Of a stretch of DNA of 64,000 bases, positions 1 through 64,000 are shown piece by piece. How positions within the stretch are numbered: the stretch's first letter is position 1; each line of letters begins with the position of its first letter. The stretch spans positions 985 through 64,984 of the forward strand of contig JAHISS010000087.1 in the NCBI GenBank assembly GCA_018817905.1, in the 5' to 3' direction. Below the pieces are notes generated by a model. The model had not been told where the DNA came from and ran no database searches. It saw nothing but the letters and a program-made list of their open reading frames with translations. The position numbers were made by a program, and so were the translations under genes. This stretch comes from Nanobdellota archaeon. GTDB lineage: Archaea; Nanobdellota; Nanobdellia; Pacearchaeales; GW2011-AR1.

Positions 1-186
1 TATTATGTAAGAGGTGAGACCTTTTTCTATTAGCTTGTTAGTCAGTTGGTACATTAGAGTTCTGTCGAGGTTTGTTTTTTGTGCTAACGCGGTTGCTGTT
101 GTTTCCCCTAGTTCGAGGAGAGCTAAGTAAGTTTTTGCTTCCTTTTCTTCTAGTCCGTAGTTTTCTAGAGTTTTTTGGAGGTTCAT
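1..186 (-). CDS. TrmB-family HTH transcriptional regulator, N-terminal fragment (gene continues beyond window start)
   Basis: Own translation of minus strand from ATG at 186: MNLQKTLENYGLEEKEAKTYLALLELGETTATALAQKTNLDRTLMYQLTNKLIEKGLTSYII. This fits the TrmB N-terminal winged-helix pattern. Absent from the ORF track because it is truncated. Confidence 0.6.
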   Translation of the reverse strand, partial: MNLQKTLENYGLEEKEAKTYLALLELGETTATALAQKTNLDRTLMYQLTNKLIEKGLTSYII

Positions 187-362
187 TGTTTTGTGAGGAT
201 TTTAGGGTTTATAGTTGTTGTGATTTTATCACAACAAGTGTTTAAGTAGTGTTTGTATGACAAATTTATTATGATAACGGAAACAAAAAACACGAGAGAA
301 GAAGGGAAGAAGCTCATGCTTGGTGAGAAAACTGAGGTTGTGAAAGGAGGTAAGATGAGAAA

Positions 363-752
363 GTGACAATTAGAAAAATAATGAGCAGTGATTTAATGGG
401 TAAGGCAGTTATACTAAGTTTAAGTGGCTCGCTGCTTGCTAGTCCGATTAATTATGCGTTGAAGGTTATAGATACCGGGAGATTGAAAACATCTGAACAA
501 TCGCAAGTTTACCAAGCGAGGGCAGATGCGGAAGAACGAGCTCGTCCAGAGAACGTAGCTTATAGACTGCAACTTCAACACCTTGTTGATGTGGATGGGA
601 ATAACCAAGTAAGTCTTCAAGAATACGATGGATTTAGAAAAGTAACTGGAAGGAAACCGTATTTTGATAAATCTCTTGAGGAGGACTTAGAGGGCATGAA
701 TCCAAACGAAGTTAGGAATGCCATAGAAAAATATAGGAAAATGCCAGAGTAA
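363..752 (+). CDS. hypothetical protein (129 aa)
   Basis: GTG start overlapping (GTGA) the stop of a 31-codon micro-ORF (271-366). GGAGGT lies about 11 nt upstream. No family recognised. Arg/Gln/Asp-rich, unlike Lys-rich neighbours. Confidence 0.45.
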   Translation: MTIRKIMSSDLMGKAVILSLSGSLLASPINYALKVIDTGRLKTSEQSQVYQARADAEERARPENVAYRLQLQHLVDVDGNNQVSLQEYDGFRKVTGRKPYFDKSLEEDLEGMNPNEVRNAIEKYRKMPE

Positions 753-811
753 TTTTGTACAAAACAAAATTTACTTTTAATTTTGCTAAATTCAAGTCGA
801 AGAGTTAGAAA

Positions 812-1339
812 CTAAGCAACATTAAAAACTTTCCTGAAAATAGTTGTGAAAATCATGCTGAAAATTATGTAAGCCCAGAACCAGCTGAGCAGGCCGAATA
901 TTTTTATTGGATTGGCTGTGAAGTAATCGTTAAACCATCTGAAGAAAAGGATAATTGGGATTGAGGTGTACATAATCGGTCTGAGCGTTATCTCAAATGT
1001 CCTTGGGATAAACTGGAGTTGTTTCTTCTGGAGCTCCATCATTTTTTCTGGGTGGTCTTTGTATTTTTTAATTTCTTCCTGAAGAATTTTTTGTTCTTTC
1101 TTTATTTGTCTAAGAGTTTCCTGGTCTGTCGTGTATTTTTGAATTAACGTGATGAAAAGGGAAATTGCGGCTGCAAAAAGCAAAATTCCGACGTTGGCGC
1201 TCCAGTTAAGAAGTTTTCCACCTGTAGGGTCAAGGATTAAATGAACAGACTGGCTAATCGCCGGAACTTTATTCCAAAACATCGCGATTGCCATGCTAAC
1301 AGCAACAACCAAAAACAAGGACCTCATTGATTTGTTCAT
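812..1339 (-). CDS. DUF106-type membrane protein (archaeal YidC/Oxa1/EMC3-like insertase homologue)
   Basis: 175 aa with TM1, a Lys/Glu coiled coil (RQIKKEQKILQEEIKKYKDHPEKMMELQKKQ), then TM2 and TM3. This family typically follows secY/adk in archaeal r-protein superclusters. Confidence 0.7.
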   Translation of the reverse strand: MNKSMRSLFLVVAVSMAIAMFWNKVPAISQSVHLILDPTGGKLLNWSANVGILLFAAAISLFITLIQKYTTDQETLRQIKKEQKILQEEIKKYKDHPEKMMELQKKQLQFIPRTFEITLRPIMYTSIPIILFFRWFNDYFTANPIKIFGLLSWFWAYIIFSMIFTTIFRKVFNVA

Positions 1340-1398
1340 TTTCTCTTTTGCATGGAAGTTAAGGAAAGTTAGTTTTTAAAATTATTTAATTTGGAGTT

Positions 1399-1722
1399 TT
1401 AAGCACCCTTCGTCTCAGCGTTTTCTGCGTATCTGGTTTGATTAACTATCTTGCTCTCAGGAAGATTCCACCGTGCCCAACACTCTGCCAAAGCATGCAA
1501 CGTCGAACTAACTTCTTCCAAATTTGTAAAGTTTCCTTCCAAAAAACCCCCAACTCTCATCGGATTTTCTCCAAAAAATTCTTGAGTGTCAAGCTCTACT
1601 CTTCCATTCCCACCTTTACCAGCAATACGATAGAGATATCTATACGGTTCTGTTCCAGCGACTACGTAGGAACATTCGTCCGGTGTCCATGCTTCTAATA
1701 TTCTGACTATTTCTGCCATCAA
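1399..1722 (-). CDS. hypothetical protein (107 aa)
   Basis: Clean ORF with no family recognised. Arg 8 vs Lys 3, Trp/Glu/Gly-rich. Compositionally similar to the r-operon insert ORFs. Confidence 0.5.
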   Translation of the reverse strand: MMAEIVRILEAWTPDECSYVVAGTEPYRYLYRIAGKGGNGRVELDTQEFFGENPMRVGGFLEGNFTNLEEVSSTLHALAECWARWNLPESKIVNQTRYAENAETKGA

Positions 1723-1880
1723 AGATTCACAAAACAGCCCTATAAAAATGTTTTGGTTAACCGAACATTTCTAAAAATCATTTTCGCATAAACCTTAACC
1801 GGGTTGGTGATAATTATTATTCAAAAAATTCCGGTGCAGGAATGCTGTAACCGAACATCTTTAAGAGGCGTTACATTTTT

Positions 1881-2249
1881 TCATTTCTTCACAAATTCAA
1901 CATTTTCCAAACCTTCGAATTCCTTATCGCCTGTCAAAAATTTGACGCCCATTTCCCTTGCCATTGTATAAGAAACGCAATCTGTCATTGACATCTTCTT
2001 CTTTTTGTTTTCATAACGAAATTTCATGGCCTTCTTTAGGATTTCAGGATTGGGAAAAATTATCGCAGGTTCAACTTCATCAAGTATTTCTTCCTTATTC
2101 TCGGCCTTCCCAACAATCAACTGGTAAGAAAACTCTGCAAATATAAAATCATTGATTATGATTTCCTTGTCTGTGTATTGGTCGTAATTTGGGTTTTTAT
2201 TTAATATCTCAATCAAAGCATAAGTATCGTAAAGAAACGTCTCAGTCAT
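1881..2249 (-). CDS. vapC: PIN-domain toxin VapC
   Basis: 122 aa. N-terminal acidic motif FLYDTYALIE, then MTDCVSY and FLTGDKEF, typical of PIN. 8-nt overlap with the upstream AbrB-type antitoxin. Confidence 0.8.
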   Translation of the reverse strand: MTETFLYDTYALIEILNKNPNYDQYTDKEIIINDFIFAEFSYQLIVGKAENKEEILDEVEPAIIFPNPEILKKAMKFRYENKKKKMSMTDCVSYTMAREMGVKFLTGDKEFEGLENVEFVKK

Positions 2250-2463
2250 TGTACAAATCCTCTTCCATTTCTTTCATCAGCTGTTCAGTTGGTTTGGAAA
2301 ATTTATGCGCGCCAAATAATTTTCTTAAATTTGGTTTGTGTCTTTGTATGAAAATGGTTATTTCTTGTCCTTGAACTGCCTTGGCTTTTTCAATTGCTTT
2401 TTGAGGCACAACTATGCCGAACGAGTTTCCCCATTTTCTCAATTTCGTTTTTATCTCAATCAT
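2242..2463 (-). CDS. vapB: AbrB/SpoVT-fold antitoxin VapB
   Basis: 73 aa. KLRKWGNSFGIVVPQKAIEKA is the SpoVT/AbrB swapped-hairpin signature. Overlaps the vapC start. Confidence 0.8.
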   Translation of the reverse strand: MIEIKTKLRKWGNSFGIVVPQKAIEKAKAVQGQEITIFIQRHKPNLRKLFGAHKFSKPTEQLMKEMEEDLYND

Positions 2464-2612
2464 GTATAAACAATATAATTAGATTATATAAACTTTTCGT
2501 TTGTGTTCTTAGTAAAAAATCTATCCCTAAAGAATTCAATATTCTTATTTAGGAAAATTGAGAAATAGCTAAGGAGATGGTTTTTTAAATAGCTAATACA
2601 TTCAGATATCTA

Positions 2613-3311
2613 ATGGTAAAAGCGTTTAAGAAAAGAATTCCAGAGCTTGAAGAATTGTTTGAAGATGATAAAATTACTAAGAAATTTGTGGAAAGAGATG
2701 CCAAATTATTTTCTAGGAATGGAAGTTCATATCACAGAGTTAGTAAAGATATTATGACAAATATAAAAATTAAAGAAGGAAAAGTTTTGGATTTAGCATG
2801 CGGATATGGGGGTTTGATAGGGACCTTACAGGAGTATATGGTAAATAGTGATCTTGTTGGAATAGATGGTTCAGAATGGATAATAAAATTAGCTAAAAAA
2901 ACTATTAAATCAAAAAATATTAATTTTAAAGTTGCTCGAGCTGAAAAAATTCCATTTAAAGATGAGTCATTTGATTTAGTTTTATGTAGGGATTCAGTAC
3001 ACCATTTTAAAGACCCAATAAAAATCTTTAAAGAAATGTATAGAGTTACAAAGAAGAGCGGTATAATTTACATTCTTGATTTGAGAAGGGATGTTCCTGA
3101 AAAATTAATTTATGATGGTTTATTAGAGTTTTTCTGGACAAACCCCACCTTTACTACAGAATATCTTTACTCAATTAGGGCATCATATACAATATCTGAA
3201 ATAAGAAAAATACTAAATAAAATTAAAATAAAAAATTATTCATTACATAATTGCAGAGGGATTTCAGATTCCTATTTTAGAACCAGGTGGAAATTAATAA
3301 TTAAAAAGTAA
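2613..3311 (+). CDS. class I SAM-dependent methyltransferase
   Basis: 232 aa. Motif I VLDLACGYGGL, post-I LVGIDGS, and FDLVLCRDSVHHF typical of the Methyltransf_11/25 type. Confidence 0.8.
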   Translation: MVKAFKKRIPELEELFEDDKITKKFVERDAKLFSRNGSSYHRVSKDIMTNIKIKEGKVLDLACGYGGLIGTLQEYMVNSDLVGIDGSEWIIKLAKKTIKSKNINFKVARAEKIPFKDESFDLVLCRDSVHHFKDPIKIFKEMYRVTKKSGIIYILDLRRDVPEKLIYDGLLEFFWTNPTFTTEYLYSIRASYTISEIRKILNKIKIKNYSLHNCRGISDSYFRTRWKLIIKK

Positions 3312-3320
3312 ACAGTCAGA

Positions 3321-3503
3321 TGAGGCTGTCCGACAATACAAAACCAACCCGAATAAATTCATTCTAACAACCTATAAAAATTAGGTGTTAAAAAGACTTA
3401 TCTCCACACGAAATAAAAGATTAGTGTAAATCACAAGCTGAATGTGAACTATTTTAATCAAGGAATCGTCCCTAAATTTTGACTGGATTGTCGGACAGCC
3501 TCA
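3321..3503. repeat. 17-bp perfect inverted repeat pair (TGAGGCTGTCCGACAAT / ATTGTCGGACAGCCTCA) enclosing 149 nt of non-coding DNA
   Basis: Read directly: 3321-3337 is the exact reverse complement of 3487-3503. Lies between the methyltransferase stop and the secY stop. Confidence 0.85.
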
Positions 3504-3572
3504 AGCAATCATTTACTCTTAACCCGAACATTTCTAAGAAATCTTACACTTACAGAACATCTTGTTAATCAA

Positions 3573-4970
3573 TCACCCCATAAACTTTCTTAACGCGGGA
3601 TGCATATCAACTGCGTGTTGTTCTGCAATTCCTTTGTAAAGGTTGTACATAATCATTACCGCGAGCAAGATTGAAGTTCCGCCGGTAAGTGCGCCGAGCA
3701 AGTCTGCTGTTGAAGCAAGCAGGCCGATTGCCAGGCCGCCCATAATTGTCAAAGGCATTATGTATCTTTTCAAAATTGATTCTATAACTCGCGGGTCTTT
3801 TCTAAATCCAGGCAATTGCAGACCAGAACTAAGAATGTTTTTTGCCTGACTTGATTCGTCCATTCCAGAGGTCTTGACCCAGAACACTGCGAAGATTGCT
3901 GCGAAAATCATGTAAAACAAAAGATGGACGACTGCCTGCAAGATGAATCTTGATTGCATACTTCCACGAATTATCGCTTCAACAAGATTTGTGCTGGAAA
4001 TCCAGTAGGCAAAACCAGAAATTGCCGTGCCGTCGACGAAATTCCCAATGAAAGTTGGATGGCCGAGCCAATTTTGCAGCAAGTTTCCGAACAGCTGAAC
4101 ATTTGCAGAAAGGGCTGCGACCAAAATAACTGGAATAACGCTTGAATAGAAAAATGCAAGAGGCCATTTGACGCTGTAGCCGCGGATTCTTTCGTAAGTT
4201 AATGGGATTTCTACTTTTAGAGATTGTGCCCAGACAACGCCGAGGAAAATTACTACTGTTACGGCGATTGCTGCGATTGCAGAAAGTGCGTCGCGCGGCG
4301 CTCCGTTTATCACTGCCTGAATAATCACAAGTGCGTTTCCAGAACAAGGAGTGCCAGCAAAATCAAACAAACAGTTTTCTCCTGTCGGACCGATGAACTG
4401 GAACAATCTTGCAAAAAGAGTCCATGCAACTCCGGCAACAATGAAAAGCGAGACGCCGCCGCCGTTCTTGAATCCATATTTTTGCAAAACTTCATCCATG
4501 TACATTATTGCCAAGCCACCGAGAATTAACTGAAAGATTAAGATAATTGTAAAACCAGGAGCTGCTTGCAAACCGCCCATCACGACATAAACAATTGCTT
4601 CAAAAACAATGAAGAACAAAACGCCTACTTTTTGCAATCCCTGAAAGCGCCTTTTTCCTTCTTCGGTTTTTGTGTCAATGTTAAGAATTCCTGAGCCAGC
4701 AAGAAGCTGTAAAATAATTGATGACATAACTATTGGGCCAATCCCTAAACTAATTATGCTTCCAAACTGCGAGGCGAGAATAACTTGCAAAAATTCCAGA
4801 TTGCCGAGCGCGTTTTTTGACAAGCCGTAAAGGTCAATGTTCGCTAAGACGAAAAAAGCTGAAAGAATAATCAGAGTCCATTTTAGCTTTATGTTGAACG
4901 AAAGCTTTTTCTCTATAGGTTTTTTAACTTCTGGAAAATTGTACAACAGGGTTTGTATGTTGAGTGGCAT
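3573..4970 (-). CDS. secY: preprotein translocase subunit SecY
   Basis: 465 aa polytopic protein of archaeal SecY type (MPLNIQTLLYNFPEVKKP..., 10 TM pattern). Located distal to the r-protein supercluster as usual. Confidence 0.95.
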   Translation of the reverse strand: MPLNIQTLLYNFPEVKKPIEKKLSFNIKLKWTLIILSAFFVLANIDLYGLSKNALGNLEFLQVILASQFGSIISLGIGPIVMSSIILQLLAGSGILNIDTKTEEGKRRFQGLQKVGVLFFIVFEAIVYVVMGGLQAAPGFTIILIFQLILGGLAIMYMDEVLQKYGFKNGGGVSLFIVAGVAWTLFARLFQFIGPTGENCLFDFAGTPCSGNALVIIQAVINGAPRDALSAIAAIAVTVVIFLGVVWAQSLKVEIPLTYERIRGYSVKWPLAFFYSSVIPVILVAALSANVQLFGNLLQNWLGHPTFIGNFVDGTAISGFAYWISSTNLVEAIIRGSMQSRFILQAVVHLLFYMIFAAIFAVFWVKTSGMDESSQAKNILSSGLQLPGFRKDPRVIESILKRYIMPLTIMGGLAIGLLASTADLLGALTGGTSILLAVMIMYNLYKGIAEQHAVDMHPALRKFMG

Positions 4971-5118
4971 GTTATGGAAAGATTATAGAAAGAGGGTTTT
5001 AAAAGATTTGCCTGACTCCATTATCTCCCACGTGTTCATCGGAGATACTGGAAACAAGAAATAGATTTATATACTAAAGTGTCAGTATATTATTAAATAA
5101 ATGGGACTGTGTTAAAAA

Positions 5119-5394
5119 ATGGATAATCCAACATGGAGTGATATTTTCTCGTCTAATGACGTTTCATTAATAGTTGGTAAACAGCAGATGGAAGGATTTG
5201 TTAATGACTTAGGTAATGAGAAAGATGAAAGCGGATTTTTAATAGACTCAAATGATAAAAAGAGAGTGATTTCACAAGACGAGGATGAAATTAAACTAAA
5301 AGAATTGGGGAGCATTTCTTCTGGTTCTAAGATTTTTATAAAAGATAATCTTGCAAGTTATGCGGAGTTCTTAGCCCAGAAAAGAAGTTTGTAG
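5119..5394 (+). CDS. hypothetical acidic protein (91 aa)
   Basis: ORF opposite in strand to secY and the r-operon. 2-nt gap to the next ORF. No family recognised. Confidence 0.5.
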   Translation: MDNPTWSDIFSSNDVSLIVGKQQMEGFVNDLGNEKDESGFLIDSNDKKRVISQDEDEIKLKELGSISSGSKIFIKDNLASYAEFLAQKRSL

Positions 5395-5396
5395 CG

Positions 5397-6263
5397 ATGA
5401 CTGACGTTGTTTCTGTTGTCTTAGCTATTAAAAGTGTTTGGGAAGCAATAAAAGGAACACGAGAGTTAAAAAAAGTTGACCTGCCTTTAGCAATGAACGG
5501 AGAAGCTAGAAAAGATTTTCTAAACAACAATCCCAATTCTACCATAATCAATATAGCCGGTAATTGTTATATCGGAGATAAATCTCAAATAACTCAAGAA
5601 GAAAAGGATAAACTGAAAGAAATTTATAATCCAACAACACAAAGTGAAAAAAATTATGATATAATAGATACTGATTTTTTTGGAAGAATTCAAGAGTTCA
5701 AAAAAGAGCTTCCAGATAACAAGTCAATTAATCCTTTTCTTAAATTTCTTGAGCATGATTTAAGAACAATCTTGAATCTATCAATTTATTCAAAAAAACT
5801 GTTTGATAATAAAGAAGGAGAAAAAGCTCAAAAAGTTAGAGATGATATTGGTAAGCAGTATGGAAAAGGTGGAAGAAAACTTTGTAATTTATATCTTTCG
5901 GGTTATATAGATGGTATGACTGAATTCCTCATACAAGAATATGGGGACAACTTAGAAAAGGTGAAATCAGATATAAACAACAAAATAAGAAAATTTGTTG
6001 AAGATTCCGACTATATTTTTTTCGTACATTCCAGCTCAGATGAAAACCACATATTAAACAATATCCTAGAGTGTATTAATCAGGGCAGACCATACATCGC
6101 AATACATGGCGCTGGACCCACAAATATAAAAAAAGTCAGGAACATAATCTCAAAAATAGAAGGAGAACTTTCCAGTTTCGGATATGATAAAAATGAAGAT
6201 AATAAAAGAACACTTTCGCTCTGCCCTTTACTATACGTGTATTTGACAAAAAAGAAGATTTGA
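5397..6263 (+). CDS. hypothetical protein (288 aa)
   Basis: Long clean ORF coupled to 5119-5394. No motif recognised. Confidence 0.55.
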   Translation: MTDVVSVVLAIKSVWEAIKGTRELKKVDLPLAMNGEARKDFLNNNPNSTIINIAGNCYIGDKSQITQEEKDKLKEIYNPTTQSEKNYDIIDTDFFGRIQEFKKELPDNKSINPFLKFLEHDLRTILNLSIYSKKLFDNKEGEKAQKVRDDIGKQYGKGGRKLCNLYLSGYIDGMTEFLIQEYGDNLEKVKSDINNKIRKFVEDSDYIFFVHSSSDENHILNNILECINQGRPYIAIHGAGPTNIKKVRNIISKIEGELSSFGYDKNEDNKRTLSLCPLLYVYLTKKKI

Positions 6264-6394
6264 TTTAGAAGTTTATAACATTTCGCTGGTTCAATCTGTT
6301 TCCTTATGTAACTTTTCCATTTAAGAAAATACCTGTCTTTTACCAACTGCTTACGCAACAATGTAGCCTGACTCTAATTTCATGAAAGAATAAA

Positions 6395-7085
6395 CGTAAA
6401 CTACCGAGGGCTAAAGCCCTCAGCGTTTTAAGTTGAAAAATCAACAATTCTTTTTTGCATATCTTCGACAAGTTTAGGGGCTGAAGCCCTTTCCCAATGC
6501 TTGTCTTGACAGTCTTCAATGTAGTGCTTCATCGTCTCTTTGTTCACAGCACCGACGCTGCGGTAGAAATGTCCTCCACTCCAAAACTTATTTCCCCACA
6601 GCTTGTTTTTGAAAAGAGAGCTAAAGTGTCTTCGCATCTTGAAAGAACTGTAACCTTTGATTTGTCTGACAAGTTCTATCTCGCTGACAAATCTTACATT
6701 CGCAACAAACAAATGCAAATGATCTGGTCCAAAATTGTATGCAACCAAAACAACTTTCAGTTCATTTAACTTTTCCAGAATGCATGCAAAAGTTAATTCT
6801 GCAACTTGCTCATCTCGAAAAATCTGTCTTCGAAAAGCAGGAGTTAGCTGAATGTGAAAGTTGCTTTCACCGATAGCATTACTGCTCAGAATCAATTCCT
6901 TTTCCATTTTCACCTCCCGTAAGATTTAATTACGAGCAAGGCTACAGCTAACTGCTACGTGCAATGAGCTACAACCAGCTCATTGCTTATGTTCATTCAG
7001 ATTAGAAAAATATTACTGACTCGCTTTTGCGTCGTTGAAATTCAATCCGAGGGTTAAAACCTCACAGGGTTTCTTTCAACTGGCT
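6395..7085 (-). mobile_element. IS200/IS605-family insertion sequence (tnpA only); boundaries approximate
   Basis: Y1 transposase gene flanked by related subterminal hairpins CCGAGGGCTAAAGCCCTCA (6404-6422) and CCGAGGGTTAAAACCTCA (7047-7064). A perfect 10-bp stem hairpin GCAATGAGCT-acaacc-AGCTCATTGC (6961-6986) sits just upstream of tnpA. Confidence 0.6.
6428..6913 (-). CDS. tnpA: IS200/IS605-family Y1 (HUH) transposase TnpA
   Basis: 161 aa. FHIQLTPAFRRQIF, HUH motif DHLHLFV, IKGYSSFKMRRHF, and catalytic-Tyr region FWSGGHFYRSVG..ETMKHYIEDCQ. Confidence 0.85.
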   Translation of the reverse strand: MKMEKELILSSNAIGESNFHIQLTPAFRRQIFRDEQVAELTFACILEKLNELKVVLVAYNFGPDHLHLFVANVRFVSEIELVRQIKGYSSFKMRRHFSSLFKNKLWGNKFWSGGHFYRSVGAVNKETMKHYIEDCQDKHWERASAPKLVEDMQKRIVDFST

Positions 7086-7312
7086 CGTCCTAAAAACCAG
7101 ATTTGATTAATGATAATTATAGGTGTGGAATGAGAGATTAAAGTTTCTTTTCGTTATGACGGCAAGAATTATTTTCAATAAAGCCTCTGTCTGGGCCACA
7201 TCTTAGGACAAAGATTAATAGATAAGCCTTGTTCGGAGTTGATGGGTAGGGAGGTTATCTTTTTCTTTATTCCGAGGTCCAACACTTTGGCATCAATAAA
7301 CTGCCCAACCAC

Positions 7313-7380
7313 GATAGTCGTCTGGTTTATGAGATAATCATTTGGTGCTGGTGGTGGAACATATTTTTATTCAAGATAAT
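7313..7380 (+). repeat. dispersed intergenic repeat, copy A (about 70 nt)
   Basis: GTCGTCTGGTTTATGAGATAATCAT (7317-7341) is identical over 25 nt to 33951-33975. The following TATTTTTATTCAAGATAAT parallels TATTTTTGTTTAAGATAAAT in the other copy. Confidence 0.8.
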
Positions 7381-7772
7381 TATTTCCCAGAAACCAAAAT
7401 TTCCCCGCCGGCTTTTTTAACTTTGTCAATTGCCGAACTTGAAGCTGCGGACGCTTTTATTGTCAGCTTTTCCTTTACTTCGCCAAGTCCGAGAATCTTG
7501 TAACCCTTGAGTTCGATTTCTTTTTTACCTTTGAACTTTTCCACCAGGTCTCTCAAGTTTATTGTTTTCAGTTTTTTAGAGGGTTCTTTTCTCAAAGTTT
7601 TGTCTTTTCCAAAAGGATATTTGATTAAATTCTTTTTCTGGTCTGCTCGTTTTCCAGTTCCTGCTTTTCCAACTCCTCCCCTGTTTCCAGAACCTCTGGC
7701 TTTTTTCTTAAATCCTCTTGCAGCTGTGTGCGAACCGCGATGCCTTGTGTTTTTCTTTCTTTTTTTATTCAT
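7380..7772 (-). CDS. rpl15: 50S ribosomal protein uL15
   Basis: 130 aa. MNKKRKKNTRHRGSHTAARGFKKKARGSGNRGGVGKAGTGKR is the uL15 N-terminal signature. Last gene of the cluster. Confidence 0.92.
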   Translation of the reverse strand: MNKKRKKNTRHRGSHTAARGFKKKARGSGNRGGVGKAGTGKRADQKKNLIKYPFGKDKTLRKEPSKKLKTINLRDLVEKFKGKKEIELKGYKILGLGEVKEKLTIKASAASSSAIDKVKKAGGEILVSGK

Positions 7773-7947
7773 CTTCTTCCTCTGGCTGCATTGCTAAAAC
7801 ATTTTCAGCTTCTTTTTTTTCAATCATATCTTCTGGAACTTTAGCAAAACTTTCAATTGCCTGGCATTCCTCGCATTCTTGCGGAGGATACTGGCCGTAT
7901 TCGACGTTTCCGCATTCGCATTCCCACATGAAACCGTCTTTTGACAT
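7765..7947 (-). CDS. small zinc-ribbon protein (60 aa) inserted between uL30 and uL15 (insert 13)
   Basis: WECECGNVEYGQYPPQECEECQ gives a CxC...CxxC knuckle pair, followed by an acidic tail. Start overlaps the uL30 stop (1 nt) and the end overlaps the uL15 start (8 nt). Confidence 0.6.
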   Translation of the reverse strand: MSKDGFMWECECGNVEYGQYPPQECEECQAIESFAKVPEDMIEKKEAENVLAMQPEEEDE

Positions 7948-8369
7948 TACAACATCCTCCTAACCAAATCATTTATTTTCTCTTTGTTGTCTCCGAGAAC
8001 TGCCTTGCTGCTTGTTCCGAAATGTTTCTTTGAGTCTATTCCTCCTCTTGGCGGATGCAGCCTGAAAAAAGATTTTAAGCCTAAATCGTTCAATGATTTT
8101 TTGGCTAATCCTTCAACAATTTTCTCAGCGCTGATTTTATCTCCAGCTTTAATCGGTTGGCCTCTTTCCTTTATTAGTTGAACAAGAGTTTCTTTGTCTA
8201 TTGTTCCGTATGCGACATAGCTCCTTATTTTTTTTAAGAGTTTCAGATTTTCTTTAGTTGGCGCAAGAAGAACTGCAGAATACTTTCTTCTAAGTTTAAT
8301 TCTGAACAGGGTTTCTGTTACTTCCTTTGGAATTTCTACTTGGCCTGATATTCTTATTGTTAAAATCAT
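7947..8369 (-). CDS. rpl30: 50S ribosomal protein uL30
   Basis: 140 aa. ILTIRISGQV..TLFRIKLRRKYSAVL and FRLHPPRGG are archaeal uL30 hallmarks. Confidence 0.92.
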   Translation of the reverse strand: MILTIRISGQVEIPKEVTETLFRIKLRRKYSAVLLAPTKENLKLLKKIRSYVAYGTIDKETLVQLIKERGQPIKAGDKISAEKIVEGLAKKSLNDLGLKSFFRLHPPRGGIDSKKHFGTSSKAVLGDNKEKINDLVRRML

Positions 8370-9187
8370 TATGTCCTCATCTTTGTTGTTTTTTCAAGAG
8401 CATTGACGCATGCTTTTGCTAAATTGAAAGTTGTTTTTGTTTGTCCCTGCGTTTTTGTGTAGGCGTCTTTGATTCCTGCGAGTTTAAGGATTTTTTTGCA
8501 TTCGTCTCCTGTGACCAAGCCGGTTCCGCGAGGCGCTGGCCAGAGAGTAATTTTTACACTGCCTGATTTTCCCTGAACTTTGAACGGAACTGTGTGGGGA
8601 ATGCTGTCTTCTTTTTCATCTTCTGGAGATTCAAAACCAAGGTTAATTTTTATGAGGTTTAGTTTTGAGTTCCTAACTGCTTTTTCCCTTGCTGGCAGGG
8701 TTTCGCTTGCCTTGCCAAAACCAACTCCAACATGTCCTTTTTTATCTCCAGCAACTGCCATTGCAGAAAATGAAACAACATTTCCCTCCTGGGTTTTCTT
8801 TTGCGTTTGCCTCCACGCTCTTCTCTTGCCTCCGCCAAATTTTCCCTTTGCCTGACCAATTAAAATCAGGTCTGTCTCAATATTCAAAAGCGAATCAACA
8901 ATTTCTGATTCTAAAATCTTTTTTCCTTTTTCTAAAATCTTGTCAATGTCTTTTTCTTTTTTTTCTTTTACTAATCTTCCAAGATTGGTTTTTGGAACCC
9001 ATGCAGCTAACAGCACCTTAGGATCTTCCCTCTGAAATCTCCCATCTCTCCGGCCGTATTGTTTTTTTGAATTTTCTGTTTTTTCTGGCTCTTCTGTTTT
9101 TTCTGTTTCTTTCTCTAACTTTACAACTTCTTCTGGTGTTGCTTCAACAAGATCTTTTGGTTCGTTTTTTGTTTCTTTTTCTGCCAT
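8369..9187 (-). CDS. rps5: 30S ribosomal protein uS5 with Lys/Glu-rich N-terminal extension
   Basis: 272 aa. Core GKRRAWRQTQKKTQEGNVVSFSAMAVAGDKKGHVGVGFGKA and WPAPRGTGLV. The first 45 aa or so are a KE-rich extension. Confidence 0.92.
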   Translation of the reverse strand: MAEKETKNEPKDLVEATPEEVVKLEKETEKTEEPEKTENSKKQYGRRDGRFQREDPKVLLAAWVPKTNLGRLVKEKKEKDIDKILEKGKKILESEIVDSLLNIETDLILIGQAKGKFGGGKRRAWRQTQKKTQEGNVVSFSAMAVAGDKKGHVGVGFGKASETLPAREKAVRNSKLNLIKINLGFESPEDEKEDSIPHTVPFKVQGKSGSVKITLWPAPRGTGLVTGDECKKILKLAGIKDAYTKTQGQTKTTFNLAKACVNALEKTTKMRT

Positions 9188-9188
9188 T

Positions 9189-9509
9189 TTATTTTCCGTG
9201 CCTCCTTAATACTGCGTCTCTTTCTGAATGTCCTTCATCCTTAGGGCCATAGCCCCTATCTCGATTCGGATGTAAAAACGTTACTTTTCCATTATGTATT
9301 GGGTAGGAAATAACATCAATTGCTTGAGTTCCAGGGACCCTTCTAAGAAATCTTGCTCTTTCCGAATGACTCCTATAATTTCCTTCATGTGTCTCACTAA
9401 AAAACAATTCCAATTCTGATCCTTGATCGGGCTGAACTAACACCCTATCTTCAGACACGAGGTTTCTTGCCTTTAACGTTTGGCTTGATTTTATTTCTAA
9501 AGTTGCCAT
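9189..9509 (-). CDS. hypothetical protein interleaved in r-protein operon (insert 12, 106 aa, uL18|uS5 junction)
   Basis: 1-nt spacers on both sides. Its own SD AAGGAGGT lies in the last uL18 codons. Its last codons AAGGAGGCACGGAAAATAA supply the SD for uS5. Arg 12 vs Lys 5. No family recognised. Confidence 0.65.
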   Translation of the reverse strand: MATLEIKSSQTLKARNLVSEDRVLVQPDQGSELELFFSETHEGNYRSHSERARFLRRVPGTQAIDVISYPIHNGKVTFLHPNRDRGYGPKDEGHSERDAVLRRHGK

Positions 9510-9510
9510 T

Positions 9511-9984
9511 TTATAACTTTTCCTTTACCTCCTTAAAGATACTTTTAAGCTTTTCGTTAGCTTCAATTCTTTCTGTTTTTGGCAAGGTGCTTTCTTTATG
9601 CGGGATTTTCAAACCAGCGTCTATTGCTCCTTTTACAAGTGCGTAGATTCTTGAACCGTGAATGTTTCTGTTCAGACCGAAATCTAAAATCGCTTCGTTG
9701 ACTTTTGTCTTTATGTTTTTTACTAGGAGGAATCCGGTTAAGTAAGCGGCTGGAAGAGATTTCAAACTTCCTGATTTTTCTTTTGGCCAACCTTTTTCAA
9801 GGAGTTCCTGCGAGCTCGCCTTTGCTACAACTTTGTCCTGAGCTATTTGCGATTCAACAATCTGAGCGATAATGTAATGATTTGTTTTTCTTACGACTAA
9901 GCGCGGTTTTTCTGACTTCAACATTGTAAATCTTGCTTTGTAGTCTGTTTTTGCTTGTTTTCGGCGACGTTTTAGAGTTTTCAC
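9511..9984 (-). CDS. rpl18: 50S ribosomal protein uL18
   Basis: 157 aa. RRRKQAKTDYKARFTMLKSEKPRLVVRKTNHYIIAQIV is the uL18 signature. Confidence 0.92.
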   Translation of the reverse strand: MKTLKRRRKQAKTDYKARFTMLKSEKPRLVVRKTNHYIIAQIVESQIAQDKVVAKASSQELLEKGWPKEKSGSLKSLPAAYLTGFLLVKNIKTKVNEAILDFGLNRNIHGSRIYALVKGAIDAGLKIPHKESTLPKTERIEANEKLKSIFKEVKEKL

Positions 9985-10397
9985 TTTTCTTCCTCCTGCA
10001 TTTCAGCTAACCTTTCTTTCATGTGAGCCAAACTTCTGAAGTCTGAGGCCCGGATTTCTTTCCGCAATTTGTAATAATCTTCCAGCGAAATTTTCTTTCT
10101 CTTCTTCAAGTTTGAAAGATAAGTTCTTAATTTTCTCGTCATAGTAACATAATCTTGTTTTCTTGTCTTCACTGTTTTCTTTACTGAACCAGCACGTCTT
10201 CTTGTTTTTCTTTTTTTGATTTTTCTCCGTCCCTTTTTTTCCTCTATGAAAATCGCGCCAGATTCTTTCAAATCTTTCATGTCTTGTTTTGTTATTGCTT
10301 CTTTTAATTCTGCCAAGCGCGCGGTGTTGAAAGAGATTCTGTTCTTTCCTGTCTTTAACGCCCTTGCAGCTAACTCTTTTTTCTTTTCAAGTTTCAT
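9981..10397 (-). CDS. rpl19e: 50S ribosomal protein eL19
   Basis: 138 aa. KKELAARALKTGKNRISF...ITKQDMKDLKESGAIFIEEKKGRRK is typical eL19. Confidence 0.92.
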   Translation of the reverse strand: MKLEKKKELAARALKTGKNRISFNTARLAELKEAITKQDMKDLKESGAIFIEEKKGRRKIKKRKTRRRAGSVKKTVKTRKQDYVTMTRKLRTYLSNLKKRKKISLEDYYKLRKEIRASDFRSLAHMKERLAEMQEEEK

Positions 10398-10696
10398 GCT
10401 GTCCCCCGATGTTGTTCGACGAATTCTGAAACTGTCTTAAATTCAGGATGTGTTTCAGGAATTCTGCTCGTTGAAGTAAGGGATGGTTCTAAAACATCTA
10501 AGCCCGATAAATTATAAACACTTCTTAAAAATGCTAACTGACCCTCCACTGGGACTGGTTTTGGATCAATTATTTCTACAACCGTTCCCTTGGTTTTATA
10601 CACTAATCCTTTTGGGATCCTTTGACAAAAAACTTTTTCTCCAGGGTGATAAGATCCTCTAACTTTCAGTTCCCTTGGTCTTGTTTGCGTTGTCAT
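10394..10696 (-). CDS. hypothetical protein interleaved in r-protein operon (insert 11, 100 aa, eL32|eL19 junction)
   Basis: ATGA overlaps with the eL32 stop and the eL19 start. Begins MTTQT. Ends ..ACAGCATGA. No family recognised. Confidence 0.65.
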   Translation of the reverse strand: MTTQTRPRELKVRGSYHPGEKVFCQRIPKGLVYKTKGTVVEIIDPKPVPVEGQLAFLRSVYNLSGLDVLEPSLTSTSRIPETHPEFKTVSEFVEQHRGTA

Positions 10697-11043
10697 TTCT
10701 TCTCCCCCTTAACATTTAAAATTTTTATTTTCTTTTCAGTTGCTTCTTTTATAAGCTCCAACTTTTTCTTTGCTCCGACTTTTGCGAGAATTGCTCCCTG
10801 GTTTTTTCCCAAATCGTTTAGTTCTTTTCTGTTGTGGACTAAAACAACTTGGAGATTTTGGATTTTTCCTGCTTGTTTTTTTGGTTTTTTGTATCCAACT
10901 GAAACTGTTTTTGCATGACCATGCATGTTTAGCCTCATCTTACTGTCGCGGCCCTTTGGTCTTCGCCATTTTTGCAGTTTCTTTCTTCGCTTTCCGATTC
11001 TTGAATGTCTGTCTGCTTCCTGCCTGATGAATTTTTTTTTCAT
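10693..11043 (-). CDS. rpl32e: 50S ribosomal protein eL32
   Basis: 116 aa. FIRQEADRHSRIGKRRKKLQKWRRPKGRDSKMR is the eL32 signature. Confidence 0.92.
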   Translation of the reverse strand: MKKKFIRQEADRHSRIGKRRKKLQKWRRPKGRDSKMRLNMHGHAKTVSVGYKKPKKQAGKIQNLQVVLVHNRKELNDLGKNQGAILAKVGAKKKLELIKEATEKKIKILNVKGEKK

Positions 11044-11585
11044 TATAATCCCCTCCCTGGTTTTGAAACCAAGTGAATACCGTCTTGGAAAATTCTTCGG
11101 TCCCTGCCTCGAACCTTGGTAGCTTTTTCAATATTTGCCATTGTTTTTCCTGCAGCTTCTCGGTCATTAGAAGAAATAGTTACCTTCTGCCCCTTAATTT
11201 GAACTTCGACATTTGGAAAAATTTTTGCATGTCTTGGAGTTTTCTCCCCTAAAAAATTGTTTATTGCGAGTTGATTTCCTTCGACTTTCAAAGTCATCGG
11301 AAAATGAACATTCACTGCCTCTAACTCGTAAACAAACTTCTCTCCTAAACCTCTAAAAAGATTTTTGATGTGCGCGATTTGCGACTTGATGATTTTGTAT
11401 TGGTTTTTGTTTCCTTTTTTACAACTGATGACAATTTCGTTTCCCTGAAGTTGTATTTCTATCTGCGGAATGTTCATATCTCTTGAAATTGAATCAGAAC
11501 CCTTTGTGCAAGTTAGTTTTTTATTTTCATAAGTGCAAGAAATGCCTTCGGGTATTTCAACTTTTTCTAGGATTTGGTGTTTCAT
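11043..11585 (-). CDS. rpl6: 50S ribosomal protein uL6
   Basis: 180 aa. Two-domain uL6 pattern: VEIPEGIS..., HFPMTLKVEGNQLAINNFLGEK, RGRDRRIFQDGI. Confidence 0.92.
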   Translation of the reverse strand: MKHQILEKVEIPEGISCTYENKKLTCTKGSDSISRDMNIPQIEIQLQGNEIVISCKKGNKNQYKIIKSQIAHIKNLFRGLGEKFVYELEAVNVHFPMTLKVEGNQLAINNFLGEKTPRHAKIFPNVEVQIKGQKVTISSNDREAAGKTMANIEKATKVRGRDRRIFQDGIHLVSKPGRGL

Positions 11586-11586
11586 C

Positions 11587-11952
11587 TTATGCTGCGCTCC
11601 TATCTTTCTTACAGGATAATTCTAAAACTGCTTGATAGGGTTTATAGAAACGTTCACGAACAATTTCAATTAATGGTTTGTAATAATCTGGAAAAACAGG
11701 TCTTTCTGTTTTTGGATTAATGCCATATTTTCTAAAATCTGATTGGGCCAAGGGCATGGCTTCAAAAGCTGTGTGATACTCTCTCATCAAAACGTTTGTT
11801 TTACCAGGGTTGCCAATTACCTGTTCTGCCCTGTCTAAATGTGTATGTATAAAATTTGCAACAACTAAAAATTTAGCCATGTCTCCGCTTATAGCCCGTT
11901 GTTCCCAAAGTTTTCCTATTGTGACAAGAGAAGGATTTAATTTTTTAGCCAT
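11587..11952 (-). CDS. hypothetical protein interleaved in r-protein operon (insert 10, 121 aa, uS8|uL6 junction)
   Basis: 1-nt spacers to the uS8 stop and the uL6 start. Ends AGCGCAGCATAA. No family recognised. Confidence 0.65.
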   Translation of the reverse strand: MAKKLNPSLVTIGKLWEQRAISGDMAKFLVVANFIHTHLDRAEQVIGNPGKTNVLMREYHTAFEAMPLAQSDFRKYGINPKTERPVFPDYYKPLIEIVRERFYKPYQAVLELSCKKDRSAA

Positions 11953-11953
11953 C

Positions 11954-12328
11954 TTAATAAAAATAAGCTATCAAGCTTCCTCCGATGTTTTTATCCTGGG
12001 CTGTTTGGTGAGTCATGAGTCCTTGCGATGTTGAAATGATTAAAAATCCGATGTTTTTTGCCGGCAGGTATCTCTTGACGTATTTTTCAATTTCGTCGAC
12101 TTTTACCATGAAGCGCGGCTTGATTGCGTTGCAGTTGTTTAATTTTCCAAGTTCAATCTTTAGGTTTGTTTTGTCGGTTTTGTAACTTTTTACATATCCT
12201 TTTAATTTCGCGATTGCTAAAACAGAACTGAGAAGTTTTGAATGTCTTTTTACTTCTACGATTTCCTTTCCAGCTCTTCGGATGTTCATCATCTGGTTTA
12301 GCGCGTCTGCTACTACATCTTGTGACAT
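11954..12328 (-). CDS. rps8: 30S ribosomal protein uS8
   Basis: 124 aa. DVVADALNQMMNIRRAGKEIVEV and GGSLIAYFY are the uS8 termini. Confidence 0.92.
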   Translation of the reverse strand: MSQDVVADALNQMMNIRRAGKEIVEVKRHSKLLSSVLAIAKLKGYVKSYKTDKTNLKIELGKLNNCNAIKPRFMVKVDEIEKYVKRYLPAKNIGFLIISTSQGLMTHQTAQDKNIGGSLIAYFY

Positions 12329-12329
12329 T

Positions 12330-12560
12330 TTAACTATATTTTTTGAAGCCGATTTCTACTGCGATTTCTCGGAAGCAGTGTCGGCAGATGTTTAGATTAT
12401 ACTGATTGAGGTGAGCGCCGAAGCGACCGCATCTTTCGCATTTTCGCGCGGCGATTCCGGTCTTTCTTTCCTTCGGCTTGCAGTGCTTTAGGAACTTTTT
12501 CATAATTTCTGGTTTGTCCTTCAATTGCTTTGTTATTTTTTTCCAATCTGATGCTGTCAT
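12330..12560 (-). CDS. rps14: 30S ribosomal protein uS14 (zinc type)
   Basis: 76 aa. CERCGRFGAHLNQYNLNICRHCFRE is the Zn-ribbon uS14 core. Has an N-terminal extension relative to typical archaeal uS14. Confidence 0.88.
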   Translation of the reverse strand: MTASDWKKITKQLKDKPEIMKKFLKHCKPKERKTGIAARKCERCGRFGAHLNQYNLNICRHCFREIAVEIGFKKYS

Positions 12561-12862
12561 ATTGTGTCTGCCTCCAAGATTTCCTTAAACCTTTCGAATA
12601 TTTCCATTTCTTTTTCTCCACGCAAACAGTCTGGGTGCATTGTATAAACACTATCATCTCCATTCCTACGCGATATTGTTGAGCCATCGAATAATAATTT
12701 AAAATGCGTGGTGCCGAAAACTTCGATTGATCCTTTGTTGTTGCCTGGTTTAATAAATTGATGATATGGGTATTCTCCATCAACATATTTGAATCTTTCT
12801 CCAGAAGGTCTGACTGGATACCATTCGCCCATTGCCAACTTTGGTTTTGTTTGTGTTGTCAT
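12557..12862 (-). CDS. hypothetical protein interleaved in r-protein operon (insert 9, 101 aa, second ORF at the uL5|uS14 junction)
   Basis: ATGA overlaps at both ends. Begins MTTQT. Last codons CTTGGAGGCAGACACAATATGA carry the SD for uS14. No family recognised. Confidence 0.65.
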   Translation of the reverse strand: MTTQTKPKLAMGEWYPVRPSGERFKYVDGEYPYHQFIKPGNNKGSIEVFGTTHFKLLFDGSTISRRNGDDSVYTMHPDCLRGEKEMEIFERFKEILEADTI

Positions 12863-13215
12863 ATTCTCCTTTGTTCACTCCTTTCAACCATGGCATACAA
12901 ATCTTGAAAGCCTATTGTTCCTTCTTCAATACCCTCACATGGACAGATTTTTCGGATGCTGAAATTACTCCCTTGATCCACTGCTGCCCAATATAGGCGA
13001 AGATATTTTTTGCGAAGTATCTTATCTGTTTGTGCGAATAGTGCTCTTGCCCCGTCTGTATCGGCCACGGTTCCAACATAGTTATATCTAACCCGCCTAT
13101 CTGGGGAAACTATTATATCTCCTTCATGTATAATGGTAATATCTATGAGGGGATTTGCTACTACTACCGCATGTTCACGATGAATTAATGGGGTTGCCGC
13201 TGTCATCTCACTCAA
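12859..13215 (-). CDS. hypothetical protein interleaved in r-protein operon (insert 8, 118 aa, first ORF at the uL5|uS14 junction)
   Basis: 8-nt overlap with the uL5 end and ATGA overlap with insert 9. AAAGGAGAATATGA supplies the SD for insert 9. Arg 11 vs Lys 4. Confidence 0.65.
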   Translation of the reverse strand: MSEMTAATPLIHREHAVVVANPLIDITIIHEGDIIVSPDRRVRYNYVGTVADTDGARALFAQTDKILRKKYLRLYWAAVDQGSNFSIRKICPCEGIEEGTIGFQDLYAMVERSEQRRI

Positions 13216-13744
13216 CCTCTGTCTCGAAGTTTTCTTCGAGGAATTTAATTATTTCTTCAGGGGAAATTTTTTGTTTTTCTGGGAGTTTTCCTCTTTTGAT
13301 TTTTCTTCTCTTAACTCTTACTCCTGCTCTGATAAAACATGCAGTTACATTTAAACCTCTAATTCCAATTTCTCTTTGATATTCTATCCCGGGAATTTCA
13401 ATGTATTCATGGATTCCAAAAGAAAACGAGTTTTCTGCGATTTGCTTTTCGTCGAGCTCGTTGTCAACTGCGCCTAAAAGTTTTTTCAGGATTTCAAAAG
13501 CATGTTTTCCACGCAATGTCACTGATGTTCCAAGAGGTAAGTGCGGCTTCACTCCAAAGTCAGGAATTCTCCGCTTTGGTCCTGCCTTCATGATTTGCGC
13601 TTTTTTTCCTGAAATCATTTCCAAAAGTTTCTGCGACTTTTCAAGATTCGGACCTGTTGCTCCACAGCTAAGAACAACTTTCTCAAGTTTTACTTCTCTC
13701 ATTGGATTTTCTTTTTTTTCCTGGATTTGGGTTTGGGTTGTCAT
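13208..13744 (-). CDS. rpl5: 50S ribosomal protein uL5
   Basis: 178 aa. NPMREVKLEKVVLSCG..., RRIPDFGVKPHLPLGTSVTLRG, GIHEYIEIPGIEY. N-terminal MTTQTQIQEKKE precedes the usual start; an alternative start is M15 at 13702. Confidence 0.92.
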   Translation of the reverse strand: MTTQTQIQEKKENPMREVKLEKVVLSCGATGPNLEKSQKLLEMISGKKAQIMKAGPKRRIPDFGVKPHLPLGTSVTLRGKHAFEILKKLLGAVDNELDEKQIAENSFSFGIHEYIEIPGIEYQREIGIRGLNVTACFIRAGVRVKRRKIKRGKLPEKQKISPEEIIKFLEENFETEVE

Positions 13745-14013
13745 CTTTGTCCTCCCGGACCTCTGAAATAAGCATTCGTAAATTGAATTAGTAAAATACT
13801 GTAAAGTCTCTCCATTGCATTAACTAAACCGAGATATGCCTCTTGATTCGGTGGCGATGCCAGGGTTCTTCTCATTTCTCCAAAACGTTGATTAATTCTG
13901 TCCCTTGCTGCGAAAAAACCTTTAATGTTATTTCCTTCTTCGGCATATCTTCTTTGTTCGCTTACATCTTTCAATACTTCTTCTGTGAAAGATGCGATTT
14001 TTGCTAAACTCAT
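13741..14013 (-). CDS. hypothetical protein interleaved in r-protein operon (insert 7, 90 aa, eS4|uL5 junction)
   Basis: ATGA overlaps with the eS4 stop and the uL5 start. Last codons GGTCCGGGAGGACAAAGATGA carry the SD for uL5. Arg 10 vs Lys 3. Confidence 0.65.
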   Translation of the reverse strand: MSLAKIASFTEEVLKDVSEQRRYAEEGNNIKGFFAARDRINQRFGEMRRTLASPPNQEAYLGLVNAMERLYSILLIQFTNAYFRGPGGQR

Positions 14014-14630
14014 AGCGCCACCACCTGCTGTCTTTCCAAAACAGTTTCTTTATCTTTGAGCTGTATCTTTGCCTTGCTTCCTTCGACAGAAATTATTTTT
14101 CCCTTGTTCCCAATATATTTTCCAGCAATTATGAAACAGTTCTTTGTTTTTTCCAAGGGAACGTGTTTTGTTATTTTTCCAGAAAAGTCGAGATAAACTG
14201 TGTCCTGCGTGTTTATTTTCCTGTCTTCTGAAAGAACGTTGGAACCGTCGTGCAAGTTCAATTGGGTTTTGTTTCCCTTTAATATTTTTTTGTCTATCAC
14301 TTTGCAGATTCTTTCCTTGTCTTTTGTTTTTTCAAATGTGAACTTTCCATTTGCCGTGAAAGTCAAAACATAAGATTCTCCTGCTTCGAAAACGTTGAAG
14401 AGCCGAATTGAATCTCTGTAATCTTTAATTTCTTTTCCGTTGAGTTTTAGCAATTTTTGTTTTATCATTTCTCTTACTTCTTTTGCTGTTGTCGCGAGGT
14501 TTAACATGTTCCGGACAGCTACGACGACGGGAACCGAGTTTTCCAAATCAACTAAAGACCTAGCTATGTATCTGGTTCCTTTTCTTTCTATTGGAATTTT
14601 TTTTGTTAGCTTAGCTCTTGTTTGGTACAT
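14010..14630 (-). CDS. rps4e: 30S ribosomal protein eS4
   Basis: 206 aa. KLTKKIPIERKGTRYIARS...VVVAVRNMLNLATTAKEVREMI is typical eS4. Confidence 0.92.
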   Translation of the reverse strand: MYQTRAKLTKKIPIERKGTRYIARSLVDLENSVPVVVAVRNMLNLATTAKEVREMIKQKLLKLNGKEIKDYRDSIRLFNVFEAGESYVLTFTANGKFTFEKTKDKERICKVIDKKILKGNKTQLNLHDGSNVLSEDRKINTQDTVYLDFSGKITKHVPLEKTKNCFIIAGKYIGNKGKIISVEGSKAKIQLKDKETVLERQQVVAL

Positions 14631-15021
14631 TTTTCTTTTCCTTTGATTTGTTTAAAGCAGATATTCTTTTTTTGTCTTCTAAGTTTAAAGTTTGAATCTG
14701 CAACGAACTTGGATGGAACCAGACGCTGACTTTTGTTCCGTCTTTTTTTGTCCGCTGGATGTTTTCCAAAGCAATTCTTGTTCTTTTCAAATCAATTGTG
14801 ATGACTTTTGCTTTTTTCTTCTTGAACGAACCGCGCATGACAAGCACTTCATCATTCTTCCTGATTGGAATGCTTTTCTTGCCGTGCTTTTTCCTTAATT
14901 CTTTTGAAAGCTGGGCGCTTAAAAACTTATGCTTTGTGTGAAGCGGCGCGTTAGCTAAGTATTTTCGCTGCTTGCGAGGCTGCTTCGAAGATTTCCATTG
15001 GGTTGAGAATTTGTTTTTCAT
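14611..15021 (-). CDS. rpl24: 50S ribosomal protein uL24
   Basis: 136 aa. SKQPRKQRKYLANAPLHTKHKFLSAQLSKELRKKHG..IPIRKNDEVLVMRGSFKKKKAKV (KOW motif). 20-nt overlap with the eS4 start. Confidence 0.92.
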   Translation of the reverse strand: MKNKFSTQWKSSKQPRKQRKYLANAPLHTKHKFLSAQLSKELRKKHGKKSIPIRKNDEVLVMRGSFKKKKAKVITIDLKRTRIALENIQRTKKDGTKVSVWFHPSSLQIQTLNLEDKKRISALNKSKEKKNVPNKS

Positions 15022-15022
15022 T

Positions 15023-15322
15023 TTATGCTGCAGTCCCGCTACTTCTAATGAAATGACTAACTACTATAAGTTGGATTTCCAAGGCATTTTGAAGGTGCCC
15101 GTTAATTTCCCTTAAATGATTAACATTTGAAACATCTATGTTTTCGACAATGGCTAAGTGTTCACCAATTCTCTCATTATAATACCTTGCTCCCACTGTA
15201 TTACCAGATATTATTGCAGTCGCTAATTCATCTACGTAGCGCTTAAGAGCTTGGCTGGACCTTTTAGCCACTAAATAATTCCTTCTTTCAGAATCCTGAC
15301 TTAATCTAATTGTTGTATTCAT
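15023..15322 (-). CDS. hypothetical protein interleaved in r-protein operon (insert 6, 99 aa, uL14|uL24 junction)
   Basis: Track ORF 15023-15385 trimmed to the ATG at 15322 (MNTTIRLS...), 1 nt after the uL14 stop. 1-nt spacer to the uL24 ATG. Ends ACTGCAGCATAA. Arg 9 vs Lys 2. Confidence 0.6.
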   Translation of the reverse strand: MNTTIRLSQDSERRNYLVAKRSSQALKRYVDELATAIISGNTVGARYYNERIGEHLAIVENIDVSNVNHLREINGHLQNALEIQLIVVSHFIRSSGTAA

Positions 15323-15323
15323 T

Positions 15324-15749
15324 TTACAAAACATACTGAGCAATCTTGGCGACAGATGGCCAACGCTCCTGAACCTCCCTTGCAACTGGACCTTTAATTT
15401 GAGTTCCTTTTGGATTGCCTTTGTCGTCTTTCATTAAGGCTACGGCGTTGTCTTCGAAGCAGACTCTCTCACCTGTTAGTCTCCGGTAAGGTTTCTTTTG
15501 GCGGATTACAACTGCATCAAACACTTGGCCTTTCATGTCCGGCTTTCCTTTTCTGACAGAGACTTTTACCCAGTCCGATATTTTAGCATACTGCTGTCTT
15601 TTCTTTGTTGTTTTTCCGCCTTTTACTCCTGTGATTCTGACAATTCTCGCGCCGCTGTTGTCTGAAGCAAGAACCTGACTGCCAATGTTTAAACCGCGCG
15701 TTGCTCTTGCACTAATCGCCTTTCCGAATATTTTTTTTGATTTTGTCAT
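15324..15749 (-). CDS. rpl14: 50S ribosomal protein uL14
   Basis: 141 aa. GLNIGSQVLASDNSGARIVRITGVKG...FEDNAVALM is the uL14 signature. Confidence 0.92.
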   Translation of the reverse strand: MTKSKKIFGKAISARATRGLNIGSQVLASDNSGARIVRITGVKGGKTTKKRQQYAKISDWVKVSVRKGKPDMKGQVFDAVVIRQKKPYRRLTGERVCFEDNAVALMKDDKGNPKGTQIKGPVAREVQERWPSVAKIAQYVL

Positions 15750-16057
15750 TATTCGATTTCCTCCAAAGCTTTCTTAATTAAAGGATAAAGCGGATGACGC
15801 CTGTTTGCCCAGTAATGATTGTGACTCTTCTGAACAGAAGAGAACGTTCCATTTGGAAAAAGGACAAAACTATAAACCGGAATACAGCCAATAGTGTGGA
15901 AATTCTCCGTGTCCACTACGATAAGACTCCCGTCTTCCATGCCTGCGTATCGTCCTTCTATCCCTGAAGCCTCTCCGATAACTACATTATCTCCAATCTT
16001 AGTGTTTCTCGCATCTTCTGCTGTTCTTACTAACAATGCGGGTCTTCGTGGACTCAT
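15749..16057 (-). CDS. hypothetical protein interleaved in r-protein operon (insert 5, 102 aa, uS17|uL14 junction); weak Rpp29-like motif
   Basis: ATGA overlap with the uS17 stop and TAATG overlap with the uL14 start. GCTTTGGAGGAAATCGAATAATG supplies the uL14 SD. KIGDNVVIGEASGIEGR...IPVYSFVLFPNG loosely recalls the Rpp29 Sm-like pattern (LIGxxVxV..GIEGxVVDET..IPK..xFxF). This assignment is not secure. Confidence 0.6.
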   Translation of the reverse strand: MSPRRPALLVRTAEDARNTKIGDNVVIGEASGIEGRYAGMEDGSLIVVDTENFHTIGCIPVYSFVLFPNGTFSSVQKSHNHYWANRRHPLYPLIKKALEEIE

Positions 16058-16398
16058 TCTCCCCCTCCCTCTTTTTTCCTAATCTTCTCAACAACAATGA
16101 AATGAATCATCTTGCTCAATGGCCTGCATTCCTGGACTTTGATTAAATCACCAATATGGATTTCATGGGCAAGTTCTTCTGGCAAACGGGCGTGGATTCT
16201 TGTTTTCTTTTTGAGAAAGCGCTCGTATTTTTTAATTTTAACTGTGCGCTCGAATTCTATGGCGACTCGGGTTGGGAATTTCCTTGTGACAACTCCTTGA
16301 AAAATCCTGCCGCGGGTTGAGACTTTAGTTCTGACTAAGTTTTCTGTTTTCTTTTTTGTGGATTTCTCTATCTGTTTTTTCTTTGACGTTTCTGTCAT
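16054..16398 (-). CDS. rps17: 30S ribosomal protein uS17
   Basis: 114 aa. GRIFQGVVTRKFPTRVAIEFERTVKIKKYERFLKKKTRIHA..IGDLIKVQECRPLSK is the uS17 OB-fold signature. Confidence 0.92.
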   Translation of the reverse strand: MTETSKKKQIEKSTKKKTENLVRTKVSTRGRIFQGVVTRKFPTRVAIEFERTVKIKKYERFLKKKTRIHARLPEELAHEIHIGDLIKVQECRPLSKMIHFIVVEKIRKKEGGGE

Positions 16399-16424
16399 TT
16401 TCTCTTTGCTTTGCGATGTGCGAG

Positions 16425-16721
16425 TTAATCGCTGATGGACTCTTCGGGAAAGCCTAGCTTCACAAGAATCGGCCGGAGCTTTTTCTTGTGGTCGCCTTGC
16501 AGTTCGATGACGCCGTTTTTAGACGTGCCGCCGCATGCCAGTTCTTCTTTCAGGCGTTTTCCTGTTGCCTTGATGTCCACGTGTTTGTCAAACCCCTCGA
16601 CAAGTGTTATTTTTTTTCCGTATCTCCTTGTCTCGGTGCGCACTTTTATGTGCTGTTCGCTTTTAGCGATTTCTTCAAACACATCGGTTTCTGTTGGTAA
16701 ACCGAATTCGTTTGAATCCAT
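16425..16721 (-). CDS. sui1: translation initiation factor aIF1 (SUI1)
   Basis: 98 aa. IKVRTETRRYGKKITLVEGF...LKEELACGGTSKNGVIELQGDHKKKL is the SUI1 signature. Confidence 0.9.
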   Translation of the reverse strand: MDSNEFGLPTETDVFEEIAKSEQHIKVRTETRRYGKKITLVEGFDKHVDIKATGKRLKEELACGGTSKNGVIELQGDHKKKLRPILVKLGFPEESISD

Positions 16722-16942
16722 TATTTCTTTTTCAACCCATCCTCTTTCAAGGATTTGTTGAATTTTTCTGATTTCATGAATGTATTTAATCGTGAAATTG
16801 CCCTTTTAATCTCTTTGGTTTTAGCATTTGTCTTGTTTGCAGCGACATTTGCTCTGACCAGTTCCATTTTCAAATCTTTTAACTTGCTATCTCTCTCCCT
16901 TGCTGTCATCTTTGCTATTTCTTTTGATTTTAGGATTGCCAT
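16721..16942 (-). CDS. rpl29: 50S ribosomal protein uL29
   Basis: 73 aa. ILKSKEIAKMTARERDSKLKDLKMELVRANVAANKTNAKTKEIKRAISRLNT is typical uL29. Confidence 0.9.
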   Translation of the reverse strand: MAILKSKEIAKMTARERDSKLKDLKMELVRANVAANKTNAKTKEIKRAISRLNTFMKSEKFNKSLKEDGLKKK

Positions 16943-16948
16943 TTTATG

Positions 16949-17254
16949 CTATTGAACCTCCCCAGGTATATTACTTCTCCTTCTTAGTTCAGTTAATTCT
17001 TGTTCTAACTCTCCTAATGAAGACATCAATTCTACTCTCATTTGACTGGGCGCTTTTTGTGATAAATGATCTGTGGGAATGCAGGGAAGTTCTTGGCTAA
17101 TGAATTGATACACCTCTACATCCAAACTTGCCAATTGGTCAAGGAGTCCTGAATATCCTGGCAAGCCAACAGTTTGAACACCTTGCACTCTCTTTGTAAG
17201 ACTCTGGGTTTGTTTATAGAGTTCTTCGTATACTTCTCGGCCTTGTGCAATCAT
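16949..17254 (-). CDS. hypothetical protein interleaved in r-protein operon (insert 4, 101 aa, uS3|uL29 junction)
   Basis: ATGA overlap with the uS3 stop. Last codons GGGGAGGTTCAATAG give the SD for uL29, 6 nt downstream. Gln/Leu/Glu-rich and helical-looking. Confidence 0.62.
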   Translation of the reverse strand: MIAQGREVYEELYKQTQSLTKRVQGVQTVGLPGYSGLLDQLASLDVEVYQFISQELPCIPTDHLSQKAPSQMRVELMSSLGELEQELTELRRRSNIPGEVQ

Positions 17255-17973
17255 TCTTTTTCCTCCTCAACTTTCTTAGGCGCTTTCTTTTTGACTGTCT
17301 TCTTATCTGTCTTTTTCTTAACTTCGGTTTCTTCTTGCTGGTTCATTTCTTCTAAAGTAACCTTTATTTTTTGTCTGAGAGCTTCATCAATTTTTATTTG
17401 GTCGTGAAGTTCTGCTTCTGGTCTGAGAATAGCGACTTTGACACCGACAACTCCGGCGATTGTTGTTGCCTGGCTTTGGGCCCTGTTGACTACTTTTGCG
17501 GTATCGCCGGTTTTTTTCAAATAACCCTGGGTGAATCTCCAGGTTCTGGCTCTGTCGCTTGGCAGTTTTCCTGACAAAACAATTTCTGTTCCTAAAGCTC
17601 CTGCTTTCATTATCTGTTGTAATGTTCTGTAAGCGATAACTTTGAATTTTAATGAGCCTCTTCTTTCAAGTAACAAAGCGATGTCATCTGCAACTAATTG
17701 CGCGTCAAGCACTGGCTGCGTAATTTCTACAATTTCAATGTGCGGATTGTCGAGGTTGAATCTTTTTTTAAGTATTCTTGTCAGCTCGTCTATTTTTTCG
17801 CCTTTCCTTCCAATTACTAATCCTGGACGCGAAGTGAAAACTTTTATTTTTTCTCCTACTGGCGTATACTCAATGCTGACGTCGCTGATTTTTCCCTTCC
17901 CCAAACTATTTTTGATGTAATCTCTTACTCTGAACTCATCTTTCTTAAACGCGACAAATCTTTTTTCTTCCAT
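17251..17973 (-). CDS. rps3: 30S ribosomal protein uS3 with Lys/Glu-rich C-terminal tail
   Basis: 240 aa. KH-domain region PGLVIGRKGEKIDELT and GALGTEIVLSGKLPSDRARTWRF. The last 40 aa or so are a KE-rich tail. Confidence 0.92.
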   Translation of the reverse strand: MEEKRFVAFKKDEFRVRDYIKNSLGKGKISDVSIEYTPVGEKIKVFTSRPGLVIGRKGEKIDELTRILKKRFNLDNPHIEIVEITQPVLDAQLVADDIALLLERRGSLKFKVIAYRTLQQIMKAGALGTEIVLSGKLPSDRARTWRFTQGYLKKTGDTAKVVNRAQSQATTIAGVVGVKVAILRPEAELHDQIKIDEALRQKIKVTLEEMNQQEETEVKKKTDKKTVKKKAPKKVEEEKE

Positions 17974-17974
17974 T

Positions 17975-18415
17975 TTATGCGAAAACCTCCCTTAGCACTC
18001 TTAAAGCGTTATCTCTTTTTTTCCAATCTGGGTTCGTTACTCTGAGATAAGACCTGCCGTGACCTTCATCAGTAAAATGTTCTACGGTGCAATCTCTCAC
18101 ATGATAAATAAGGGAGGTTGAATCATGATATGCGCTATGATCTGGACTTGTAATGGGGGCACTAAAGTCTGTATCGCCAAAGCAGAGTATAATCGGATTA
18201 TCAATTCTGCGTTGAGGACTGGCTAATTTGGCTAATGCATTTCCTAAGTTTGCATTAGCACTTGTCACAAATTCTAACATTTCATGCATTTCAGGAAAAT
18301 CCCCCGCATCAAAGATATATAAATCAAACTCGTCGTCTCTGGCTGAACCGATTTTCCATTCAAACCCCCCAATACGATTTTGTCCAATTAACTTTTGTTG
18401 TGTTGCTTTTGCCAT
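17975..18415 (-). CDS. hypothetical protein interleaved in r-protein operon (insert 3, 146 aa, uL22|uS3 junction)
   Basis: Start overlaps the uL22 stop (TAATG). Last codons GGGAGGTTTTCGCATAA supply the SD for uS3, 1 nt downstream. Asp/His-rich (DHSAYHDSTSLIYH, HFTDEGHG). No family recognised. Confidence 0.65.
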   Translation of the reverse strand: MAKATQQKLIGQNRIGGFEWKIGSARDDEFDLYIFDAGDFPEMHEMLEFVTSANANLGNALAKLASPQRRIDNPIILCFGDTDFSAPITSPDHSAYHDSTSLIYHVRDCTVEHFTDEGHGRSYLRVTNPDWKKRDNALRVLREVFA

Positions 18416-19029
18416 TATTCCTTTCCTCCTTGTTTCTTAGGAAATTCCTTTGCTTTTAGAATAATGTTTGTCCTCTTTGATAATGTGCCGCCGCGACGCA
18501 TTTGTCTTCGCGCCCAAGAAGCAGAGGCGATGGAAATTCGCGTGGTTTCAAGTTCAAGTCCGTTTGTTATCGCGTTGCCTTTCAAAGCTTTCAAAAGATT
18601 AATAAAATATCCTGATGCTTTAATCGGGTATCTGCCTCGCTCCATGCTCCCTTTTCTGTGCGGCGTTTCTCCCCTGAACGGAACTGCCTGCTTAAACTTG
18701 GAAACTTTCTCAACGTCAGAAATTGCCTGGTCTATTTTTTTGTTTTTGATAAATCTGCAAAGATACACTGAATGTTTTTTCGAAATCGGCAATCCTGCGC
18801 CTCTGGCAATTGCTTCTTCTTTCTTAACTTTAGGAATTTCTTTCTTTTTTTCTTCCTTCTTCTCTGACTTTTCTTCAACTTTATCTTCCAATTTTTCTTC
18901 AGCTGTTTCTTTTTTTTCTTGCCTCATCTTTTCTTCTATTTCTTTGGTTTTTTCTTTGTCGACTGGCAACGGCTTTGCTTCTATCTTTTTCTTTTTTTCT
19001 TCTGCTGGTTGTTTATTTTCTTCTTTCAT
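18415..19029 (-). CDS. rpl22: 50S ribosomal protein uL22 with a ~75-aa Lys/Glu-rich N-terminal extension
   Basis: 204 aa. Core ARGAGLPISKKHSVYLCRFIKNKKIDQAISDVE...PFRGETPHRKG..GRYPIKA. Confidence 0.9.
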   Translation of the reverse strand: MKEENKQPAEEKKKKIEAKPLPVDKEKTKEIEEKMRQEKKETAEEKLEDKVEEKSEKKEEKKKEIPKVKKEEAIARGAGLPISKKHSVYLCRFIKNKKIDQAISDVEKVSKFKQAVPFRGETPHRKGSMERGRYPIKASGYFINLLKALKGNAITNGLELETTRISIASASWARRQMRRGGTLSKRTNIILKAKEFPKKQGGKE

Positions 19030-19030
19030 T

Positions 19031-19447
19031 TTATTTCTTCATTGCTCTCGATGATTTAGTTGCTCCGATTCCTGCGCTGCCGTGGTTTACTCTTGTTCGC
19101 GTTGGTGCGAATTCTCCCAACCGGTGTCCAATCATTTCAAAAGTTATTAGAACTTCTTGGAAATTTTTTCCGTTGTGAACGCCGATTGTCAAACCAACAA
19201 GTTTGGGAACTATGACTATGTCTCTTAGATGTGTCCTGATTTTTTTGCCTTTTGCAACTTTTCTATCGCATCTTTTTATGAATTTTTCAATTGAATCAAA
19301 AGTTCTTAAGACAGTTCTCCTGCTGCGTGAAGGAAGGAACTTGGCTATCTCTCTTGCATCTAGGGTTTTTAATTCTTCTATGGGCCTGCCTCTGTAAATT
19401 TGTTCTCTTCGCTTTACTTTTTCTTTTTCTTTCTTTTTGTGTGCCAT
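19031..19447 (-). CDS. rps19: 30S ribosomal protein uS19
   Basis: Track ORF trimmed to MAHKKKEKEK (ATG at 19447), 1 nt after the uL2 stop. Core GLTIGVHNGKNFQEVLITFEMIGHRLGEFAPTR. Confidence 0.9.
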   Translation of the reverse strand: MAHKKKEKEKVKRREQIYRGRPIEELKTLDAREIAKFLPSRSRRTVLRTFDSIEKFIKRCDRKVAKGKKIRTHLRDIVIVPKLVGLTIGVHNGKNFQEVLITFEMIGHRLGEFAPTRTRVNHGSAGIGATKSSRAMKK

Positions 19448-19448
19448 T

Positions 19449-20150
19449 TTATTTCCTACAACCTGTTCTTCTTGGACGAACATGCCCAACTTTTCTTCCT
19501 GGGGGAGCGTTACGTTTTGCTATCTTTTGTTTGACTCTCTTGCCTCGGCCAGAACCAAACGGGTGGTCTACTGCGTTAGCTTTTACTGCGGAAGTTCTCG
19601 GCCATAATTTTGATTTTGCTTTCATCTTGTAATACTTTTTCCCAGCTGTGACAAAAGGCTTTGCGACGCGGCCGTCACCGGCAATTCTTCCGATTGTTGC
19701 GCGACAGTTCTCGTTGAGGGTTACAACTTTCTTATTGGGCATGGTGACTGTTACTTCTGTGTTTTCTAATTTTTTTGAGAGTATTGCTGACGAGCCAGCT
19801 GTTCGCATCATTTTTCCTCCGTCTCCAGGATTTTTCTCTATGTTAAAAATATGAGTTCCTGGAGGTATTTTGTTTAATGGTAAAATGTTTCCTTCTCCGG
19901 GACTGGTGTTAATGGAAATTTTTTGCCCGACAAATGCGCCGTTGAACGCAGCGTTGTAGAAAGTTTTGTTCTTGATTTGGACTTTCATCAATGGAGCAGA
20001 ATGTGCGGCAGAATGGATGATTGCGATAATCTCTGCCTCGCCTTGTGCTTCGACTGGAGGATAAGCAATCTTTTTGTTGAACGCTTTCTTTCTGACTCTG
20101 TAAGTTAAACTTCCCTTGCCCCGCGCTTGTTGAATTATTCGTTTTCCCAT
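19449..20150 (-). CDS. rpl2: 50S ribosomal protein uL2
   Basis: 233 aa. GKRIIQQARGKGS..., NAVDHPFGSGRGKR and PGRKVG are uL2 hallmarks. Confidence 0.93.
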   Translation of the reverse strand: MGKRIIQQARGKGSLTYRVRKKAFNKKIAYPPVEAQGEAEIIAIIHSAAHSAPLMKVQIKNKTFYNAAFNGAFVGQKISINTSPGEGNILPLNKIPPGTHIFNIEKNPGDGGKMMRTAGSSAILSKKLENTEVTVTMPNKKVVTLNENCRATIGRIAGDGRVAKPFVTAGKKYYKMKAKSKLWPRTSAVKANAVDHPFGSGRGKRVKQKIAKRNAPPGRKVGHVRPRRTGCRK

Positions 20151-20151
20151 T

Positions 20152-20499
20152 TTATTCTCTTCTTCTAAGATTTACTTCTACCATGTCATCAAACAACTCC
20201 TTGTATCTTACATCACTTTGGTCTAAGGTGATATATCTACCACCAAGAGTTGTAACTATTCCATTCTTCCCAAATCTAAGCCCATTTTCAGACACGATAA
20301 ATAAATAAATGGAATCTCTTGTGCGTGGGAAAGCAAACGAGAAGTCTCCTTCTTCTGAACCTCGATATTGGGCTAGTGTTCCCCCAGCAGACAAGCCATA
20401 GCCGTCTATTCTTACTACTTTTTTAACCGCCCGATGCAGCTCATCTAAACTATTTACTTGTGTCTCTATATCTTCTATATCCCTTGCTTCTTGTGCCAT
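20152..20499 (-). CDS. hypothetical protein interleaved in r-protein operon (insert 2, 115 aa, uL23|uL2 junction)
   Basis: Start overlaps the uL23 stop (TAATG). 1-nt spacer to the uL2 ATG. Arg 12 vs Lys 4. No family recognised. Confidence 0.65.
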   Translation of the reverse strand: MAQEARDIEDIETQVNSLDELHRAVKKVVRIDGYGLSAGGTLAQYRGSEEGDFSFAFPRTRDSIYLFIVSENGLRFGKNGIVTTLGGRYITLDQSDVRYKELFDDMVEVNLRRRE

Positions 20500-20741
20500 T
20501 ATATCATCCCCAGCTTTGTCGCGACGTCGATGGCTGGGTTCTCCTTTGCAAATTTTACATAAGCATATTTTTTGTTATTGCGAAGCAAGGTCCTGACTTT
20601 TTCAACTTTCACTTTGAATGTTTCTTCTACTTCTTTCTTGATTTCTTCTTTTGAGAATTTTCTCCCAACCTGGAACAAGAGAGTGTTGTCTATGTCCACC
20701 ATTTTTACTGCTTTTTCTGAAGTTATTGGTTTGAGTATCAT
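20499..20741 (-). CDS. rpl23: 50S ribosomal protein uL23
   Basis: 80 aa. ILKPITSEKAVKMVDIDNTLLFQV..KEEIKKEVEETFKVKVEKVRTL is the uL23 signature. Confidence 0.9.
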   Translation of the reverse strand: MILKPITSEKAVKMVDIDNTLLFQVGRKFSKEEIKKEVEETFKVKVEKVRTLLRNNKKYAYVKFAKENPAIDVATKLGMI

Positions 20742-21520
20742 GATGTTTCTTCCTTCTTTTCATTCCCAAGTTCTTTAATTGCTTTGTGAGTGTAAATTGT
20801 CAATCTTCCCAACGGATACAAATCAGCAATGGAAATATCGCCAACTGTCTTCACTTCAACGCCAGAAAACTTCACGTTTTCTTTTTCTGAGATTATCAAA
20901 AGTGCGCCTGCGCTGGATTTGTATTTCCTTCCGCGAAGTTTTCCTTTGCCGGCTCTAACTGCTTTTTTCTTAAATGCGAGAGCAAAACTTTTCCCAAGAA
21001 TATTTTTCATGGCTTGTGCAAGTTCTTTTGTTTTTTTTGGCAGCGACTCTATGACAAAAGGAATGTTTTCAATTTTTTCAAGAGAAAAATATCTTTTCAG
21101 GACAAAGTCTTTTTGCGCAGTCGCGGCAATCGCAGAGTTCATCGCTAACTGGATTTCTTTTTTGTTAATTTTCTTTTCCTTGCCAATTCCTTTTGGGGGA
21201 TGTGCTCTTCGGCCGCCTCTTGAACCTGGGATGTTTGCGCCAACCCAAATAAACTGAGTTCCCCGTCTCGACATTGTTTTTCTTGGAACGCGAGAGATTC
21301 CTCGACCGTAGTGTCCTTTCCAGTCATGTCTTTTGTGAGATATTGTTCCTGAAGCTGACTGACGAAGCCCTGCCCGGGGATTTGAAGAATACGGCTGGAT
21401 GAATTTGTCTGCTTCGAAATATTTTTGGACGATGTCTTTTCTCACGCGGATTTCAAATATCTTGGGTAATTCTATTTGGGATTTTTTCTTTCCGTCGCTT
21501 GAATAAAGTGTTGTTTTCAT
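20738..21520 (-). CDS. rpl4: 50S ribosomal protein uL4
   Basis: Track ORF trimmed to MKTTLYSSDGKKK (ATG at 21520), because the longer form would overlap insert 1. Core SHKRHDWKGHYGRGISRVPR and GGRRAHPPK. Confidence 0.9.
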   Translation of the reverse strand: MKTTLYSSDGKKKSQIELPKIFEIRVRKDIVQKYFEADKFIQPYSSNPRAGLRQSASGTISHKRHDWKGHYGRGISRVPRKTMSRRGTQFIWVGANIPGSRGGRRAHPPKGIGKEKKINKKEIQLAMNSAIAATAQKDFVLKRYFSLEKIENIPFVIESLPKKTKELAQAMKNILGKSFALAFKKKAVRAGKGKLRGRKYKSSAGALLIISEKENVKFSGVEVKTVGDISIADLYPLGRLTIYTHKAIKELGNEKKEETS

Positions 21521-21524
21521 TTTG

Positions 21525-21812
21525 CTAAATATATTGAATATTTCCCCCTGCTTCCAATCTTGCAGATATTTCTGGAATGGACTCAAGGGTTCCAACCCTT
21601 TCGACTGTTTTTCCAGTTTCTGATTCATAAACTCGAGTTAGATAGTCACATGAAGCTAAAACATGAACTCGCATAATCACTAATCTGTCATCAAGTGTCT
21701 GCGCTTTTTCACAATCGCCATTTTCTCTAGCACCCTTAGCAGCCTTTCTAAATAAGTCATGCTTTTTCTTCCAATAAATTACTCTTTCTGCAGCTTTTTT
21801 TAATTCGCTCAT
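21525..21812 (-). CDS. hypothetical protein interleaved in r-protein operon (insert 1, 95 aa, uL3|uL4 junction)
   Basis: 1-nt spacer after the uL3 stop and 4-nt spacer before the uL4 ATG. SD GGAGGT lies within the last uL3 codons. No family recognised. Confidence 0.62.
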   Translation of the reverse strand: MSELKKAAERVIYWKKKHDLFRKAAKGARENGDCEKAQTLDDRLVIMRVHVLASCDYLTRVYESETGKTVERVGTLESIPEISARLEAGGNIQYI

Positions 21813-21813
21813 T

Positions 21814-22755
21814 TTATTTCAAAACCTCCAGAAATTCAAATTTCTTTTTAGATTGCGCTTTGCTTGGTCTTATCGGGGGTGTTAAAAGAATTTGTCTTTT
21901 TTGAGGTCCTGGGACTGAACCCTTGAGGATGATGAAGGAGGTTTTTATTTTGCCGTAGTGAGGGAAGCCTTGTTTGGGATTGACGTCGGTTTCGGAGATT
22001 TTTCCAGAGGTTATGACATTGAGGTTGTAGACGAGCCGCGTGAAGTAACCCATTTGGCCGGCCATTGGCGTTCTGAAGGTTACTCTGGCTGGGTGCCAAG
22101 GTGCTATCGAACCAACTTTTCTAATGCCTTTTTCAGACTTGTGGAATCTTAGCGCGATGCCGAATCGCTTTACCGGACCCTGCATGCCTTTGCCTTTTGT
22201 TAATCCACGGACGTCTAACAGTTCAGATTTCAAGCAATCTGCTAACGTGATTTCTTTTCCAATAAGGCCTTTTGCGAATTCAAGTTTGTTCTCGGATTGA
22301 ATTGCCAGTTCTATCATGTCTGGGGTTTTCTTGATTGAAGTTTGTTTTGGCAGAGAATAAGCGATAAGACGAATGTCGTCATAACCTTCTGGGACGTTGA
22401 CGAGGTTTTTGACTTGCTTCGGAATTTTAACTTTTTTCTTTAGTTCTTTTTCATTTGAAACAATTATTTCAGTCAAAGGGCGATTATGTTTGTAAAACCT
22501 GACGGAGAAGATTTTCATTGATGGAACTTCGAGGATTGTAACAGGAATTGCGATGTGTTTATTTTCTGTTAGGGATTTTTTAGTGAGGTCTTTAACAACT
22601 GCAGTTGCCATGCCTGCCTTGTATGCGATGAATCCTAAAACGCCGTCATCTTTCGAAGAAATAGGTTTCCAGTTTGCGCTCGGCAAAATTTTTGCAGCTC
22701 TCTTTCTAGGCCAGTACTGTAAACTTCCTTTTCTCGGTCTTGATAATTTTGGCAT
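21814..22755 (-). CDS. rpl3: 50S ribosomal protein uL3
   Basis: 313 aa. PRKGSLQYWPRKRA..., GVLGFIAYKAGM, TKGKGMQGPVKRFG are archaeal uL3 hallmarks. First gene of the cluster. Confidence 0.93.
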   Translation of the reverse strand: MPKLSRPRKGSLQYWPRKRAAKILPSANWKPISSKDDGVLGFIAYKAGMATAVVKDLTKKSLTENKHIAIPVTILEVPSMKIFSVRFYKHNRPLTEIIVSNEKELKKKVKIPKQVKNLVNVPEGYDDIRLIAYSLPKQTSIKKTPDMIELAIQSENKLEFAKGLIGKEITLADCLKSELLDVRGLTKGKGMQGPVKRFGIALRFHKSEKGIRKVGSIAPWHPARVTFRTPMAGQMGYFTRLVYNLNVITSGKISETDVNPKQGFPHYGKIKTSFIILKGSVPGPQKRQILLTPPIRPSKAQSKKKFEFLEVLK

Positions 22756-22895
22756 GTGTTGTGTTTACCATTTTGTTTTGGGTGCAACTCTCCCTGTTTA
22801 TGTAAATCTTGAGGGTGAAGATTCCTCTTGATTTGTATTAGATTCTTACGGGTTGAGATGATAATTGGGGTTTTTAAAACTTTGTGGCTTGAGAA

Positions 22896-23378
22896 TTAAT
22901 CCTTCAGAACAACAACATTAGTCATTCCTCTTCGCTTTCTTTCAATCAAATCTTTGTTCTCCAGCCTGTCTAAAATCCTGGAAACCTTTGCCTTGCCAAA
23001 ACCGCTCTTTTCGATAAGGCCTGCTTGGAAAATTGTTCCTTGCTCTTGGATGAGTTTGAAAACATCTCTGTCTTCTTTCCTTAAACCAGACAAATCAATC
23101 TTTGTTTTCTTTATTTTTTCCTTTACTTTTTTAACAACAATTCTTTCTTTTGGTTTGGTAAAAATTAAAACCAACCCTATGACAACTAAAACTGCGACGA
23201 TTGTTAAGGAAAGATAGGTTTGCTGCTCTACGGTTTGGTTCATCGGACAGACAGGTCCGTGAGTTGGTCCACAGTTTCCTACGATGATTTCTTTCATTGC
23301 GTTGTTGAAGAGAAAGATTATTATTACAATCGCTATAGAAATTCCTAGGATGAGATAGCCGACGTTTTTGTTTTCCAT
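22896..23378 (-). CDS. membrane-anchored winged-helix (MarR/ArsR-like) transcriptional regulator
   Basis: 160 aa with two TM segments and a CGPTHGPVCP motif between them. C-terminal wHTH FKLIQEQGTIFQAGLIEKSGFGKAKVSRILDRLENKDLIERKRRG. Divergent from the metal island. Confidence 0.7.
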   Translation of the reverse strand: MENKNVGYLILGISIAIVIIIFLFNNAMKEIIVGNCGPTHGPVCPMNQTVEQQTYLSLTIVAVLVVIGLVLIFTKPKERIVVKKVKEKIKKTKIDLSGLRKEDRDVFKLIQEQGTIFQAGLIEKSGFGKAKVSRILDRLENKDLIERKRRGMTNVVVLKD

Positions 23379-23475
23379 CTTTCTGTTTATGTTTTTAGGT
23401 ATAATAAGTTTACTATTTATCTTGTGAAACTAGTTTCACAAAAGCGGTTAAGTAGTGGGATATTTTAGAAAAGGC

Positions 23476-24423
23476 ATGGAAAAAAATGTTGTTGTTAAAA
23501 TCAAAGGAATGCATTGTCAGAATTGCGTTGAAAGAATTGAATCTGGTGTTGGTTCTCTCGAGGGTGTTGATAAAGTAAAAGTTGATTTGATAAATAATGA
23601 AGCAAAGATTAGTTTTGATGACGAGAAAGTTAATTTGGAACAGATTAATAATAAGATAAAGGAAGTTGGTTATAATTTAGGAGATGGAGAGAAAAAGAAG
23701 AAGACAATTATTCAGGGAATTGCTTACGGATTGATTCCGCACATTGGATGCATTGCGTTTATTATCGCGGCTGTTCTTGGTTCCACGATTTTGATGCAAT
23801 ATTTCAGACCGGTTCTTATGAATAGGTATGTGTTTCATTATTTGATTTTGATTTCTGTTGGGTTTGCCACTTTGTCTTCTGGAATTTATTTGAAGAAGAA
23901 CAAATTATTGTCTTGGGAAGGCATCAAGAGAAAGAAGGGATATTTGTCAATTATGTTTGGTTCTGTTGTCGGGATTAATTTGATTTTGTTTTTGGGCGTG
24001 TTTCCTGTGTTGGCAAATGTTGGGGTTGGAAGTATTAGTGGGGATGCTATTGATAGCGGAGAGTTTAGTGTCATGAGGATAAGTGTTGATATTCCTTGTC
24101 CGGGACATGCGCCTTTGATTACTTCGGAGTTGGCGACTGTTAATGGAGTTGAAGGAAGCGAATTTAGTTTTCCAAATGATTTTGATGTTTATTATGATCC
24201 AACGGTGACTTCTGAAGAAGAGATGCTGTCTTTGGAAGTTTTTGATGAATATCCTGCGACTGTTTTAACATTGGAATCTGGTTCAGGTTCGAGCGGCGGA
24301 GTGAATAAAGTTCAGCCTTTGGCAAGTCCTAGTGGTGGAAGTGCAGGAACTTGCGGAAGTCCAAGTTGTGGCAATCCTACTTGTACTGGTGGAGGAAGCT
24401 GTGGCGGAGGTTGTGGAGGTTAA
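23476..24423 (+). CDS. HMA-domain membrane protein with Cys/Gly-rich C-terminal tail
   Basis: Start set at the ATG (MEKNVVVKIKGMHCQNCVERIE, an MxCxxC heavy-metal-associated fold). Followed by 4-5 TM and a tail GTCGSPSCGNPTCTGGGSCGGGCGG. Confidence 0.75.
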   Translation: MEKNVVVKIKGMHCQNCVERIESGVGSLEGVDKVKVDLINNEAKISFDDEKVNLEQINNKIKEVGYNLGDGEKKKKTIIQGIAYGLIPHIGCIAFIIAAVLGSTILMQYFRPVLMNRYVFHYLILISVGFATLSSGIYLKKNKLLSWEGIKRKKGYLSIMFGSVVGINLILFLGVFPVLANVGVGSISGDAIDSGEFSVMRISVDIPCPGHAPLITSELATVNGVEGSEFSFPNDFDVYYDPTVTSEEEMLSLEVFDEYPATVLTLESGSGSSGGVNKVQPLASPSGGSAGTCGSPSCGNPTCTGGGSCGGGCGG

Positions 24424-24424
24424 T

Positions 24425-24511
24425 ATGGATGAAAATATTTTGTTCTTTATTATAATGGGGATTGTTGGAGTGGCAATTTTCTTTTATGGCGGTGGAGGAT
24501 GTGGAATATGA
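24425..24511 (+). CDS. micro-ORF: 28-aa single-TM peptide ending GGGGCGI
   Basis: Own translation MDENILFFIIMGIVGVAIFFYGGGGCGI. SD GGAGGT lies 5 nt upstream. Stop overlaps (ATGA) the next gene's start at 24508. Below the ORF-track size cut-off. Confidence 0.45.
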   Translation: MDENILFFIIMGIVGVAIFFYGGGGCGI

Positions 24512-24957
24512 AAATTAAAAAGAGCACCTTAATTTGGATTGCAATTATTATTATAGCAGGGATATTTTTCTTTAGGGGGAAAATTACAGGGAATGTTGTT
24601 GGTGGAAATTCAGGGACTATGGAGATTCCTCTTGCTGATATATCTGAAAATGCAGAATGGTATGAATATCAATCAAATGGGAAGACGATTAGGTTTTTTG
24701 TTGTTAAAGCTGGTGATGGAAGTGTGAAGACCGCGTTTGATGCGTGCGATGTTTGTTATGAAAGCAAGAAAGGTTATAGTCAACAGGGAGATGTAATGGT
24801 TTGTAATAATTGCGGCAATAAGTATCCAATTTCTGGGCTGGGAACTGAGAACGAGAAAGGCGGTGGTTGTTGGCCTGGTTATCTGCCGAGCAAGATTGTG
24901 GGGGACAAACTGATAATTAAGAATTCTGATATAGAAAAAGGAGCGTATCGGTTTTAG
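24508..24957 (+). CDS. membrane-anchored Cys-rich metal-binding protein (DUF2318-like)
   Basis: N-terminal TM. DACDVCYESKKGYSQQGDVMVCNNCGNKYPISGLG...GGGCWPGYLP is a CxxC..CxxC pattern seen in DUF2318-type metal-uptake partners. Start chosen at the coupled ATG at 24508. Confidence 0.6.
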   Translation: MKIKKSTLIWIAIIIIAGIFFFRGKITGNVVGGNSGTMEIPLADISENAEWYEYQSNGKTIRFFVVKAGDGSVKTAFDACDVCYESKKGYSQQGDVMVCNNCGNKYPISGLGTENEKGGGCWPGYLPSKIVGDKLIIKNSDIEKGAYRF

Positions 24958-24961
24958 TAAA

Positions 24962-25348
24962 ATGGCGAAAGAATTAAAATGTCCGGTGTGTTATGAAGTT
25001 GTGTATTCAGGAGTTGGAAAAGGGTGTAAAATGTGCGACATGGTTTTAGAAGATAAAAGCAGAGAGTTTTGTTCGAAGATGTGCCGGGTTAATTATTTTA
25101 AGATAAACAAAACAAAGGCTTCAATGATTTTATTGTTAGTTTTGATTGGTTTGACTGGTTTTGTTTCGGCCCATTCTGGGGACGATGGATATTCACATCA
25201 TGGAATGATGTCCTGCTTTTATGGGGGAGGATTTTCTGGAATGAATTTTTTTGGTTGGATGTTTATGGCTTTAGTTTTAGTTGCATTGGTTTTGGTGATA
25301 GTTTGGTTAGCTAAGCAGATACAAGGTCCTGGAGGTAAAAGAAGATGA
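24962..25348 (+). CDS. zinc-ribbon/TRASH-like metal-binding protein with TM segments and a His/Met-rich loop
   Basis: CPVC..CKMC..FCSKMCRVNYF (TRASH/YHS-like). Then TM, HSGDDGYSHHGMMSCFYGG, then TM. Confidence 0.6.
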   Translation: MAKELKCPVCYEVVYSGVGKGCKMCDMVLEDKSREFCSKMCRVNYFKINKTKASMILLLVLIGLTGFVSAHSGDDGYSHHGMMSCFYGGGFSGMNFFGWMFMALVLVALVLVIVWLAKQIQGPGGKRR

Positions 25349-25557
25349 AAAAAATTAAATTGACAATTGAAGGAATGCATTGCGCGGCTTGTGCTGGGAT
25401 TGCTGAGAAAGAACTGCGGAAGGTGCCGGGTGTGAAAGAAGTTAGTGTTAGTGTGACAACTAACAAAGGTTTTGTGTATGCAGAGGATTCTGTGAGCGAG
25501 GAGAGCTTGAAGAAAGCAGTTGCAGAAGCTGGATATAAAGTTGTCGGGGTGAAATAA
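25345..25557 (+). CDS. copZ: copper chaperone CopZ (HMA domain)
   Basis: 70 aa. KLTIEGMHCAACAGIAEKELRKVPGVKEVSV is the MxCxxC ferredoxin-like fold. Confidence 0.88.
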   Translation: MKKIKLTIEGMHCAACAGIAEKELRKVPGVKEVSVSVTTNKGFVYAEDSVSEESLKKAVAEAGYKVVGVK

Positions 25558-27492
25558 ATGGAAGAGTCGGTAGAGGCGAGGGAGATTAGGGGTTGGAAAC
25601 TTAAGCTTGTTTGGGCGTGGGTTTTGACTATTCCGATAATGTTGATAATGTATTCTGGAATGGTTTTTGGGATTGAGATTGTGCCAATGAAGTATATGCC
25701 TATTTCTCTGCTTATTTTAGGATTTCCAGTTATATTTATTATTGGATGGGGAACTATTAAAGCTGGGACTAGGGGATTTTTTAAGTTAAGATTTAGTATG
25801 GACTCTTTGATTTCAATGGGGACAATTGTTGCGTACGCGACAGGGTTTTTGGCGTTTTTTGAATTGACGCAAGATTATTCTGGTGTGAGTTCTATGATTA
25901 TGACTATTTTTATTACTGGGAAATTTATAGAATCAAAGGCAAGGGGGCAGGCAAGTAAAGAGATAAAGAAGTTACTGGAGTTGGGAGCTAAGAAAGCGGT
26001 GGTTTTGCGGGGAAAGAAAGAAGTTGAAGTTCCGATTGAAGAAGTTGGGGTTGGCGACATTTTTATTGTGAAACCAGGGGAGAAAATTCCTACGGACGGG
26101 GTTGTTACAAGGGGCGAGAGCACAGTTGATGAAAGCATGGTTACTGGAGAAAGCCTGCCTGTTGACAAGACTGTAAAAAGTCATGTGATTGGGGCGACGA
26201 TAAATCAGGACGGTGTCTTATATGTTAAAGCGAGCAAGGTCGGCGATGATACTTTTCTTGCCCATATTATTGAATTAGTTGAGGAGGCGCAGGGCACGAA
26301 AATTCCGATACAGAAATTTGCAGATAGTGTTACAAATGTTTTTGTTCCGATTATATTGACTGTTGCGGTCTTGACGTTTATTGGATGGATTGCTGCGACA
26401 GGAGATTGGAGCCGATCTATCGGGGTGGGCATATCTGTTTTAGTTATTGCGTGTCCGTGCGCTTTAGGTTTAGCGACGCCGATTGCGTTAATGGTTGGAA
26501 GTGGGATGGGTGCTAAGAAGGGGATATTGATTAGAAAAGGAGAAGCGATTCAGACAATGAAAGAAATCAAGATAATTGTTTTTGATAAGACCGGGACAAT
26601 AACGAAAGGAAAGCCAGAGGTGACTGATGTTTATTCAGTTCTGAAGAAAAATGAGGCGAGCGTGATTGAGAAAACTGCTGCGCTTGAGAAATTGAGCGAG
26701 CATCCTATTGGGAAGGCGATTGTTGAGTATGGGAATCTTTCTAAATTCAAAAACGTTACAAAATTTAAAATTCTTCGGGGGCGGGGTGTTGAAGGAGTTT
26801 TAGATAAAAAGAAGATGTTAATTGGCAATACTGCGTTGATGAAAGAGAGAAATGTGGACATTAGTAAGATTAAGGAAGTGTTAGAAGAATATGAAACTGG
26901 CGGGAAGACAACTATGATTGTTGCCGAGGGCGGGAAGGTTATCGGAGTTATTGCGGTTGCCGATACTGTGAAGGAAGAATCAAAGAAAGTAATTCATTAT
27001 TTGAGAAGGCAAGGATTTAGAACTGTGATGATTACTGGTGATAATGAAAGAACTGCGAAGGCGATTGCAAAGCAAGTTGGGATTGATGAGGTCATTGCAA
27101 ATGTTTTGCCAGAGGACAAATCCAACAAAGTTAAAGAGCTTCAGAAAAGGGGAATGGTTGCTTTTGTTGGGGACGGGATTAACGATGCTCCGGCGTTGAA
27201 GCAGGCGAATGTTGGTATTGCAATGGGGACTGGGACTGATATTGCAATTGAGGCCGGCGACATTGTTTTGGCGAGCGGCTCTTTACGAGGTGTGCCGCAG
27301 GCGATTGTGTTATCTAAAGCTACGTTTGGGAAAATAAAACAGAATTTGTTCTGGGCGTTTGCTTACAATGTTGTTGCTATTCCGTTGGCTATTGCTGGTT
27401 TTTTGCATCCAGTTATTGCAGAGATTGCAATGGCTTTGTCATCGATAACTGTTGTCACTAATGCGAACTTGCTACGACGAAAGCGAATCTAA
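25558..27492 (+). CDS. copA: P1B-type copper-translocating ATPase (no N-terminal HMA domain)
   Basis: 644 aa. CPC motif [37 protein letters not shown]. Confidence 0.93.
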
Positions 27493-27555
27493 ATGTGAGG
27501 AGTAATGGGTGAGCTATTTGGGGACGAATGCTAATTTGTTGAGGCGGAAGAGGAT

Positions 27556-27972
27556 TTAATCTTCAAACCTAAATTCCTTAAATGTAACTTCATCAGATTT
27601 CAAATCGTCAATTAAATCCTTGATTTGTTTTTGATGTTTGCTTAGCTTTGAAGTTCCCTGCTTTACCTCGACAAAATGCACGCCTTTGACATCTCGTTCG
27701 TCCAGACCTTCGAATGCAACGTAATCAATTGGATCGCCGAGGAACTTGCATTCGCTTGGTTTGAATGGGAAACCTCCAAGGAACGGAGCGAAAGTTTCTG
27801 AGACTTTTCCTTTGATTCCTGCTCTTTGCTGGTCGGCGATTGATTTTCTTAGAGAGACAAGATTCTTTTGCCATTTTAGGTCTGCTCGAAGAACTGCGAG
27901 TTTGTAAGTCAGCCAGATAACTATGATGAATGCTGCTGCTGCGAGAAGGATTGTTATTGTTGAGATTTGCAT
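27556..27972 (-). CDS. membrane-anchored Holliday-junction-resolvase-related endonuclease (PF10107-like)
   Basis: 138 aa. N-terminal TM and coiled coil, then LGDPIDYVAFEGLDERDVKGVHFVEVKQGTSKLSKHQKQIKDLI, a restriction-endonuclease-like core. Confidence 0.6.
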   Translation of the reverse strand: MQISTITILLAAAAFIIVIWLTYKLAVLRADLKWQKNLVSLRKSIADQQRAGIKGKVSETFAPFLGGFPFKPSECKFLGDPIDYVAFEGLDERDVKGVHFVEVKQGTSKLSKHQKQIKDLIDDLKSDEVTFKEFRFED

Positions 27973-28146
27973 TATTTCACAAACTCCACATTTTCAATCT
28001 TAGGGAAAATAATCCTCATTGAATTTCCATATTTTTTTACAAATTCATATGCCATGTTGATATCTATTATCGAAAGTATTTGAATTTTGTCATTTTGAAA
28101 AGAGATTAATAGAAAAGATGACTTGGGAATTATTGCACAAAAAGCT

Positions 28147-28245
28147 TTAGATAATTAAAATGGCATTGAACAGTAAATAAATTATCAAGGCGATGTATCC
28201 AATTACTAACAATTTGTTTAAAGTGTTAATTTGTTTTGATGTCAT
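28147..28245 (-). CDS. micro-ORF, 32-aa single-TM peptide
   Basis: Own translation MTSKQINTLNKLLVIGYIALIIYLLFNAILII. ATGA overlap with the upstream micro-ORF. GGAG lies 8 nt upstream. Confidence 0.4.
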   Translation of the reverse strand: MTSKQINTLNKLLVIGYIALIIYLLFNAILII

Positions 28246-28412
28246 CTTTTCTCCAACAAATTATACAAATTTATCAAGGCTCCGACAAAAACTCCGAAAG
28301 AGGCAATAGCAAAATCTGTAATTGCTCCTTCTTGATTAATCAGTTGTGATGCAAAATAAACTAATATTGAAAAATTCAACATGCTTCCGAGCCAGCTCAA
28401 GAACTCTCCCAT
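28242..28412 (-). CDS. micro-ORF, 56-aa two-TM peptide
   Basis: Own translation MGEFLSWLGSMLNFSILVYFASQLINQEGAITDFAIASFGVFVGALINLYNLLEKR. Starts immediately after the upstream micro-ORF stop. GGAG lies 11 nt upstream. Confidence 0.45.
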   Translation of the reverse strand: MGEFLSWLGSMLNFSILVYFASQLINQEGAITDFAIASFGVFVGALINLYNLLEKR

Positions 28413-28505
28413 TTAGATAACTCCAAAAGCAGATAAAAGGAGAAGGATTATTGCGATTACCCCTGCGATTATAAGAATCTTTTCTAGAATACTTTTCTTA
28501 GCCAT
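28413..28505 (-). CDS. micro-ORF, 30-aa single-TM peptide
   Basis: Own translation MAKKSILEKILIIAGVIAIILLLLSAFGVI. First of three tandem, abutting hydrophobic micro-ORFs. Confidence 0.4.
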   Translation of the reverse strand: MAKKSILEKILIIAGVIAIILLLLSAFGVI

Positions 28506-28783
28506 ATTAATCTATGTCTTGCTTATATTTAGATTTTTGCATTGGGAAAATATAAATATTTATCTTTTGATTTATTTGATTATCGGGCTGTTTGGCAGGA
28601 ATTACCTTGGGTGGATGATTTTGCCTTCAATAATCTTTGAAGAAGTTTTTGAAAGATGTTGTTATGCTTTTTCTAACAATCGTGTTGGGAATTTTGCGTT
28701 TGTGATATTGTTTTGGTTTGTTGTAGGGGGTGGTTGGGAAGATTGTTGGGGTGGTGAAGAGGAAATAATTAGTTGGTTTTTTA

Positions 28784-29083
28784 TTATGAATTCACTTGTT
28801 GTTTTCTTTGTTTAATTTTTCCAATGACCAAACCGATTAAAGCCCCTATTAAAAAATATGTTATTGGAGCAGTTATAATCCCAAAATATATCGGTCCAAA
28901 ACCACGCCAGCCACCCCCACTAATAGCAACAAGTAATAATCCATTTGGGACATTGAGAACCATTAACGGTCCGACTGATGGCATAATGCTATAAGCCGCG
29001 CCTAAAAAATATCCTAAAATTCCAACTAGGGAGATGCCTAGTCCAATCAGTCCTCCCTTTAGCCAAGTCTTCATAAAGAACAA
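28784..29083 (-). CDS. small Gly-rich polytopic membrane protein (99 aa)
   Basis: Three hydrophobic segments (GLIGLGISLVGILGYFLGAAY, LLLVAISGGGW, ITYFLIGALIGLVIG). No family recognised. Confidence 0.5.
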   Translation of the reverse strand: MFFMKTWLKGGLIGLGISLVGILGYFLGAAYSIMPSVGPLMVLNVPNGLLLVAISGGGWRGFGPIYFGIITAPITYFLIGALIGLVIGKIKQRKQQVNS

Positions 29084-29202
29084 ACGAATAAAACTATTAT
29101 AAATCTTCCTAAATAACCATCTCCTTACTATCTCTCAAATTTCTTTTATAAAAAATTATCTTTTCTTGGGGGACAAATTATTTACTAATCGTCCTGCTTG
29201 AA

Positions 29203-30141
29203 TCAAAAAGGCAACGTCTTAACATTACCTTCGTTTTCCATTAGAAGTAATTCTGAGTCTTGAATGTCTTGTTGAAAAGTTGAGTTAATGTCTTTTATAG
29301 CGTCTCGGAGTTCTTTTTCTTCTTGATAGAAGAACTGGATAATGCAGTTGTATTTTGAGATTCCGAAGACAAGCGCGTTGATGTTTTTGTGCTGCTGGCA
29401 AAAACTCTTGATTTTGTTTTTTTCTAAGGGGTTTAGCTTTAGCTTGAGTGCTGCAAAGTTGAATCCGAGTTTTTCCATGTCGAATTGGATTCTGTTGCCT
29501 AAAATGATTTTCTTTTTGTAAAGTTGTTTTAATTTGTAAGCTATTAGTTCTCCTGAGAGATTTATTTTTTTTGAGAGATCGGTGATCTTTGCTCTGCCAT
29601 TTGTTTCTAGTGCTTTCATTAATGCAATATCTTTTTGCTGTAGCGTTACTTTTGCGACTGGTTGCATGAATGTGTACGTTTCCGCTTCTTTTTGCTCTCC
29701 AAAAGTCTTTAGAGGATATAATGAGGACGAGGTTGTCGTGAAAACTTCATAATGGGTAATTTCTTTATTCTCTTTTAGAAGATTGCTGAATTTCTCTTCA
29801 AATTCGTCCTTGTCCTTGAAAACAAAGTCTACAAATAAGTCATATTTCGAAAGCGTTTCTCCGACGGAGACTACATTGGGACTTTTCTCTAAACTGCTCT
29901 TTATCTGTTGTTTTTTGGAAGAGACTTTTAACCAGACGATTATGAACTCGTTATAACCGAGAAGAGCGTAATTGAAAATTGTGACATATTTCTTTATGAA
30001 CCCTTGCGACTCAAATTTTTTCAATCGGTATTCTGCCTGGTCGCGTGAAATTCTACAGGCTTTTGCTATCTGAGTTATTGGTTTTCTGTAGCTATGGTAA
30101 AGATATTTTATTAGTTTTTTGTCTATTGCGTCTAGTTTCAT
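29203..30141 (-). CDS. tandem Lrp/AsnC-type HTH transcriptional regulator
   Basis: 312 aa with two HTH_AsnC-like modules (LDAIDKKLIKYLYHSYRKPITQIAKACRISRDQAEYRLKKFESQGFIKKY and LQQKDIALMKALETNGRAKITDLSKKINLSGELIAYKLKQL). Each is followed by a RAM-like half. Confidence 0.75.
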   Translation of the reverse strand: MKLDAIDKKLIKYLYHSYRKPITQIAKACRISRDQAEYRLKKFESQGFIKKYVTIFNYALLGYNEFIIVWLKVSSKKQQIKSSLEKSPNVVSVGETLSKYDLFVDFVFKDKDEFEEKFSNLLKENKEITHYEVFTTTSSSLYPLKTFGEQKEAETYTFMQPVAKVTLQQKDIALMKALETNGRAKITDLSKKINLSGELIAYKLKQLYKKKIILGNRIQFDMEKLGFNFAALKLKLNPLEKNKIKSFCQQHKNINALVFGISKYNCIIQFFYQEEKELRDAIKDINSTFQQDIQDSELLLMENEGNVKTLPF

Positions 30142-30240
30142 TTTGGCATTGCTAAATACGGAAAGAATTGCTTAAATATCTTTTGTTTTTTAGGAAAATC
30201 TGGGGGATGTTTTTATGTATTTCTGGAGCTAGTAAAGAAC

Positions 30241-30456
30241 ATGGCAGTAGGATTGTCGGGATCGAACGGTGGAATCGGAAGAGTTTACAGAGCAGTGCTA
30301 GTGGCAGATGTCGAAGCGGGAATTACAAAGTACGAAACGCTTAGAAGTCAGATTCCTGAGGAAAATAGAGAAGTTAGAACAATGTATTCTGGGTTTATAG
30401 AGTCTTTGAGGGAGTTGCAGGCGAGCATGACTAAAGATAACCCAAGGGGTGACTAA
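30241..30456 (+). CDS. small protein (71 aa) coupled to the radical SAM gene
   Basis: MAVGLSGSNGGIGRVYRAV... shares a GxSGSxGGxG[RK] N-terminal motif with the downstream enzyme. 8-nt overlap with its GTG start. Confidence 0.55.
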   Translation: MAVGLSGSNGGIGRVYRAVLVADVEAGITKYETLRSQIPEENREVRTMYSGFIESLRELQASMTKDNPRGD

Positions 30457-31498
30457 AGTGGTCTTGGGATTTTCTGGTTCTAGTGGGGGCGTTGGTAAAG
30501 AAACTTTTGGGAAAGTTGGTTTAGTTAATCGGCCTTTAGAAGTTTCTTATTTTGTTAATAATCGATGCAATCTAAGTTGCAGACATTGTTATGTTGGATA
30601 TGAGCAGACTGATGGGGAATTGTCTGTTGGTGAATGGAGTGAAACGTTTGATAGGCTTATTGAGATGGGTGCTTTGACTTTTGGGAATGTTGGCAAGGAA
30701 CCTTTGCTTTCTTCGGATAAGACTATTGCTATTATGCAACACTTGGCTAAGAGGCGGGAGGAAATCCCTGCCTTGAGGTTTGGATTTGTCACGAATGGAA
30801 CTCTCCTTGACTGTAGAATGGTTGAAGATTTAGAAAGAATTTCTCCCGATTACATTGATGTAAGTTTAGATGGCGGCAGAAAAGTTCATGATTTTATTCG
30901 TGGAGATTATAATTATATTAGAACAGTTAGGAAACTTAGAGGTCTTCCTTCTGGTTTAACTGAGAAAGTTTTCTTAAGTTTTACTTTGATGAAGCCGAAT
31001 GTGGGAGAGTTTAGAGGGGTTGTTGGAGATATGAGTGCGTTGGGTTTAACAAAATTTCTTGTTTCTCCGTATGTTGCGACTCCTGGATCAAATGGAGAAT
31101 TGTTTATTAGTGATGAGGAAGTTGTCGATTTTTACGAACGAGTTGCTGATGGCTCTGAAATAAAGTTTGCAGACTTGCCCCAGATAGAAATAATCCTGAA
31201 ATCGGATTACGATTCTCAAAAAGCATTAATGGATAGATTAGTTGAACGGGGCGTAATTGATTTAGGAAATCTGTCAATAGATGAGTACGGAGTGATATTC
31301 AATAGGCACGTGCAAGGTGGTGGTTCAGAGGTTGTTGTTAATTACATGCCTTTTTCAGACACTCTCTCTAGGGCTGTTAGAATAAGCCATGATGGTTATG
31401 TTGGCGGTTGTTTAGAAATGTTTCACAAGGACTATCCTGAAAGAGCAAGGGCAAACTTGCGAGATAAGAAAATTGAAGAAATCCTCGGTAGAAATTAA
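30449..31498 (+). CDS. radical SAM enzyme (no SPASM/twitch Cys cluster visible)
   Basis: 349 aa. CNLSCRHCY (CX3CX2C), GKEPLL, VTNGTLL, VSLDGGRKVHDFIRG. The C-terminal half has a single Cys. GTG start. Confidence 0.85.
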   Translation: MTKVVLGFSGSSGGVGKETFGKVGLVNRPLEVSYFVNNRCNLSCRHCYVGYEQTDGELSVGEWSETFDRLIEMGALTFGNVGKEPLLSSDKTIAIMQHLAKRREEIPALRFGFVTNGTLLDCRMVEDLERISPDYIDVSLDGGRKVHDFIRGDYNYIRTVRKLRGLPSGLTEKVFLSFTLMKPNVGEFRGVVGDMSALGLTKFLVSPYVATPGSNGELFISDEEVVDFYERVADGSEIKFADLPQIEIILKSDYDSQKALMDRLVERGVIDLGNLSIDEYGVIFNRHVQGGGSEVVVNYMPFSDTLSRAVRISHDGYVGGCLEMFHKDYPERARANLRDKKIEEILGRN

Positions 31499-32226
31499 TC
31501 GTCCTGCTCAACTCTCGGCGCAAGAACGAAACTTAGGACGACGTCGCCGGTGTGGAAGTCCAGCCGCATTGGATGATTGTCTGAGAAACTCAGGGTCGAC
31601 TGGTTTGAAATCTTTGCTCCTTTGATGAACTTGCTTAGATATTCCAAGGAAAATCTTGCTGTGCTGTTTCCTGAATGGATTTCTGCTTCGTCGGTGGAGA
31701 ATTCTGCTCTCGCGCTGTTTAGGCTGTGGGCTTCAACAACAAACTTGTCTGGTTCGGCTATGAATGTGCAAGCGTCGCTTACGACTGAACAATCTTCGAT
31801 GACTTCAGTTAGGGTGTCTGAATTTATTTTGATAACTGAGTTGAACTCCCATTCTGGCAATGGCTTTTCTTCTGTGTCTGTGTCAATCAAAGCGAGAGAG
31901 AAATCCCGCTTGATTCTGTCTCTTATTGAAAGTTTCAACAGGTTGTCTTGTTTTTCCAAAGTAAGAGCTGCTCCAATCTTGCATCTTCTTAAAACTGCTT
32001 TCAAATTACTCAGATTGACTCCTAACTCCTCTTCTTCTTTGTCTATCTCAAAGTCTGAGAAGAGGGTATTTGGAATTTTAAAATAAATCATTGCGACATT
32101 TGCTGGGTCGATTGCAACAAGGCTCATTCCTTCTTTGTTTATTTTAATTCTCACTTCGGTAACTAACTCTGAAATGATTGTTACAATGTCTGAAAAAATC
32201 TTCGGGTTTTGAAGTGTGAGTTTCAT
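31495..32226 (-). CDS. pcn: DNA polymerase sliding clamp PCNA
   Basis: Track ORF trimmed to MKLTLQNPKIFSDIVTIISELVTEVRIKINKEGMSLVAIDPANVAM (ATG at 32226). 243 aa, typical PCNA. The stop overlaps the radical SAM stop by 4 nt (convergent genes). Confidence 0.9.
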   Translation of the reverse strand: MKLTLQNPKIFSDIVTIISELVTEVRIKINKEGMSLVAIDPANVAMIYFKIPNTLFSDFEIDKEEEELGVNLSNLKAVLRRCKIGAALTLEKQDNLLKLSIRDRIKRDFSLALIDTDTEEKPLPEWEFNSVIKINSDTLTEVIEDCSVVSDACTFIAEPDKFVVEAHSLNSARAEFSTDEAEIHSGNSTARFSLEYLSKFIKGAKISNQSTLSFSDNHPMRLDFHTGDVVLSFVLAPRVEQDD

Positions 32227-32296
32227 GGATTTTGATAAGATAAGAAGGTTAAAAGCTTTGTTGTAGTAAGAGAACAACAAACAATAAATAACCTCC

Positions 32297-33877
32297 TTGA
32301 TTCTCATTGGCGTGGAAGCAAAAGAAAAAAGAGTTCGGGCGATAACAAGTCTTTATTACTCGAATCAGAAGGTTCAGCAGGCGATTTTAGAGTTTGCAAA
32401 AGATAGAGAAGTTGTGCCGCAGTATTTTGAAGGTTTTGGAAAGCGGCCTGACATGCTTCAATACCAATCTGACATTGATGGTTTGGTTAGGAAAGGTGCG
32501 ACGTCTTTTCATGCTTCTGAAGAGTTATGGGAAAATCCCTTGAGCCTTAATTCAGAAATAACGCAGAAAGAAATGACGAAGCTGCGAAAGGGCTGGGATT
32601 TGCTGATTGATATTGACTCGCCTTTTCTTGACTGCTCGAAGATTGCAGCAGGCCTTCTTATCGAAGCTTTAGAACAACATGACGTGAAGAATTATGGCGT
32701 GAAATTTTCAGGAAGCAAAGGTTTCCATTTAATGATTTCTGGAAAAGCATTTCCAAAAGAGTTTGATGATAAAAAAACAAAAGAAATGTTTCCAGACTGG
32801 GCGCGGGTGGTTTGTTCTTATTTGATGGATTACATCAGAAAAGATTATAATGTTATGGCGAGCGAAATTCTTACGGATTTTGATGCGATAAAGCGGCGGA
32901 CAAAATTAACAAAAGAACAATTGCAAGAAGTCAGGTGCAATAAGTGCGGCGGTGTTGCGAGAAAAGGTTCAATTGCAGAGTTTTCCTGCCCTGTGTGCGG
33001 GATGAACGTTAAAAGAAAAAATATCAAAATAACAAAACGAAGATTGAAGTGTTTAAGCAACGACTGCGCTGGAATTTTGGAAATTGGCGATAGTGAGGAA
33101 TTTTATTATTGCGAGGATTGCAAAGACCAAGAAAACGAAAACCTGCAGTTGAATTCAAGCAAGCATCCTGAAAATTTTGAAAAGTTCGAAGGAGTCAGCG
33201 CTGAAAAAGTGGCTTCGCTGGATTTGGTTTTAGTTGCTCCGAGACATTTGTTCAGAATGCCTTACTCGCTTCATGAAAAAACCGCCTTGGCAAGCGTTGT
33301 TCTTTCAAAAAATGAAATTGAAAAATTCTCTCCGAAAGATGCAGATCCTTTGAAAGTTAAAGTCAGGAATTTTATGCCAGAGAATGTTGAAGGTGAGGCG
33401 AAAAAATTATTGAGCAAAGCACTTGATTGGGGAAGGGGAAGGGAAATTGTTCAGAAAGAAATTGAAGAAAAAAGATACAAGGGGAAGAGTTTTGAAAATG
33501 TTGAAATGAAAAACATCAGCGAGGACATGTTTCCGCCTGCGATAAAAAAACTTTTGAAAGGTTTAGAGGAAGGAAGGAAGCGGGGATTGTTTGTTTTGAT
33601 TACTTTTTTGAAAGCAGTTGGCAAGACGCCAGAAGAACTCAATAAAAGTATCAGAGAATGGAACGAAAAAAATGAGCCGCCGCTGAAAGAAGGTTATGTT
33701 AGGAGTCAGATTGAATGGCATCTGAAACAAACAAAGACAATCATCCCGCCAAATTACAGCAATGACGCGTTTTATCGAGACATTGGAATCTTAGACAAAA
33801 AACCGAAAACGAAAAATCCGCTGGTGGATGTTCGGAGGAGGATGTGGGGGCGAAGTGGTGATAATCTGAAAAAATAA
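32297..33877 (+). CDS. priS: DNA primase: PriS catalytic domain fused to a PriL/PriX-like helical C-terminal domain
   Basis: 526 aa. WDLLIDIDSP (DxD), FSGSKGFHLMIS, and a Zn-knuckle insert CNKCGG..CPVCG. The C-terminal FPPAIKKLLKGLEEGRKRGLFVLITFLKAVG resembles a primase large-subunit helical bundle. TTG start at 32297, or GTG at 32312. Confidence 0.8.
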   Translation: MILIGVEAKEKRVRAITSLYYSNQKVQQAILEFAKDREVVPQYFEGFGKRPDMLQYQSDIDGLVRKGATSFHASEELWENPLSLNSEITQKEMTKLRKGWDLLIDIDSPFLDCSKIAAGLLIEALEQHDVKNYGVKFSGSKGFHLMISGKAFPKEFDDKKTKEMFPDWARVVCSYLMDYIRKDYNVMASEILTDFDAIKRRTKLTKEQLQEVRCNKCGGVARKGSIAEFSCPVCGMNVKRKNIKITKRRLKCLSNDCAGILEIGDSEEFYYCEDCKDQENENLQLNSSKHPENFEKFEGVSAEKVASLDLVLVAPRHLFRMPYSLHEKTALASVVLSKNEIEKFSPKDADPLKVKVRNFMPENVEGEAKKLLSKALDWGRGREIVQKEIEEKRYKGKSFENVEMKNISEDMFPPAIKKLLKGLEEGRKRGLFVLITFLKAVGKTPEELNKSIREWNEKNEPPLKEGYVRSQIEWHLKQTKTIIPPNYSNDAFYRDIGILDKKPKTKNPLVDVRRRMWGRSGDNLKK

Positions 33878-33945
33878 TTGGAAATAACTGTAAAACCAGA
33901 TTCACTAAATACGCAAACACCAATAATAAAAAACCGTTCAGCTAT

Positions 33946-34015
33946 GATAGGTCGTCTGGTTTATGAGATAATCATAAGGCTGTGGCTATTATTGAAGCTA
34001 TTTTTGTTTAAGATA
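33946..34015 (+). repeat. dispersed intergenic repeat, copy B (about 70 nt)
   Basis: 25-nt exact match (33951-33975) to 7317-7341 plus flanking similarity. Sits about 30-100 nt upstream of the surface-protein gene at 34047. Confidence 0.8.
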
Positions 34016-34046
34016 AATTTTTAAACATCTCCTGCTTGAAAATAAG

Positions 34047-36173
34047 ATGAGAAAAAAGGTGCTGGCTGGCTTGTTAGTTGTTGCTTTTGTGGCAGTCTTA
34101 TTTTGCGGCCTTGTCACACCAGAAGATGATGACTCTGAAAAAATAAATGCTGCGTTCAATTGTTTGGATGAGAGAGTTGCTGCGACTTCTATCTCTCTTG
34201 AAGAGGCTGTGTTTGCTGCCTTGACAAAAGTTCCTGGAACAAAGGCGGCAGACAAGATAGAACAGGAAAAAAGTTCTTCAGCAGATTGCTGGCCAAAGTC
34301 TGGATGCGGGGTTAAAGAAAGCGCACAAGCTGCCCTGGCAAAATTAAGCATGGGTGAAAGTGTTGAGGAGATTACAGCATGGCTGGTTACAAAAAGCGGA
34401 ATGCCTAAAGAGCTCACTTGGTATCTGCAAATTTCAATAGGCGACAACGGGCCTGCAACATGTGTTGTTAATTACGACGGTTCTGATCATTCTGTAAGCG
34501 TGAACGAAGAAATGAAATTAAGCGGAAGTGCTGGCTCTTGTTTTAACTTGGCAAACTCTGACTATTGGTTGAAGATAAAAACTAACTGCTTAGAAAAAGA
34601 ATTTAACATTCAATGTGATAAAGAATTTAAGACAAATCTTTTGTACGAGAAAAGTTCTGGCGGCACGATTTATGTTTCTTCGCAAACGCATGGGGCAAGT
34701 TCTGGCGCTTGGACGGTTGAAGCAATAACAGCAAGATGTTTCAGGGAAGGGAATGACTGCGATTACGAAGCAAGTTTGTGGGGCGCTGTTGCCCTTTACG
34801 CAAACGGAGAAGATGTTTCTGAATTTGCACCTTACTTGCGGGCGCTTTCCTCGGAAAATGGAAAATATTTCCCAAGCGCTTTTCTTGTCGCTATTTTGGA
34901 AGGTGGGGAAAATCATTATTCTAAAATAATTGAAAACCAGCGAGCCAGACCAGAAGGAGCTTATTGGGAAATGCCCAACACTCCACACAACAAATACTAC
35001 GACACAGCGCTTGGAATGCTTGCCTTGGGCGGCGCTGGCTCTTCGGAGATAACAAACGCAAACACGATTGGTTATTTATTCAAAAAACAAGATGCAAGCG
35101 GCTGCTGGAATAACAACAATATCCGAGATACAGCGTTTTTGATTTATGCTGCGCAATGGTTGCGGGGAACAGGCGGCGGAGTAGAGTGTTATATTAATTC
35201 TGATTGTTCAGAAGGTTACGTTTGCGAGGATGGAAACTGTGTTTCAGAAGCTGTGTTGGAATGCAATAATAACGGCGTGATGAATGATTCTGAACAATGC
35301 GATGGAAACGACTTTGGAACTTTCAGCGATGGCGTTGGTCAATGTGATGAGTATAATTCTGGTTTCACAGGCGGTGATTTAATCTGTGAGGATTGCAAGA
35401 TTAATACAACGCAATGCACTGGAACAGGCCCGCCGCCAGTGGTAAATGGAAGTACTGGCAACGGCACTGATGATGAATCTTATGACCCAAACATGATAAC
35501 AGATTGCGAGTTGGCAAATCTTTTCTGCGCGCCAAGTCGAGCTTCTTGTTTGGAAAATGGCGGGAGTTTTTATCCTCAGGAAACACACGCCTGTGCTGAC
35601 CATTATGAATTTTGCTGCACTGTTGAAACTCCTGAATTGCCGAATTGTTTTAGTTTAGGGGGAAGTGTTTGCGCTTATGAAGAAGAATGCGGCGGCGCGG
35701 TGCAACAGGCCTCTGACGGAGCATGTTGTTTAGATATTTGTGAACTAACTGGAACAACTGGATGCTCTTTGGATAGTGATTGTCTTTCTGGAGAAACATG
35801 CCAAAGTGGTGCATGTGTTTATTCCGGTAGCAGTTCGAATGGGGGCGGTGGAGATGACGATGAAGGTGGAAGCAGTTTATGGATTTGGATTGTTATTCTT
35901 TTGATTTTAATCGGGCTTGTTGTTTTAGGAATAATTTACAGAGATAAAATCAGAGTTTGGTGGTTTAAGTTCAGAGGAAAAGCAAAAACTTCTAAAGTTC
36001 CTCCGGGAAGACCGCCAGGAATGAACTCTTTGATAAGAAGACCAACTCCGAGATTTATGCCTCAGGGGATGAGGACAATGCCTGAGCCTCAGAGAGCTCC
36101 GCCAAAACAAATGTCAAAAAAAGATAAGGAAATGGAAGAGACCTTTAAAAAATTGAAGGAGATTGGGGAATAG
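34047..36173 (+). CDS. cell-surface protein: signal/TM, toroid-like repeat region, Cys-rich modules, C-terminal TM and Pro/Arg-rich tail
   Basis: 708 aa. N-terminal hydrophobic leader. YYDTALGMLALGG and QDASGCWNNNNIRDTAFLIYAAQW recall prenyltransferase/terpene-cyclase-like repeats. Also ECNNNGVMNDSEQCDGND and many further Cys. TM LWIWIVILLILIGLVVLGII. Confidence 0.7.
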   Translation: MRKKVLAGLLVVAFVAVLFCGLVTPEDDDSEKINAAFNCLDERVAATSISLEEAVFAALTKVPGTKAADKIEQEKSSSADCWPKSGCGVKESAQAALAKLSMGESVEEITAWLVTKSGMPKELTWYLQISIGDNGPATCVVNYDGSDHSVSVNEEMKLSGSAGSCFNLANSDYWLKIKTNCLEKEFNIQCDKEFKTNLLYEKSSGGTIYVSSQTHGASSGAWTVEAITARCFREGNDCDYEASLWGAVALYANGEDVSEFAPYLRALSSENGKYFPSAFLVAILEGGENHYSKIIENQRARPEGAYWEMPNTPHNKYYDTALGMLALGGAGSSEITNANTIGYLFKKQDASGCWNNNNIRDTAFLIYAAQWLRGTGGGVECYINSDCSEGYVCEDGNCVSEAVLECNNNGVMNDSEQCDGNDFGTFSDGVGQCDEYNSGFTGGDLICEDCKINTTQCTGTGPPPVVNGSTGNGTDDESYDPNMITDCELANLFCAPSRASCLENGGSFYPQETHACADHYEFCCTVETPELPNCFSLGGSVCAYEEECGGAVQQASDGACCLDICELTGTTGCSLDSDCLSGETCQSGACVYSGSSSNGGGGDDDEGGSSLWIWIVILLILIGLVVLGIIYRDKIRVWWFKFRGKAKTSKVPPGRPPGMNSLIRRPTPRFMPQGMRTMPEPQRAPPKQMSKKDKEMEETFKKLKEIGE

Positions 36174-36345
36174 TTAACTGCGCGTCATTGAGAAACAGAT
36201 CTCACCAACCAAAAAAATCATTATCAATAACACACATCATCCCATCTGATTCTGGTTGATATAATAATCTTTGGGGTGGGTGGCGATGGAAACAACAGGA
36301 ATAGGTTTCAGCAGAATTTATATAACTGAATTATTTAATTAGATT

Positions 36346-38076
36346 ATGAAAAAAGTTGTGATTTTATTTGCATTGGTTATTTTGCTTCCAATTGTTGCAG
36401 GGGTTTCTTCTGATTTGGCGGATGTTTATCTTCCTAAGGAAACAATGATTGGCGAGATTTCTGGAGGGATTTTAGCTTCGATTTCTCCTGAGCAAGTTAA
36501 AGTTGTTAGAGACGAACACATTGAGGTTGCAGTTGAGTATGGTGTTAAAAAATTAGGAAGCAAACATTACATCTGGCTGATTTCCCCAGAAAATCCAGGA
36601 AATTACACATTGAAAATAAAAGAGATTATCGCGCTTGTTGATGGAGTTCCAGAAGTTGTTGATTACTCCAAAGATTTCCGAGTTGAGGGCTTGGCTGATT
36701 ATTCGATTAAGCCGGGCTTTGTACTTGCAGTAGATGATTTTGAAATTGTTGCTACTTTGTATGAATCAGTTGGAAAGTCAATAACTGTTGATTTTCCAGA
36801 AAGCCGGGAAATCAGTTTGCTCCCTGGAATAAATTACATTGACTTTTCAATTGCAGAGATTGTTGGCGTTCAGGAAGTTAAAATTGGCGTTGGGAAATAT
36901 TCTGTTCCGGGATATGTTGTTGGGCAAGAATATATTTGCGGAGACGGACAGATTGACGGAAGGGAAGTTTGCGACGGAGAGAATCTGAATGGAAAAGATT
37001 GTGCGGGAGTTGGAGATTTTTCAGGAGAAGATTTAGCTTGTTCAAGCGATTGTTTAAGTTTTGATGATAGTGGTTGTGTTTTGTCAGAACCAGAACCTGA
37101 ATGTGATTTAGAAAACTTGGATTTGTGTTTAACAGAAAACGACTGTGTTGGCGTTGGAGGTTATTGGTATAATGAAAGCTGCAATGTTTACGAGCAAGGA
37201 GCTGTATGCGACTCTGAGCATGTCGGTCTTTGCGAAACTTTAGAAACTTGTTCAGAAGCTGAAGGCTATTGGTATAACGAGAGCTGCAATGAAGACTCTT
37301 GCGGAAACTTGGAAATAGACGCTGGGGAAGTCTGCGATGGAACCAACTTAAGCGGAGAAACCTGCTTTTCCAAAGGTTATGCCAAAGGAAATTTATCTTG
37401 CTCAAGCGATTGTTTAAGTTTTGACTTTGGGGGTTGTGTTGTTGGAACTGTAACGCCGTTGAATTTTGCAATCAACCCAAGCGTAATCAGAGACACAATT
37501 TTGTCTTCGGGACAAATTCCAGTTTATTCTTTTAAAATTATTAACTCTTGGGAAAATTCAATTAAGGATTTGCGCCTTGATTATGACCGAAGTAAATTTA
37601 CAGTTGAACCTGATGAGATTTTTTCTATTGGTGTGAATGAAAGCGCTTATTTTAATTTGACATTTAAACAAATGCCAAGAGGTGCTGCGAAAGGAGTTGT
37701 TGTTGCTTATTCTGGAGATGTTTATGAATATTTATTGTTTATGTTTAACCTGACAGATGATGAGGCGCAAGTTAGAAGAGAATATTATCAAAATAATTCT
37801 GTCAGCACTCCATCGTACTACTGCACTGAAATTCCTGACGGGAAGTTCTGCGGTTCTGATGAGAGTTGTTCTGTTGTGGAAGTTGCTGCTCTTGACGGAA
37901 TGTGCTGCGCAGGACAATGTGAAGAAGAATCTTCTGGCGGCGGAAGGGCGTGGATTGGTTACTTGGTTGCTGGAATTGTCATCCTTGTTTTGCTGATTAT
38001 TTATGTAAAATACAAAAAGACAAAGCCTGCGAAAGATCCCATGGGGGTGAGAGTTTCCCAGATTGAGAAGGGTTAG
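36346..38076 (+). CDS. cell-surface protein with duplicated Cys-rich (CGxGxxDxGExCDG) modules and a C-terminal TM anchor
   Basis: 576 aa with a signal peptide. Two ~47-aa modules, paired GYWYNESCN motifs, and C-terminal TM WIGYLVAGIVILVLLIIYV. Confidence 0.75.
   Translation: MKKVVILFALVILLPIVAGVSSDLADVYLPKETMIGEISGGILASISPEQVKVVRDEHIEVAVEYGVKKLGSKHYIWLISPENPGNYTLKIKEIIALVDGVPEVVDYSKDFRVEGLADYSIKPGFVLAVDDFEIVATLYESVGKSITVDFPESREISLLPGINYIDFSIAEIVGVQEVKIGVGKYSVPGYVVGQEYICGDGQIDGREVCDGENLNGKDCAGVGDFSGEDLACSSDCLSFDDSGCVLSEPEPECDLENLDLCLTENDCVGVGGYWYNESCNVYEQGAVCDSEHVGLCETLETCSEAEGYWYNESCNEDSCGNLEIDAGEVCDGTNLSGETCFSKGYAKGNLSCSSDCLSFDFGGCVVGTVTPLNFAINPSVIRDTILSSGQIPVYSFKIINSWENSIKDLRLDYDRSKFTVEPDEIFSIGVNESAYFNLTFKQMPRGAAKGVVVAYSGDVYEYLLFMFNLTDDEAQVRREYYQNNSVSTPSYYCTEIPDGKFCGSDESCSVVEVAALDGMCCAGQCEEESSGGGRAWIGYLVAGIVILVLLIIYVKYKKTKPAKDPMGVRVSQIEKG
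36937..37077 (+). repeat. intragenic Cys-rich module, copy 1
   Basis: CGDGQIDGREVCDGENLNGKDCAGVGDFSGEDLACSSDCLSFDDSGC. Shares the 23-nt exact string TCAAGCGATTGTTTAAGTTTTGA (37042-37064) with copy 2. Confidence 0.85.
37300..37437 (+). repeat. intragenic Cys-rich module, copy 2
   Basis: CGNLEIDAGEVCDGTNLSGETCFSKGYAKGNLSCSSDCLSFDFGGC. The 23-nt exact match lies at 37402-37424. Confidence 0.85.
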
Positions 38077-38223
38077 GGTGATTTTTTCTTCAAGTTACCC
38101 AAACCCACCACAAATCCAACTAATTCGATAGTATCCAAAACTCAATTAATGTGACATCCGATTGGTTTTGTTATTAATTTGGCGGATTGCTGCTATAGTT
38201 AAAACTATTTTTTTAAAGATTTT

Positions 38224-38730
38224 CTACTTTGACTTCTTTTTTGTTTTTTTAGATTTTTTAACTGGTTTGCTTTTTTCTGCTGGCTGTTGGACAGTAGCGT
38301 CTTTTTGCTTGAATAAGTGCGGCGCAACTTCTTGTAGTTTTTTTACAAGAACATCGCGGTCTGCCAGTGCTTTTTTTACAACTGCGTCGTAATTATGCAG
38401 CCTTTGTGTCAAGGCGTTTGCAACTTCGTTCAAATCAGCGTTTGTAATTGTTAGTTTTTCTGGATAAGTTATTTCTATGTGGGATGGCATATAAGCCAAC
38501 AAAATCCCGAAATAATTCGACAAAGATTCTAACTCTACATCGATTTCTGCAAATGTTGTGAAGAAATCTTTTGAACCTTCTACCTCTTTAGGTTCATGAC
38601 AGGTTTTGTTTATGATTTTCACGCCTTTTTCAGAGCCCATTTTTTCTACGAGGAGGTTTAGGGATTCTTTTAGATGATCTGGCGGTCTGCCCAGGATTTC
38701 CACAATCAATGATGCGTTTAATTTGTCCAT
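38224..38730 (-). CDS. hypothetical protein with Lys-rich C-terminal tail (168 aa)
   Basis: Clean ORF with a host-like Lys-rich composition. No family recognised. Confidence 0.55.
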   Translation of the reverse strand: MDKLNASLIVEILGRPPDHLKESLNLLVEKMGSEKGVKIINKTCHEPKEVEGSKDFFTTFAEIDVELESLSNYFGILLAYMPSHIEITYPEKLTITNADLNEVANALTQRLHNYDAVVKKALADRDVLVKKLQEVAPHLFKQKDATVQQPAEKSKPVKKSKKTKKKSK

Positions 38731-38830
38731 TGCTGGCTAAAGTTTAGGGAGTTTTTAAAAGTTAGGTTTGGAAAAATGATTGGATTGCCCGCATCGATAA
38801 ATTTATTAACCAAGAATAAATCAATCAGAC

Positions 38831-39040
38831 ATGGGACAAAAACAAATAACTCTTGAAGAAATCTATGCGGCTATCCAAAACTTACAGCGAGAGGTTCATG
38901 TTATCAGGGAAAATGTTGAGGAAACGGAAATGACTGACTGGGCAGAACAAGAACTTGAAGAAGCAAGAAATGAACCAGGAGAAAAATACATCTCGCTTGA
39001 AGATTTAGAAAACGAGATAAAAAATGACGTGGAAGATTGA
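38831..39040 (+). CDS. putative antitoxin partner of RelE (69 aa, acidic)
   Basis: Small acidic ORF overlapping the RelE start by 17 nt, as in the classic type II TA layout. Confidence 0.6.
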   Translation: MGQKQITLEEIYAAIQNLQREVHVIRENVEETEMTDWAEQELEEARNEPGEKYISLEDLENEIKNDVED

Positions 39041-39278
39041 ATTCAGTTCCAAAGCAGAAAGATTTCTAAAAAAATTACCAAAGGATATTTCCTTAAGAAT
39101 CCTAAACAAGTTTAAATTATTGCAACAAAATCCGTTTAGATTTTTAGAGCATTACGAAGGTGCAAATTGTTTTAAGTTTAGAATCGGAGATTACAGAGCT
39201 TTGGTAGATATTGATTTTGACAGAAAAATCTTGTTGGTAAGAGTTTTTGATAAGCGAGGAAGAATTTACAAGAGATGA
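39024..39278 (+). CDS. relE: RelE/ParE-family toxin
   Basis: 84 aa. WKIEFSSKAERFLKKLPKDISLRILNKFKLLQQNPF...FKFRIGDYRALVDIDFDRKILLVRVFDKRGRIY. Confidence 0.85.
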   Translation: MTWKIEFSSKAERFLKKLPKDISLRILNKFKLLQQNPFRFLEHYEGANCFKFRIGDYRALVDIDFDRKILLVRVFDKRGRIYKR

Positions 39279-39293
39279 TTTCACAAATCAATT

Positions 39294-40307
39294 TTACTGT
39301 AAAGAATTCTTGGTGTCTAAAATCCTTGTCACAGAATCATCGATTCTTTCTTCTGGGATTTCTCCGCTGAGAACTGCTTTTTCTATTGCATTGATTCCTT
39401 GCTTAACTCTTTGGTGGTTTGAAAGAACATACGTCGTGTCTAGGATTATGTCATTTCCTGCTTTGACCAAATCAGGATATAATTTTTCTGGTTTGAATAA
39501 ATAAGACCACTTTAAGCCCCACATTCCGATTGCATCTGTGATTATCAGTCCGTTGAAATTTTTCCTTAAATTAGAAATAACTTCTTCAGAAACAGTGCTT
39601 TGTTTTCCGTTGGAGTTGAGTTCTCCAGAAACAATTGCATGACCGACCATTACAGATGAAACATTATTTTTAATTGCGTAATCGAATAACTCTAAATCCT
39701 CTCTTGAGATTTCTGCCTTGACTTTGAACCAGTGCGGGTCTTTGAGCATGCTTCCTCCGGGGTAGTGTTTTGCAGTCGCTAAAATTTTCTGTTCTTGCAA
39801 ACCTTTAATGTAAAATGCTATTTTCTCTTTAATTTCCTCATGCGTTCCTGAAAAACTTCTTCCAGGCCAAACAGTATTTTTTTCTTCTGCAACTGGGGAA
39901 AAGTCAAAATTAAAACCAACTTGTTTTAGAATTTTCCCGTGTTCTTTTCCTAATTCATAAGCTTCTTCTTTATTCTTTATTTCTTTGAAATTTTTGCTTT
40001 GATAAAATGGAAAAGGATTCCAATATCCTTCCATGTCTGTCGCAACGAGCAGTTTTATTTTTGAATTTTTTTGATAGGAATTGACGAGGTTTTTGTAAGT
40101 TTGCTCTGAGCTTTGTTTGTCGAGAAAAATCCCTCCAATTCCCAAGTCCAAAAAACGAGCATCGTATTTTGCCCCTCTAACCATGACCATTTGCGCGATT
40201 TTTTCTTTCAAGGTTAAATCTGAAATGTTTATGCTTTCCATTTCTTGAGCTATGGCAAGGTTCATCATAAAAACAAAGATTGTCAAGATAAAAATGTATT
40301 GTTTCAT
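39294..40307 (-). CDS. secreted glycoside hydrolase family 3 (NagZ-like N-terminal domain)
   Basis: 337 aa with a signal peptide. KIAQMVMVRG, GIGGIFL, ATDMEGY, KHYPGGS, VMVGHA, ITDAIGM. Confidence 0.8.
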   Translation of the reverse strand: MKQYIFILTIFVFMMNLAIAQEMESINISDLTLKEKIAQMVMVRGAKYDARFLDLGIGGIFLDKQSSEQTYKNLVNSYQKNSKIKLLVATDMEGYWNPFPFYQSKNFKEIKNKEEAYELGKEHGKILKQVGFNFDFSPVAEEKNTVWPGRSFSGTHEEIKEKIAFYIKGLQEQKILATAKHYPGGSMLKDPHWFKVKAEISREDLELFDYAIKNNVSSVMVGHAIVSGELNSNGKQSTVSEEVISNLRKNFNGLIITDAIGMWGLKWSYLFKPEKLYPDLVKAGNDIILDTTYVLSNHQRVKQGINAIEKAVLSGEIPEERIDDSVTRILDTKNSLQ

Positions 40308-40993
40308 AACTTCCTCAAAGCCAAAAGAATTATCAAAACTACGCAGAAGGAGGTGAAGGCGTAGATGATCCAGGTGCGGTTTTTTCCTTGTTTTGTTTTT
40401 AGAACTTGGGGTTCATCTTGATCTTGGGACTGCTTTGAGTTGAGGAGGATTTTTTCATTTTCATTTGAATTGGTTGACAAAGGTTTAATTTCTTCGCTCG
40501 CATCAGAAAGGTCGATTTCAATTTCTTCTTCGTGGACAGTTTCTTTTTCTTCCTGTATTTCTTCTTCAACTGGAGTTTGTTCTTCTTGAGTTTGTTCTTC
40601 GCCGGTGATTTTAATTTCCTGACAGATTTGTTCAAATCCTGAATCGCGTACTGAAGATTTTCTCAACCTCAGACAAATCTGCTGATTTCCAGGGGATTCT
40701 GTAACTTTTATTTTATATTCTGTTTTCTCAGGAAAAACTTCTTGCAAATAATACCATGGATTGCTCCAAGACTCCTTGTCTTCGCTGTAAATCTCAGAGA
40801 TGTAATCTGATGAAGGGATTTTATCGCTTTCTGATTTGTGGACAAAAATCTTTACATCGAAGTTTTCATCTGAATCTGCAGAAATCAAGACAGAAAACTC
40901 TTCATTGATTTCTACTTGACCTGGGGAATTTAACGACAGTTCGAGGGCTGAAGCATTGTGACTCAGGAAAAAACTAATAACCATAGCAATCAT
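40304..40993 (-). CDS. secreted acidic protein with C-terminal TM anchor
   Basis: Start moved to MIAMVISFFLSHNASA to limit overlap with the upstream nuclease. Glu/Gln-rich linker. C-terminal TM WIIYAFTSFCVVLIILLAL. Confidence 0.5.
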   Translation of the reverse strand: MIAMVISFFLSHNASALELSLNSPGQVEINEEFSVLISADSDENFDVKIFVHKSESDKIPSSDYISEIYSEDKESWSNPWYYLQEVFPEKTEYKIKVTESPGNQQICLRLRKSSVRDSGFEQICQEIKITGEEQTQEEQTPVEEEIQEEKETVHEEEIEIDLSDASEEIKPLSTNSNENEKILLNSKQSQDQDEPQVLKTKQGKNRTWIIYAFTSFCVVLIILLALRKL

Positions 40994-41714
40994 AATGAAC
41001 AAGAGCTTGCTCCTTGTCGAAAATGTATGCTGTGTCGCGGTCGTTGTTCCAAATGTTTTGCTTGCTTTGCCAAAATAAATCTGTTTCATTGTCTTTTCCT
41101 TCTCCTGTGTGGAGGATTACCTCACTTAAATCAATATCTGGAAACTTATATTTTTTTCTGCTCTCGTCTGTTATGGTCCAATCCTTGATATTTACTTCAC
41201 CGCAGAGACTTTTTATCTCTACTGTTTCTTTTTCTGCTTGGATTTTTGTTTGAAGACAATTAAAGTGTTGGGACTTTTTCCAAATTCCTTTTTGGTTTTC
41301 GATAGCGTTGGCTTCTGTTTGTGAAAAAAGTTTTAACTCGTCGTCTTCTACAAGAAATTTTTTTGCAAGTCCCTGCTCCACGAGTTTTAGGTTTAGATAT
41401 TCTGGAGCAAAAACTCTGGCAAGTGTTCTCCCGTATTTGTCTGGGGCGAGTTCTTGTATTTCTACTGTTTTATTTTCAAAAAGCGCGAGGAATTTTTTCG
41501 CTTCTTCGTAACCAGGTTCTGACTTTTCAGGGGCATTTATGTTGAGCAAACGAAAGCTTGTTCCTGTGCTGTCTTTGAAAGTGTCGCCGTCTATAACTCT
41601 GGATATTGTAATTGTTCTATAGGCCGAGCTTTCTAAAAAAGAAAAGAGAAAAAAGTTAGCTGCAAGCAAAAGTGTCAAGACAAGTGCTATTGTGAAAGCT
41701 TGTTTTGATTTCAT
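40974..41714 (-). CDS. secreted thermonuclease (SNase) fused to a lamin-tail-like domain
   Basis: 246 aa with a signal/TM. RVIDGDTFKDSTGTSFRLLNINAPE...YGRTLARVF. C-terminal VEIKSLCGEVNIKDWTITDESRKKYKFP...WNNDRDTAYIFD is LTD-like. Confidence 0.8.
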   Translation of the reverse strand: MKSKQAFTIALVLTLLLAANFFLFSFLESSAYRTITISRVIDGDTFKDSTGTSFRLLNINAPEKSEPGYEEAKKFLALFENKTVEIQELAPDKYGRTLARVFAPEYLNLKLVEQGLAKKFLVEDDELKLFSQTEANAIENQKGIWKKSQHFNCLQTKIQAEKETVEIKSLCGEVNIKDWTITDESRKKYKFPDIDLSEVILHTGEGKDNETDLFWQSKQNIWNNDRDTAYIFDKEQALVHYDCYGY

Positions 41715-42190
41715 AATTCCATAATCTGTTTTTTTGTTTTAAGAGAGTTGTAAAATCTTTCTAAATCTTCGTGCGTGATTTCCAAAGTCGCAGTATTAAT
41801 GTTTGGATGGAAACCAACAACCGGAGCTTCCCAAACTTGTTTGTCAAGAACTAAATAAACCTCTGTTGCGTGAATCATTCCAAAGATTGAAACAGAGCCA
41901 GGAGTTAGATTTAGTTTTTCCTTTAGCTGTTCTGCCGAAGCAAATGACAATTTCTTTTTAGCGTGGAGTTTTTTCGCAAGCGATTTCAAGTCAAGGCGTT
42001 TGTGCGCAAACATTGAAACAAGAAAGAATTTTTTATTTTCATCCTTAAGGAAAAGGTTTTTTGTGTGGAGAATGTTCGGAAGTTGCTCCTTTAGTTTCAT
42101 TGATTCTTCAACTGTGAAAACCGCTGGATGTTTGTGTTCGGTGTAAGCGATGCTGCACTTTTCTAAATATGTTTTTAGCGTTTGTTCCAC
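41711..42190 (-). CDS. YbaK/ProX-type aminoacyl-tRNA deacylase
   Basis: 159 aa. HPAVFTVEES..., HTKNLFLKDENKKFFLV, LSFASAEQLKEKLNLTPGSVSIFG. Confidence 0.8.
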   Translation of the reverse strand: MEQTLKTYLEKCSIAYTEHKHPAVFTVEESMKLKEQLPNILHTKNLFLKDENKKFFLVSMFAHKRLDLKSLAKKLHAKKKLSFASAEQLKEKLNLTPGSVSIFGMIHATEVYLVLDKQVWEAPVVGFHPNINTATLEITHEDLERFYNSLKTKKQIMEL

Positions 42191-42240
42191 CCATGTATTG
42201 ATGACGAATATTTTATATAATCTGTGTTTTTTAAGAATGT

Positions 42241-43176
42241 ATGACTTATGATTTTATCATCGTTGGAGCAGGAGTTGCTGGCTTGGCTGGAGCAATGTAT
42301 GCGGCGCGGCTTGGGATGAAGACGCTTGTTCTTGGAACATCGCACGGAAGCGAGATGCCTGTCGGCGGAGTTATCACAACTACAAATCTTGTTGAAAATT
42401 ATCCTGGATTTGTAAAATTAACTGGAACTGAATTAGCTGAAAAAATCAGAAAACATACAGAGAGTTACAAACTGGTTGAAATTAAAGAAGAAAAAGTTGA
42501 AGGTGTGAAAAAAACTGGGAAGAATTTCGAAGTTAAAACCGGCGGGGGAAATTATTTGGCAAAGGCAATTTTGTTTGCAACAGGAACAGAATGGAAAAGG
42601 CTTGAAGTTCCCGGCGGCAGGGAATTTGAAAACCGGGGCGTGGCTTACTGCACTTTGTGCGATGCGCCGCTTTACAAAAACAAAACTGTCGCAGTTGTCG
42701 GAGGAAGCGATGTGGCTGCAAAAGACGCATTGGTTTTAGCAGAACATGCGAAAAAAGTTTACATCATTTACCGAAGAGAAAAAATCCGGGCTGAGCCGAT
42801 TAATTTGGAAAGAATTGAAAAGAATAAAAAAATCGAAGTGATAAACAACACAAATGTCTTGGAAGTCAAAGGGGAGAACGTTGTCAAGTCAGTTGTTTTA
42901 GACAAGAATTATAGTGGTGGAAAAGGGCTTTTGGTTGACGGAGTTTTTGTCGCAATTGGACACCGGATTTTATCTGATTTGGCCAATGAGCTTGGAGTGA
43001 AATTGAACAAAAAGAGAGAGATTGTGATTGACCATAAAACTTGTGAAACAAACCTTGCTGGAGTTTTTGCGGCAGGTGATGTTGCAGACAAACCGTTCAA
43101 ACAGGCAATCACAGGAGTTGCAGAAGGCTGCACTGCTGCGTATTCTGCTTACGAGTATTTGAAGACAATTGAATAA
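42241..43176 (+). CDS. trxB: thioredoxin-disulfide reductase
   Basis: 311 aa. YDFIIVGAGVAGLAGAMYAAR, redox CTLCDAPLY, VAVVGGSDVAAKDAL, FAAGDV. Confidence 0.9.
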   Translation: MTYDFIIVGAGVAGLAGAMYAARLGMKTLVLGTSHGSEMPVGGVITTTNLVENYPGFVKLTGTELAEKIRKHTESYKLVEIKEEKVEGVKKTGKNFEVKTGGGNYLAKAILFATGTEWKRLEVPGGREFENRGVAYCTLCDAPLYKNKTVAVVGGSDVAAKDALVLAEHAKKVYIIYRREKIRAEPINLERIEKNKKIEVINNTNVLEVKGENVVKSVVLDKNYSGGKGLLVDGVFVAIGHRILSDLANELGVKLNKKREIVIDHKTCETNLAGVFAAGDVADKPFKQAITGVAEGCTAAYSAYEYLKTIE

Positions 43177-43203
43177 ATTTTTAAAGAAGAAAGATTATTT
43201 AAT

Positions 43204-43659
43204 TTGATGATTGTTGAGAAAAAAAGAGGGCTGTCTCCAGTTATAGCAACTGTTTTACTTGTTTCGATTGCTTTAGTTTTGGCAGTTATCATTTTTTTAT
43301 GGGCGAGAAGTTTTATTGCTGAAACTGTTTTGAAGGGTGGAGAGCGAGTTGAATTGATGTGCGAAGATGTTGGGTTTTTGGCGGAAGCATACGGTGAGCA
43401 GTTGCTCATAGAAAATATTGCGACTGTTCCGATTTATGGTGTTGAAATCAGGGTTCTTGGAAGCGGCGAAATAAGAGAAGTTGCACCGACAACGGGCGGG
43501 ACAATCGAGGCAGGGCAAACAATGAGCTTTGATCTTCCGGTTGGTATTTCTTCTGGAGAAACAATTATTGCTGTTCCGATTCTGCTCGGCGAAACAGATG
43601 AAGAACAGGTCCCATATATTTGCGACATTGATTATGGCGTGGAAGCTGTAGTGGGATGA
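43204..43659 (+). CDS. archaeal type IV pilin-like protein (class III signal peptide)
   Basis: MMIVEKKRGLSPVIATVLLVSIALVLAVIIF, with the KRG|LSPVIATVLL prepilin motif. Confidence 0.85.
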   Translation: MMIVEKKRGLSPVIATVLLVSIALVLAVIIFLWARSFIAETVLKGGERVELMCEDVGFLAEAYGEQLLIENIATVPIYGVEIRVLGSGEIREVAPTTGGTIEAGQTMSFDLPVGISSGETIIAVPILLGETDEEQVPYICDIDYGVEAVVG

Positions 43660-43663
43660 TGAA

Positions 43664-44212
43664 ATGAAAAAAAAAGGTCTGTCAACTATTGTTGCTACGA
43701 TTGCAGTTGTTTTGCTGACTTTGGCTGCTGCGGCGTTTATCGCTGGATTTATTGTTCCGCTTGTGAGAAACCAGCTGAATGAAGGAACAGAATGTCTTGG
43801 CTATGAAGATTATTTTACGTTTTATGAAGAGTTTGAGTATAATTGTTACAGACAGGGTGGATCGACCTGGCTTTACGGGATTTCTGTTCAAGCAGATTCG
43901 GTGAGAGAAGAAACTGCAGATGAAGTAGCAGGATTTAAACTTCAGTTTTTGAAAACAGGAGAATCAAAAAGTGTTGAGGTTGAAGATGAAATGCCGAAGA
44001 CAGATGAAATCAGAATGTTAAATTCTTCTGTGGCGAAGTTAGAAATTCCTAAGAGTGGGGAAGTAAGAACCTATGTTTATACCGGGAATGGACTTTTCGG
44101 AACAGTTAAAATAGCTCCCGTGTTAAAGTCAGGAAGAACTTGTGAAATAACTGATTCAATAGATATTGGAGGAATAGAATGCGCTCCAGGAGTAGATTTG
44201 GCGCTCACTTAA
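43664..44212 (+). CDS. archaeal type IV pilin-like protein
   Basis: MKKKGLSTIVATIAVVLLTLAAAAFIAGF is a class III signal peptide. Confidence 0.85.
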   Translation: MKKKGLSTIVATIAVVLLTLAAAAFIAGFIVPLVRNQLNEGTECLGYEDYFTFYEEFEYNCYRQGGSTWLYGISVQADSVREETADEVAGFKLQFLKTGESKSVEVEDEMPKTDEIRMLNSSVAKLEIPKSGEVRTYVYTGNGLFGTVKIAPVLKSGRTCEITDSIDIGGIECAPGVDLALT

Positions 44213-44503
44213 AATGAGCTACTAAAGGGGATGCACCAAAAAATAAAATGCCACCAAAAACAAACAAGCAAAAAAGAGATTTAATATTTAATCTTAGATT
44301 TATCAATCACAAAGTGAAGCTCCCAACCGTAAAATCAAAAAACAATCGTTATCAACAACGCACATTATTGGATATGATAATCTTTGGTGGGGCAGTAGCA
44401 TTTGCCCAACTGCAACAAGCGGAAGGAATCTCTTTTCAATTAAATTTAGGGGGCGACAATTCCTCTTTCGGTTTCAAAACCGAGTATCATTGGTGTTGAT
44501 GCG

Positions 44504-45040
44504 ATGGATAAAAAAAATGCCCAAGTTTGGATAGAGACTGTGATGTACACTTTGATTGGACTTGCTTTGATAGGCATTGTCCTGGCAATTGCAACTCCGA
44601 GAATAAACGAAGCAAAGGACAGGATTGCAGTTGAGCAGACAATTGAATCGTTAAATGTTTGGGATGAAAAAATCAGCGAGGTTTTGGACAGAGGTCCTGG
44701 AAACAACAGAAACATTCCTTCTTTTGTTATGAAACGGGGTGAGCTTTTTATCAACGGCGATACAGACACAATTGTTTTTATTTTAGACGAACTTGGAAAG
44801 CCATATTCAGAACCAGATATTGAAATAGAGTTCGGAGAAGTTGTTCTTGTTTCCAGACAAGAGGGAAAATCAAATTCTGTTGAAATGACTTTGAATTATC
44901 TTAACGTTACAAACTTAACTTATGACGGGGAAGACAATGTTAAAAAGTTCACTGCTGCTGCAACACCTTATGCGTTTTCTATAAAAAATCTTGGCGGAGT
45001 TAACATCAGCAATGTTGATATCGAAGAGAGCTCCAGATAG
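44504..45040 (+). CDS. pilin-like protein
   Basis: MDKKNAQVWIETVMYTLIGLALIGIVLAI. Short basic leader, Glu at +5 after A|Q, then a hydrophobic helix. Confidence 0.7.
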   Translation: MDKKNAQVWIETVMYTLIGLALIGIVLAIATPRINEAKDRIAVEQTIESLNVWDEKISEVLDRGPGNNRNIPSFVMKRGELFINGDTDTIVFILDELGKPYSEPDIEIEFGEVVLVSRQEGKSNSVEMTLNYLNVTNLTYDGEDNVKKFTAAATPYAFSIKNLGGVNISNVDIEESSR

Positions 45041-45070
45041 TTTTAAATAAATGTTTTCTTTAAAATCGAT

Positions 45071-46597
45071 ATGGCTGGCAAGATAAATCTAAATCCAGTA
45101 GTGCCGCCGCTTCCGCGGAATGAAGATAAAAAAAAGGTAGATGTGAGGTATATGCTGATTTCACCTTATGCTTCTGCGCACATTTACTGGAACAAGAAAG
45201 TAAATGAGTTGGTTTACGAACTTGAAGAGCCGATTCTGACAAAAGAAGAAGAGGAAGTGCTTGAAAGAGTTGAAAGCGCAATGCTTGAGTTGATTAATGT
45301 TAACGTTGCTATTGAAAAAACCCTTGAGGCAACAACGAATTATATAGATAAAACGGCGAGGTTACTGATTGATGAATTGAATATTGGGGTATCTTCTGAG
45401 AGTTATGATAAAATATTTTATTATCTGTTTAGGGATTTTATCGGACTGAATGAGATTGATCCATTGTTAAGGGATTATTTTATTGAAGATATAGAGTGCA
45501 ATGGAATTGATACGCCGTTATTTATCGTTCATAGGATGTATCGGAATCTTAGGACTAACCTTATTTTCAATGACTTTGACAAGCTTGCGAGTTTTATAGA
45601 AAAACTTGCGCAGCGCACAGGCAGGTATGTTTCTTACGCGCAGCCGCTGCTTGATGGAACACTGCCAGATGGTTCGAGAGTTAATGCTACATACACAAAA
45701 GATGTTTCTTCACGGGGACCTACTTTCACAATTAGAAAATTCACTAAAGTTCCATGGACTCCGACACAATTGATTTCGATGAACACGCTTTCCCCTGAAA
45801 TGCTGGCTTATTTCTGGATTTTGCTTGACAACAAAGCAAACATCTTGGTTACAGGAAGCACTTCTTCTGGAAAAACAACTTTGTTGAATGCGCTGGCTTT
45901 TTTTATCCCGCCTGAGGCGAGAGTTGTCAGTATTGAAGACACTCGAGAAATAAATTTACCGAGGGAAAACTGGCTGCCTTCGGTTGCAAGAACTTCTGTC
46001 GGCGTTGGAAAAATTGGCGAGGTTGATTTGTTTGAAATTTTGAAAAGCTCGTTCAGACAAAATCCAGATTATTTGATTGTGGGGGAAGTCAGAGGAAAAG
46101 AAGCGTTTGTTTTGTTTCAGGGAATGGCGAGCGGCCACACGTCCATCAGCACAATGCATTCTGACTCTGTGGACACTTTAATAAGGCGATTGCAGACTCC
46201 TCCAATAGATTTATCTCCAACCTTGGTAAATTCTTTAGATTGTGTTGTTGTTACAACGCACGCGGTAGCTAAAAAACAAGAAACCAGAAAAGTTAGAGAA
46301 ATCGTTGAGATTGTTAATGTTAACAAAGACGGAACAGCTTTGGTGAATACGCCGTTTAAGTGGGATCCTGCGAAAGATGTTTTTTACTCAAAAAAACAGA
46401 GCAAGGTTTTTGAAAAAATATCTACGCGAACTGGCACTCCTATTGAAAAATTGTATAAAGATTTAGCTACGAGGGCGAAATTGCTTTACGAGTTATACAA
46501 ACGAAAGATATTTGGATTTGATGAGGTTGGTTGGATTATTAATGAATTCCACAAAAACCCGGTTGGCGTTTTGAATAAATTTAATATTGCGGAGTGA
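45071..46597 (+). CDS. type II/IV secretion-family ATPase (ArlI/PilB-like)
   Basis: 508 aa. Walker A GSTSSGKTTLLNAL, EDTREI, Walker B/His box LIVGEVRGKEAFVLFQGMASGH. Confidence 0.9.
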   Translation: MAGKINLNPVVPPLPRNEDKKKVDVRYMLISPYASAHIYWNKKVNELVYELEEPILTKEEEEVLERVESAMLELINVNVAIEKTLEATTNYIDKTARLLIDELNIGVSSESYDKIFYYLFRDFIGLNEIDPLLRDYFIEDIECNGIDTPLFIVHRMYRNLRTNLIFNDFDKLASFIEKLAQRTGRYVSYAQPLLDGTLPDGSRVNATYTKDVSSRGPTFTIRKFTKVPWTPTQLISMNTLSPEMLAYFWILLDNKANILVTGSTSSGKTTLLNALAFFIPPEARVVSIEDTREINLPRENWLPSVARTSVGVGKIGEVDLFEILKSSFRQNPDYLIVGEVRGKEAFVLFQGMASGHTSISTMHSDSVDTLIRRLQTPPIDLSPTLVNSLDCVVVTTHAVAKKQETRKVREIVEIVNVNKDGTALVNTPFKWDPAKDVFYSKKQSKVFEKISTRTGTPIEKLYKDLATRAKLLYELYKRKIFGFDEVGWIINEFHKNPVGVLNKFNIAE

Positions 46598-46628
46598 TTG
46601 AAAACTATTTAAATCTTCTACTTCTTTT

Positions 46629-46799
46629 ATGTTGATGAAAAAAGAGAACATCGTAGTTGTAGCTCAGCTTTTGACAGCTATTAAGGACAACATTGAAAAA
46701 ATAGAAGAAGCTGAACGGGAAAAAGATGCTGAGAAACTTTCTTCTGGAAGGCAGGAGATTTTGAGTTTTCAAAAGAAAATCGGGGAGCTTTTGAAATGA
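46629..46799 (+). CDS. small coiled-coil protein (56 aa)
   Basis: Own translation MLMKKENIVVVAQLLTAIKDNIEKIEEAEREKDAEKLSSGRQEILSFQKKIGELLK. Stop overlaps (ATGA) the platform-gene start. Confidence 0.4.
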   Translation: MLMKKENIVVVAQLLTAIKDNIEKIEEAEREKDAEKLSSGRQEILSFQKKIGELLK

Positions 46800-48106
46800 T
46801 TGGCGAACTGAAAAAAAACATTGAAACAGAAATCGGAATGCTTCGGGAGATTTCTAATTATCAGCGCAAACTGGAATCTGCGACAGAAGAAGAGAAAGTT
46901 CTTTTGGAAGGGACGGTTAAGTCGCTGGTGGCTGGAATGAAAATAATTAATGATTCAGTTCCGAAAATGCTGCAGGATGTTTCTATCTCAAAAAAATTGC
47001 CTTCTCTTGGTCGGGGGAAAAAAGAAAAACAGAGATTTGAAAAAATTAATTTTAAGCGGGCGGGGTCAGATGTTGAGGTTGTTCTTAAGTCGGGGGACAA
47101 AGAAAGGTTTTTGAAGGAACTTGACATAAGCGAGCAGTTTGTGAAGAAACTTCGGAAAAAACAATTTGAAAAACAGGAGACATATGGAGAGTTTAAAGCG
47201 TCGCGTGGATACCTGAAACTTGCGAACAGTTTTTTTCTAAAAAGTGCTGGGAAGTCAATAAGAAAGGGTTATTTCAAAAGTCTTTCAGGGAGTTTGAGGA
47301 AGGCAAACATTGATATTTTGTTTGAATCCTATGTTGCACTAATCTATCTTTCTGTTTTGTTGTCTTTTATTGCGTCAATTTTCATCACAGTTGTTTTATT
47401 ATTTTTCAGCACTATGCCCATCTGGCCTTTTTTTGAAGTTAATGATGGCGGTTATCTTTTAAGAATTGGGAAAATCTTTTGGATACCAGTCGCTGTTCCG
47501 CTGCTAACTTTTTTAGGGCTTTACATTTACCCGCTGACTGAAAAAAAGTCTATTGGAAACAAAATAAATCAAGAACTGCCTTTTGCAGTGATTCATATGA
47601 GCGCGATATCTGGCTCTGGAATTGAACCTTCGGAAATATTCAGGATAATTGGACTGAATAAAGAATACCCTTATCTGAGAAGAGAGATTAGGAAAGTTCT
47701 GAACCAGATTAATCTTTATGGTTATGATTTGACTACTGCGCTTAGCAATGCGGCTAAAAGTTCTCCGAGCGAAAAATTGTCAGAGTTGTTTTCTGGTTTG
47801 TCGACTACGATAACTTCTGGCGCTGACCTTTCCGAGTTTTTCGAAAAAAGGGCGGAAACATTGCTTCTGGGTTATAGGATAGAACGGGAGAAATATACTC
47901 AGCTTGTTGAAACTTTTCTTGATATTTATATTAGCGTTGTCATCGCAGCCCCAATGATATTTTTGCTGCTGCTTGTGATGATGGCTGTTTCTGGGATGGG
48001 CGTTGCCTTGAGCTCGTTTCAGATAAGCGTCTTAGCTGTCCTCATCATAGCTGTCTTAAACATTGTTTTCCTGTTGTTTTTACAAATGAAACAACCGAGT
48101 TACTAA
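46796..48106 (+). CDS. pilus/archaellum platform protein, first half (T2SSF domain; ArlJ/TadC-like)
   Basis: 436 aa. Cytoplasmic coiled coil, then TMs and LPFAVIHMSAISGSGIEPSEIFRII...YDLTTALSNAAKSSPSEKLSELFSGL. Confidence 0.8.
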   Translation: MIGELKKNIETEIGMLREISNYQRKLESATEEEKVLLEGTVKSLVAGMKIINDSVPKMLQDVSISKKLPSLGRGKKEKQRFEKINFKRAGSDVEVVLKSGDKERFLKELDISEQFVKKLRKKQFEKQETYGEFKASRGYLKLANSFFLKSAGKSIRKGYFKSLSGSLRKANIDILFESYVALIYLSVLLSFIASIFITVVLLFFSTMPIWPFFEVNDGGYLLRIGKIFWIPVAVPLLTFLGLYIYPLTEKKSIGNKINQELPFAVIHMSAISGSGIEPSEIFRIIGLNKEYPYLRREIRKVLNQINLYGYDLTTALSNAAKSSPSEKLSELFSGLSTTITSGADLSEFFEKRAETLLLGYRIEREKYTQLVETFLDIYISVVIAAPMIFLLLLVMMAVSGMGVALSSFQISVLAVLIIAVLNIVFLLFLQMKQPSY

Positions 48107-48107
48107 A

Positions 48108-48479
48108 ATGAAAAATAAATTACAAAAGAAAATTTGTCAGGAATGGAAAAATATTATTTTTAATGCCCTATTTGCAGTTTTAACAATGCTGTTCGCTGTG
48201 CTATTTTACGAAAATATATTTTTAACAACGGCGGTGATTGGGGTTGTTAGTCTTGTTGGTTTAATTAAATGGAAATCTAAATTGACTTTGGTTATTTTTA
48301 TTTTTTCAGCGTTGTTAGGGACAATCGGCGAGATGATTGCTACAAATTATGGTGTTTGGGAATATTCGTTTGCTAATTTTGTTAATATCCCATTATGGCT
48401 ATTTTTAGTTTGGGGGAACGCTGGGGCTTTTATTTATCAAACTGCTTTAGAATTTAAAAGATTGGGAGTCAAAAAATAA
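48108..48479 (+). CDS. small polytopic membrane protein (123 aa)
   Basis: Four hydrophobic segments. Sits between the two platform halves with 1-nt spacers. No family recognised. Confidence 0.55.
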   Translation: MKNKLQKKICQEWKNIIFNALFAVLTMLFAVLFYENIFLTTAVIGVVSLVGLIKWKSKLTLVIFIFSALLGTIGEMIATNYGVWEYSFANFVNIPLWLFLVWGNAGAFIYQTALEFKRLGVKK

Positions 48480-48480
48480 A

Positions 48481-49341
48481 ATGGCGCTGAAAAAAATGCA
48501 CTGGTTTGGGATAATTGCAGGCGTAGTTATCGCGCTTTTTGATTTTGTATTCTTCTACAAAAATGAAAAGATGTTGTTTTTCCTTTTGGGAATCGGCATT
48601 GGAATTATAGCTTTGCCGTTTATTATCGGACTTAGCCTTGAGAACAAGAAAGAACACAAAGTTGATGATATGTTTTTAGAATTCACGAGGAATCTTGCAG
48701 AAAGCGTGGCAACTGGAACTCCGATAAGCAAAGGAGTAATCAACATGAGAAAAAAGAATTATGGGGTTTTGAATCCTCATGTCAATAAACTTGCAAACCA
48801 GATAGAGCTTGGAATTCCTGTTGACGAGGCGCTGCAAACTTTTGCGAAAGAGCTGGACAGCACTGTTGTTAAGCGGGCGATTGCCCTGATACGCGAAGCT
48901 GAAAAAGCTGGGGGAGATATTGACTATATTTTGGATTCAACAGCAAAGTCAATTTGTGAAGTTGAAAAGCTGAAGAAAGAAAGAAGGGCTGTGATTTATG
49001 GGCTGGTTGTTCAAGGTTATGTTATCTTTTTTATTTTTATCGGGATAATACTTATCATGGAATTCAAAATCATTCCGCTTACTGCTGGAGTCAGCACCTT
49101 CGGAGGTTTGGGCGGGGCAGGAGATTTGGGCTCTGGAGCAGCTGGAGTGGGAGAGATATCTCCTGAACAGTTTACTAAACCTTTTTTGTATCTTTTGCTG
49201 GCGCAGGGATTGTTTGTCGGGCTTGTAATCGGGAAGCTGACAGAAGGTTCGATAAAGAAAGGGCTGAAACATTCTTTTATCTTGATGATAACTGCTTTTC
49301 TTATTTCAACTGGGGCGCGGCTGTTTTTGAGTGGTGGGTGA
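48481..49341 (+). CDS. pilus/archaellum platform protein, second half (T2SSF domain; TadB/TadC-like)
   Basis: 286 aa. FLEFTRNLAESVATGTPISKGV...IELGIPVDEALQTFAKELDSTVVKRAIALIREAEKAGGD. Confidence 0.8.
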   Translation: MALKKMHWFGIIAGVVIALFDFVFFYKNEKMLFFLLGIGIGIIALPFIIGLSLENKKEHKVDDMFLEFTRNLAESVATGTPISKGVINMRKKNYGVLNPHVNKLANQIELGIPVDEALQTFAKELDSTVVKRAIALIREAEKAGGDIDYILDSTAKSICEVEKLKKERRAVIYGLVVQGYVIFFIFIGIILIMEFKIIPLTAGVSTFGGLGGAGDLGSGAAGVGEISPEQFTKPFLYLLLAQGLFVGLVIGKLTEGSIKKGLKHSFILMITAFLISTGARLFLSGG

Positions 49342-49488
49342 ATTGAAAAATCTGAAAAGAGTTAGTTGATGAAGGGAGGCATTTCTTTAGTCCGATTAGA
49401 ATGGAAAAACATTATGACTACTATAACTTGAAAGTGATAACAAAAAGAAAAGTTTATAAAGCAAGATACTGGAACTTTTATAGAGAAA

Positions 49489-52128
49489 ATGAAAGGAAAA
49501 GTACTCATCTGTGCCCTTTTGGCATCATTAGTTTTACTTAATTTAGCAAGTGCGGAAGCAAATGAGATTCCTGTCTCTACATGTCAAGTCTTGGATATGG
49601 GGAATGCTGTTTATGTGTTGCAGAAGGATATTGTAACTTCAGAAACTTGTTTTATTATTGGAGCAGACTTTGTAACTCTTGATTTAAGGGGATACACTGT
49701 AACTGGAGCAAACACTAATGTTGGAGTCGATAATAATGGATATAACTCTATGGTTCTCAAAAACGGAAGGATAACAAACTTCAATAAAGGGATTTATATC
49801 AGAGATGGTTCAAATAATCAAATAATCAACAATAACTTTGACTTCAGCGATGATGGAGGTATTTTCTTAAGAAATTCTAATAACAATTTAATGAGTGATA
49901 ATATCCTGAACTCGAATGAATTTGGCATCTTTATTGAAGGTGGTTCAAATAATATTATCAGAGATAGCCAAATCTTTAATAGCGGGTATCAAGGAATTCG
50001 TTTTAATTATGGTAGCACAAATAACGAGATAACTGATACGATTATCCAAAATAGTGTGCGCCATGATTTCTTTATCGCGACTAATTCAGTAACACAATGT
50101 AATCATCAGTTTACAAATGTTATTGGGACAGGAAATAAGCCAATTTTGTTCTTCAAAGATTCTGTAGAAATAAGTGACCTGGATGTAAGCGAAATGATAT
50201 TATGTAACGCAGATAATTCTGTAATAAGTGGTGTGACTCTAAACAATGAAAATCAGCAAAATAATGGTCTGCTCTTGTTATGGACAGATAATACAATATT
50301 ATCTCACATGTTAGTAAACAACTCAAGGGAAGGGATTTACATGGAAGACGGGAATTATAATACCATAATCAATTCTGAATTAACTCATAATCGGCAAGGG
50401 CTTGAGATTTATCGGGGGGATGGAAATTCCATAAGTGATAATCATATTAGCGATAATTCCAACGACGGTCTCACATTAGATAATGCAATCAATAGCATCG
50501 TAGAAAATAATTATTTAGAAAACAACGGCAGAGCTGGGGTGGATATTTCTGGAGGAGCATTGAATAATATCATTAGAGGTAACTTCATTAAAAACAACGA
50601 GGAGGTTGGAATCGATGTAGGGGATAGTAACAATCTATTTTTTAATAATTTTATTAGTAATCAGCTTAATGTTGAGATTGATGTTATAGATGATGATGAG
50701 GAAGAGATAATTAATGCTTGGAATACTGATTTACAGAATGGATTAAATATTGTTGGTGGAAATTTTTTAGGCGGAAACTACTGGGCAAATCCATTTGGAA
50801 CAGGTTTCTCAGAAACCTGTGGGGATTCTGATGAAGATGGAATATGTGATGAGCCTTATGTTTTAGAAGAGAGTAATATAGATTATTTGCCTTTAACTTC
50901 TATAGCCCCCAAAGAACCATCACTTTCAATAACAAAAACTCAAGAATTAACCTTAACACAAAATGGAATATTATCAATCATCAATACTGGAGATATGCTC
51001 CTAACCAATGTAACTCTTTCCGCAATAGGAGATTTTGAAATTGATTTTTCCCATAACAACTTCAATTTACCTGTACAGCCAGGAGCCATAGCACTAACAC
51101 AAGTTTCATTAATTAATTTAGATGATTTAGAATTTGGTCAAAACATAGTAACAATTACTGCCCAATCAGATGAAGGAGCACAAGACATAACAACATTCAC
51201 ACTAAAAGAAACATTCTGCAAAAATGGCGAAATAGGAGCTCTTAGAATAAATGACGTCAGCATAGAAAATGCAGACGGAGAAGACGACAAATGGATTCTT
51301 TGGGATTATGTTGAGATTGACATTGAAATAAAAAACGAGGGAGATGAAAAAATAAAGGATGTTATTGTTGAGCTTGGCTTATTTGATTCTTCTGGCCGGA
51401 ATGTTGCAGATGACTTAGAATTCTTCGGTGGAGATGAAGAGGTTGAGATTGGTAGTTTGAATGATGGAGAAAGAGAGACCGCCAGTTTTAAGTTTAAAGT
51501 TCCTGCTGATTTTGAGGACGGAGACTATAAATTGACTGTTAAGGCATATAGTGATGAGTTAGGGGAAGAGAACGAATGTGTTGATAGCGCAAGAGATTTA
51601 GATACTGACTTTTTCCAAGAAATCGAAATTGAACGAGAAGACGATGAAAGCAGATTTATTATTTTTGATAATGTTGTGATTGAACCATCTGAAACTTCAT
51701 GCGGAGACAGCGTGACATTGACAGCAGATATTTACAACATTGGTGAAGATGACCAGGATAGAGTTAGAGTTAATTTGGTTAACAATGAATTGGGGCTTGA
51801 CGAGTTTGTGGAGATAATGGGTGATTTTGATGTCGGAGATGAGGAAAGTGTTAGTTTTGATTTTGTGATTCCTAATGTTGCTAAGAATAAAATTTATCAG
51901 TTACGTTTATCTACAGATTATGATTTTAAGCGTAACGCTTACAGTGAATCTTCTGATGAAGAATTAATAGAATTAAGCATAACTGCTTGCGGTGTTACGC
52001 CAATTGTTGCAGTGGATGACAACGGACAAAGCGGAGATATTATTTACTTAGGTGGAAGAGCTGACGAAGAATCTGAAAAAGGTTTCTTTAGTAATCTTTG
52101 GGAAGAGATTTCTTCTTGGTTTGGTTGA
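49489..52128 (+). CDS. secreted parallel beta-helix (PbH1/NosD-like) repeat protein with acidic CARDB-like C-terminal modules
   Basis: 879 aa with a signal peptide. About 15 tandem ~22-aa repeats (GIYIRDGSNNQIINNNF, GIFLRNSNNNLMSDNIL, GIFIEGGSNNIIRDSQI ...). Followed by Asp/Glu-rich beta-sandwich-like segments. Confidence 0.8.
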   Translation: MKGKVLICALLASLVLLNLASAEANEIPVSTCQVLDMGNAVYVLQKDIVTSETCFIIGADFVTLDLRGYTVTGANTNVGVDNNGYNSMVLKNGRITNFNKGIYIRDGSNNQIINNNFDFSDDGGIFLRNSNNNLMSDNILNSNEFGIFIEGGSNNIIRDSQIFNSGYQGIRFNYGSTNNEITDTIIQNSVRHDFFIATNSVTQCNHQFTNVIGTGNKPILFFKDSVEISDLDVSEMILCNADNSVISGVTLNNENQQNNGLLLLWTDNTILSHMLVNNSREGIYMEDGNYNTIINSELTHNRQGLEIYRGDGNSISDNHISDNSNDGLTLDNAINSIVENNYLENNGRAGVDISGGALNNIIRGNFIKNNEEVGIDVGDSNNLFFNNFISNQLNVEIDVIDDDEEEIINAWNTDLQNGLNIVGGNFLGGNYWANPFGTGFSETCGDSDEDGICDEPYVLEESNIDYLPLTSIAPKEPSLSITKTQELTLTQNGILSIINTGDMLLTNVTLSAIGDFEIDFSHNNFNLPVQPGAIALTQVSLINLDDLEFGQNIVTITAQSDEGAQDITTFTLKETFCKNGEIGALRINDVSIENADGEDDKWILWDYVEIDIEIKNEGDEKIKDVIVELGLFDSSGRNVADDLEFFGGDEEVEIGSLNDGERETASFKFKVPADFEDGDYKLTVKAYSDELGEENECVDSARDLDTDFFQEIEIEREDDESRFIIFDNVVIEPSETSCGDSVTLTADIYNIGEDDQDRVRVNLVNNELGLDEFVEIMGDFDVGDEESVSFDFVIPNVAKNKIYQLRLSTDYDFKRNAYSESSDEELIELSITACGVTPIVAVDDNGQSGDIIYLGGRADEESEKGFFSNLWEEISSWFG

Positions 52129-52150
52129 GTTTTACCATTAATCATTCTGT

Positions 52151-52906
52151 TTAGCTTCCCTTCTCCACAAAATAAAAAACCTCGTTTTCGCTTTTGAATG
52201 TTTTGAAAGGGAAGTTTAATTTTTTCAAAAGAACTTCAAACCAAATCCTCTTCGGAAAATTCATCGGCTTGCCGGATAACTTTCTTGTTGAAAAGCTGAC
52301 TATCAATCTGGTGCAGGGAACTGTTGTGAGAATTTTTCTGGCGTGTTTTTTTTCTATTACGTCGAGAACTTTGAAAAGAAGGCACAGGTCTGCACGGGGA
52401 AGATTTTTTTTAAGATTCCTTAAATCGCAAATGAAAGTTTCCCCTTTTATTTTGTTTTTTTTGAAGAATTTTTTAACAAGGGAGAGTTCGTCTTGCTTTA
52501 TGTCTGAGGCGTGATATTTTATTTTTGGATTTGCTAAGGCAAGGGGGTTTAATCCGCAGCCCAGGTCTAAGATTGAAGCGGGTTTGAGAGAGGCTACGAT
52601 TTTTTTAAGTTCAGGATAAAACTCTAATCTTTCTGCTGTTGAAGAATGTGTCTTGAGAATCTTTTGGAAATCCCCTTCTTTGAAAAGTTTTTCTCTGTTT
52701 TTCAAACTTTTTTGAAATCTTCCGGTGAGGATTCTCAATTCAGCTCTTAAATCTTTGACGATTATTTTTTTTTGTTTTTGTGAAAGGTTGGCTAATTCTA
52801 TTCTGTATTTGTTAAGATAATTATTTAGAGCGGTTTTCACAACTGAATCGACCAAGCCGGACAGTTCTTTTTTTTGTTTTATTGTTTTGATTAGTTCATT
52901 TTTCAT
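52151..52906 (-). CDS. Arm/Rmt (FmrO)-family 16S rRNA (guanine1405-N7)-methyltransferase homologue
   Basis: 251 aa. LKTHSSTAERL, ILDLGCGLNPLAL, YHASDI, LLFKVLDVIE, IVSFSTRKLSGKPMNFPKRIWFE, NEVFYFVEK. These align by eye with the conserved blocks of ArmA/RmtB (HxSTxER, LDxxCGxNPLA, FKxLPxLE, SFPxxSLxGxxKGM..WFE). Confidence 0.75.
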   Translation of the reverse strand: MKNELIKTIKQKKELSGLVDSVVKTALNNYLNKYRIELANLSQKQKKIIVKDLRAELRILTGRFQKSLKNREKLFKEGDFQKILKTHSSTAERLEFYPELKKIVASLKPASILDLGCGLNPLALANPKIKYHASDIKQDELSLVKKFFKKNKIKGETFICDLRNLKKNLPRADLCLLFKVLDVIEKKHARKILTTVPCTRLIVSFSTRKLSGKPMNFPKRIWFEVLLKKLNFPFKTFKSENEVFYFVEKGS

Positions 52907-52955
52907 TTTATTTGGTGTGGGAAAATGTATATAAATGTAGGCGGCATTGATTGTT

Positions 52956-53684
52956 ATGAGAAGCTGCGGATTGTTTGGAAAAAAAGGCGTAAGCCATGTT
53001 GAAATTATTCTGGCATTTGTGATTTTTATCGCTGCTGTGGGATTTGCGCTGTATTTTTTTAATCCTGGAGATAGTGATAGGTTGGTGGGAACTTCTTTGA
53101 CTTATGCGTTTCGTGAAATAAAACAGAACGCAAGTGTGGGCGTTGAGACATTTTCAGTTGTGATTGACGATGTTGCGGTTGTTACTGGGGGAAGTGATAC
53201 GATTGCGATGAATTTCCCAGGTGTTGAAGGAAAAACAAGAGTTGAAACTTATGACGGAGAGGTTTTGAACTCTTCACATGTAGCGGACATTGTTAATGTT
53301 AACACTGATAATTGGAACGGGATAGATTTTCTTTTTGTAAAGTTTGGTGAAGAATTTGTTGAAACTGCTGGTTTGTCTGGAACTGAGAATGCGACTTATT
53401 ATGAAATTGGTTCTTCAAATTTAAAAGAAGTGATTTCTGAAAAAAGGATTTTAAATCTCAAGGATGCTTATGATGCAGATTATTATTCCTTGCGAGGGGA
53501 GGATAATTTCAATCTTCCTGACAGGGTGAATTTTGGTTTTTCTCTGGTTTTTGATGATGGTTCTATCGAGGCAGAAAGAGAAATTCCGGCAAGTCTTGAA
53601 GTTTTTTCAGACACAGAAAGAGTTGAGGTTCTTAGAGATGGAGGAGAGATTGTGTTTGCTGATTTGATGGTTAAACTGTGGTAA
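52956..53684 (+). CDS. pilin-like protein (class III signal peptide)
   Basis: ATG at 52956. MRSCGLFGKKGVSHVEIILAFVIFIAAVGFALYFF, with KKG|VSHVE and Glu at +5. Confidence 0.7.
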   Translation: MRSCGLFGKKGVSHVEIILAFVIFIAAVGFALYFFNPGDSDRLVGTSLTYAFREIKQNASVGVETFSVVIDDVAVVTGGSDTIAMNFPGVEGKTRVETYDGEVLNSSHVADIVNVNTDNWNGIDFLFVKFGEEFVETAGLSGTENATYYEIGSSNLKEVISEKRILNLKDAYDADYYSLRGEDNFNLPDRVNFGFSLVFDDGSIEAEREIPASLEVFSDTERVEVLRDGGEIVFADLMVKLW

Positions 53685-53688
53685 TGAA

Positions 53689-54114
53689 ATGATGAACAAA
53701 AAAGGTTTTATGCGCGTGGTTGAAGCGACAATTGCTATTTTGATTATCTTCGGAGTTTTGTTAGTGATTGTTCCAAAAAAAACAAGTAGTGAAGAGAAAG
53801 ATTTTAGTGAGATTTTACCAGGACTTTTGGACGAGTTGGCGCAAAATCTGACATTGCGCGAAGAGCTAATCTCTGGAGCTAAAGAAGATGGTTTTCTTGA
53901 GGGAGAGATAGAAACTTTGCTTGGGCAGAGGATTAAAAATCCTTCTTTAAGTTATTCTGTTGAGATTTGTGAGCTGGATGAAATTTGTTATCTTGAGCCG
54001 TATCCTGCTGATGTTGAAGAAGACATTTATGCGGCAGAGAGAGTTGTAAGTGCGAGTATAAAGAACTTGGATTTCTCTCCGAAGAAAATAAAAATATTCT
54101 TATGGCAGAATTGA
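53689..54114 (+). CDS. pilin-like protein (class III signal peptide)
   Basis: MMNKKGFMRVVEATIAILIIFGVLLVIV, with the KKG|FMRVVEA motif. Confidence 0.7.
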   Translation: MMNKKGFMRVVEATIAILIIFGVLLVIVPKKTSSEEKDFSEILPGLLDELAQNLTLREELISGAKEDGFLEGEIETLLGQRIKNPSLSYSVEICELDEICYLEPYPADVEEDIYAAERVVSASIKNLDFSPKKIKIFLWQN

Positions 54115-54338
54115 TTTGATAGCATGCGCTATTGAAATATTGCCAGCAATAAACAACCCAGTAGATATCTCTCTGCGTGTCATTGAATTGTTTTGTAATA
54201 TTATTTGAAGAAATTTGGTGGCGCGGGTTGGGGAAATGAATCGTGCTATCTTGTGCTGTAACAAACGAGTTAATGGTTGTAACCTACAACGAGATTGATT
54301 TTGACAATCTTTATAAAGTTGCGTTCTTTAGAAAAATC

Positions 54339-55904
54339 ATGAAGAGGATATTGAGTTGTATTTTACTTGTAAGTGTTTTGTTTTGCATTCTTACGTTGGG
54401 AATTGTTTCTGCTGTAATAACTTGCGTTAATGGAGAAGACAGAATGTTTAGAATAAGCAGTGTTACAAATGCTCATGCGGAAAAATGGGTTCAAACTAAT
54501 TATGGTGAAGAGATTTGTTACGAGGATTATTTCCAAGGATATGGGAGTGGCGTGAGGGGCTGCGCTGGAGGAAATAAAATCTTGGGAATTTCTGGAGATA
54601 CAAATGCTCATGTTGAAATTCCTACCCAAAGTAATTATGAATCTGTTTGTTATGGGGACTTGACTTGTAAAGCAGTTCAAGGACAATGCAATGATACTGA
54701 CTTAGGAGTTGGAACAGATTACAGTGTGATTGTTTCGTTGGCTGATGAAGAAAACAGCCATGTTTCACTTGCTTATGTTTATCCTTACAGAATTTGTTGT
54801 AAGGGTCCGCATTCTCCGATTTGTAATTATGACGGTGTTTGTGATTATTTATCTCGCGGGGAAACAGCGCAAAATTGTCCTGACGATTGTGTTTGCGGGA
54901 ACGGACAGATTGACGCGGGAGAAGTTTGCGATATTGGAGACGACCCCGAAGATCCAAGTGATGATGTATTCACAATTCCAGGGTTTGATTGTACTGATCT
55001 CGATTACAGCAGTGGACCACTTTATTGTGCTGAAGGATGCATGAGTTATGATGTAAGTTCGTGTGAGGTAGAATGTGATGATGGAATTCTTAGTCCTGGG
55101 GAAACATGTGAACCTTCTCTTGATCCTGATGGAGCGGATTGTAATGATGCTGAAGGTTATCCTGGAACGCGGCAATGTAGTAATGTAACTTGCAATTGGG
55201 TTTGTGATACAGGTTTGTTTTGCGGAGATACAATTTTCACTTCTCCCCCAGAAGAATGCGAAATTGACGATGAAGAAAGTTGCGAAGAGCATGATTTTGA
55301 AAGCGGCCTAGAAGTAACTTGTGACGAAGATACGTGCAAGTGGGACACAAGCCAATGCGTTGGAAAATTAACTTTTTGTGAAAAACATGAACCATTTACT
55401 TACGAACATCCAGACGAAAGTGGAAATTATTTTTCTCCGATGAGGTGCGTTGAATACAATCTTGTTTATCCTGGTTCTAGTAAAGCAGAAGAAAGGGAAG
55501 AACTTTGTCTTGGCGACTGTGTCGCTGGCGCTTCTGTTCCTGTGAACAATGGCTATGCTGGGACAAATCTTTTTAGCTCTGGATGTGCTTGGGATTCTGA
55601 CGGAACAGATGGCGGGCAGTGTTACTTTTATTTTGAAAGAAACGAAGGAGATAGATGTAGGACAGATTTTGTTTCTGAAGCAGACTGCGAGCCAGATGAT
55701 TCATTTAGAGAAGTGACAATTAACGCGAGCGCTGTCGGCGGAGGAACTTGGACTTGTGATGCTGGCTGTGGTGAAGATACTTGCACTTCGCAAATCTATT
55801 GTCCAACAGTTATACGTCTCCCTTTCTTTGGTTGGGTGGCTTTTGTTTCTGGAATTTTCTTAATTGGAATTATTTATATGTTTAATTTTGCAAGAAAAAG
55901 ATGA
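54339..55904 (+). CDS. Cys-rich cell-surface protein with C-terminal TM anchor
   Basis: Track ORF trimmed to MKRILSCILLVSVLFCILTLGIVSA (signal peptide). Repeated SxxTNAHxExxxQxNY motif, CVCGNGQIDAGEVCD module, more than 50 Cys, C-terminal TM. Confidence 0.75.
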   Translation: MKRILSCILLVSVLFCILTLGIVSAVITCVNGEDRMFRISSVTNAHAEKWVQTNYGEEICYEDYFQGYGSGVRGCAGGNKILGISGDTNAHVEIPTQSNYESVCYGDLTCKAVQGQCNDTDLGVGTDYSVIVSLADEENSHVSLAYVYPYRICCKGPHSPICNYDGVCDYLSRGETAQNCPDDCVCGNGQIDAGEVCDIGDDPEDPSDDVFTIPGFDCTDLDYSSGPLYCAEGCMSYDVSSCEVECDDGILSPGETCEPSLDPDGADCNDAEGYPGTRQCSNVTCNWVCDTGLFCGDTIFTSPPEECEIDDEESCEEHDFESGLEVTCDEDTCKWDTSQCVGKLTFCEKHEPFTYEHPDESGNYFSPMRCVEYNLVYPGSSKAEEREELCLGDCVAGASVPVNNGYAGTNLFSSGCAWDSDGTDGGQCYFYFERNEGDRCRTDFVSEADCEPDDSFREVTINASAVGGGTWTCDAGCGEDTCTSQIYCPTVIRLPFFGWVAFVSGIFLIGIIYMFNFARKR

Positions 55905-58642
55905 TAAAAAAGAGGATGTTAATTGTGGGGCTTGTTTTGATGATTGGCTTAGCAAGCGCGAGTTTTGACGTTGATGATAGTTCTTCTGTGATTGAAAAGA
56001 ATTATTACGAAGGGGATTTTGTCAGAGGTGTTTTGAATATGAGTTTTTCTGAACAAGATAATGAGGATTTTACAAGCAACTTTAAGGGAGGAATTGATAT
56101 AGTCGAACTTCTTAGAGGAATGAGTTATAATTCAAGCAGAGATTTTATTTGTGATCCTGTGAATTGCGAAAGTGATTATTATGTTAATTCTGGCACAGGT
56201 TCTGAAATTCATGGTTTAAATATAGGAGTCAAGAAAGTTTATGGTTTTCAAATAAAGGGAGGAGAAATTACTGGAATTGTAAATAACGGGCTAAAGTTTA
56301 ATGTTAATGTTACATCTCCTCCAATTTGCGGGGATAACCAAGTGTTTGTTGATTTGTTTGATGATGGGACGCTTGACTTTTACAATACTCAATCTGTCAG
56401 CGGCGGGGCGTGCATCTATGAAGAAAAAGATTTTGGCTGTTTTGACGAAGATGAAGTAACTGGAACTGTTTCAATTGAAGGTGAACCTTATTGTGAAAAG
56501 ATTAAACTGCGTCCTGCACCTGGTTACAGAATCGGAGCAGTGATAAGCGGCAGTAGCAGCGGGCAGTTAAGATTTTCAATTTATTCAACTGATTGGGACA
56601 GTGCTTTGGTTTATGGAACTGCGACAAATCCTTTGGCGGCGCCGTGGGTTGAGCCGTGGGTTGATGTTGATTATTCTTTTACAGAAGATACTGAAGTGTT
56701 TGTCTGTGTTGATGCTCCTTCGGGAAGTGAAGGGAAATATTCAATCAGAATCAATGAGGATAGCGATGAAATGTGCGGGGTGAATGTTGGGGAAGGAACA
56801 TCTGACACTGAGTTTGAAGTGGATTATGAAATTTTTGCTTTGCCGCGCCCTTATGGTTGGCTTAAAGAATTTGAATTTAATGCAGATTCTTATGCGAAGC
56901 TAACTAAAAGAAAACTTATAGATGATTTAGAAGATTATCTTGAAACAAAATATGACAATGATTGTTCTGGAGATGACGGATGCATTATCCCTTTCAGCAT
57001 TTTGGTGAGGAATTCTACAACCTCTCCGATTTTGCATTCCCCAACGCTGAAATATAAAAAGAAGAGTGCTGGCAGTCCAACAATTTACCAGTTGTTTGAG
57101 CTTAGTAAACGCCTTCCAAAAGTTAGTTCTGATTATCTTCTTTTGGACGTTGAAAAAATGGAATTCAGAGTTCCTGATTCAGATGGAGGATACAACTTTA
57201 AGTTAAAACTTGACGGGAGAAATGTGATTGAAGAAGAAGTGGATGTTGATATTGGATTTGTTTTCAATGTTGCGCCGCGGTTTGCGTTTATTGGGAGAAG
57301 CACTTCGTTTATTGCCTCTGGCTCAACCGGTGTGAATGGTTCGACCTGGGATTTCGGAGACGGAAGTTCTGTTGTTTATTCTAACAGCAATAGCGCGCAG
57401 CATCTTTATTCTGAAGCAGGGAGTTATGTTATCAAAACTACTTTAAAAAAATCTTCTGGCGCGACTTCTACGCGAAGGTTTAGAGTCATTGTTGGCGACG
57501 CGAAAACTTCGGCAAATTTAACACTTACAGATTACAAGTCGAGAATTTTGAACATTCAGTCTGGAATAAACTCCCTGCCAGAATGGGCGAGGCCGAGTGT
57601 TGAAACTGCTTTGAATTTTAACACGATGAAGGCAGCTGTTGCCAGCAAGAAAAATTCTTTTGAATTGCTAGGAACAAATGCTGCGGAATCAGCTTACGTT
57701 GAGATTGTCAATAGTTTGATGAATCTCTGGGTTCCGTATTCGGTTTTTGTCAGTGCAAGCGGAGAGCTTCCTGCGCTGGTTGGATTTAATAATCTTAATG
57801 TTGAACACATAAAATCAATTTCCGGCGAAGGCGCGGGGGTTGATAGTTCTGAAATGCGCCAGAGCATTGCTGATTGGATGGAACGAAATTATGAGCTTTC
57901 TGTGGCCTTTGAAACAATTTCTGCTGATGGAGATTTACAAACAACTGAGTTGTTGAAGAAGTATAAAATAAAAATCACGCAAAAACCAAACGCTGAAGAA
58001 GATTATTCTTATTTGGTAATAAATCATCCGCGGAGCGGCATAGTTGCAAAATCTTCTGCAAGTGGTCTTGAAGAAACAGTTTCTGGCGACGGAGCTTATG
58101 TTGGAATTGATTACAGCAGTCCATTGCAAGAAATAGAATTTTTGATTGTTGGTGCTGACGCTCCTGATGTTGAGGCATTGGGTGCGTATGTTTCTCCGAT
58201 TGTCAGCGCCTTGGGGGTAAGTGAACTGCCAATTAGGCCAAATTGGTGGGAAGATGAGGGGGGAAATTTCAGTTGGGGGAAATTTCTCATTGGAATGTTG
58301 ATTCTTTTAATTGTAACTCTTGCCGCATATATTCTTCTCCAGATGTGGTATAAAAAACATTATGAAAACCATTTATTCAAAGACCCGACCCATCTTTACA
58401 ACTTAATTAATTTCATTTACAATTCAAGAAGGGCTGGGCTGAAAGACAGCGTTATCAAAAGCCAGCTCAAAGAGAGAAAATGGAAAGGCGAGCAAATAGA
58501 TTATGCGTTTAAGAAAATAGACGGAAAGCGAACCGGAATGTGGGAGATACCTTTGTTCAAGTTTGTTGAAAACAGAAAAGTCAGGGAGGAAATTGAGAAA
58601 AAGCAAGGAATGCCAATAGACGCAAGATTTATTAAAAGATAA
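55901..58642 (+). CDS. giant surface protein with PKD domain, C-terminal TM and basic cytoplasmic tail
   Basis: 913 aa with a signal peptide. PKD-like WDFGDGSSVVYSNSNSAQHLYSEAGSYVIKTTL. TM FLIGMLILLIVTLAAYILL. ATGA overlap with the upstream gene. Confidence 0.75.
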   Translation: MIKKRMLIVGLVLMIGLASASFDVDDSSSVIEKNYYEGDFVRGVLNMSFSEQDNEDFTSNFKGGIDIVELLRGMSYNSSRDFICDPVNCESDYYVNSGTGSEIHGLNIGVKKVYGFQIKGGEITGIVNNGLKFNVNVTSPPICGDNQVFVDLFDDGTLDFYNTQSVSGGACIYEEKDFGCFDEDEVTGTVSIEGEPYCEKIKLRPAPGYRIGAVISGSSSGQLRFSIYSTDWDSALVYGTATNPLAAPWVEPWVDVDYSFTEDTEVFVCVDAPSGSEGKYSIRINEDSDEMCGVNVGEGTSDTEFEVDYEIFALPRPYGWLKEFEFNADSYAKLTKRKLIDDLEDYLETKYDNDCSGDDGCIIPFSILVRNSTTSPILHSPTLKYKKKSAGSPTIYQLFELSKRLPKVSSDYLLLDVEKMEFRVPDSDGGYNFKLKLDGRNVIEEEVDVDIGFVFNVAPRFAFIGRSTSFIASGSTGVNGSTWDFGDGSSVVYSNSNSAQHLYSEAGSYVIKTTLKKSSGATSTRRFRVIVGDAKTSANLTLTDYKSRILNIQSGINSLPEWARPSVETALNFNTMKAAVASKKNSFELLGTNAAESAYVEIVNSLMNLWVPYSVFVSASGELPALVGFNNLNVEHIKSISGEGAGVDSSEMRQSIADWMERNYELSVAFETISADGDLQTTELLKKYKIKITQKPNAEEDYSYLVINHPRSGIVAKSSASGLEETVSGDGAYVGIDYSSPLQEIEFLIVGADAPDVEALGAYVSPIVSALGVSELPIRPNWWEDEGGNFSWGKFLIGMLILLIVTLAAYILLQMWYKKHYENHLFKDPTHLYNLINFIYNSRRAGLKDSVIKSQLKERKWKGEQIDYAFKKIDGKRTGMWEIPLFKFVENRKVREEIEKKQGMPIDARFIKR

Positions 58643-58656
58643 AATCTCTATTTAAA

Positions 58657-59295
58657 ATGTTCAAGTTATTGAAAAAATTTTCAGCGAGGATTTTCGGTGG
58701 GCTGTTTAGAAAGAAAGATAATTTAAAAATTGGTTTTTACGGTCCGCCAAATGCTGGGAAGACGAGTTTGGCCAACAAAATTTGCAAGGACTGGACAGGT
58801 GAAGATATTGGAACTGTCAGCAATGTGCCTCATGAAACAAGAAATGTTCAAATCAAAGAAAAAGTCGAAATAAAATACAAGGGCAAAACGCTGATGTTTA
58901 AATTGATCGATACGCCGGGAATTGCCACGAAAATAGATTATGAAAATTTCATGAAGTTTGGCTTGAAAAAGAAAAAAGCAAAGAAGAGGGCCAAGGAAGC
59001 GACTCAAGGAATTATTGAAGCGATACAATGGCTTGACGACATGGATGCAGTGATTATTGTTCTTGACTCGACGCAAAACCCTTATTCTCAAGTGAACATT
59101 ACAATCATTGGGAATTTGGTTGCAAGGAAAATTCCTATCCTGATTGCCGCAAATAAGATAGATTTAAAAAAATCAGATGTTAAAAAAATAGAATCTGCAT
59201 TTCCTGAGTATGAAGTTGTCGGGATTTCAGCTAAAGAAGGGAAAAATATAGATGAATTTTATGAGTCATTGTTTAAACTTTCGAAAAAAATCTAA
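58657..59295 (+). CDS. small GTP-binding protein
   Basis: 212 aa. G1 GPPNAGKTS, G3 DTPG, G4 NKID, G5 SAK. Confidence 0.8.
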   Translation: MFKLLKKFSARIFGGLFRKKDNLKIGFYGPPNAGKTSLANKICKDWTGEDIGTVSNVPHETRNVQIKEKVEIKYKGKTLMFKLIDTPGIATKIDYENFMKFGLKKKKAKKRAKEATQGIIEAIQWLDDMDAVIIVLDSTQNPYSQVNITIIGNLVARKIPILIAANKIDLKKSDVKKIESAFPEYEVVGISAKEGKNIDEFYESLFKLSKKI

Positions 59296-59297
59296 AG

Positions 59298-59705
59298 ATG
59301 GAAAATAAAATGAAAAAAGGGGTGAAGAGAATAAAAGGATTGAGTTTGCAGGTGATACCGTTTGCAGAAGTTCAGGGCCTGACAATTGCTCAAAGAGTTA
59401 AGAAAATTTTGAGTTTAGTTTTAGGAAATAAGATTGTTATTTTGCATGGAAGGTTAAGGGCGGAGGAAGAGGCGAGATTAATCGAAGATACAATGGCTTT
59501 AGTTGACCATGTTAAGAATTTTAAGGGAATTGAGCTGGCTGTCATTGAACCTGACTTGAGGAATAGAAGTATTTTTATTAAAATGAAATATGGGATTGCG
59601 AAACGGCTTGTCGGAGATAACAGCGCTTTGACAGTTATTGGGCCTGCGACAGTAATTAAGGAAATCAAAAGGGACCCGAAAAGATTAGAACTGATGCTGG
59701 GGTGA
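59298..59705 (+). CDS. conserved archaeal protein (DUF2073-like) coupled to the GTPase
   Basis: 135 aa with a 2-nt gap after the GTPase. The family assignment is from memory of the GTPase/DUF2073/Zn-ribbon gene triad and is not verified. Confidence 0.45.
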   Translation: MENKMKKGVKRIKGLSLQVIPFAEVQGLTIAQRVKKILSLVLGNKIVILHGRLRAEEEARLIEDTMALVDHVKNFKGIELAVIEPDLRNRSIFIKMKYGIAKRLVGDNSALTVIGPATVIKEIKRDPKRLELMLG

Positions 59706-59778
59706 TTTGTGATTTTTTGGATAGGGATTTATTTCTTAATAACTAAATCTTTATTAATTGATTTAACTTCTGAAATGT

Positions 59779-60168
59779 ATGCCTTACAAATGTGTCCACT
59801 GCTCGAAACTTTACGAAGATGGGAGTGAGCAGGTGCTGAAAGGTTGTGACGGCTGCGGACGGAAGTTTTTCTTTTATATTCGGAAAGACCAAGTTGATAA
59901 AATAAGGGAGAATGAAGAGCTTGACGTTGAACTTGATGCTGTGGAAAAAAAACAGATAGAACAAGACGTGCGGGAGATTTCTGGTTTTGAAGACGAAGAA
60001 GTGCCGGTATTCCTTGATTTTGAAAGCGTGAAAGTGATTCGGCCTGGAAAGTATGCTGTGGATTTAGGGAATTTATTTGCTACGAACAAACCAAGAGTTT
60101 ACAAACTGGAAGACGGGAAGTATATCATTGATCTTTCGACAATTAAAATCAGTGAAAGACAAACTTAA
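59779..60168 (+). CDS. Zn-ribbon protein (DUF2072-like)
   Basis: MPYKCVHCSKLYEDGSEQVLKGCDGCGRKFFFYI is a CxxC..CxxC ribbon, followed by an acidic linker. Confidence 0.55.
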   Translation: MPYKCVHCSKLYEDGSEQVLKGCDGCGRKFFFYIRKDQVDKIRENEELDVELDAVEKKQIEQDVREISGFEDEEVPVFLDFESVKVIRPGKYAVDLGNLFATNKPRVYKLEDGKYIIDLSTIKISERQT

Positions 60169-60192
60169 AAGCTTTGAATTCTTTTAAAAGTT

Positions 60193-61458
60193 ATGAACGC
60201 AAAGAGGGTATTGGAAACATTGGATTTTTCTGTTGGCAAGAATGAATTTAATGAGTTAGAAAAAGAAACAAAAAGTTTTTTGAACTTGTTGAAGAAACAG
60301 GTTTCTAAGAAAAAAGTTAATTGTGAAGTTTTTCTCGGGGGAAGTTTTGCAAAAGGAACGCTGGCAAAATCAGAGAGCTATGATGCAGATATTTTTGTGA
60401 GATTTGGCCGTAAGTGCGGAGATTTATCAGATTATTTGGGGAAAATTTTGAAAAACCTTGTGAAAAGAACGGGGATGAAAATTGAGAGATTGCATGGAAG
60501 CAGAGACTATTTTAGGATTAGAAAAAATGAAAAATTAATCTTTGAACTTATTCCTGTCTTGAAAATAAAAAAAATTGTTGAAGCGATGAATGTCATGGAC
60601 TTGAGTTATTTTCATGTGAATTATGTGCGGAGAAATCTGAAAGGTCGACTGAGAAAAGAGGTGAGTTTTGCAAAGAAATTCTGCGAGGCGCAGGGCGTTT
60701 ACGGGGCTGAATCTTACATCAACGGTTTTTCAGGATACGGGCTGGAATGTTTGATAATTCATTTCAAGAGCTTTGAAAAAATGCTAAAAGAATTGATAAA
60801 GATTAAAGACAAAAAACTTGTGATTGATACGAAAAAGTTTTACAAGAAGAAAGGTGATGTTTTTATCGAGTTGAATGAGTCCAAATTGCAGTCGCCAATA
60901 ATTTTAATTGATCCGACGTGGAAAGAAAGGAATGTTTTGGCTTCTTTGAATTGGGAAACGTTTGTGAAGTTTCAAAGCGCTGCAAGAAATTTTTTGAAAA
61001 AACCTTCTGAAAAGTTTTTTTACAAGAAAGAAATTAATGTTTCCCAATTGAAGAAGAAAAATGGTGAGTTTTTGCATCTTGTTTTGGAAACAGACAAACA
61101 AGAAGGAGATATTGCTGGGACAAAGCTAAGAAAGTTTTCTAATTTTTTAATCAGAGAGATTGAGAAATATTTCTACGTTCTTGGGAAAGAATTTGTTTAT
61201 CGCGGAGAAGGAAAAAAGGCAGAACTTTATTTGACTTTGAAATCTCGCGGCGAAGTTTTGAAAAAAGGGCCACCAGTAACGATGAAGAAAGATGCTGTTT
61301 GCTTTAGGAAAAAGAATGAGAAAACAGCAGTTAGGGGTGGGGTTTTATATTGCAAGGTAAAGACTGATTTTTCTGGGAAGGAGTTTTTGAAGAAATTTGT
61401 TAGGAAGAATGAAAAGAAAATTAAGGAGATGGGTGTTGTTGACGTGAGGATAGAGTAA
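60193..61458 (+). CDS. cca: archaeal class I CCA-adding tRNA nucleotidyltransferase
   Basis: 421 aa. VFLGGSFAKGTLAKSESYDADIFVRF, MDLSYFHVNYV, GVYGAESYINGFSGYGLECLIIHF. Confidence 0.85.
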   Translation: MNAKRVLETLDFSVGKNEFNELEKETKSFLNLLKKQVSKKKVNCEVFLGGSFAKGTLAKSESYDADIFVRFGRKCGDLSDYLGKILKNLVKRTGMKIERLHGSRDYFRIRKNEKLIFELIPVLKIKKIVEAMNVMDLSYFHVNYVRRNLKGRLRKEVSFAKKFCEAQGVYGAESYINGFSGYGLECLIIHFKSFEKMLKELIKIKDKKLVIDTKKFYKKKGDVFIELNESKLQSPIILIDPTWKERNVLASLNWETFVKFQSAARNFLKKPSEKFFYKKEINVSQLKKKNGEFLHLVLETDKQEGDIAGTKLRKFSNFLIREIEKYFYVLGKEFVYRGEGKKAELYLTLKSRGEVLKKGPPVTMKKDAVCFRKKNEKTAVRGGVLYCKVKTDFSGKEFLKKFVRKNEKKIKEMGVVDVRIE

Positions 61459-61680
61459 TTCGAAGAGTTTTTCTCTTGTTATGTTTGCTTGTTTGATTAT
61501 GCTGTTTAAAGTTCCTTTTGCTATCTCTCTGTGGAGTGGAACAGGAACAGTAGTCTTTCCCTTTTCTTCGCCTATTTTATTCAGAATTGCATGGCTTCCT
61601 GTTGTTCTTACGTGTTGAAATCCAATCTTAGCCAATGCTTTTATCAGTTCCTTGCCTGAGAGAATTGGCAATTTTGGCAT
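61345..61680 (-). CDS. hicA: HicA-family toxin (C-terminally extended ORF overlapping the cca 3' end)
   Basis: MPKLPILSGKELIKALAKIGFQHVRTTGSHAILNK...VPVPLHREIAKGTLNSIIKQANI is the HicA signature. The ORF continues 114 nt into convergent cca. Confidence 0.8.
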   Translation of the reverse strand: MPKLPILSGKELIKALAKIGFQHVRTTGSHAILNKIGEEKGKTTVPVPLHREIAKGTLNSIIKQANITREKLFELLYPHVNNTHLLNFLFILPNKFLQKLLPRKISLYLAI

Positions 61681-61921
61681 TTTGACTTATCTCGATTACA
61701 GAAAAAAGAGAAGGTTCTGTTGAGATGTTTAATTCAGAATATTTTTCTGGCTGCTCTTCAAGATAAAGTTCAATTGCTTCTTTAATATTTTTGATTGCTT
61801 CTTCTGTTGTAGTTCCTTGGCTGGCAATTCCCAAATTTGTGCAATGAGCTACAAAAACATTTGAATCATCGCTTAGTTTCTCTTTCTTAATTACAATGTC
61901 TGCAAAATATTTTTCTGGCAT
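61628..61921 (-). CDS. hicB: HicB-family antitoxin
   Basis: FVAHCTNLGIASQGTTTEEAIKNIKEAIELYLEE is the HicB/UPF0150 signature. Lies upstream of and overlapping hicA. Confidence 0.8.
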   Translation of the reverse strand: MPEKYFADIVIKKEKLSDDSNVFVAHCTNLGIASQGTTTEEAIKNIKEAIELYLEEQPEKYSELNISTEPSLFSVIEISQNAKIANSLRQGTDKSIG

Positions 61922-61951
61922 GTTTTATCAAAAAGGCGGAGTTATATAAAG

Positions 61952-62386
61952 TTATTCTTTTTTCTTTGGAGGATGTGCTTTGAGGCGGTCTTGGATGTCT
62001 TCTAATCGTTCCTCCGCTACATCTGTAAGACAGAGGTTTGCTACCCATCCTAAAAGCTTCCCCGCGACATAAAGGGCAGCGCCCGCATTTGCATATGGTC
62101 TAAGAGATTCTGGCACGATTGTGTTAGCAAGAGTAAATAGCCCTCCTGTTTTAAGTAACCCTTCTCCTAACGATAACCACATGTACTTGTTAAATCTTTC
62201 AGTTCTTTTCTCTGCCCTATCCTCAACTTCTCCTAAATCTAATTCTGCATTAAGCCTATTCCCTAAATCATCAAGTTTTCTTCCAACAGTTTCGTCAACT
62301 AAACCACCAATTGGAGATTCACTGCCGCAACGCGGACAATATCCATTTCTATTTTGTGTTGCTGGGTCGTATTGTGTTTGTGTCAT
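61952..62386 (-). CDS. hypothetical protein with N-terminal Zn-knuckle and a hydrophobic hairpin (144 aa)
   Basis: Begins MTQTQ. CPRCGSE. Hydrophobic GGLFTLANTIV..AGAALYVAGKLLGWVANL. No family recognised. Confidence 0.5.
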   Translation of the reverse strand: MTQTQYDPATQNRNGYCPRCGSESPIGGLVDETVGRKLDDLGNRLNAELDLGEVEDRAEKRTERFNKYMWLSLGEGLLKTGGLFTLANTIVPESLRPYANAGAALYVAGKLLGWVANLCLTDVAEERLEDIQDRLKAHPPKKKE

Positions 62387-62410
62387 TTTATTTTTCTAAT
62401 TTCCTTTTTT

Positions 62411-62614
62411 TTAAATTTTACTTTTTCCCCGGTAAGGCGGGAGTCCGTAATTTCTTCTGAACTTCTCAATTCTCGGGTTCTCTAAAGTAACAACTCGCGC
62501 ATCTTTTCCAGAGATATCTTCTTCATCGCTACCTATTCGTTTCATTGCTGCGAACATGCTGTCGCCAGCTGCATCAACCCTTGAAGATTTGCTTGTTAAA
62601 ACTATTTTTTTCAT
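62411..62614 (-). CDS. hypothetical small protein (67 aa)
   Basis: Start overlaps (ATGA) the TrmB stop. No family recognised. Confidence 0.45.
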   Translation of the reverse strand: MKKIVLTSKSSRVDAAGDSMFAAMKRIGSDEEDISGKDARVVTLENPRIEKFRRNYGLPPYRGKSKI

Positions 62615-63396
62615 TTACTTCTCCTCCCTACTTGAGATTCTAAAATTCCTGACAAGGATTGCGCAAAGAACGGCGAGTTAAGCCAGATAGCGATTTCTTC
62701 GTCTGCTTTTTCTGAAGTTATCATGAACAAAACTTCTTTTTTGTCTGAAATATACATCCTGGCATCTGAGTCAGTTAAAAACGGTTTGAGGTTTGTTTTG
62801 GCGCTGATTTTTTTAATCTTTTCCGGTGCTCCAGTTAAAGCTAATCTTACATGAATATTATTTTTTGCAGCCTGCTCTAAAGCTGGAAGCAAAACCCTGC
62901 TCTTGTCTTCAAAATCCAAGACAGATGTTGAAATTGAGATTTCTTTTTTTGCGTTTTGAATTAGTTCTCTAACCCTTGAAATGATATTTGACCTTCCCCT
63001 AAGCGAGCCGGTTATTTCATGGGCCTTGACTGGGGCGATTCCTGTTTTGTGCAGTTTTTCAAGTTCTTCGTATTCTGTTGTTTCTTTTAAGGTTCCGAGA
63101 TTTTTTACTTTTTCCTGCGCTTCCTGCATGGCATTTGATTTCATTTTTTCAATAACCTCTGTAGGTTTAACTGCTATGTACTTCACTGGCTTGCCTATTT
63201 TTACTATTGCAAACCCGTGTTTTTCTAAAGATTCGAGGACATCGTAAGTTCTTGACCTTGGAACACCAGAAATTGTTGCAATTTCTCCAGCAGAAGCAAT
63301 TCCCCTTGAAAGCAGAGAAATCCAGACCTTGGTTTCATAAATATTCAAATTAAAGTATTCTTTGATTCTCTTCACAAGTTCATTCTTTACCATCAT
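62611..63396 (-). CDS. TrmB-family transcriptional regulator
   Basis: Track ORF trimmed to MMVKNELVKRIKEYFNLNIYETKVWISLLSRGIASAGEIATISGVPRSRTYDVLESLEKHGF (ATG at 63396). The upstream 97 codons are low-quality read-through. Confidence 0.8.
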   Translation of the reverse strand: MMVKNELVKRIKEYFNLNIYETKVWISLLSRGIASAGEIATISGVPRSRTYDVLESLEKHGFAIVKIGKPVKYIAVKPTEVIEKMKSNAMQEAQEKVKNLGTLKETTEYEELEKLHKTGIAPVKAHEITGSLRGRSNIISRVRELIQNAKKEISISTSVLDFEDKSRVLLPALEQAAKNNIHVRLALTGAPEKIKKISAKTNLKPFLTDSDARMYISDKKEVLFMITSEKADEEIAIWLNSPFFAQSLSGILESQVGRRSK

Positions 63397-63499
63397 ACTG
63401 GAGCAACAATTATTGGGTATATAAAGTTTTCTATTTTGTTGTAACTTGGGGATGACAAGTAATGGGAAGGTTTGAGTATTGAAAGACGTGAAAGGAAAC

Positions 63500-64000
63500 A
63501 TGGCAATTGATGAAAAAATATTAGATGAATCAGAAGAACTCCTCAAGGCAATGAAAAAAGTACAGATGTTTAGCTCAAAATATCGGGGAATCCCAGTTAA
63601 CGAATTGGTACGAGTGATAAATGGGATGAGGTGTTTAGAAGACTCTCTTCCAAATATTACAACGCCAAAAAACGCTGACGAGGCCACAACTAACGAATTG
63701 AAAAGAAGACTTCACGGCGAGGCAGCACATCTTGACCATTGGGTATCAGGAGAGCCATATGACTTCGAAACTGTTGTAGATATTTATAGAATTCCCAAAG
63801 AAGATCTTGAAGAACTGAGACCTTGGTTACTTGAAAACAAAGAGCCCACACAAAAATCAATTGAAAGGTTATTTGGAAAAAGCGATGTTCAAAGTTTTGA
63901 ATTGCCCCTTGCTGCAGATATCCCTAGTGTGAGGCGGGCTGCTGAGGAAGTAGCCAGGACTAAAATTCAACATTATCACAGAGTTATCGGAAGGTACATT
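63500..64000 (+). CDS. hypothetical protein, N-terminal 167 codons (runs off window end)
   Basis: Own translation MAIDEKILDESEELLKAMKKVQMFSSKYRGIPVNELVRVINGMRCLEDSL... is open to the last base. Not in the track because there is no stop. Confidence 0.5.
   Translation, partial: MAIDEKILDESEELLKAMKKVQMFSSKYRGIPVNELVRVINGMRCLEDSLPNITTPKNADEATTNELKRRLHGEAAHLDHWVSGEPYDFETVVDIYRIPKEDLEELRPWLLENKEPTQKSIERLFGKSDVQSFELPLAADIPSVRRAAEEVARTKIQHYHRVIGRYI

Follow-up and report, generated by a model that had tools for sequence, protein, structure and literature searches.

Short inserts in an archaeal ribosomal-protein super-operon encode Shine-Dalgarno sites for downstream genes in their tails and appear to be fast-turning-over cassettes

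Twelve short ORFs are interleaved among the genes of a ribosomal-protein (r-protein) super-operon from a Pacearchaeota/Woesearchaeota-like Nanoarchaeota (DPANN) MAG, and the last codons of many of them contain Shine-Dalgarno (SD) sites for the next r-gene. Of greater interest is the finding that, in this clade, junctions of the r-operon carry cassettes that turn over fast, lack promoters and are mostly ORFans. To the account as a whole, in which tightly packed inserts with SDs in their tails are fast-turning-over cassettes and not locked-in ancient residents, we assign a probability of about 0.72.

Organization of the super-operon and its inserts

The window, i.e. the whole stretch of 64,000 nucleotides that was analysed, contains an archaeal S10-spc-type operon, identified from the ORF list, Pfam matches and tblastn:

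7380..22755 (-), ribosomal-protein super-operon

The r-gene order is uL3, uL4, uL23, uL2, uS19, uL22, uS3, uL29, aIF1/SUI1, uS17, uL14, uL24, eS4, uL5, uS14, uS8, uL6, eL32, eL19, uL18, uS5, uL30, a Zn-ribbon ORF and uL15. By tblastn, 80 related loci matched the operon at 60-88% identity. The 12 extra ORFs lie at 11 cistron boundaries; they are about 90-146 aa long, promoterless and for the most part ORFans:

21525..21812 (-), insert 1, 95 aa, uL3/uL4 junction
20152..20499 (-), insert 2, 115 aa, uL23/uL2 junction
17975..18415 (-), insert 3, 146 aa, uL22/uS3 junction
16949..17254 (-), insert 4, 101 aa, uS3/uL29 junction, ORFan
15749..16057 (-), insert 5, 102 aa, uS17/uL14 junction, ORFan
15023..15322 (-), insert 6, 99 aa from ATG 15322 (TTG 15385 according to the ORF tool), uL14/uL24 junction
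13741..14013 (-), insert 7, 90 aa, eS4/uL5 junction, ORFan in the global search
12859..13206 (-), insert 8, 115 aa (start at ATG 13206), uL5/uS14 junction, first of a pair
12557..12862 (-), insert 9, 101 aa, second of the pair at uL5/uS14, ORFan
11587..11952 (-), insert 10, 121 aa, uS8/uL6 junction
10394..10696 (-), insert 11, 100 aa, eL32/eL19 junction
9189..9509 (-), insert 12, 106 aa, uL18/uS5 junction

Besides those of inserts 6 and 8, the starts of uL4 (21520) and uS19 (19447) were corrected. With the corrected starts, boundaries from uL3 to uL15 are spaced by -20 to +6 nt, SUI1 to uS17 excepted (26 nt), and their commonest forms are ATGA, TAATG or TAAnATG.

The inserts are labelled hypothetical proteins in Nanoarchaeota MAGs and are present on 3-5 contigs (NCBI, JGI/IMG, Logan and ENA), with three NCBI accessions each. 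Among 1.84e9 representatives, no database relative outside its own 50% cluster was found for seven of the 11 inserts searched, including insert 2, and a single homolog was found for insert 1 (P0015, 41% identical). Neither insert 1 nor insert 6 matched a family in Pfam, PHROG, PADLOC or NCBIfam. Insert 2 is a possible remote member of a family of uL23/uL2 inserts ("family A"), its profile match being marginal (E = 0.008 vs 0.011 for the reversed-sequence control). The profile of insert 7 matched inserts at another junction, uS14/uS8 (L024, E = 6e-5; L002, E = 9e-6), and insert 8 matched a database protein of 115 aa (P0013). Insert 10 has a 42%-identical homolog at the same uS8/uL6 junction in L088. 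Insert 12, which is bounded by an 11-nt direct repeat ATAAAATGGCA, has a 49%-identical homolog (P0014) located after uL18 in L084.

Shine-Dalgarno sites in the tails of inserts and r-genes

The 3' sequences quoted in the original prediction were all present as written on the minus strand. The sites in insert tails are:

17985..17990 (-), GGAGGT, final codons of insert 3 (R-E-V), uS3 ATG 11 nt downstream
16956..16961 (-), GGAGGT, final codons of insert 4, uL29 ATG 13 nt downstream
15760..15764 (-), GGAGG, final codons of insert 5, uL14 ATG 10 nt downstream
13751..13755 (-), GGAGG, final codons of insert 7, uL5 ATG 6 nt downstream, with an ATGA overlap
12866..12870 (-), SD-like AGGAG, tail of insert 8, insert 9 ATG 3 nt downstream, with another AAGGAG farther upstream
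12571..12575 (-), GGAGG, final codons of insert 9, uS14 ATG 10 nt downstream
11597..11601 (-), weak SD AGGAG, tail of insert 10, uL6 ATG 11 nt downstream
10403..10407 (-), G-run GGGGG(A), tail of insert 11, eL19 ATG 5 nt downstream, dG -8.6, conserved in L085
9201..9207 (-), AAGGAGG (R-R codons), tail of insert 12, uS5 ATG 13 nt downstream

Those in r-gene tails, serving the inserts, are:

21824..21829 (-), GGAGGT, uL3 tail, for insert 1
18425..18431 (-), AAGGAGG, uL22 tail, for insert 3
17262..17267 (-), AGGAGG, uS3 tail, for insert 4
16064..16068 (-), GGAGG, uS17 tail, for insert 5
14022..14026 (-), SD-like AGGTG(GTG), eS4 tail, for insert 7
10702..10705 (-), SD-like GGGGGAG, eL32 tail, for insert 11
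9528..9534 (-), AAGGAGG, uL18 tail, insert 12 ATG 18 nt downstream, a longer spacing than usual

A strong SD was defined as a duplex of dG <= -8 kcal/mol with AUCACCUCCU within the 24 nt upstream of a start; the window itself contains no rRNA. Strong SDs were found at 18 of the 36 starts in the window, against 4.8% when every 24-nt window of the operon is counted (binomial p = 6.7e-15), and 13 of the 23 GGAGG pentamers on the operon coding strand fall no more than 24 nt upstream of a start. GGAGG is thus not equally frequent elsewhere. As originally predicted, GGAGG-type motifs in insert tails lie 5-14 nt before the next start at seven of the 11 insert-to-r-gene junctions, and these have a strong SD (uS3, uL29, uL14, uL5, uS14, eL19 and uS5); uL6 has the weak AGGAG, and uL2, uL24 and uL4 have none. 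The reciprocal claim for r-protein tails was also borne out, with strong SDs at 8/11 junctions from r-gene to insert. Between two r-genes, strong SDs occur at only 2/12 junctions.

The same tendency is seen across the lineage. Across 81 related operons, no 5-mer is more enriched ahead of start codons than GGAGG (19.4x), and its spacing peaks at 5-13 nt, which indirectly supports an anti-SD that matches GGAGG. Lineage-wide, strong SDs occur at 28% of r-gene-to-r-gene, 43% of r-gene-to-insert and 45% of insert-to-r-gene junctions, against an internal background of about 4%. When the same genes were compared, SDs were about twice as common downstream of inserts as at native junctions (Mantel-Haenszel OR 1.96, p = 1.4e-5), and similarly upstream of inserts (OR 2.1, p = 4e-5). 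After an insert, SD frequency rises from 9% to 52% for uL24, from 2% to 45% for uS8 and from 14% to 57% for uS14; the native uS8-to-uL6 junction has an SD in 0 of 67 cases. The sites are kept among insert orthologs at only 40-49% identity. Members of the insert 3 family use GAGGT for their C-terminal E-V; the L081 ortholog retains the SD as GAGGAGGT, and the paralog located outside an r-operon has it in degraded form. For the insert 12 family, AGGAGG supplies the R-R codons and is kept in the L084 ortholog. The proposed wiring of the inserts into a translational-coupling chain therefore stands with respect to its grammar (stop/start overlap or 1-nt spacing, with the SD in the upstream tail) and to SDs that are conserved and far above chance; use of these SDs and the coupling itself are putative.

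A tentative alternative is that the tail SDs insulate r-genes, a strong and accessible SD promoting de novo starts that would offset a reduced or less dependable ribosome flow through a foreign ORF. The excess of SDs after inserts favours this, as do the lower GC3 of inserts (0.24-0.37 vs 0.30-0.53 in r-genes) and reports that intragenic SDs support de novo initiation in some organisms (PMC6728339). Initiation regions are predicted to be open and not sequestered, and slightly more accessible than internal coding sequence (P(unpaired) 0.55-0.60 vs a coding background of 0.50), which fits de novo initiation as much as reinitiation. However, the geometry of insert junctions (ATGA, TAATG, 1-nt spacing) matches that of native coupled junctions, and in the archaea tested, SDs at overlapping pairs act in reinitiation (PMC6728339). 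Insulation and coupling are not mutually exclusive, and are inseparable by sequence alone.

Inserts as genes and their possible functions

The inserts are genuine genes, as shown by open frames, codon usage and, in the insert 3 family, conserved motifs. Among 180 gaps of 150-450 nt in relatives, 93% are stop-free in one frame (0.9% after shuffling), and the gap ORFs end -4, -1 or +1 nt from the neighbouring genes. The codon-usage score of inserts is +0.20 bit/codon compared with +0.26 for ordinary genes, and the annotated frame scores best in 99.6%. Of 150 inserts from relatives, about 90% lack a Pfam domain; the remainder are RNase_T exonucleases, NUDIX, MazG, a nucleotidyltransferase, RT and DUFs.

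The inserts might be selected accessory proteins (e.g. ribosome-associated, nucleotide house-cleaning or host-interaction proteins) that gain strong constitutive co-expression, and not selfish or neutral hitch-hikers. Their host-like codon usage agrees with this, and so do the purifying selection on the Nudix and DEDDh exonuclease families (omega 0.13-0.3) and the conserved motifs and residues of the insert 3 family. Against it, omega relative to L085 is about 1 for insert 10, an imprecise value because only about 14 nt differ, and 0.66 for insert 11, and several other same-junction pairs reach 0.6-0.9. The distribution is extremely patchy, with about 90% ORFans, the composition is unlike that of r-proteins (K 3-9%, net charge about 0), and there were no matches in defence or phage libraries. 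This reading is tentative.

Turnover, transfer and age of the inserts

The original prediction took the tail SDs as a sign of long-term residence and expected the inserts to be hard to lose. The comparative data argue otherwise. None of the window's insert ORFs is present in the close relatives L001, L012 and L041; downstream of uS19, L001 has a single small ORF. In L002 and L085, some of the junctions occupied in the window are occupied too, but by unrelated ORFs. Parsimony gives at least 188 gain/loss events at 22 junctions in the 81 operons, a count that may be inflated, since iterative profiles suggest that many uL23/uL2 inserts may be extremely diverged orthologs (family A) and some apparent replacements may be fast divergence. 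L019 and L022 differ at 7 of 12 occupied junctions, yet their r-proteins have a median identity of 91%.

Some inserts are far younger than their flanks. Insert 10 and its counterpart in L085 are 96% identical in nucleotides (dS 0.04; flanks 1.3-2.3), and identity drops to the flank level within 45-90 nt of the ORF ends. For insert 11, identity to L085 is 73% in amino acids and 84% in nucleotides (dS 0.24), with saturated flanks; the r-genes flanking the two inserts have dS of 1.1-2.3. This difference indicates recent horizontal transfer of inserts 10 and 11, from few pairs and small substitution counts. A Nudix cassette common to L006 and L038 likewise has a dS of 0.24 against 1.78 for its flanks. 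Cassette families are also seen at differing junctions, which suggests movement between junctions. In part, the claim of age survives: the insert 3, 10 and 12 families occupy the same junction in lineages whose r-proteins are 57-74% identical to those of the window, and some cassettes are therefore old.

The idea that clean deletion of an insert would strip an essential gene of its ribosome-binding site also fares poorly. The insert ATG occupies the exact position of the downstream r-gene ATG in empty sites, and the upstream r-protein C-terminus is retained at occupied sites, including its SD where one exists (the uL3 C-terminus FEFLEV is identical in relatives without insert 1). A start-to-start deletion would therefore recreate the native junction in working form. 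Upstream tails at occupied sites carry SDs at least as often as those at empty sites. It is thus very improbable, and largely refuted by the comparative data, that the inserts are long-standing residents fused into the coupling chain and addictive through the loss of an essential site, even though SDs for essential genes do lie inside insert ORFs, and internal deletions or frameshifts would plausibly harm downstream translation, which may explain the 93% of open gaps.

Proposed mechanism

That the GGAGG strings are a by-product of composition or chance, and the inserts non-coding spacers that happen to stay open on a purine-rich, T-poor coding strand with fewer stop codons, is ruled out by the SD, GGAGG and open-gap counts, and goes against the frame-specific coding signal and the conservation of SDs in orthologs.

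On the cassette account, each insert starts at the start position of the displaced r-gene and so takes over the native upstream junction and its SD. At its other end it forms a fresh boundary (ATGA, TAATG or TAAnATG), and its final codons usually encode a GGAGG-type SD 5-14 nt before the next start. The SD is confined to the tail of the upstream ORF because a spacing of -4 to +6 nt leaves no intergenic room, and is commoner in insert tails because these are free of the functional constraints of r-protein C-termini. In some families, the SD-encoding C-terminus travels along with the cassette. Across the clade, cassettes have come and gone, have given way to unrelated ORFs at the same junction, have shifted from one junction to another and have passed horizontally between lineages, probably by recombination through conserved r-gene ends or junction microhomology. 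Apart from the SD and stop/start signals, the boundaries showed no conserved motif, and neither a recombinase nor an attachment site turned up. Only insertions that keep the downstream essential gene expressed (open frame, tight junction, SD) would survive. We infer that the SD-in-tail pattern reflects such a selection filter on insertions and is not evidence of age. An intragenic SD combined with termination-reinitiation or local re-initiation is the ordinary mechanism for tightly packed cistrons; where these are coupled, an SD inside the upstream tail is the established rule (Huber et al. 2019, PMC6728339).

Small ORFs between the ribosomal protein genes

The window carries an archaeal-type ribosomal protein (r-protein) super-operon with the gene order uL3, uL4, uL23, uL2, uS19, uL22, uS3, uL29, aIF1/SUI1, uS17, uL14, uL24, eS4, uL5, uS14, uS8, uL6, eL32, eL19, uL18, uS5, uL30 and uL15.

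7380-22755, minus strand: r-protein super-operon of archaeal type

All four archaeal/eukaryotic-type extras (eS4, eL32, eL19 and aIF1/SUI1) are present, and a gene for a MarR/DUF7343 regulator lies upstream of uL3. Interleaved with the r-protein genes (r-genes), and on the same strand, are 12 additional ORFs of 90-146 aa, here called inserts 1-12 in operon order from the uL3 side. By exact look-up, they are annotated as hypothetical proteins of Nanoarchaeota MAGs, each found on three to five contigs (NCBI, JGI/IMG, Logan and ENA) and under three NCBI accessions. Proteins of the MAG studied here are listed as MBU0761138-168, with locus tags KJ600_04305-04455. Because they occur on several contigs from several sources, the inserts are not an assembly artefact. 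In clusters at 90% identity, nine of the ten looked-up inserts were singletons and the cluster of insert 10 had three members. Compared with the r-proteins, the inserts are poor in lysine (3-9% versus 12-24%) and nearly neutral (net charge -6 to +6, about 0, versus +7 to +37), and their GC3 is below that of the r-genes.

None of the 12 inserts matched Pfam, PHROGs, PADLOC or NCBIfam. Mutual paralogy was rejected at the BLAST level, where no relationship among the 12 was recognisable. Eleven inserts (all but insert 6) were compared exhaustively by HMMER with 1.84 billion representatives; seven had no relative beyond their own 50% cluster and the remaining four had one to four relatives each. 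Insert 10 had no match among viral contigs and a single one among metagenomes, a contig already known from other searches; its AF2 model was of low quality (pLDDT 61, pTM 0.42). Rfam and tRNA scans detected no rRNA or tRNA genes in the window.

For comparison, 80 related operons were collected by a uL14 scan, with one genome per species, from Pacearchaeota, Woesearchaeota and Nanoarchaeota MAGs. Each r-protein of the window matched 61-80 of these 80 operons with 60-88% identity, whereas the 12 inserts had no match in any of them. Many relatives nevertheless had gaps between r-genes, 150-700 nt long and patchily distributed. Almost every such gap was taken up by a single ORF on the sense strand, with boundaries -4, -1 or +1 nt from its neighbours. 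A frame free of stops over at least 95% of the gap was present in 93% of 180 gaps, compared with 0.9% after shuffling. About 260 inserts (median length 106 aa) were collected from the relatives; their codon usage scored +0.20 bit/codon versus +0.26 for ordinary genes, and the annotated frame was the best one in 99.6%. The inserts are genuine coding genes, and they occur across the clade. A Pfam domain was absent from about 90% of 150 inserts from relatives, the positive ones being RNase_T-type exonucleases (6), NUDIX (2), MazG, a nucleotidyltransferase, reverse-transcriptase fragments and DUFs. The highest load in the clade was 16 small, mostly ORFan genes in one operon, and the hot spots were the uL23/uL2 (33 of 74 relatives) and uL14/uL24 (33 of 80) junctions. 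No insert occurred at uL29/SUI1 (16721 in the window) or SUI1/uS17 (16399-16424) in the 75-77 relatives scored. The SUI1/uS17 junction is also the sole one where a true spacer (about 20-26 nt) separates the genes and no Shine-Dalgarno (SD) sequence is present; it may be an internal transcription start.

Shine-Dalgarno sites at the junctions

After correction of the starts of insert 6 (ATG 15322), insert 8 (ATG 13206), uL4 (21520) and uS19 (19447), the cistron boundaries from uL3 to uL15 range from -20 to +6 nt, with the sole exception of SUI1/uS17 (26 nt). Insert junctions all fall between -4 and +6 nt, and the majority of boundaries are ATGA, TAATG or TAAnATG. The 24 nt before each start were scored against the canonical 16S tail AUCACCUCCU, and a duplex with dG <= -8 kcal/mol was called a strong SD. 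Such a duplex preceded 18 of 36 starts, whereas its frequency over all operon windows was 4.8% (p = 6.7e-15). GGAGG occurs 23 times in the operon, 13 of them within 24 nt upstream of a start. The original prediction, that insert tails encode the SDs of the genes downstream, was right in that all the junction strings it quoted are in the window and in that GGAGG-type motifs exceed chance. By class, strong SDs were found at 7/11 insert-to-r-gene, 8/11 r-gene-to-insert and 2/12 r-gene-to-r-gene (native) junctions. SDs in insert tails thus hold for 7/11, with exceptions that had been left out: the junctions of insert 2 with uL2, insert 6 with uL24 and insert 1 with uL4 have no SD, and that of insert 10 with uL6 has only a weak AGGAG.

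Across the clade, the most enriched 5-mer at -22 to -3 of starts was GGAGG (19.4-fold over internal coding sequence), and its spacing to the start peaked at 5-13 nt. Both observations are indirect evidence that the anti-SD of the clade is canonical. Spacings of -4, +1 and -1 predominate in every junction class throughout the lineage. Strong SDs occurred at 28% of native, 43% of r-gene-to-insert and 45% of insert-to-r-gene junctions, compared with about 4% of internal positions of inserts or r-genes. For the same downstream gene, an SD was about twice as likely after an insert as at the native junction (gene-stratified Mantel-Haenszel OR 1.96, p = 1.4e-5), and r-gene tails before an insert were likewise enriched (OR 2.1, p = 4e-5, gene-stratified). 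The contrast between insert and native junctions was greatest where the upstream native C-terminus is conserved and unable to spell GGAGG.

SD frequency before four r-genes at native junctions and after an insert
uL24: native 9%, after insert 52%
uS8: native 2%, after insert 45%
uS14: native 14%, after insert 57%
uL2: native 13%, after insert 41%

Conservation of the SD was evident in individual families. The insert 3 family ends in L-x-E-V-F-A, and E-V is encoded as GAGGT both by the window member and by an ortholog of 43% identity from the same junction. The database protein P0018 (L090, 93-503), a member of this family, has no r-operon around it and is convergent with an aEF-2 gene; its SD-encoding C-terminal codons are degraded, reading GAGGAAAT instead. 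This single case is consistent with an SD that would be maintained only when a gene follows. In the insert 12 family R-R is still encoded as AGGAGG, and one cassette family found at three different junctions has kept a C-terminal L-G-E encoded by TTAGGAGA.

Position-specific profiles of 197 insert-to-r-gene junctions revealed no cassette boundary signal but the SD and the stop/start, together with a C-terminal Ala/GCAGCATAA motif that was enriched in a minority of insert ends. Unusually often, the 3' ends of inserts read ...GCAGCATAA/GCATGA (in the window at about 17975, 16943-16951, 15023, 11587 and 10394), and the 5-mers GCAGC/GCATA are enriched 5-9-fold there. C-terminal Ala is found in 16% of inserts and lies outside the eight commonest C-terminal residues (each at least 4%) of r-genes. 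The pattern is present in five of the 12 inserts in the window.

Turnover, transfer and possible excision

The SD wiring had been taken to mean long-term residence, a view that the distribution of the inserts does not bear out. The close relatives L001, L012 and L041 (handles here denote related operon loci) have none of these insert ORFs, L001 having one small ORF after uS19. In L002 and L085 several junctions are occupied as in the window, but by unrelated ORFs. Mapping of presence and absence on a neighbour-joining tree of concatenated r-proteins required at least 188 changes over 22 junctions, nearly one per occupied tip. Even between L019 and L022, whose r-proteins have a median identity of 91%, 7/12 occupied junctions differ, and inserts at common sites are 16-69% identical.

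Recent transfer also counts against long residence. The r-proteins of L085 are 59-89% identical to those of the window and the flanking dS is 1.1-2.3, yet insert 10 shows 96% nucleotide identity between the two (dS 0.04, dN 0.04) and insert 11 is 84% identical (dS 0.24, omega 0.66). For both inserts, identity drops to the level of the flanks within 45-90 nt of the ORF ends. In L088, whose flanks are as distant as those of L085, the insert 10 homolog is merely 38-42% identical; therefore, the similarity to L085 reflects recent transfer and not slow evolution. A Nudix cassette gave a dS of 0.24 versus 1.78 for its flanks, and the adjacent exonuclease cassette did not show such a pattern. Among L006 (456-1471), L038 (5200-6236), L077 and L047, cassettes for a Nudix hydrolase and a DEDDh (RNase_T-like) exonuclease are found as neighbours at uL4/uL23, and each is also found alone elsewhere, at uS17/uL14 and eL32/eL19. 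The recent exchange between L006 and L038 concerns the Nudix gene only.

It had also been proposed that the inserts are hard to lose, since a clean deletion would remove the ribosome binding site of an essential gene. However, filled and empty sites do not differ in the C-terminus of the upstream r-protein or, where one is present, in its SD, and the ATG of an insert takes the exact position of the ATG of the displaced r-gene. After the uL23 tail ...ATATAATGG, for instance, the next gene is uL2 in L001 and insert 2 in the window. With the same upstream tails and the same ATG position, a start-to-start deletion would rebuild the native junction, and difficulty of loss is not borne out. Direct repeats at the two start codons average 6.1 nt, compared with 5.0 nt in control junction pairs, and reach at least 9 nt in 14% versus 4.7% of cases (p = 1e-8, repeat-length comparison); insert 12 is flanked by an 11-nt repeat. 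The signal is modest, and such repeats could help precise gain and loss.

Persistence and movement between junctions

Some inserts have distant homologs in place. Those of inserts 3, 10 and 12 are 38-49% identical and keep to their junctions in lineages where the identity of the flanking r-proteins to those of the window is 57-74%. Iterative profile searches assembled a family (family A) of at least 15 inserts at uL23/uL2, uL2/uS19, uL3/uL4 and uL6/eL32, with several paralogs in a single operon. It was noticed in L018 (3689-4060, 5670-5987 and 6689-7024) and in L019, L024, L047 and others. Its members are fast-evolving proteins of about 110 aa with the motifs L..L..GD.V,.Y.G and a C-terminal ..ML...GL. 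The family had no Pfam match, and a word-indexed database search with its alignment returned only its own members. Sub-threshold matches were enriched for uL23/uL2 inserts. Insert 2 matched the family profile with E = 0.008, compared with 0.011 for the reversed-sequence control, so that a remote homology of insert 2 to this family is unproven. In two relatives, insert 7 matched inserts located elsewhere, at uS14/uS8. Cassettes clearly move between junctions, and some apparent replacements may be cases of very fast divergence.

Three cistrons, uL5 (13744), insert 9 (12862) and insert 11 (10696), begin with MTTQT (ATGACAAC-N-CAA). A common origin was rejected as the explanation of these N-termini, at least the first two codons being set by the ATGA overlap; the identity beyond ATG-AC could be due to chance or to a shared junction origin.

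Other features in and near the operon

Between uL30 and uL15, an ORF of 60 aa with a zinc-ribbon pattern (CxC...CxxC, MSKDGFMWECECGN...) lies at 7765-7947 on the minus strand, with AGGAGG in the uL30 tail before its start. It had no Pfam match and, unlike the 12 inserts, is conserved at the same junction in about 20 relatives. An insertion of 2.4 kb at 4971-7379 splits uL15 from secY (3573-4970), which directly follows uL15 in L088. This insertion contains the following features.

6428-6913, operon strand: IS200-like Y1 transposase
5119-5394 and 5397-6263, strand opposite to the operon: two ORFans

The uL24/eS4 gap of L010, L019 and L022 measures 1.9-3 kb and contains apparently fragmented reverse-transcriptase (RVT_1) ORFs, together with a conserved protein of 250 aa. 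These insertions may represent a group II intron or retron-like element in the r-operon.

Interpretation

At overlapping gene pairs in archaea and bacteria, the SD normally lies within the 3' end of the first gene and supports termination-reinitiation to varying degrees (Huber et al. 2019, Nat Commun, PMC6728339). The SDs in insert tails would likewise act with the 16S tail, and translation would pass through an insert and then re-initiate at the following gene. The coupling chain of the original prediction is supported as an inference, while long residence and difficulty of loss are not supported. A competing explanation, still a live one, is that insert-borne SDs drive de novo initiation and serve for insulation. 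The -20 to +3 region is predicted to be slightly more accessible than internal sequence (0.55-0.60 versus 0.50), which is compatible with both de novo initiation and reinitiation, and no sequestered initiation region was found in the predicted structures; with the initiation region predicted to be open, strict coupling would not be enforced by structure.

Insertions before essential genes would survive only if they keep the frame open, the junction tight and an SD in place, and the observed pattern would be the outcome of this selection filter. Cassettes might spread by recombination through conserved r-gene ends or through microhomology at junctions. On the most far-reaching reading, to which we assign a probability of roughly 0.35, the r-operon boundaries of Pacearchaeota/Woesearchaeota-type DPANN may serve as a landing platform for a new mobile unit. 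Each unit would be a promoterless "operon hitch-hiker" cassette the size of one ORF and with its own 3' SD, moving between junctions and species without a recognisable recombinase or attachment site. The frames of these cassettes would stay open chiefly because the essential gene downstream would run short of ribosomes after a stop or a frameshift. If true, the units would live as selfish elements that rely on translational coupling, within the most conserved gene array known.

The gene order of the S10-spc array ranks with the best conserved in cellular life, and its operons do not normally take up insertions. In this DPANN clade, the turnover of small genes in the array outpaces the divergence of the r-proteins, and some of these genes have clearly been exchanged between lineages. 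The system offers a natural setting for studying how foreign genes gain expression in promoter-poor genomes, and allows a test of whether translational coupling keeps an otherwise unconstrained ORF open. Synteny and length of the r-operon are unsafe assumptions for binning and annotating DPANN genomes.

Comparison with known systems

The SD pattern by itself is ordinary, being textbook operon grammar. As in intragenic-SD coupled pairs, the cistrons are co-directional, with -4/-1 overlaps or spacers of a few nt, and the SD of the downstream gene lies in the 3' end of the upstream ORF (PMC6728339). This embedded-SD arrangement is common in archaeal r-protein operons (PMC6728339), and by geometry and motif the SD wiring is best classed with such junctions. 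Unlike in those pairs, the place of a functional partner upstream is taken here by a foreign ORFan with fast turnover, and the inserts bear SDs more often than native partner genes (OR about 2).

The archaeal extras eS4, eL32, eL19 and aIF1/SUI1 are also non-universal genes among universal r-genes in one transcription unit. However, these extras are ribosomal or translation proteins with conservation throughout Archaea, whereas the inserts are limited to a few close relatives, are non-basic and are missing from sister lineages. The possibility that the inserts are lineage-specific r-proteins was rejected on their lack of homologs in the 80 related operons, their low lysine content (3-9%) and their net charge (-6 to +6).

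Like free-standing homing endonuclease genes and phage morons, the inserts are extra genes wedged between conserved, syntenic essential genes, are patchy among close relatives and can be more similar at the same site than their flanks. However, no nuclease domain was found in the 12 window inserts (Pfam, PHROG, NCBIfam and PADLOC), and none of the 150 inserts from relatives had a homing nuclease domain (LAGLIDADG, GIY-YIG, HNH and others). The inserts lack a promoter or terminator of their own and reside in a cellular ribosomal operon, not in a phage. With respect to co-conversion, inserts 10 and 11 share their sites with the homologs in L085 and are much younger than their flanks, and the stretch of raised identity reaches only about 45-90 nt into the flanking sequence, the upper limit for any co-conversion.

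Integron cassettes are likewise promoterless single-ORF units, very diverse and mostly of unknown function, which are stacked one way, expressed from an upstream promoter and subject to rapid gain, loss and horizontal exchange. The inserts differ in having no attC-like element, no intergenic room and no conserved boundary motif; no attC was found at the cassette ends in the 197 junctions profiled, where the ends abut the next start (-4 to +6 nt). No integrase or attI was identified around the window operon, which is flanked by the MarR/DUF7343 regulator upstream and by an IS200-like Y1 transposase rather than an integrase downstream. The inserts are also interleaved singly between essential genes instead of forming an array, and the host is archaeal.

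In the literature searched, whose coverage was incomplete, no description of inserts in DPANN r-operons was found. The cassette behaviour resembles that of integron cassettes, morons and homing endonuclease genes but comes, at the loci covered, without their defining features and, as far as can be told, this hypervariable cassette system is a previously undescribed variation on known cassette-like systems.

Follow-up and report, generated by a model that had tools for sequence, protein, structure and literature searches.

Three cistrons of one archaeal ribosomal-protein operon begin with the same five residues, MTTQT, and some of its ORFs end in nearly the same codons, which raises the question of how such termini came to be shared. 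The sequence-only reading had offered two answers: remnants of a common insertion or recombination junction, or a convergent optimum for translational re-initiation. We analyzed a stretch of 64,000 nucleotides (the window) from the MAG of a DPANN archaeon (Woese/Pacearchaeota-like), in which a ribosomal-protein operon on the minus strand contains 13 additional ORFs among the ribosomal genes. The sequence is real, since proteins identical to its own are found in three NCBI MAGs and also in JGI, ENA and Logan assemblies from independent runs. The inserts (I1 to I13) and the neighbours needed here are as follows.

21525..21812, minus strand: I1, 95-aa ORFan between uL3 and uL4
20152..20499, minus strand: I2, 115-aa ORFan between uL23 and uL2
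17975..18415, minus strand: I3, 146-aa insert between uL22 and uS3, 3' end TTCGCATAA
16949..17254, minus strand: I4, 101-aa ORFan between uS3 and uL29
16940..16950, minus strand: I4/uL29 junction AGCATAAAATG, sequence read directly
15749..16057, minus strand: I5, 102-aa ORFan between uS17 and uL14
15023..15322, minus strand: I6, 99-aa ORFan between uL14 and uL24, 3' end ACTGCAGCATAA
13741..14013, minus strand: I7, 90-aa ORFan between eS4 and uL5
13208..13744, minus strand: uL5, 178 aa
12859..13206, minus strand: I8, 115-aa ORFan
12557..12862, minus strand: I9, 101-aa ORFan between I8 and uS14
11587..11952, minus strand: I10, 121-aa ORFan between uS8 and uL6, 3' end AGCGCAGCATAA
10394..10696, minus strand: I11, 100-aa ORFan between eL32 and eL19, 3' end ACAGCATGA
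9189..9509, minus strand: I12, 106-aa ORFan between uL18 and uS5, with ATAAAATGGCA flanking both ends
7765..7947, minus strand: I13, 60-aa CxC..CxxC protein (zinc ribbon) between uL30 and uL15

None of the 13 inserts had a Pfam or PHROG match, and I9 and I11 remained ORFans against 5.8e9 clusters and against 1.84e9 representatives. I13 is kept at the uL30/uL15 junction in six genomes and is vertically inherited; a homologue of I3 occupies the identical junction in locus L056. Non-ribosomal ORFs, such as those for SUI1 and an RNase P subunit, have long been known in archaeal S10-spc clusters, where eS4, eL32 and eL19 were once listed as unknown ORFs. As extra cistrons inside the super-operon the inserts resemble these, and I13 behaves likewise, but those ORFs are conserved across archaea, whereas 12 of the 13 inserts are lineage- or genome-specific, some of them recently transferred. 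The window inserts abut or overlap the stop and start codons of the adjoining genes. Indeed, every junction of the operon is a stop/start overlap or a gap of 1–4 nt, leaving no intergenic space, and carries a GGAGG-like Shine-Dalgarno (SD) motif within the final codons of the preceding ORF. For instance, the 3' end of I7, GGAGGACAAAGATGA, would supply the SD motif and the restart for uL5, and the start of I6 was revised to MNTT at a TAAAATG junction. These overlaps and intragenic SD motifs resemble termination–reinitiation at ATGA/TAATG overlaps, which is established in archaea (Huber et al. 2019, PMC6728339), and the shared 3' peptide ends (..G/R-x-A) are largely translated SD and spacer. The known mechanism predicts, however, neither a specific pentapeptide after the start nor GCA before the stop of such putatively coupled cistrons.

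The motif ATGACAACNCAAAC occurs exactly three times in the 64 kb, each time on the minus strand and at a start codon, as had been noted. A fourth ORF, outside the operon and without stop/start coupling, indeed begins with MTQTQ.

10683..10696, minus strand: start of I11, ATGACAACGCAAAC (MTTQT), overlapping the eL32 stop as AAATGA
12849..12862, minus strand: start of I9, ATGACAACACAAAC (MTTQT), overlapping the I8 stop as TATGA
13731..13744, minus strand: start of uL5, ATGACAACCCAAAC (MTTQT), overlapping the I7 stop as AGATGA
61952..62386, minus strand: ORF with the start ATGACACAAACACAA (MTQTQ)

The translations noted for I11 (MTTQTRPRELK), I9 (MTTQTKPKLAMG) and uL5 (MTTQTQIQEKKENPMREVK) proved correct. 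An overlap of the form AAATGA or GATGA, claimed for all three, applies to I11 and uL5 but not to I9; common to all is ATGA. With one mismatch allowed, four matches to ATGACAACNCAAAC were found against 0.19 expected, a count reached in none of 100 shuffles. In relatives, MTTQ opened only 2 of 1,150 background ORFs, both of them operon inserts, and the exact 14-mer was absent from all 63 related loci. In a model of independent sites, with position-specific residue frequencies taken from 88 insert starts in relatives, the probability that any three of 37 cistrons share residues 2–5 was ~1.5e-4. A coincidence favored by the strongly A-rich coding strand, where ACA and CAA are common codons, is thus extremely improbable, the more so as the same start was found again on inserts of two other genomes. 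The similarity among I9, I11 and uL5 is absent upstream of the ATG and ends 14–24 nt downstream of it, and codon 3 ends in a different wobble base in each (ACA, ACG, ACC). I9 and I11 agree in 16 of their first 18 nt and 21 of 24 overall, with A/G transitions as the only three differences, which places them among the top three of 5,018 non-homologous insert pairs; an I11-family HMM misses I9, and the description of these two ORFs as otherwise unrelated holds. A 20-nt A/C-only run follows the start motif of I9. AlphaFold models gave pLDDT values <50 at residues 1–4 of I11 and 1–7 of I9, and with such disordered N-termini the MTTQT peptide is probably not structural.

The history of MTTQ differs from cistron to cistron. 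I11 belongs to a family of four sequences (window, L069, L030 and L031) at two different junctions, and the N-terminus MTTQ..PRE is present in two of them, the window copy and a distant relative in L030 that starts with ATGACAACACAA (MTTQIQQPRE); MTTQ moves with the ORF family to a different junction. The closest orthologue, in L069, lacks the motif (MTAARIEP), and codons 2–7 are the stretch in which I11 diverges most from it. Loss of the motif in L069 indicates that the constraint on MTTQ is not universal. The only homologue of I9 is an insert at the same junction in L035, which also starts with MTTQ; the similarity is weak (BLASTP E = 1e-4). In uL5 the N-terminal tail MTTQTQIQEKKE lies ahead of the conserved NPMR motif. 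It had been taken for an extension before the normal start, but a tail of 2–25 residues before NPMR is ordinary in the clade, as measured wherever the motif was locatable, in 29 of 44 distinct relatives. Across these relatives the tail is hypervariable, with MTEQ, MTQK or MKKQ(T) in the close ones. The MTTQT of uL5 is a local variant of this lineage-variable tail.

The shared 3' ends were found as described: I6 (15023–15031) and I10 (11587–11595) end in GCAGCATAA, and I11 ends in ACAGCATGA. GCAGCATAA has three matches in the window against 0.48 expected, two of which are the I6 and I10 ends. In the clade, GCA-stop ends occur in 15 of 101 inserts compared with 22 of 1,021 background ORFs (~7-fold enrichment), AA-stop ends in 7 of 101 compared with 7 of 1,021, and a C-terminal Ala in 16 of 101 compared with 44 of 1,021. 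Ends resembling GCAGCATAAAATG recur on non-homologous inserts of at least five genomes, and between unrelated inserts at one junction similarity resumes at CAGCATAAaatg. At the I4/uL29 junction GCATAA lies out of frame, the stop of I4 being a TAG inside the motif, and in the L054 copy of the 3' motif TAA has become TCA. We infer that the GCA-stop ends are probably a nucleotide-level feature enriched in inserts throughout the clade.

At the same junctions the inserts differ from relative to relative; altogether 32 loci hold 101 distinct ORFs, spread over 20 junctions. Relative to the closest relative, pS was 0.040 for I10 and 0.205 for I11, compared with 0.49–0.81 for ribosomal genes, and I10 is 96% identical in nucleotides to the L069 copy, while in the flanking genes synonymous sites have reached saturation. 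Since I10 and I11 are nearly unsaturated there, horizontal exchange is indicated, and at least these two must have passed from one lineage to another when the ribosomal genes had long since diverged. Tracts of high identity extend from them ~40–55 nt into the conserved flanking genes, with 100% identity over the initial 42 nt of uL6, and upstream of I11 44 of 45 nt are identical to L069; we read these tracts as homologous recombination through the flanks. Furthermore, inserts share their first nucleotides with the next downstream gene (mean prefix 4.56 versus 3.84 permuted; 0 of 5000 permutations, P < 0.0002), with five prefixes of at least 8 nt against 0.85 expected. The start of I8, ATGACAGC (MTA), has 8 nt identical to the uS14 start, and in L056 a recent insertion is flanked by a perfect copy, 25 nt long, of the uL22 start, a duplication that the sister locus L023 lacks; such start-duplications vary in length between 3 and 25 nt. 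In L024 and L018, mini-elements present three times per operon are identical exactly from ATG to TAA+ATG. Insert starts are A/C-rich and G/T-poor across the clade, and A/C-only runs of at least 8 nt follow 12 of 101 start ATGs versus 0 of 145 internal ATGs.

Could MTTQT have arisen three times independently as a re-initiation optimum, without shared history? ATGA would fix an A-starting codon 2, A/C-only codons would follow, and Lys would be avoided in non-basic proteins. A-rich or CA-rich codons just after the start codon are translation enhancers in bacteria (A-bias at codon +2), and Martin-Farmer and Janssen reportedly described downstream CA repeats as enhancers in E. coli in 1999. The pure A/C stretch ACA-ACN-CAA-AC and the A/C enrichment at the 101 insert starts resemble these, but the work concerns E. 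coli, not DPANN archaea, and leaves the recurrence of five identical codons unexplained. The restriction of long A/C-only runs to true starts, the ATGA overlap with an upstream SD in all three cistrons, the differing wobble base (which argues against recent copying), the uL5 tails MTEQ, MTQK and MKKQT a few substitutions from MTTQT, and MTQTQ on an unlinked ORF all speak for convergence. We nevertheless consider it unlikely, given the ~1.5e-4 obtained for any triple from the clade's insert starts, the MTTQ common to diverged homologues in two insert families, which points to descent, seven further ATGA/GTGA-coupled cistrons without MTTQT, and the use of ACG and ACC, which are not the preferred A-ending codons. 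Less probable still is that gene conversion or partial duplication moved a 5' segment of 14–24 nt among I9, I11 and uL5, making the motif a recent, genome-specific patch. The abrupt loss of similarity after 21 of 24 matching nt with transitions only would fit, as would the 14-mer missing in the 63 related loci and the resemblance of I11 codons 2–7 to a patch replaced relative to L069, directly after the 44/45-nt match. Against this, the MTTQ in L030 makes it more parsimonious that MTTQ is ancestral in the I11 family and L069 derived, the I9 homologue in L035 shares it too, and the three copies have different wobble bases and no similarity upstream.

We give even less weight to selection on the protein rather than the mRNA, with MTTQT and the C-terminal Ala or Ala-Ala as signals (for example Met removal with N-terminal modification, stability or a degron). 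Synonymous variation of codon 3 with the peptide retained, predicted disorder of the termini, as is usual for signals, and the enrichment of C-terminal Ala would agree with it; GCATAA is, however, retained out of frame in I4 and with a mutated stop in L054, uL5 orthologues work with entirely different tails, an I11 orthologue lacks MTTQT, and we know of no such signal described for archaea. Lower again in our estimate stands an integron- or transposon-like machinery that would insert ORF cassettes into operon junctions, with ATGACAAC.. and GCAGCATAA as its 5' and 3' core sites. Unrelated inserts do sit at exactly the same junctions across genomes, with boundaries at ATG(+1–9 nt) and ..CAGCA-stop; the recurrent 3' ends and the exact mini-elements fit as well, and the window has an IS200-like Y1 transposase between uL15 and secY. 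Like integron cassettes, the inserts are promoterless, co-oriented small ORFs, often ORFans, stacked in a strongly expressed array, with content that varies between relatives and is horizontally exchanged. Unlike them, they lie coupled between essential genes, without attC hairpins or an integrase next to the array. The window inserts have neither inverted repeats nor hairpins, most inserts carry neither motif, duplications of 3 to 25 nt do not resemble a target-site duplication of fixed length, no other insert-rich locus has the Y1 transposase, and the I10 and I11 tracts enter flanking genes as homologous recombination predicts; precise boundaries would follow from selection for intact essential-gene coupling alone. 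Phage morons and free-standing selfish genes of late operons are likewise non-homologous extra genes at the same boundaries of syntenic operons, but usually have their own promoter and terminator, whereas this cellular ribosomal-protein operon has no intergenic space; no viral relatives were found.

The MTTQT starts of I9, I11 and uL5 apparently do not go back to a scar at a single recombination site. A junction common to the window inserts was not detected, nor an att-like repeat or hairpin in them, nor any recombinase explaining the start/end pattern, and what stands of the junction-remnant proposal is that an insertion-junction effect, start copying, exists in the clade. The convergent-restart proposal is borne out by the A/C-rich coupled starts, but an independent-site model cannot give three identical pentapeptides. 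Neither is sufficient alone, and each is partly supported. Our preferred reading, to which we assign a probability of roughly 0.45, is that 5' modules were inherited or copied and then kept by restart selection. Several observations count against parts of it. The homology between I9 and its L035 counterpart is weak; the MTTQT cistrons are not neighbours in the manner that start copying would require, and I7, directly upstream of uL5, starts with MSLAK; other ATGA-coupled cistrons of the operon have quite different codons 2–5; and the region around the uL5 start ranks with the most structured ones of the operon (-7.2 kcal/mol versus a mean of -3.0), a poor fit to a simple model of unstructured starts. 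According to the preferred reading, MTTQ(T) would be a 5' module passed down within insert families or, alternatively, copied when an incoming ORF adopts the opening codons of the displaced gene. Selection may then retain it as a good restart site, with the ATGA overlap forcing A as the first base of codon 2 and only A/C bases following, and the unconstrained uL5 tail may have drifted to the same solution. Ends of the GCAGCATAA type would be the matching 3' module, composed of SD, one or two codons for small residues with GCA as the last, stop and restart. The MTTQT starts would thus be shared because, apparently, inserted coupled cistrons carry their own first and last codons.

The minus-strand interval 7380-22755 corresponds to an archaeal S10-spc-type ribosomal-protein operon running from uL3 to uL15 and followed by secY (3573-4970). 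Its proteins were identical to NCBI entries of a metagenome-assembled genome (MAG) named 'Nanoarchaeota archaeon' (locus tags KJ600_04290-04455). Two more NCBI MAGs, as well as JGI, ENA and Logan assemblies of independent runs, contained identical operon proteins, demonstrating that the arrangement did not arise from misassembly. Runs containing this genome are SRR10598177, SRR27458548, SRR6514274, SRR27458547 and SRR10598175, and the source community is from groundwater. Among publicly available genomes, the nearest were Woesearchaeota/Pacearchaeota-type DPANN archaea, with uL5 proteins 51-73% identical to that of the window. Thirteen extra ORFs of 60-146 aa, termed inserts I1-I13, are interleaved with the ribosomal-protein genes and reach from the upstream stop to the downstream start, with an overlap or a gap of about 1 nt. 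Junctions between neighbouring cistrons consist of overlaps or very short gaps, mostly of a single nucleotide, and only a few are longer (e.g., SUI1/uS17). Furthermore, GGAGG, GGGGG or AGGAG was found 3-14 nt before nearly every start, within the last codons of the upstream ORF. Termination-reinitiation with intragenic Shine-Dalgarno (SD) motifs is established in archaea (PMC6728339), and the operon shares both the close spacing of stop and start and the SD within the upstream 3′ end that characterize such pairs. Two toxin-antitoxin-like pairs, PIN with a MazE/AbrB-like protein and HicA with a HicB-like protein, flank the region (1881-2463 and 61345-61921).

Annotation of 66 related loci against the window's proteins revealed 101 distinct extra ORFs at 20 junctions in 32 loci. 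Other genomes carried 0-9 of them and the window the most, 13. Extra ORFs between ribosomal-protein genes are thus a clade-wide, highly variable feature, and most of them are orphans. None of the 13 window inserts had a credible Pfam or PHROG match, and all formed single-sequence 90% clusters except I10, for which sequence variants exist, and I6, whose additional members differ in length. Among 5.8e9 clusters, I9 had no relative and I11 a single one (73% identical); an exhaustive HMMER scan of 1.84e9 representatives returned only I11's own cluster. A viral origin of I10 or of the I11 family was discarded, as neither has relatives in IMG/VR. I13 (7765-7947), a 60-aa acidic CxC...CxxC zinc-ribbon-like protein, occupies the uL30/uL15 junction in six genomes and may be a lineage-specific ribosome-associated protein. 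A homologue of I3 (17975-18415) occupies the same uL22>uS3 position in a distant genome (locus L056, 5391-5894; uL5 55% identical), indicating that some orphan inserts are old or were repeatedly acquired at the same site. Recognisable enzymes also occur at junctions in relatives (L008 3540-4172, L023 2465-3115 and 15114-15443, L024 14086-14547; L numbers denote related loci from other DPANN genomes), namely a DEDD/DnaQ-like exonuclease between uL4 and uL23 in three genomes, a MazG-like pyrophosphatase, and a NUDIX hydrolase before uL15.

Three cistrons of the operon begin with the residues MTTQT, as the sequence-only reading had pointed out. Indeed, the underlying 14-mer ATGACAACNCAAAC had exactly three perfect matches in the 64 kb, all of them at operon start codons:

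10683-10696, minus strand, start of I11
12849-12862, minus strand, start of I9
13731-13744, minus strand, start of uL5

With one mismatch allowed, four matches were found against 0.19 expected, and 0/100 shuffles equalled this count. At the protein level, the probability that any three of 37 cistrons share residues 2-5 amounted to ~1.5e-4, based on position-specific residue frequencies from 88 insert starts in relatives. The shared start stands as an observation and is not a composition effect. In all three, the start codon and the preceding stop overlap as ATGA. The wider contexts proposed for this overlap held for I11 (AAATGA) and uL5 (AGATGA), but not for I9, which reads TATGA. The ORF at 61952-62386 does start with MTQTQ as described. 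Among background ORFs of relatives, only 2/1,150 carried an MTTQ start, both being operon inserts. The 14-mer itself was absent from all 63 related loci.

Each of the three starts was traced separately. I11 belongs to a family of four members (window; L069, 11260-11565; L030, 786-1103; L031, 3752-4045) that align over their full length with P7, R8, L10, Y16, G19, E20 and V22 conserved. The family lies at the eL32>eL19 junction in the window and L069 and at uS14>uS8 in L030 and L031, with N-termini reading MTTQ-TRPRE (window), MTTQIQQPRE (L030), MAETQQPRV (L031) and MTAARIEPRE (L069). Because the window protein and a distant member at another junction both carry MTTQ, this start is most simply explained as ancestral in the family and the L069 form as derived; the window and L069 copies differ most in codons 2-7. 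For I9, the only detectable relative was an insert at the same uL5>uS14 junction of L035 (27% identity over 70 aa, pairwise E = 1e-4), which likewise starts with ATGACAACACAA (MTTQ). We rejected the assumption that I9 and I11 form one paralogous family or share a common fold, as no homology was detectable past residue 8: BLASTP gave no match, the I11-family HMM missed I9 (E > 10), and hhalign returned a probability of 3.7%. AlphaFold models of both proteins showed a beta-sheet, a C-terminal helix and a low-confidence N-terminal tail; a Foldseek search against the PDB yielded no significant neighbour for either model and was uninformative.

The third cistron was confirmed as uL5 by PF00281 (Ribosomal_L5) and PF00673 (L5_C), both above the gathering score, and by its position between eS4 and uS14. 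In 29 of the 44 distinct relatives surveyed, the position of the conserved [PV]M[RK] motif could be determined, and the tail preceding it ranged from 2 to 25 residues with very variable sequence, so the apparent N-terminal extension of the window protein is normal. Orthologues did not carry the MTTQT extension: MTTQ occurred only in the window among the relatives surveyed, the nearest tails being MTEQ (L069, L036) and MTQK (L007), followed by MSSQ, MSEQ, MKKQTK and MNQE. The window's MTTQT is thus only a few substitutions from orthologous tails. The uL5 start region (13725-13765) is among the most stable predicted local structures of the operon (-7.2 kcal/mol vs. a mean of -3.0), and an unstructured start is therefore unsupported as the sole explanation for uL5. 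One possible pairing is that of the C-rich codons (ACCCAAACCC) with the GGGAGG SD. The L5 start of E. coli is the site of uS8 autoregulation.

Across the 101 inserts, the first five codons held more A, and more C at second codon positions, than the gene body, and less G and T. Runs of at least 8 nt consisting only of A and C followed 12/101 start ATGs vs. 0/145 internal in-frame ATGs, the longest being that of I9 (20 nt). The ATGA overlap adds a constraint of its own, as codon 2 must begin with A. Insert starts also resembled the start of the gene directly downstream: the mean shared prefix was 4.56 nt vs. 3.84 for permuted partners (0/5000 permutations), and five cases shared at least 8 nt where 0.85 were expected (P = 0.0014). 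In L056, a 136-aa ORF between uS19 and uL22 (4346-4786) is bordered by an exact 25-nt copy of the uL22 start, ATGGAACACGACGTAGAAATTAAAA, while in the near-identical sister genome L023 the site (5333) is empty and lacks the duplicate. This pair constitutes direct evidence for target duplication at insertion. Likewise, the I8 start ATGACAGC equals that of uS14, as does the start of an unrelated insert that L008 carries at this junction, and ATAAAATGGCA flanks I12 on both sides. Strict copying from the downstream neighbour, which holds statistically across the clade, nevertheless fails for the window trio because I7, located upstream of uL5, starts with MSLAK. Composition is insufficient as well, since the positional model is too weak (~1.5e-4). 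Thus, neither composition nor start copying alone accounts for the trio.

The near-identical 3′ ends that had been noted among the inserts were recovered, too. GCAGCATAA occurred three times against 0.48 expected, two of the occurrences representing the last codons of I6 and I10; the corresponding end of I11 is ACAGCATGA. Among all inserts, 16/101 ended in alanine, 15 of them as GCA-stop, compared to a background of 22/1,021 ORFs with GCA-stop, and Ala-Ala-stop was found in 7/101 inserts vs. 7/1,021 background ORFs. Such ends were present in 9/20 inserts of the window and L069 combined. In order, the pattern consists of an SD (GGAG/GGGG), a short spacer, (N)CA-GCA, the stop and (A)ATG. Its behaviour is that of a nucleotide motif, given that I4 keeps AGCATAAAATG out of frame and L054 retains the string with a mutated stop (GCAGCATCAAAATGA); in part, the shared peptide ends (..G/R-x-A) simply reflect the translated SD. 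At junctions that are occupied by unrelated inserts in the window and L069, similarity stops on the left within a few bases of the ATG and resumes on the right at CAGCATAAaatg. A second recurrent 3′ module besides GCAGCATAA was observed as an identical 15-nt end, GGAGGACAAAGATGA (..GGQR*), in two unrelated inserts at different junctions of different genomes (window, 13741-13755; L007, 8952-8966).

L069, a 22-kb ENA contig found via an I10 variant, was the closest relative reached. Its ribosomal proteins are 60-89% identical to those of the window, with synonymous sites saturated (synonymous-site divergence, pS, 0.49-0.81), and I13 is saturated like the host genes. I10 (window 11587-11952, L069 10001-10366) showed 96% nucleotide identity, a pS of 0.040 and a dN/dS of about 1 (about 1.05), and I11 (10394-10696 vs. 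11260-11565) 84% identity, a pS of 0.205 and a dN/dS of 0.66. The high-identity tract around I10 extends from ~55 nt inside uS8 over the insert into uL6, where identity is complete for the first 42 nt (42/42) and breaks down thereafter; upstream of I11, 44/45 nt are identical. L069 lacks I1, I3, I4, I7, I8, I9 and I12, carries unrelated ORFs at the I2, I5 and I6 junctions, and has a further insert between uL4 and uL23. The low pS of I10 and I11 relative to their flanking genes (0.5-0.8), together with tracts reaching 40-55 nt into the flanks, indicates that both were exchanged horizontally by recombination, and we infer that this was homologous recombination with short conserved stretches of ribosomal genes as arms. 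Besides the I11 family, another insert family was present at two junctions, uL14>uL24 and uS8>uL6, so that insert families can change junction.

We then considered known mobile systems. An IS200-like Y1 (HUH) transposase gene, tnpA (6428-6913, minus strand; PF01797, E = 2.4e-22), lies between uL15 and secY within 6393-6986, with flanking hairpins at 6393-6434 and 6961-6986. As this transposase was absent from all other insert-bearing related loci, it cannot be the general cause and was rejected as a general mobiliser. IS200/IS605 elements and their MITEs possess subterminal hairpins and make no target duplication, whereas the window inserts lack hairpins, and duplications of 8-25 nt were observed at several insertions. 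Phage-type morons usually bring their own promoter and terminator; the window inserts, in contrast, have no intergenic space and share stop and start codons with their neighbours. Among the scanned ORFs flanking the operon, matches to PIN, MazE-like, methyltransferase and Y1_Tnp proteins were found, and no integrase. Direct repeats within the operon were restricted to low-complexity A/T runs, and no Rfam family was matched in the window at the gathering threshold. BLASTN and TBLASTX comparison of the inserts with the window returned only a 22-nt 5′ match between I9 and I11, showing that the inserts are not duplicates of local DNA. A further element was seen in two relatives, each with three copies at three ribosomal-gene junctions (L024, 5701-5817, 8368-8484 and 14544-14660; L018, 120-230, 1805-1915 and 5595-5708). 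These elements of 111-117 nt are readable as 36-38-aa ORFs, and identity starts exactly at an ATG and ends exactly at the ATG of the next gene. The L024 copies contain hairpins and end with GGAGG..TAA+ATG; hairpins in L018 were judged by eye only. The element is MITE-like and preserves coupling.

We favour the explanation, at a probability of roughly 0.45, that inserted coupled cistrons carry MTTQ(T) as a start module and ..GCA-stop as an end module. Such modules would descend within insert families or be copied when an insertion occurs, and would persist because they favour restarting behind an overlapping stop, while the unconstrained tail of uL5 would have reached the same sequence. The structured uL5 start, the loss of the motif in the I11 orthologue of L069 and the weak link between I9 and the L035 insert speak against it. 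It is possible instead that the three starts arose by pure convergence, that they represent a local gene-conversion patch, or that MTTQT acts as a peptide signal. An integron-like or transposon-like cassette system is a further possibility, and the precise insert boundaries could be read in this way. However, the window insert ends (7300-22800) carry neither inverted repeats nor hairpins of the kind expected of integron attC sites, duplication lengths vary, and the exchange tracts extend into the flanks; selection against insertions that uncouple an essential downstream gene would alone yield precise boundaries.

A more far-reaching proposal, which we regard as less likely than not, is that the junctions of the clade's ribosomal super-operon are landing pads for coupled ORF cassettes, with MTTQ.. 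and ..GCAGCATAA as their conserved termini. Orphan genes and hairpin mini-ORFs would insert exactly at an essential gene's start codon and duplicate the first codons of that gene, the SD-plus-stop module of the cassette would restart the displaced gene, and recombination through conserved ribosomal-gene flanks would carry cassettes between deeply diverged lineages. MTTQ would then be the relic of a captured start of the uL5 or uS14 type.

The motif by itself is minor, a modest curiosity concerning translation restart signals. What is surprising to the specialist is the operon as a hot spot of coupled, horizontally exchanged orphan cistrons, and the searchable literature held no description of orphan ORFs inserted and exchanged within DPANN ribosomal-protein operons. 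The most conserved cellular operon, usually deemed an inert set of phylogenetic markers, is here a hot spot of orphan gain, replacement and horizontal exchange, and its conserved flanks can serve as homology arms between diverged genomes. DPANN MAG contigs with 'ribosomal protein' markers contain recombinant segments, which is relevant to marker phylogeny and binning. In this one archaeal clade, orphan genes ride on ribosomal-protein expression, providing a natural system to study how new or selfish small genes become fixed in essential operons without breaking them.
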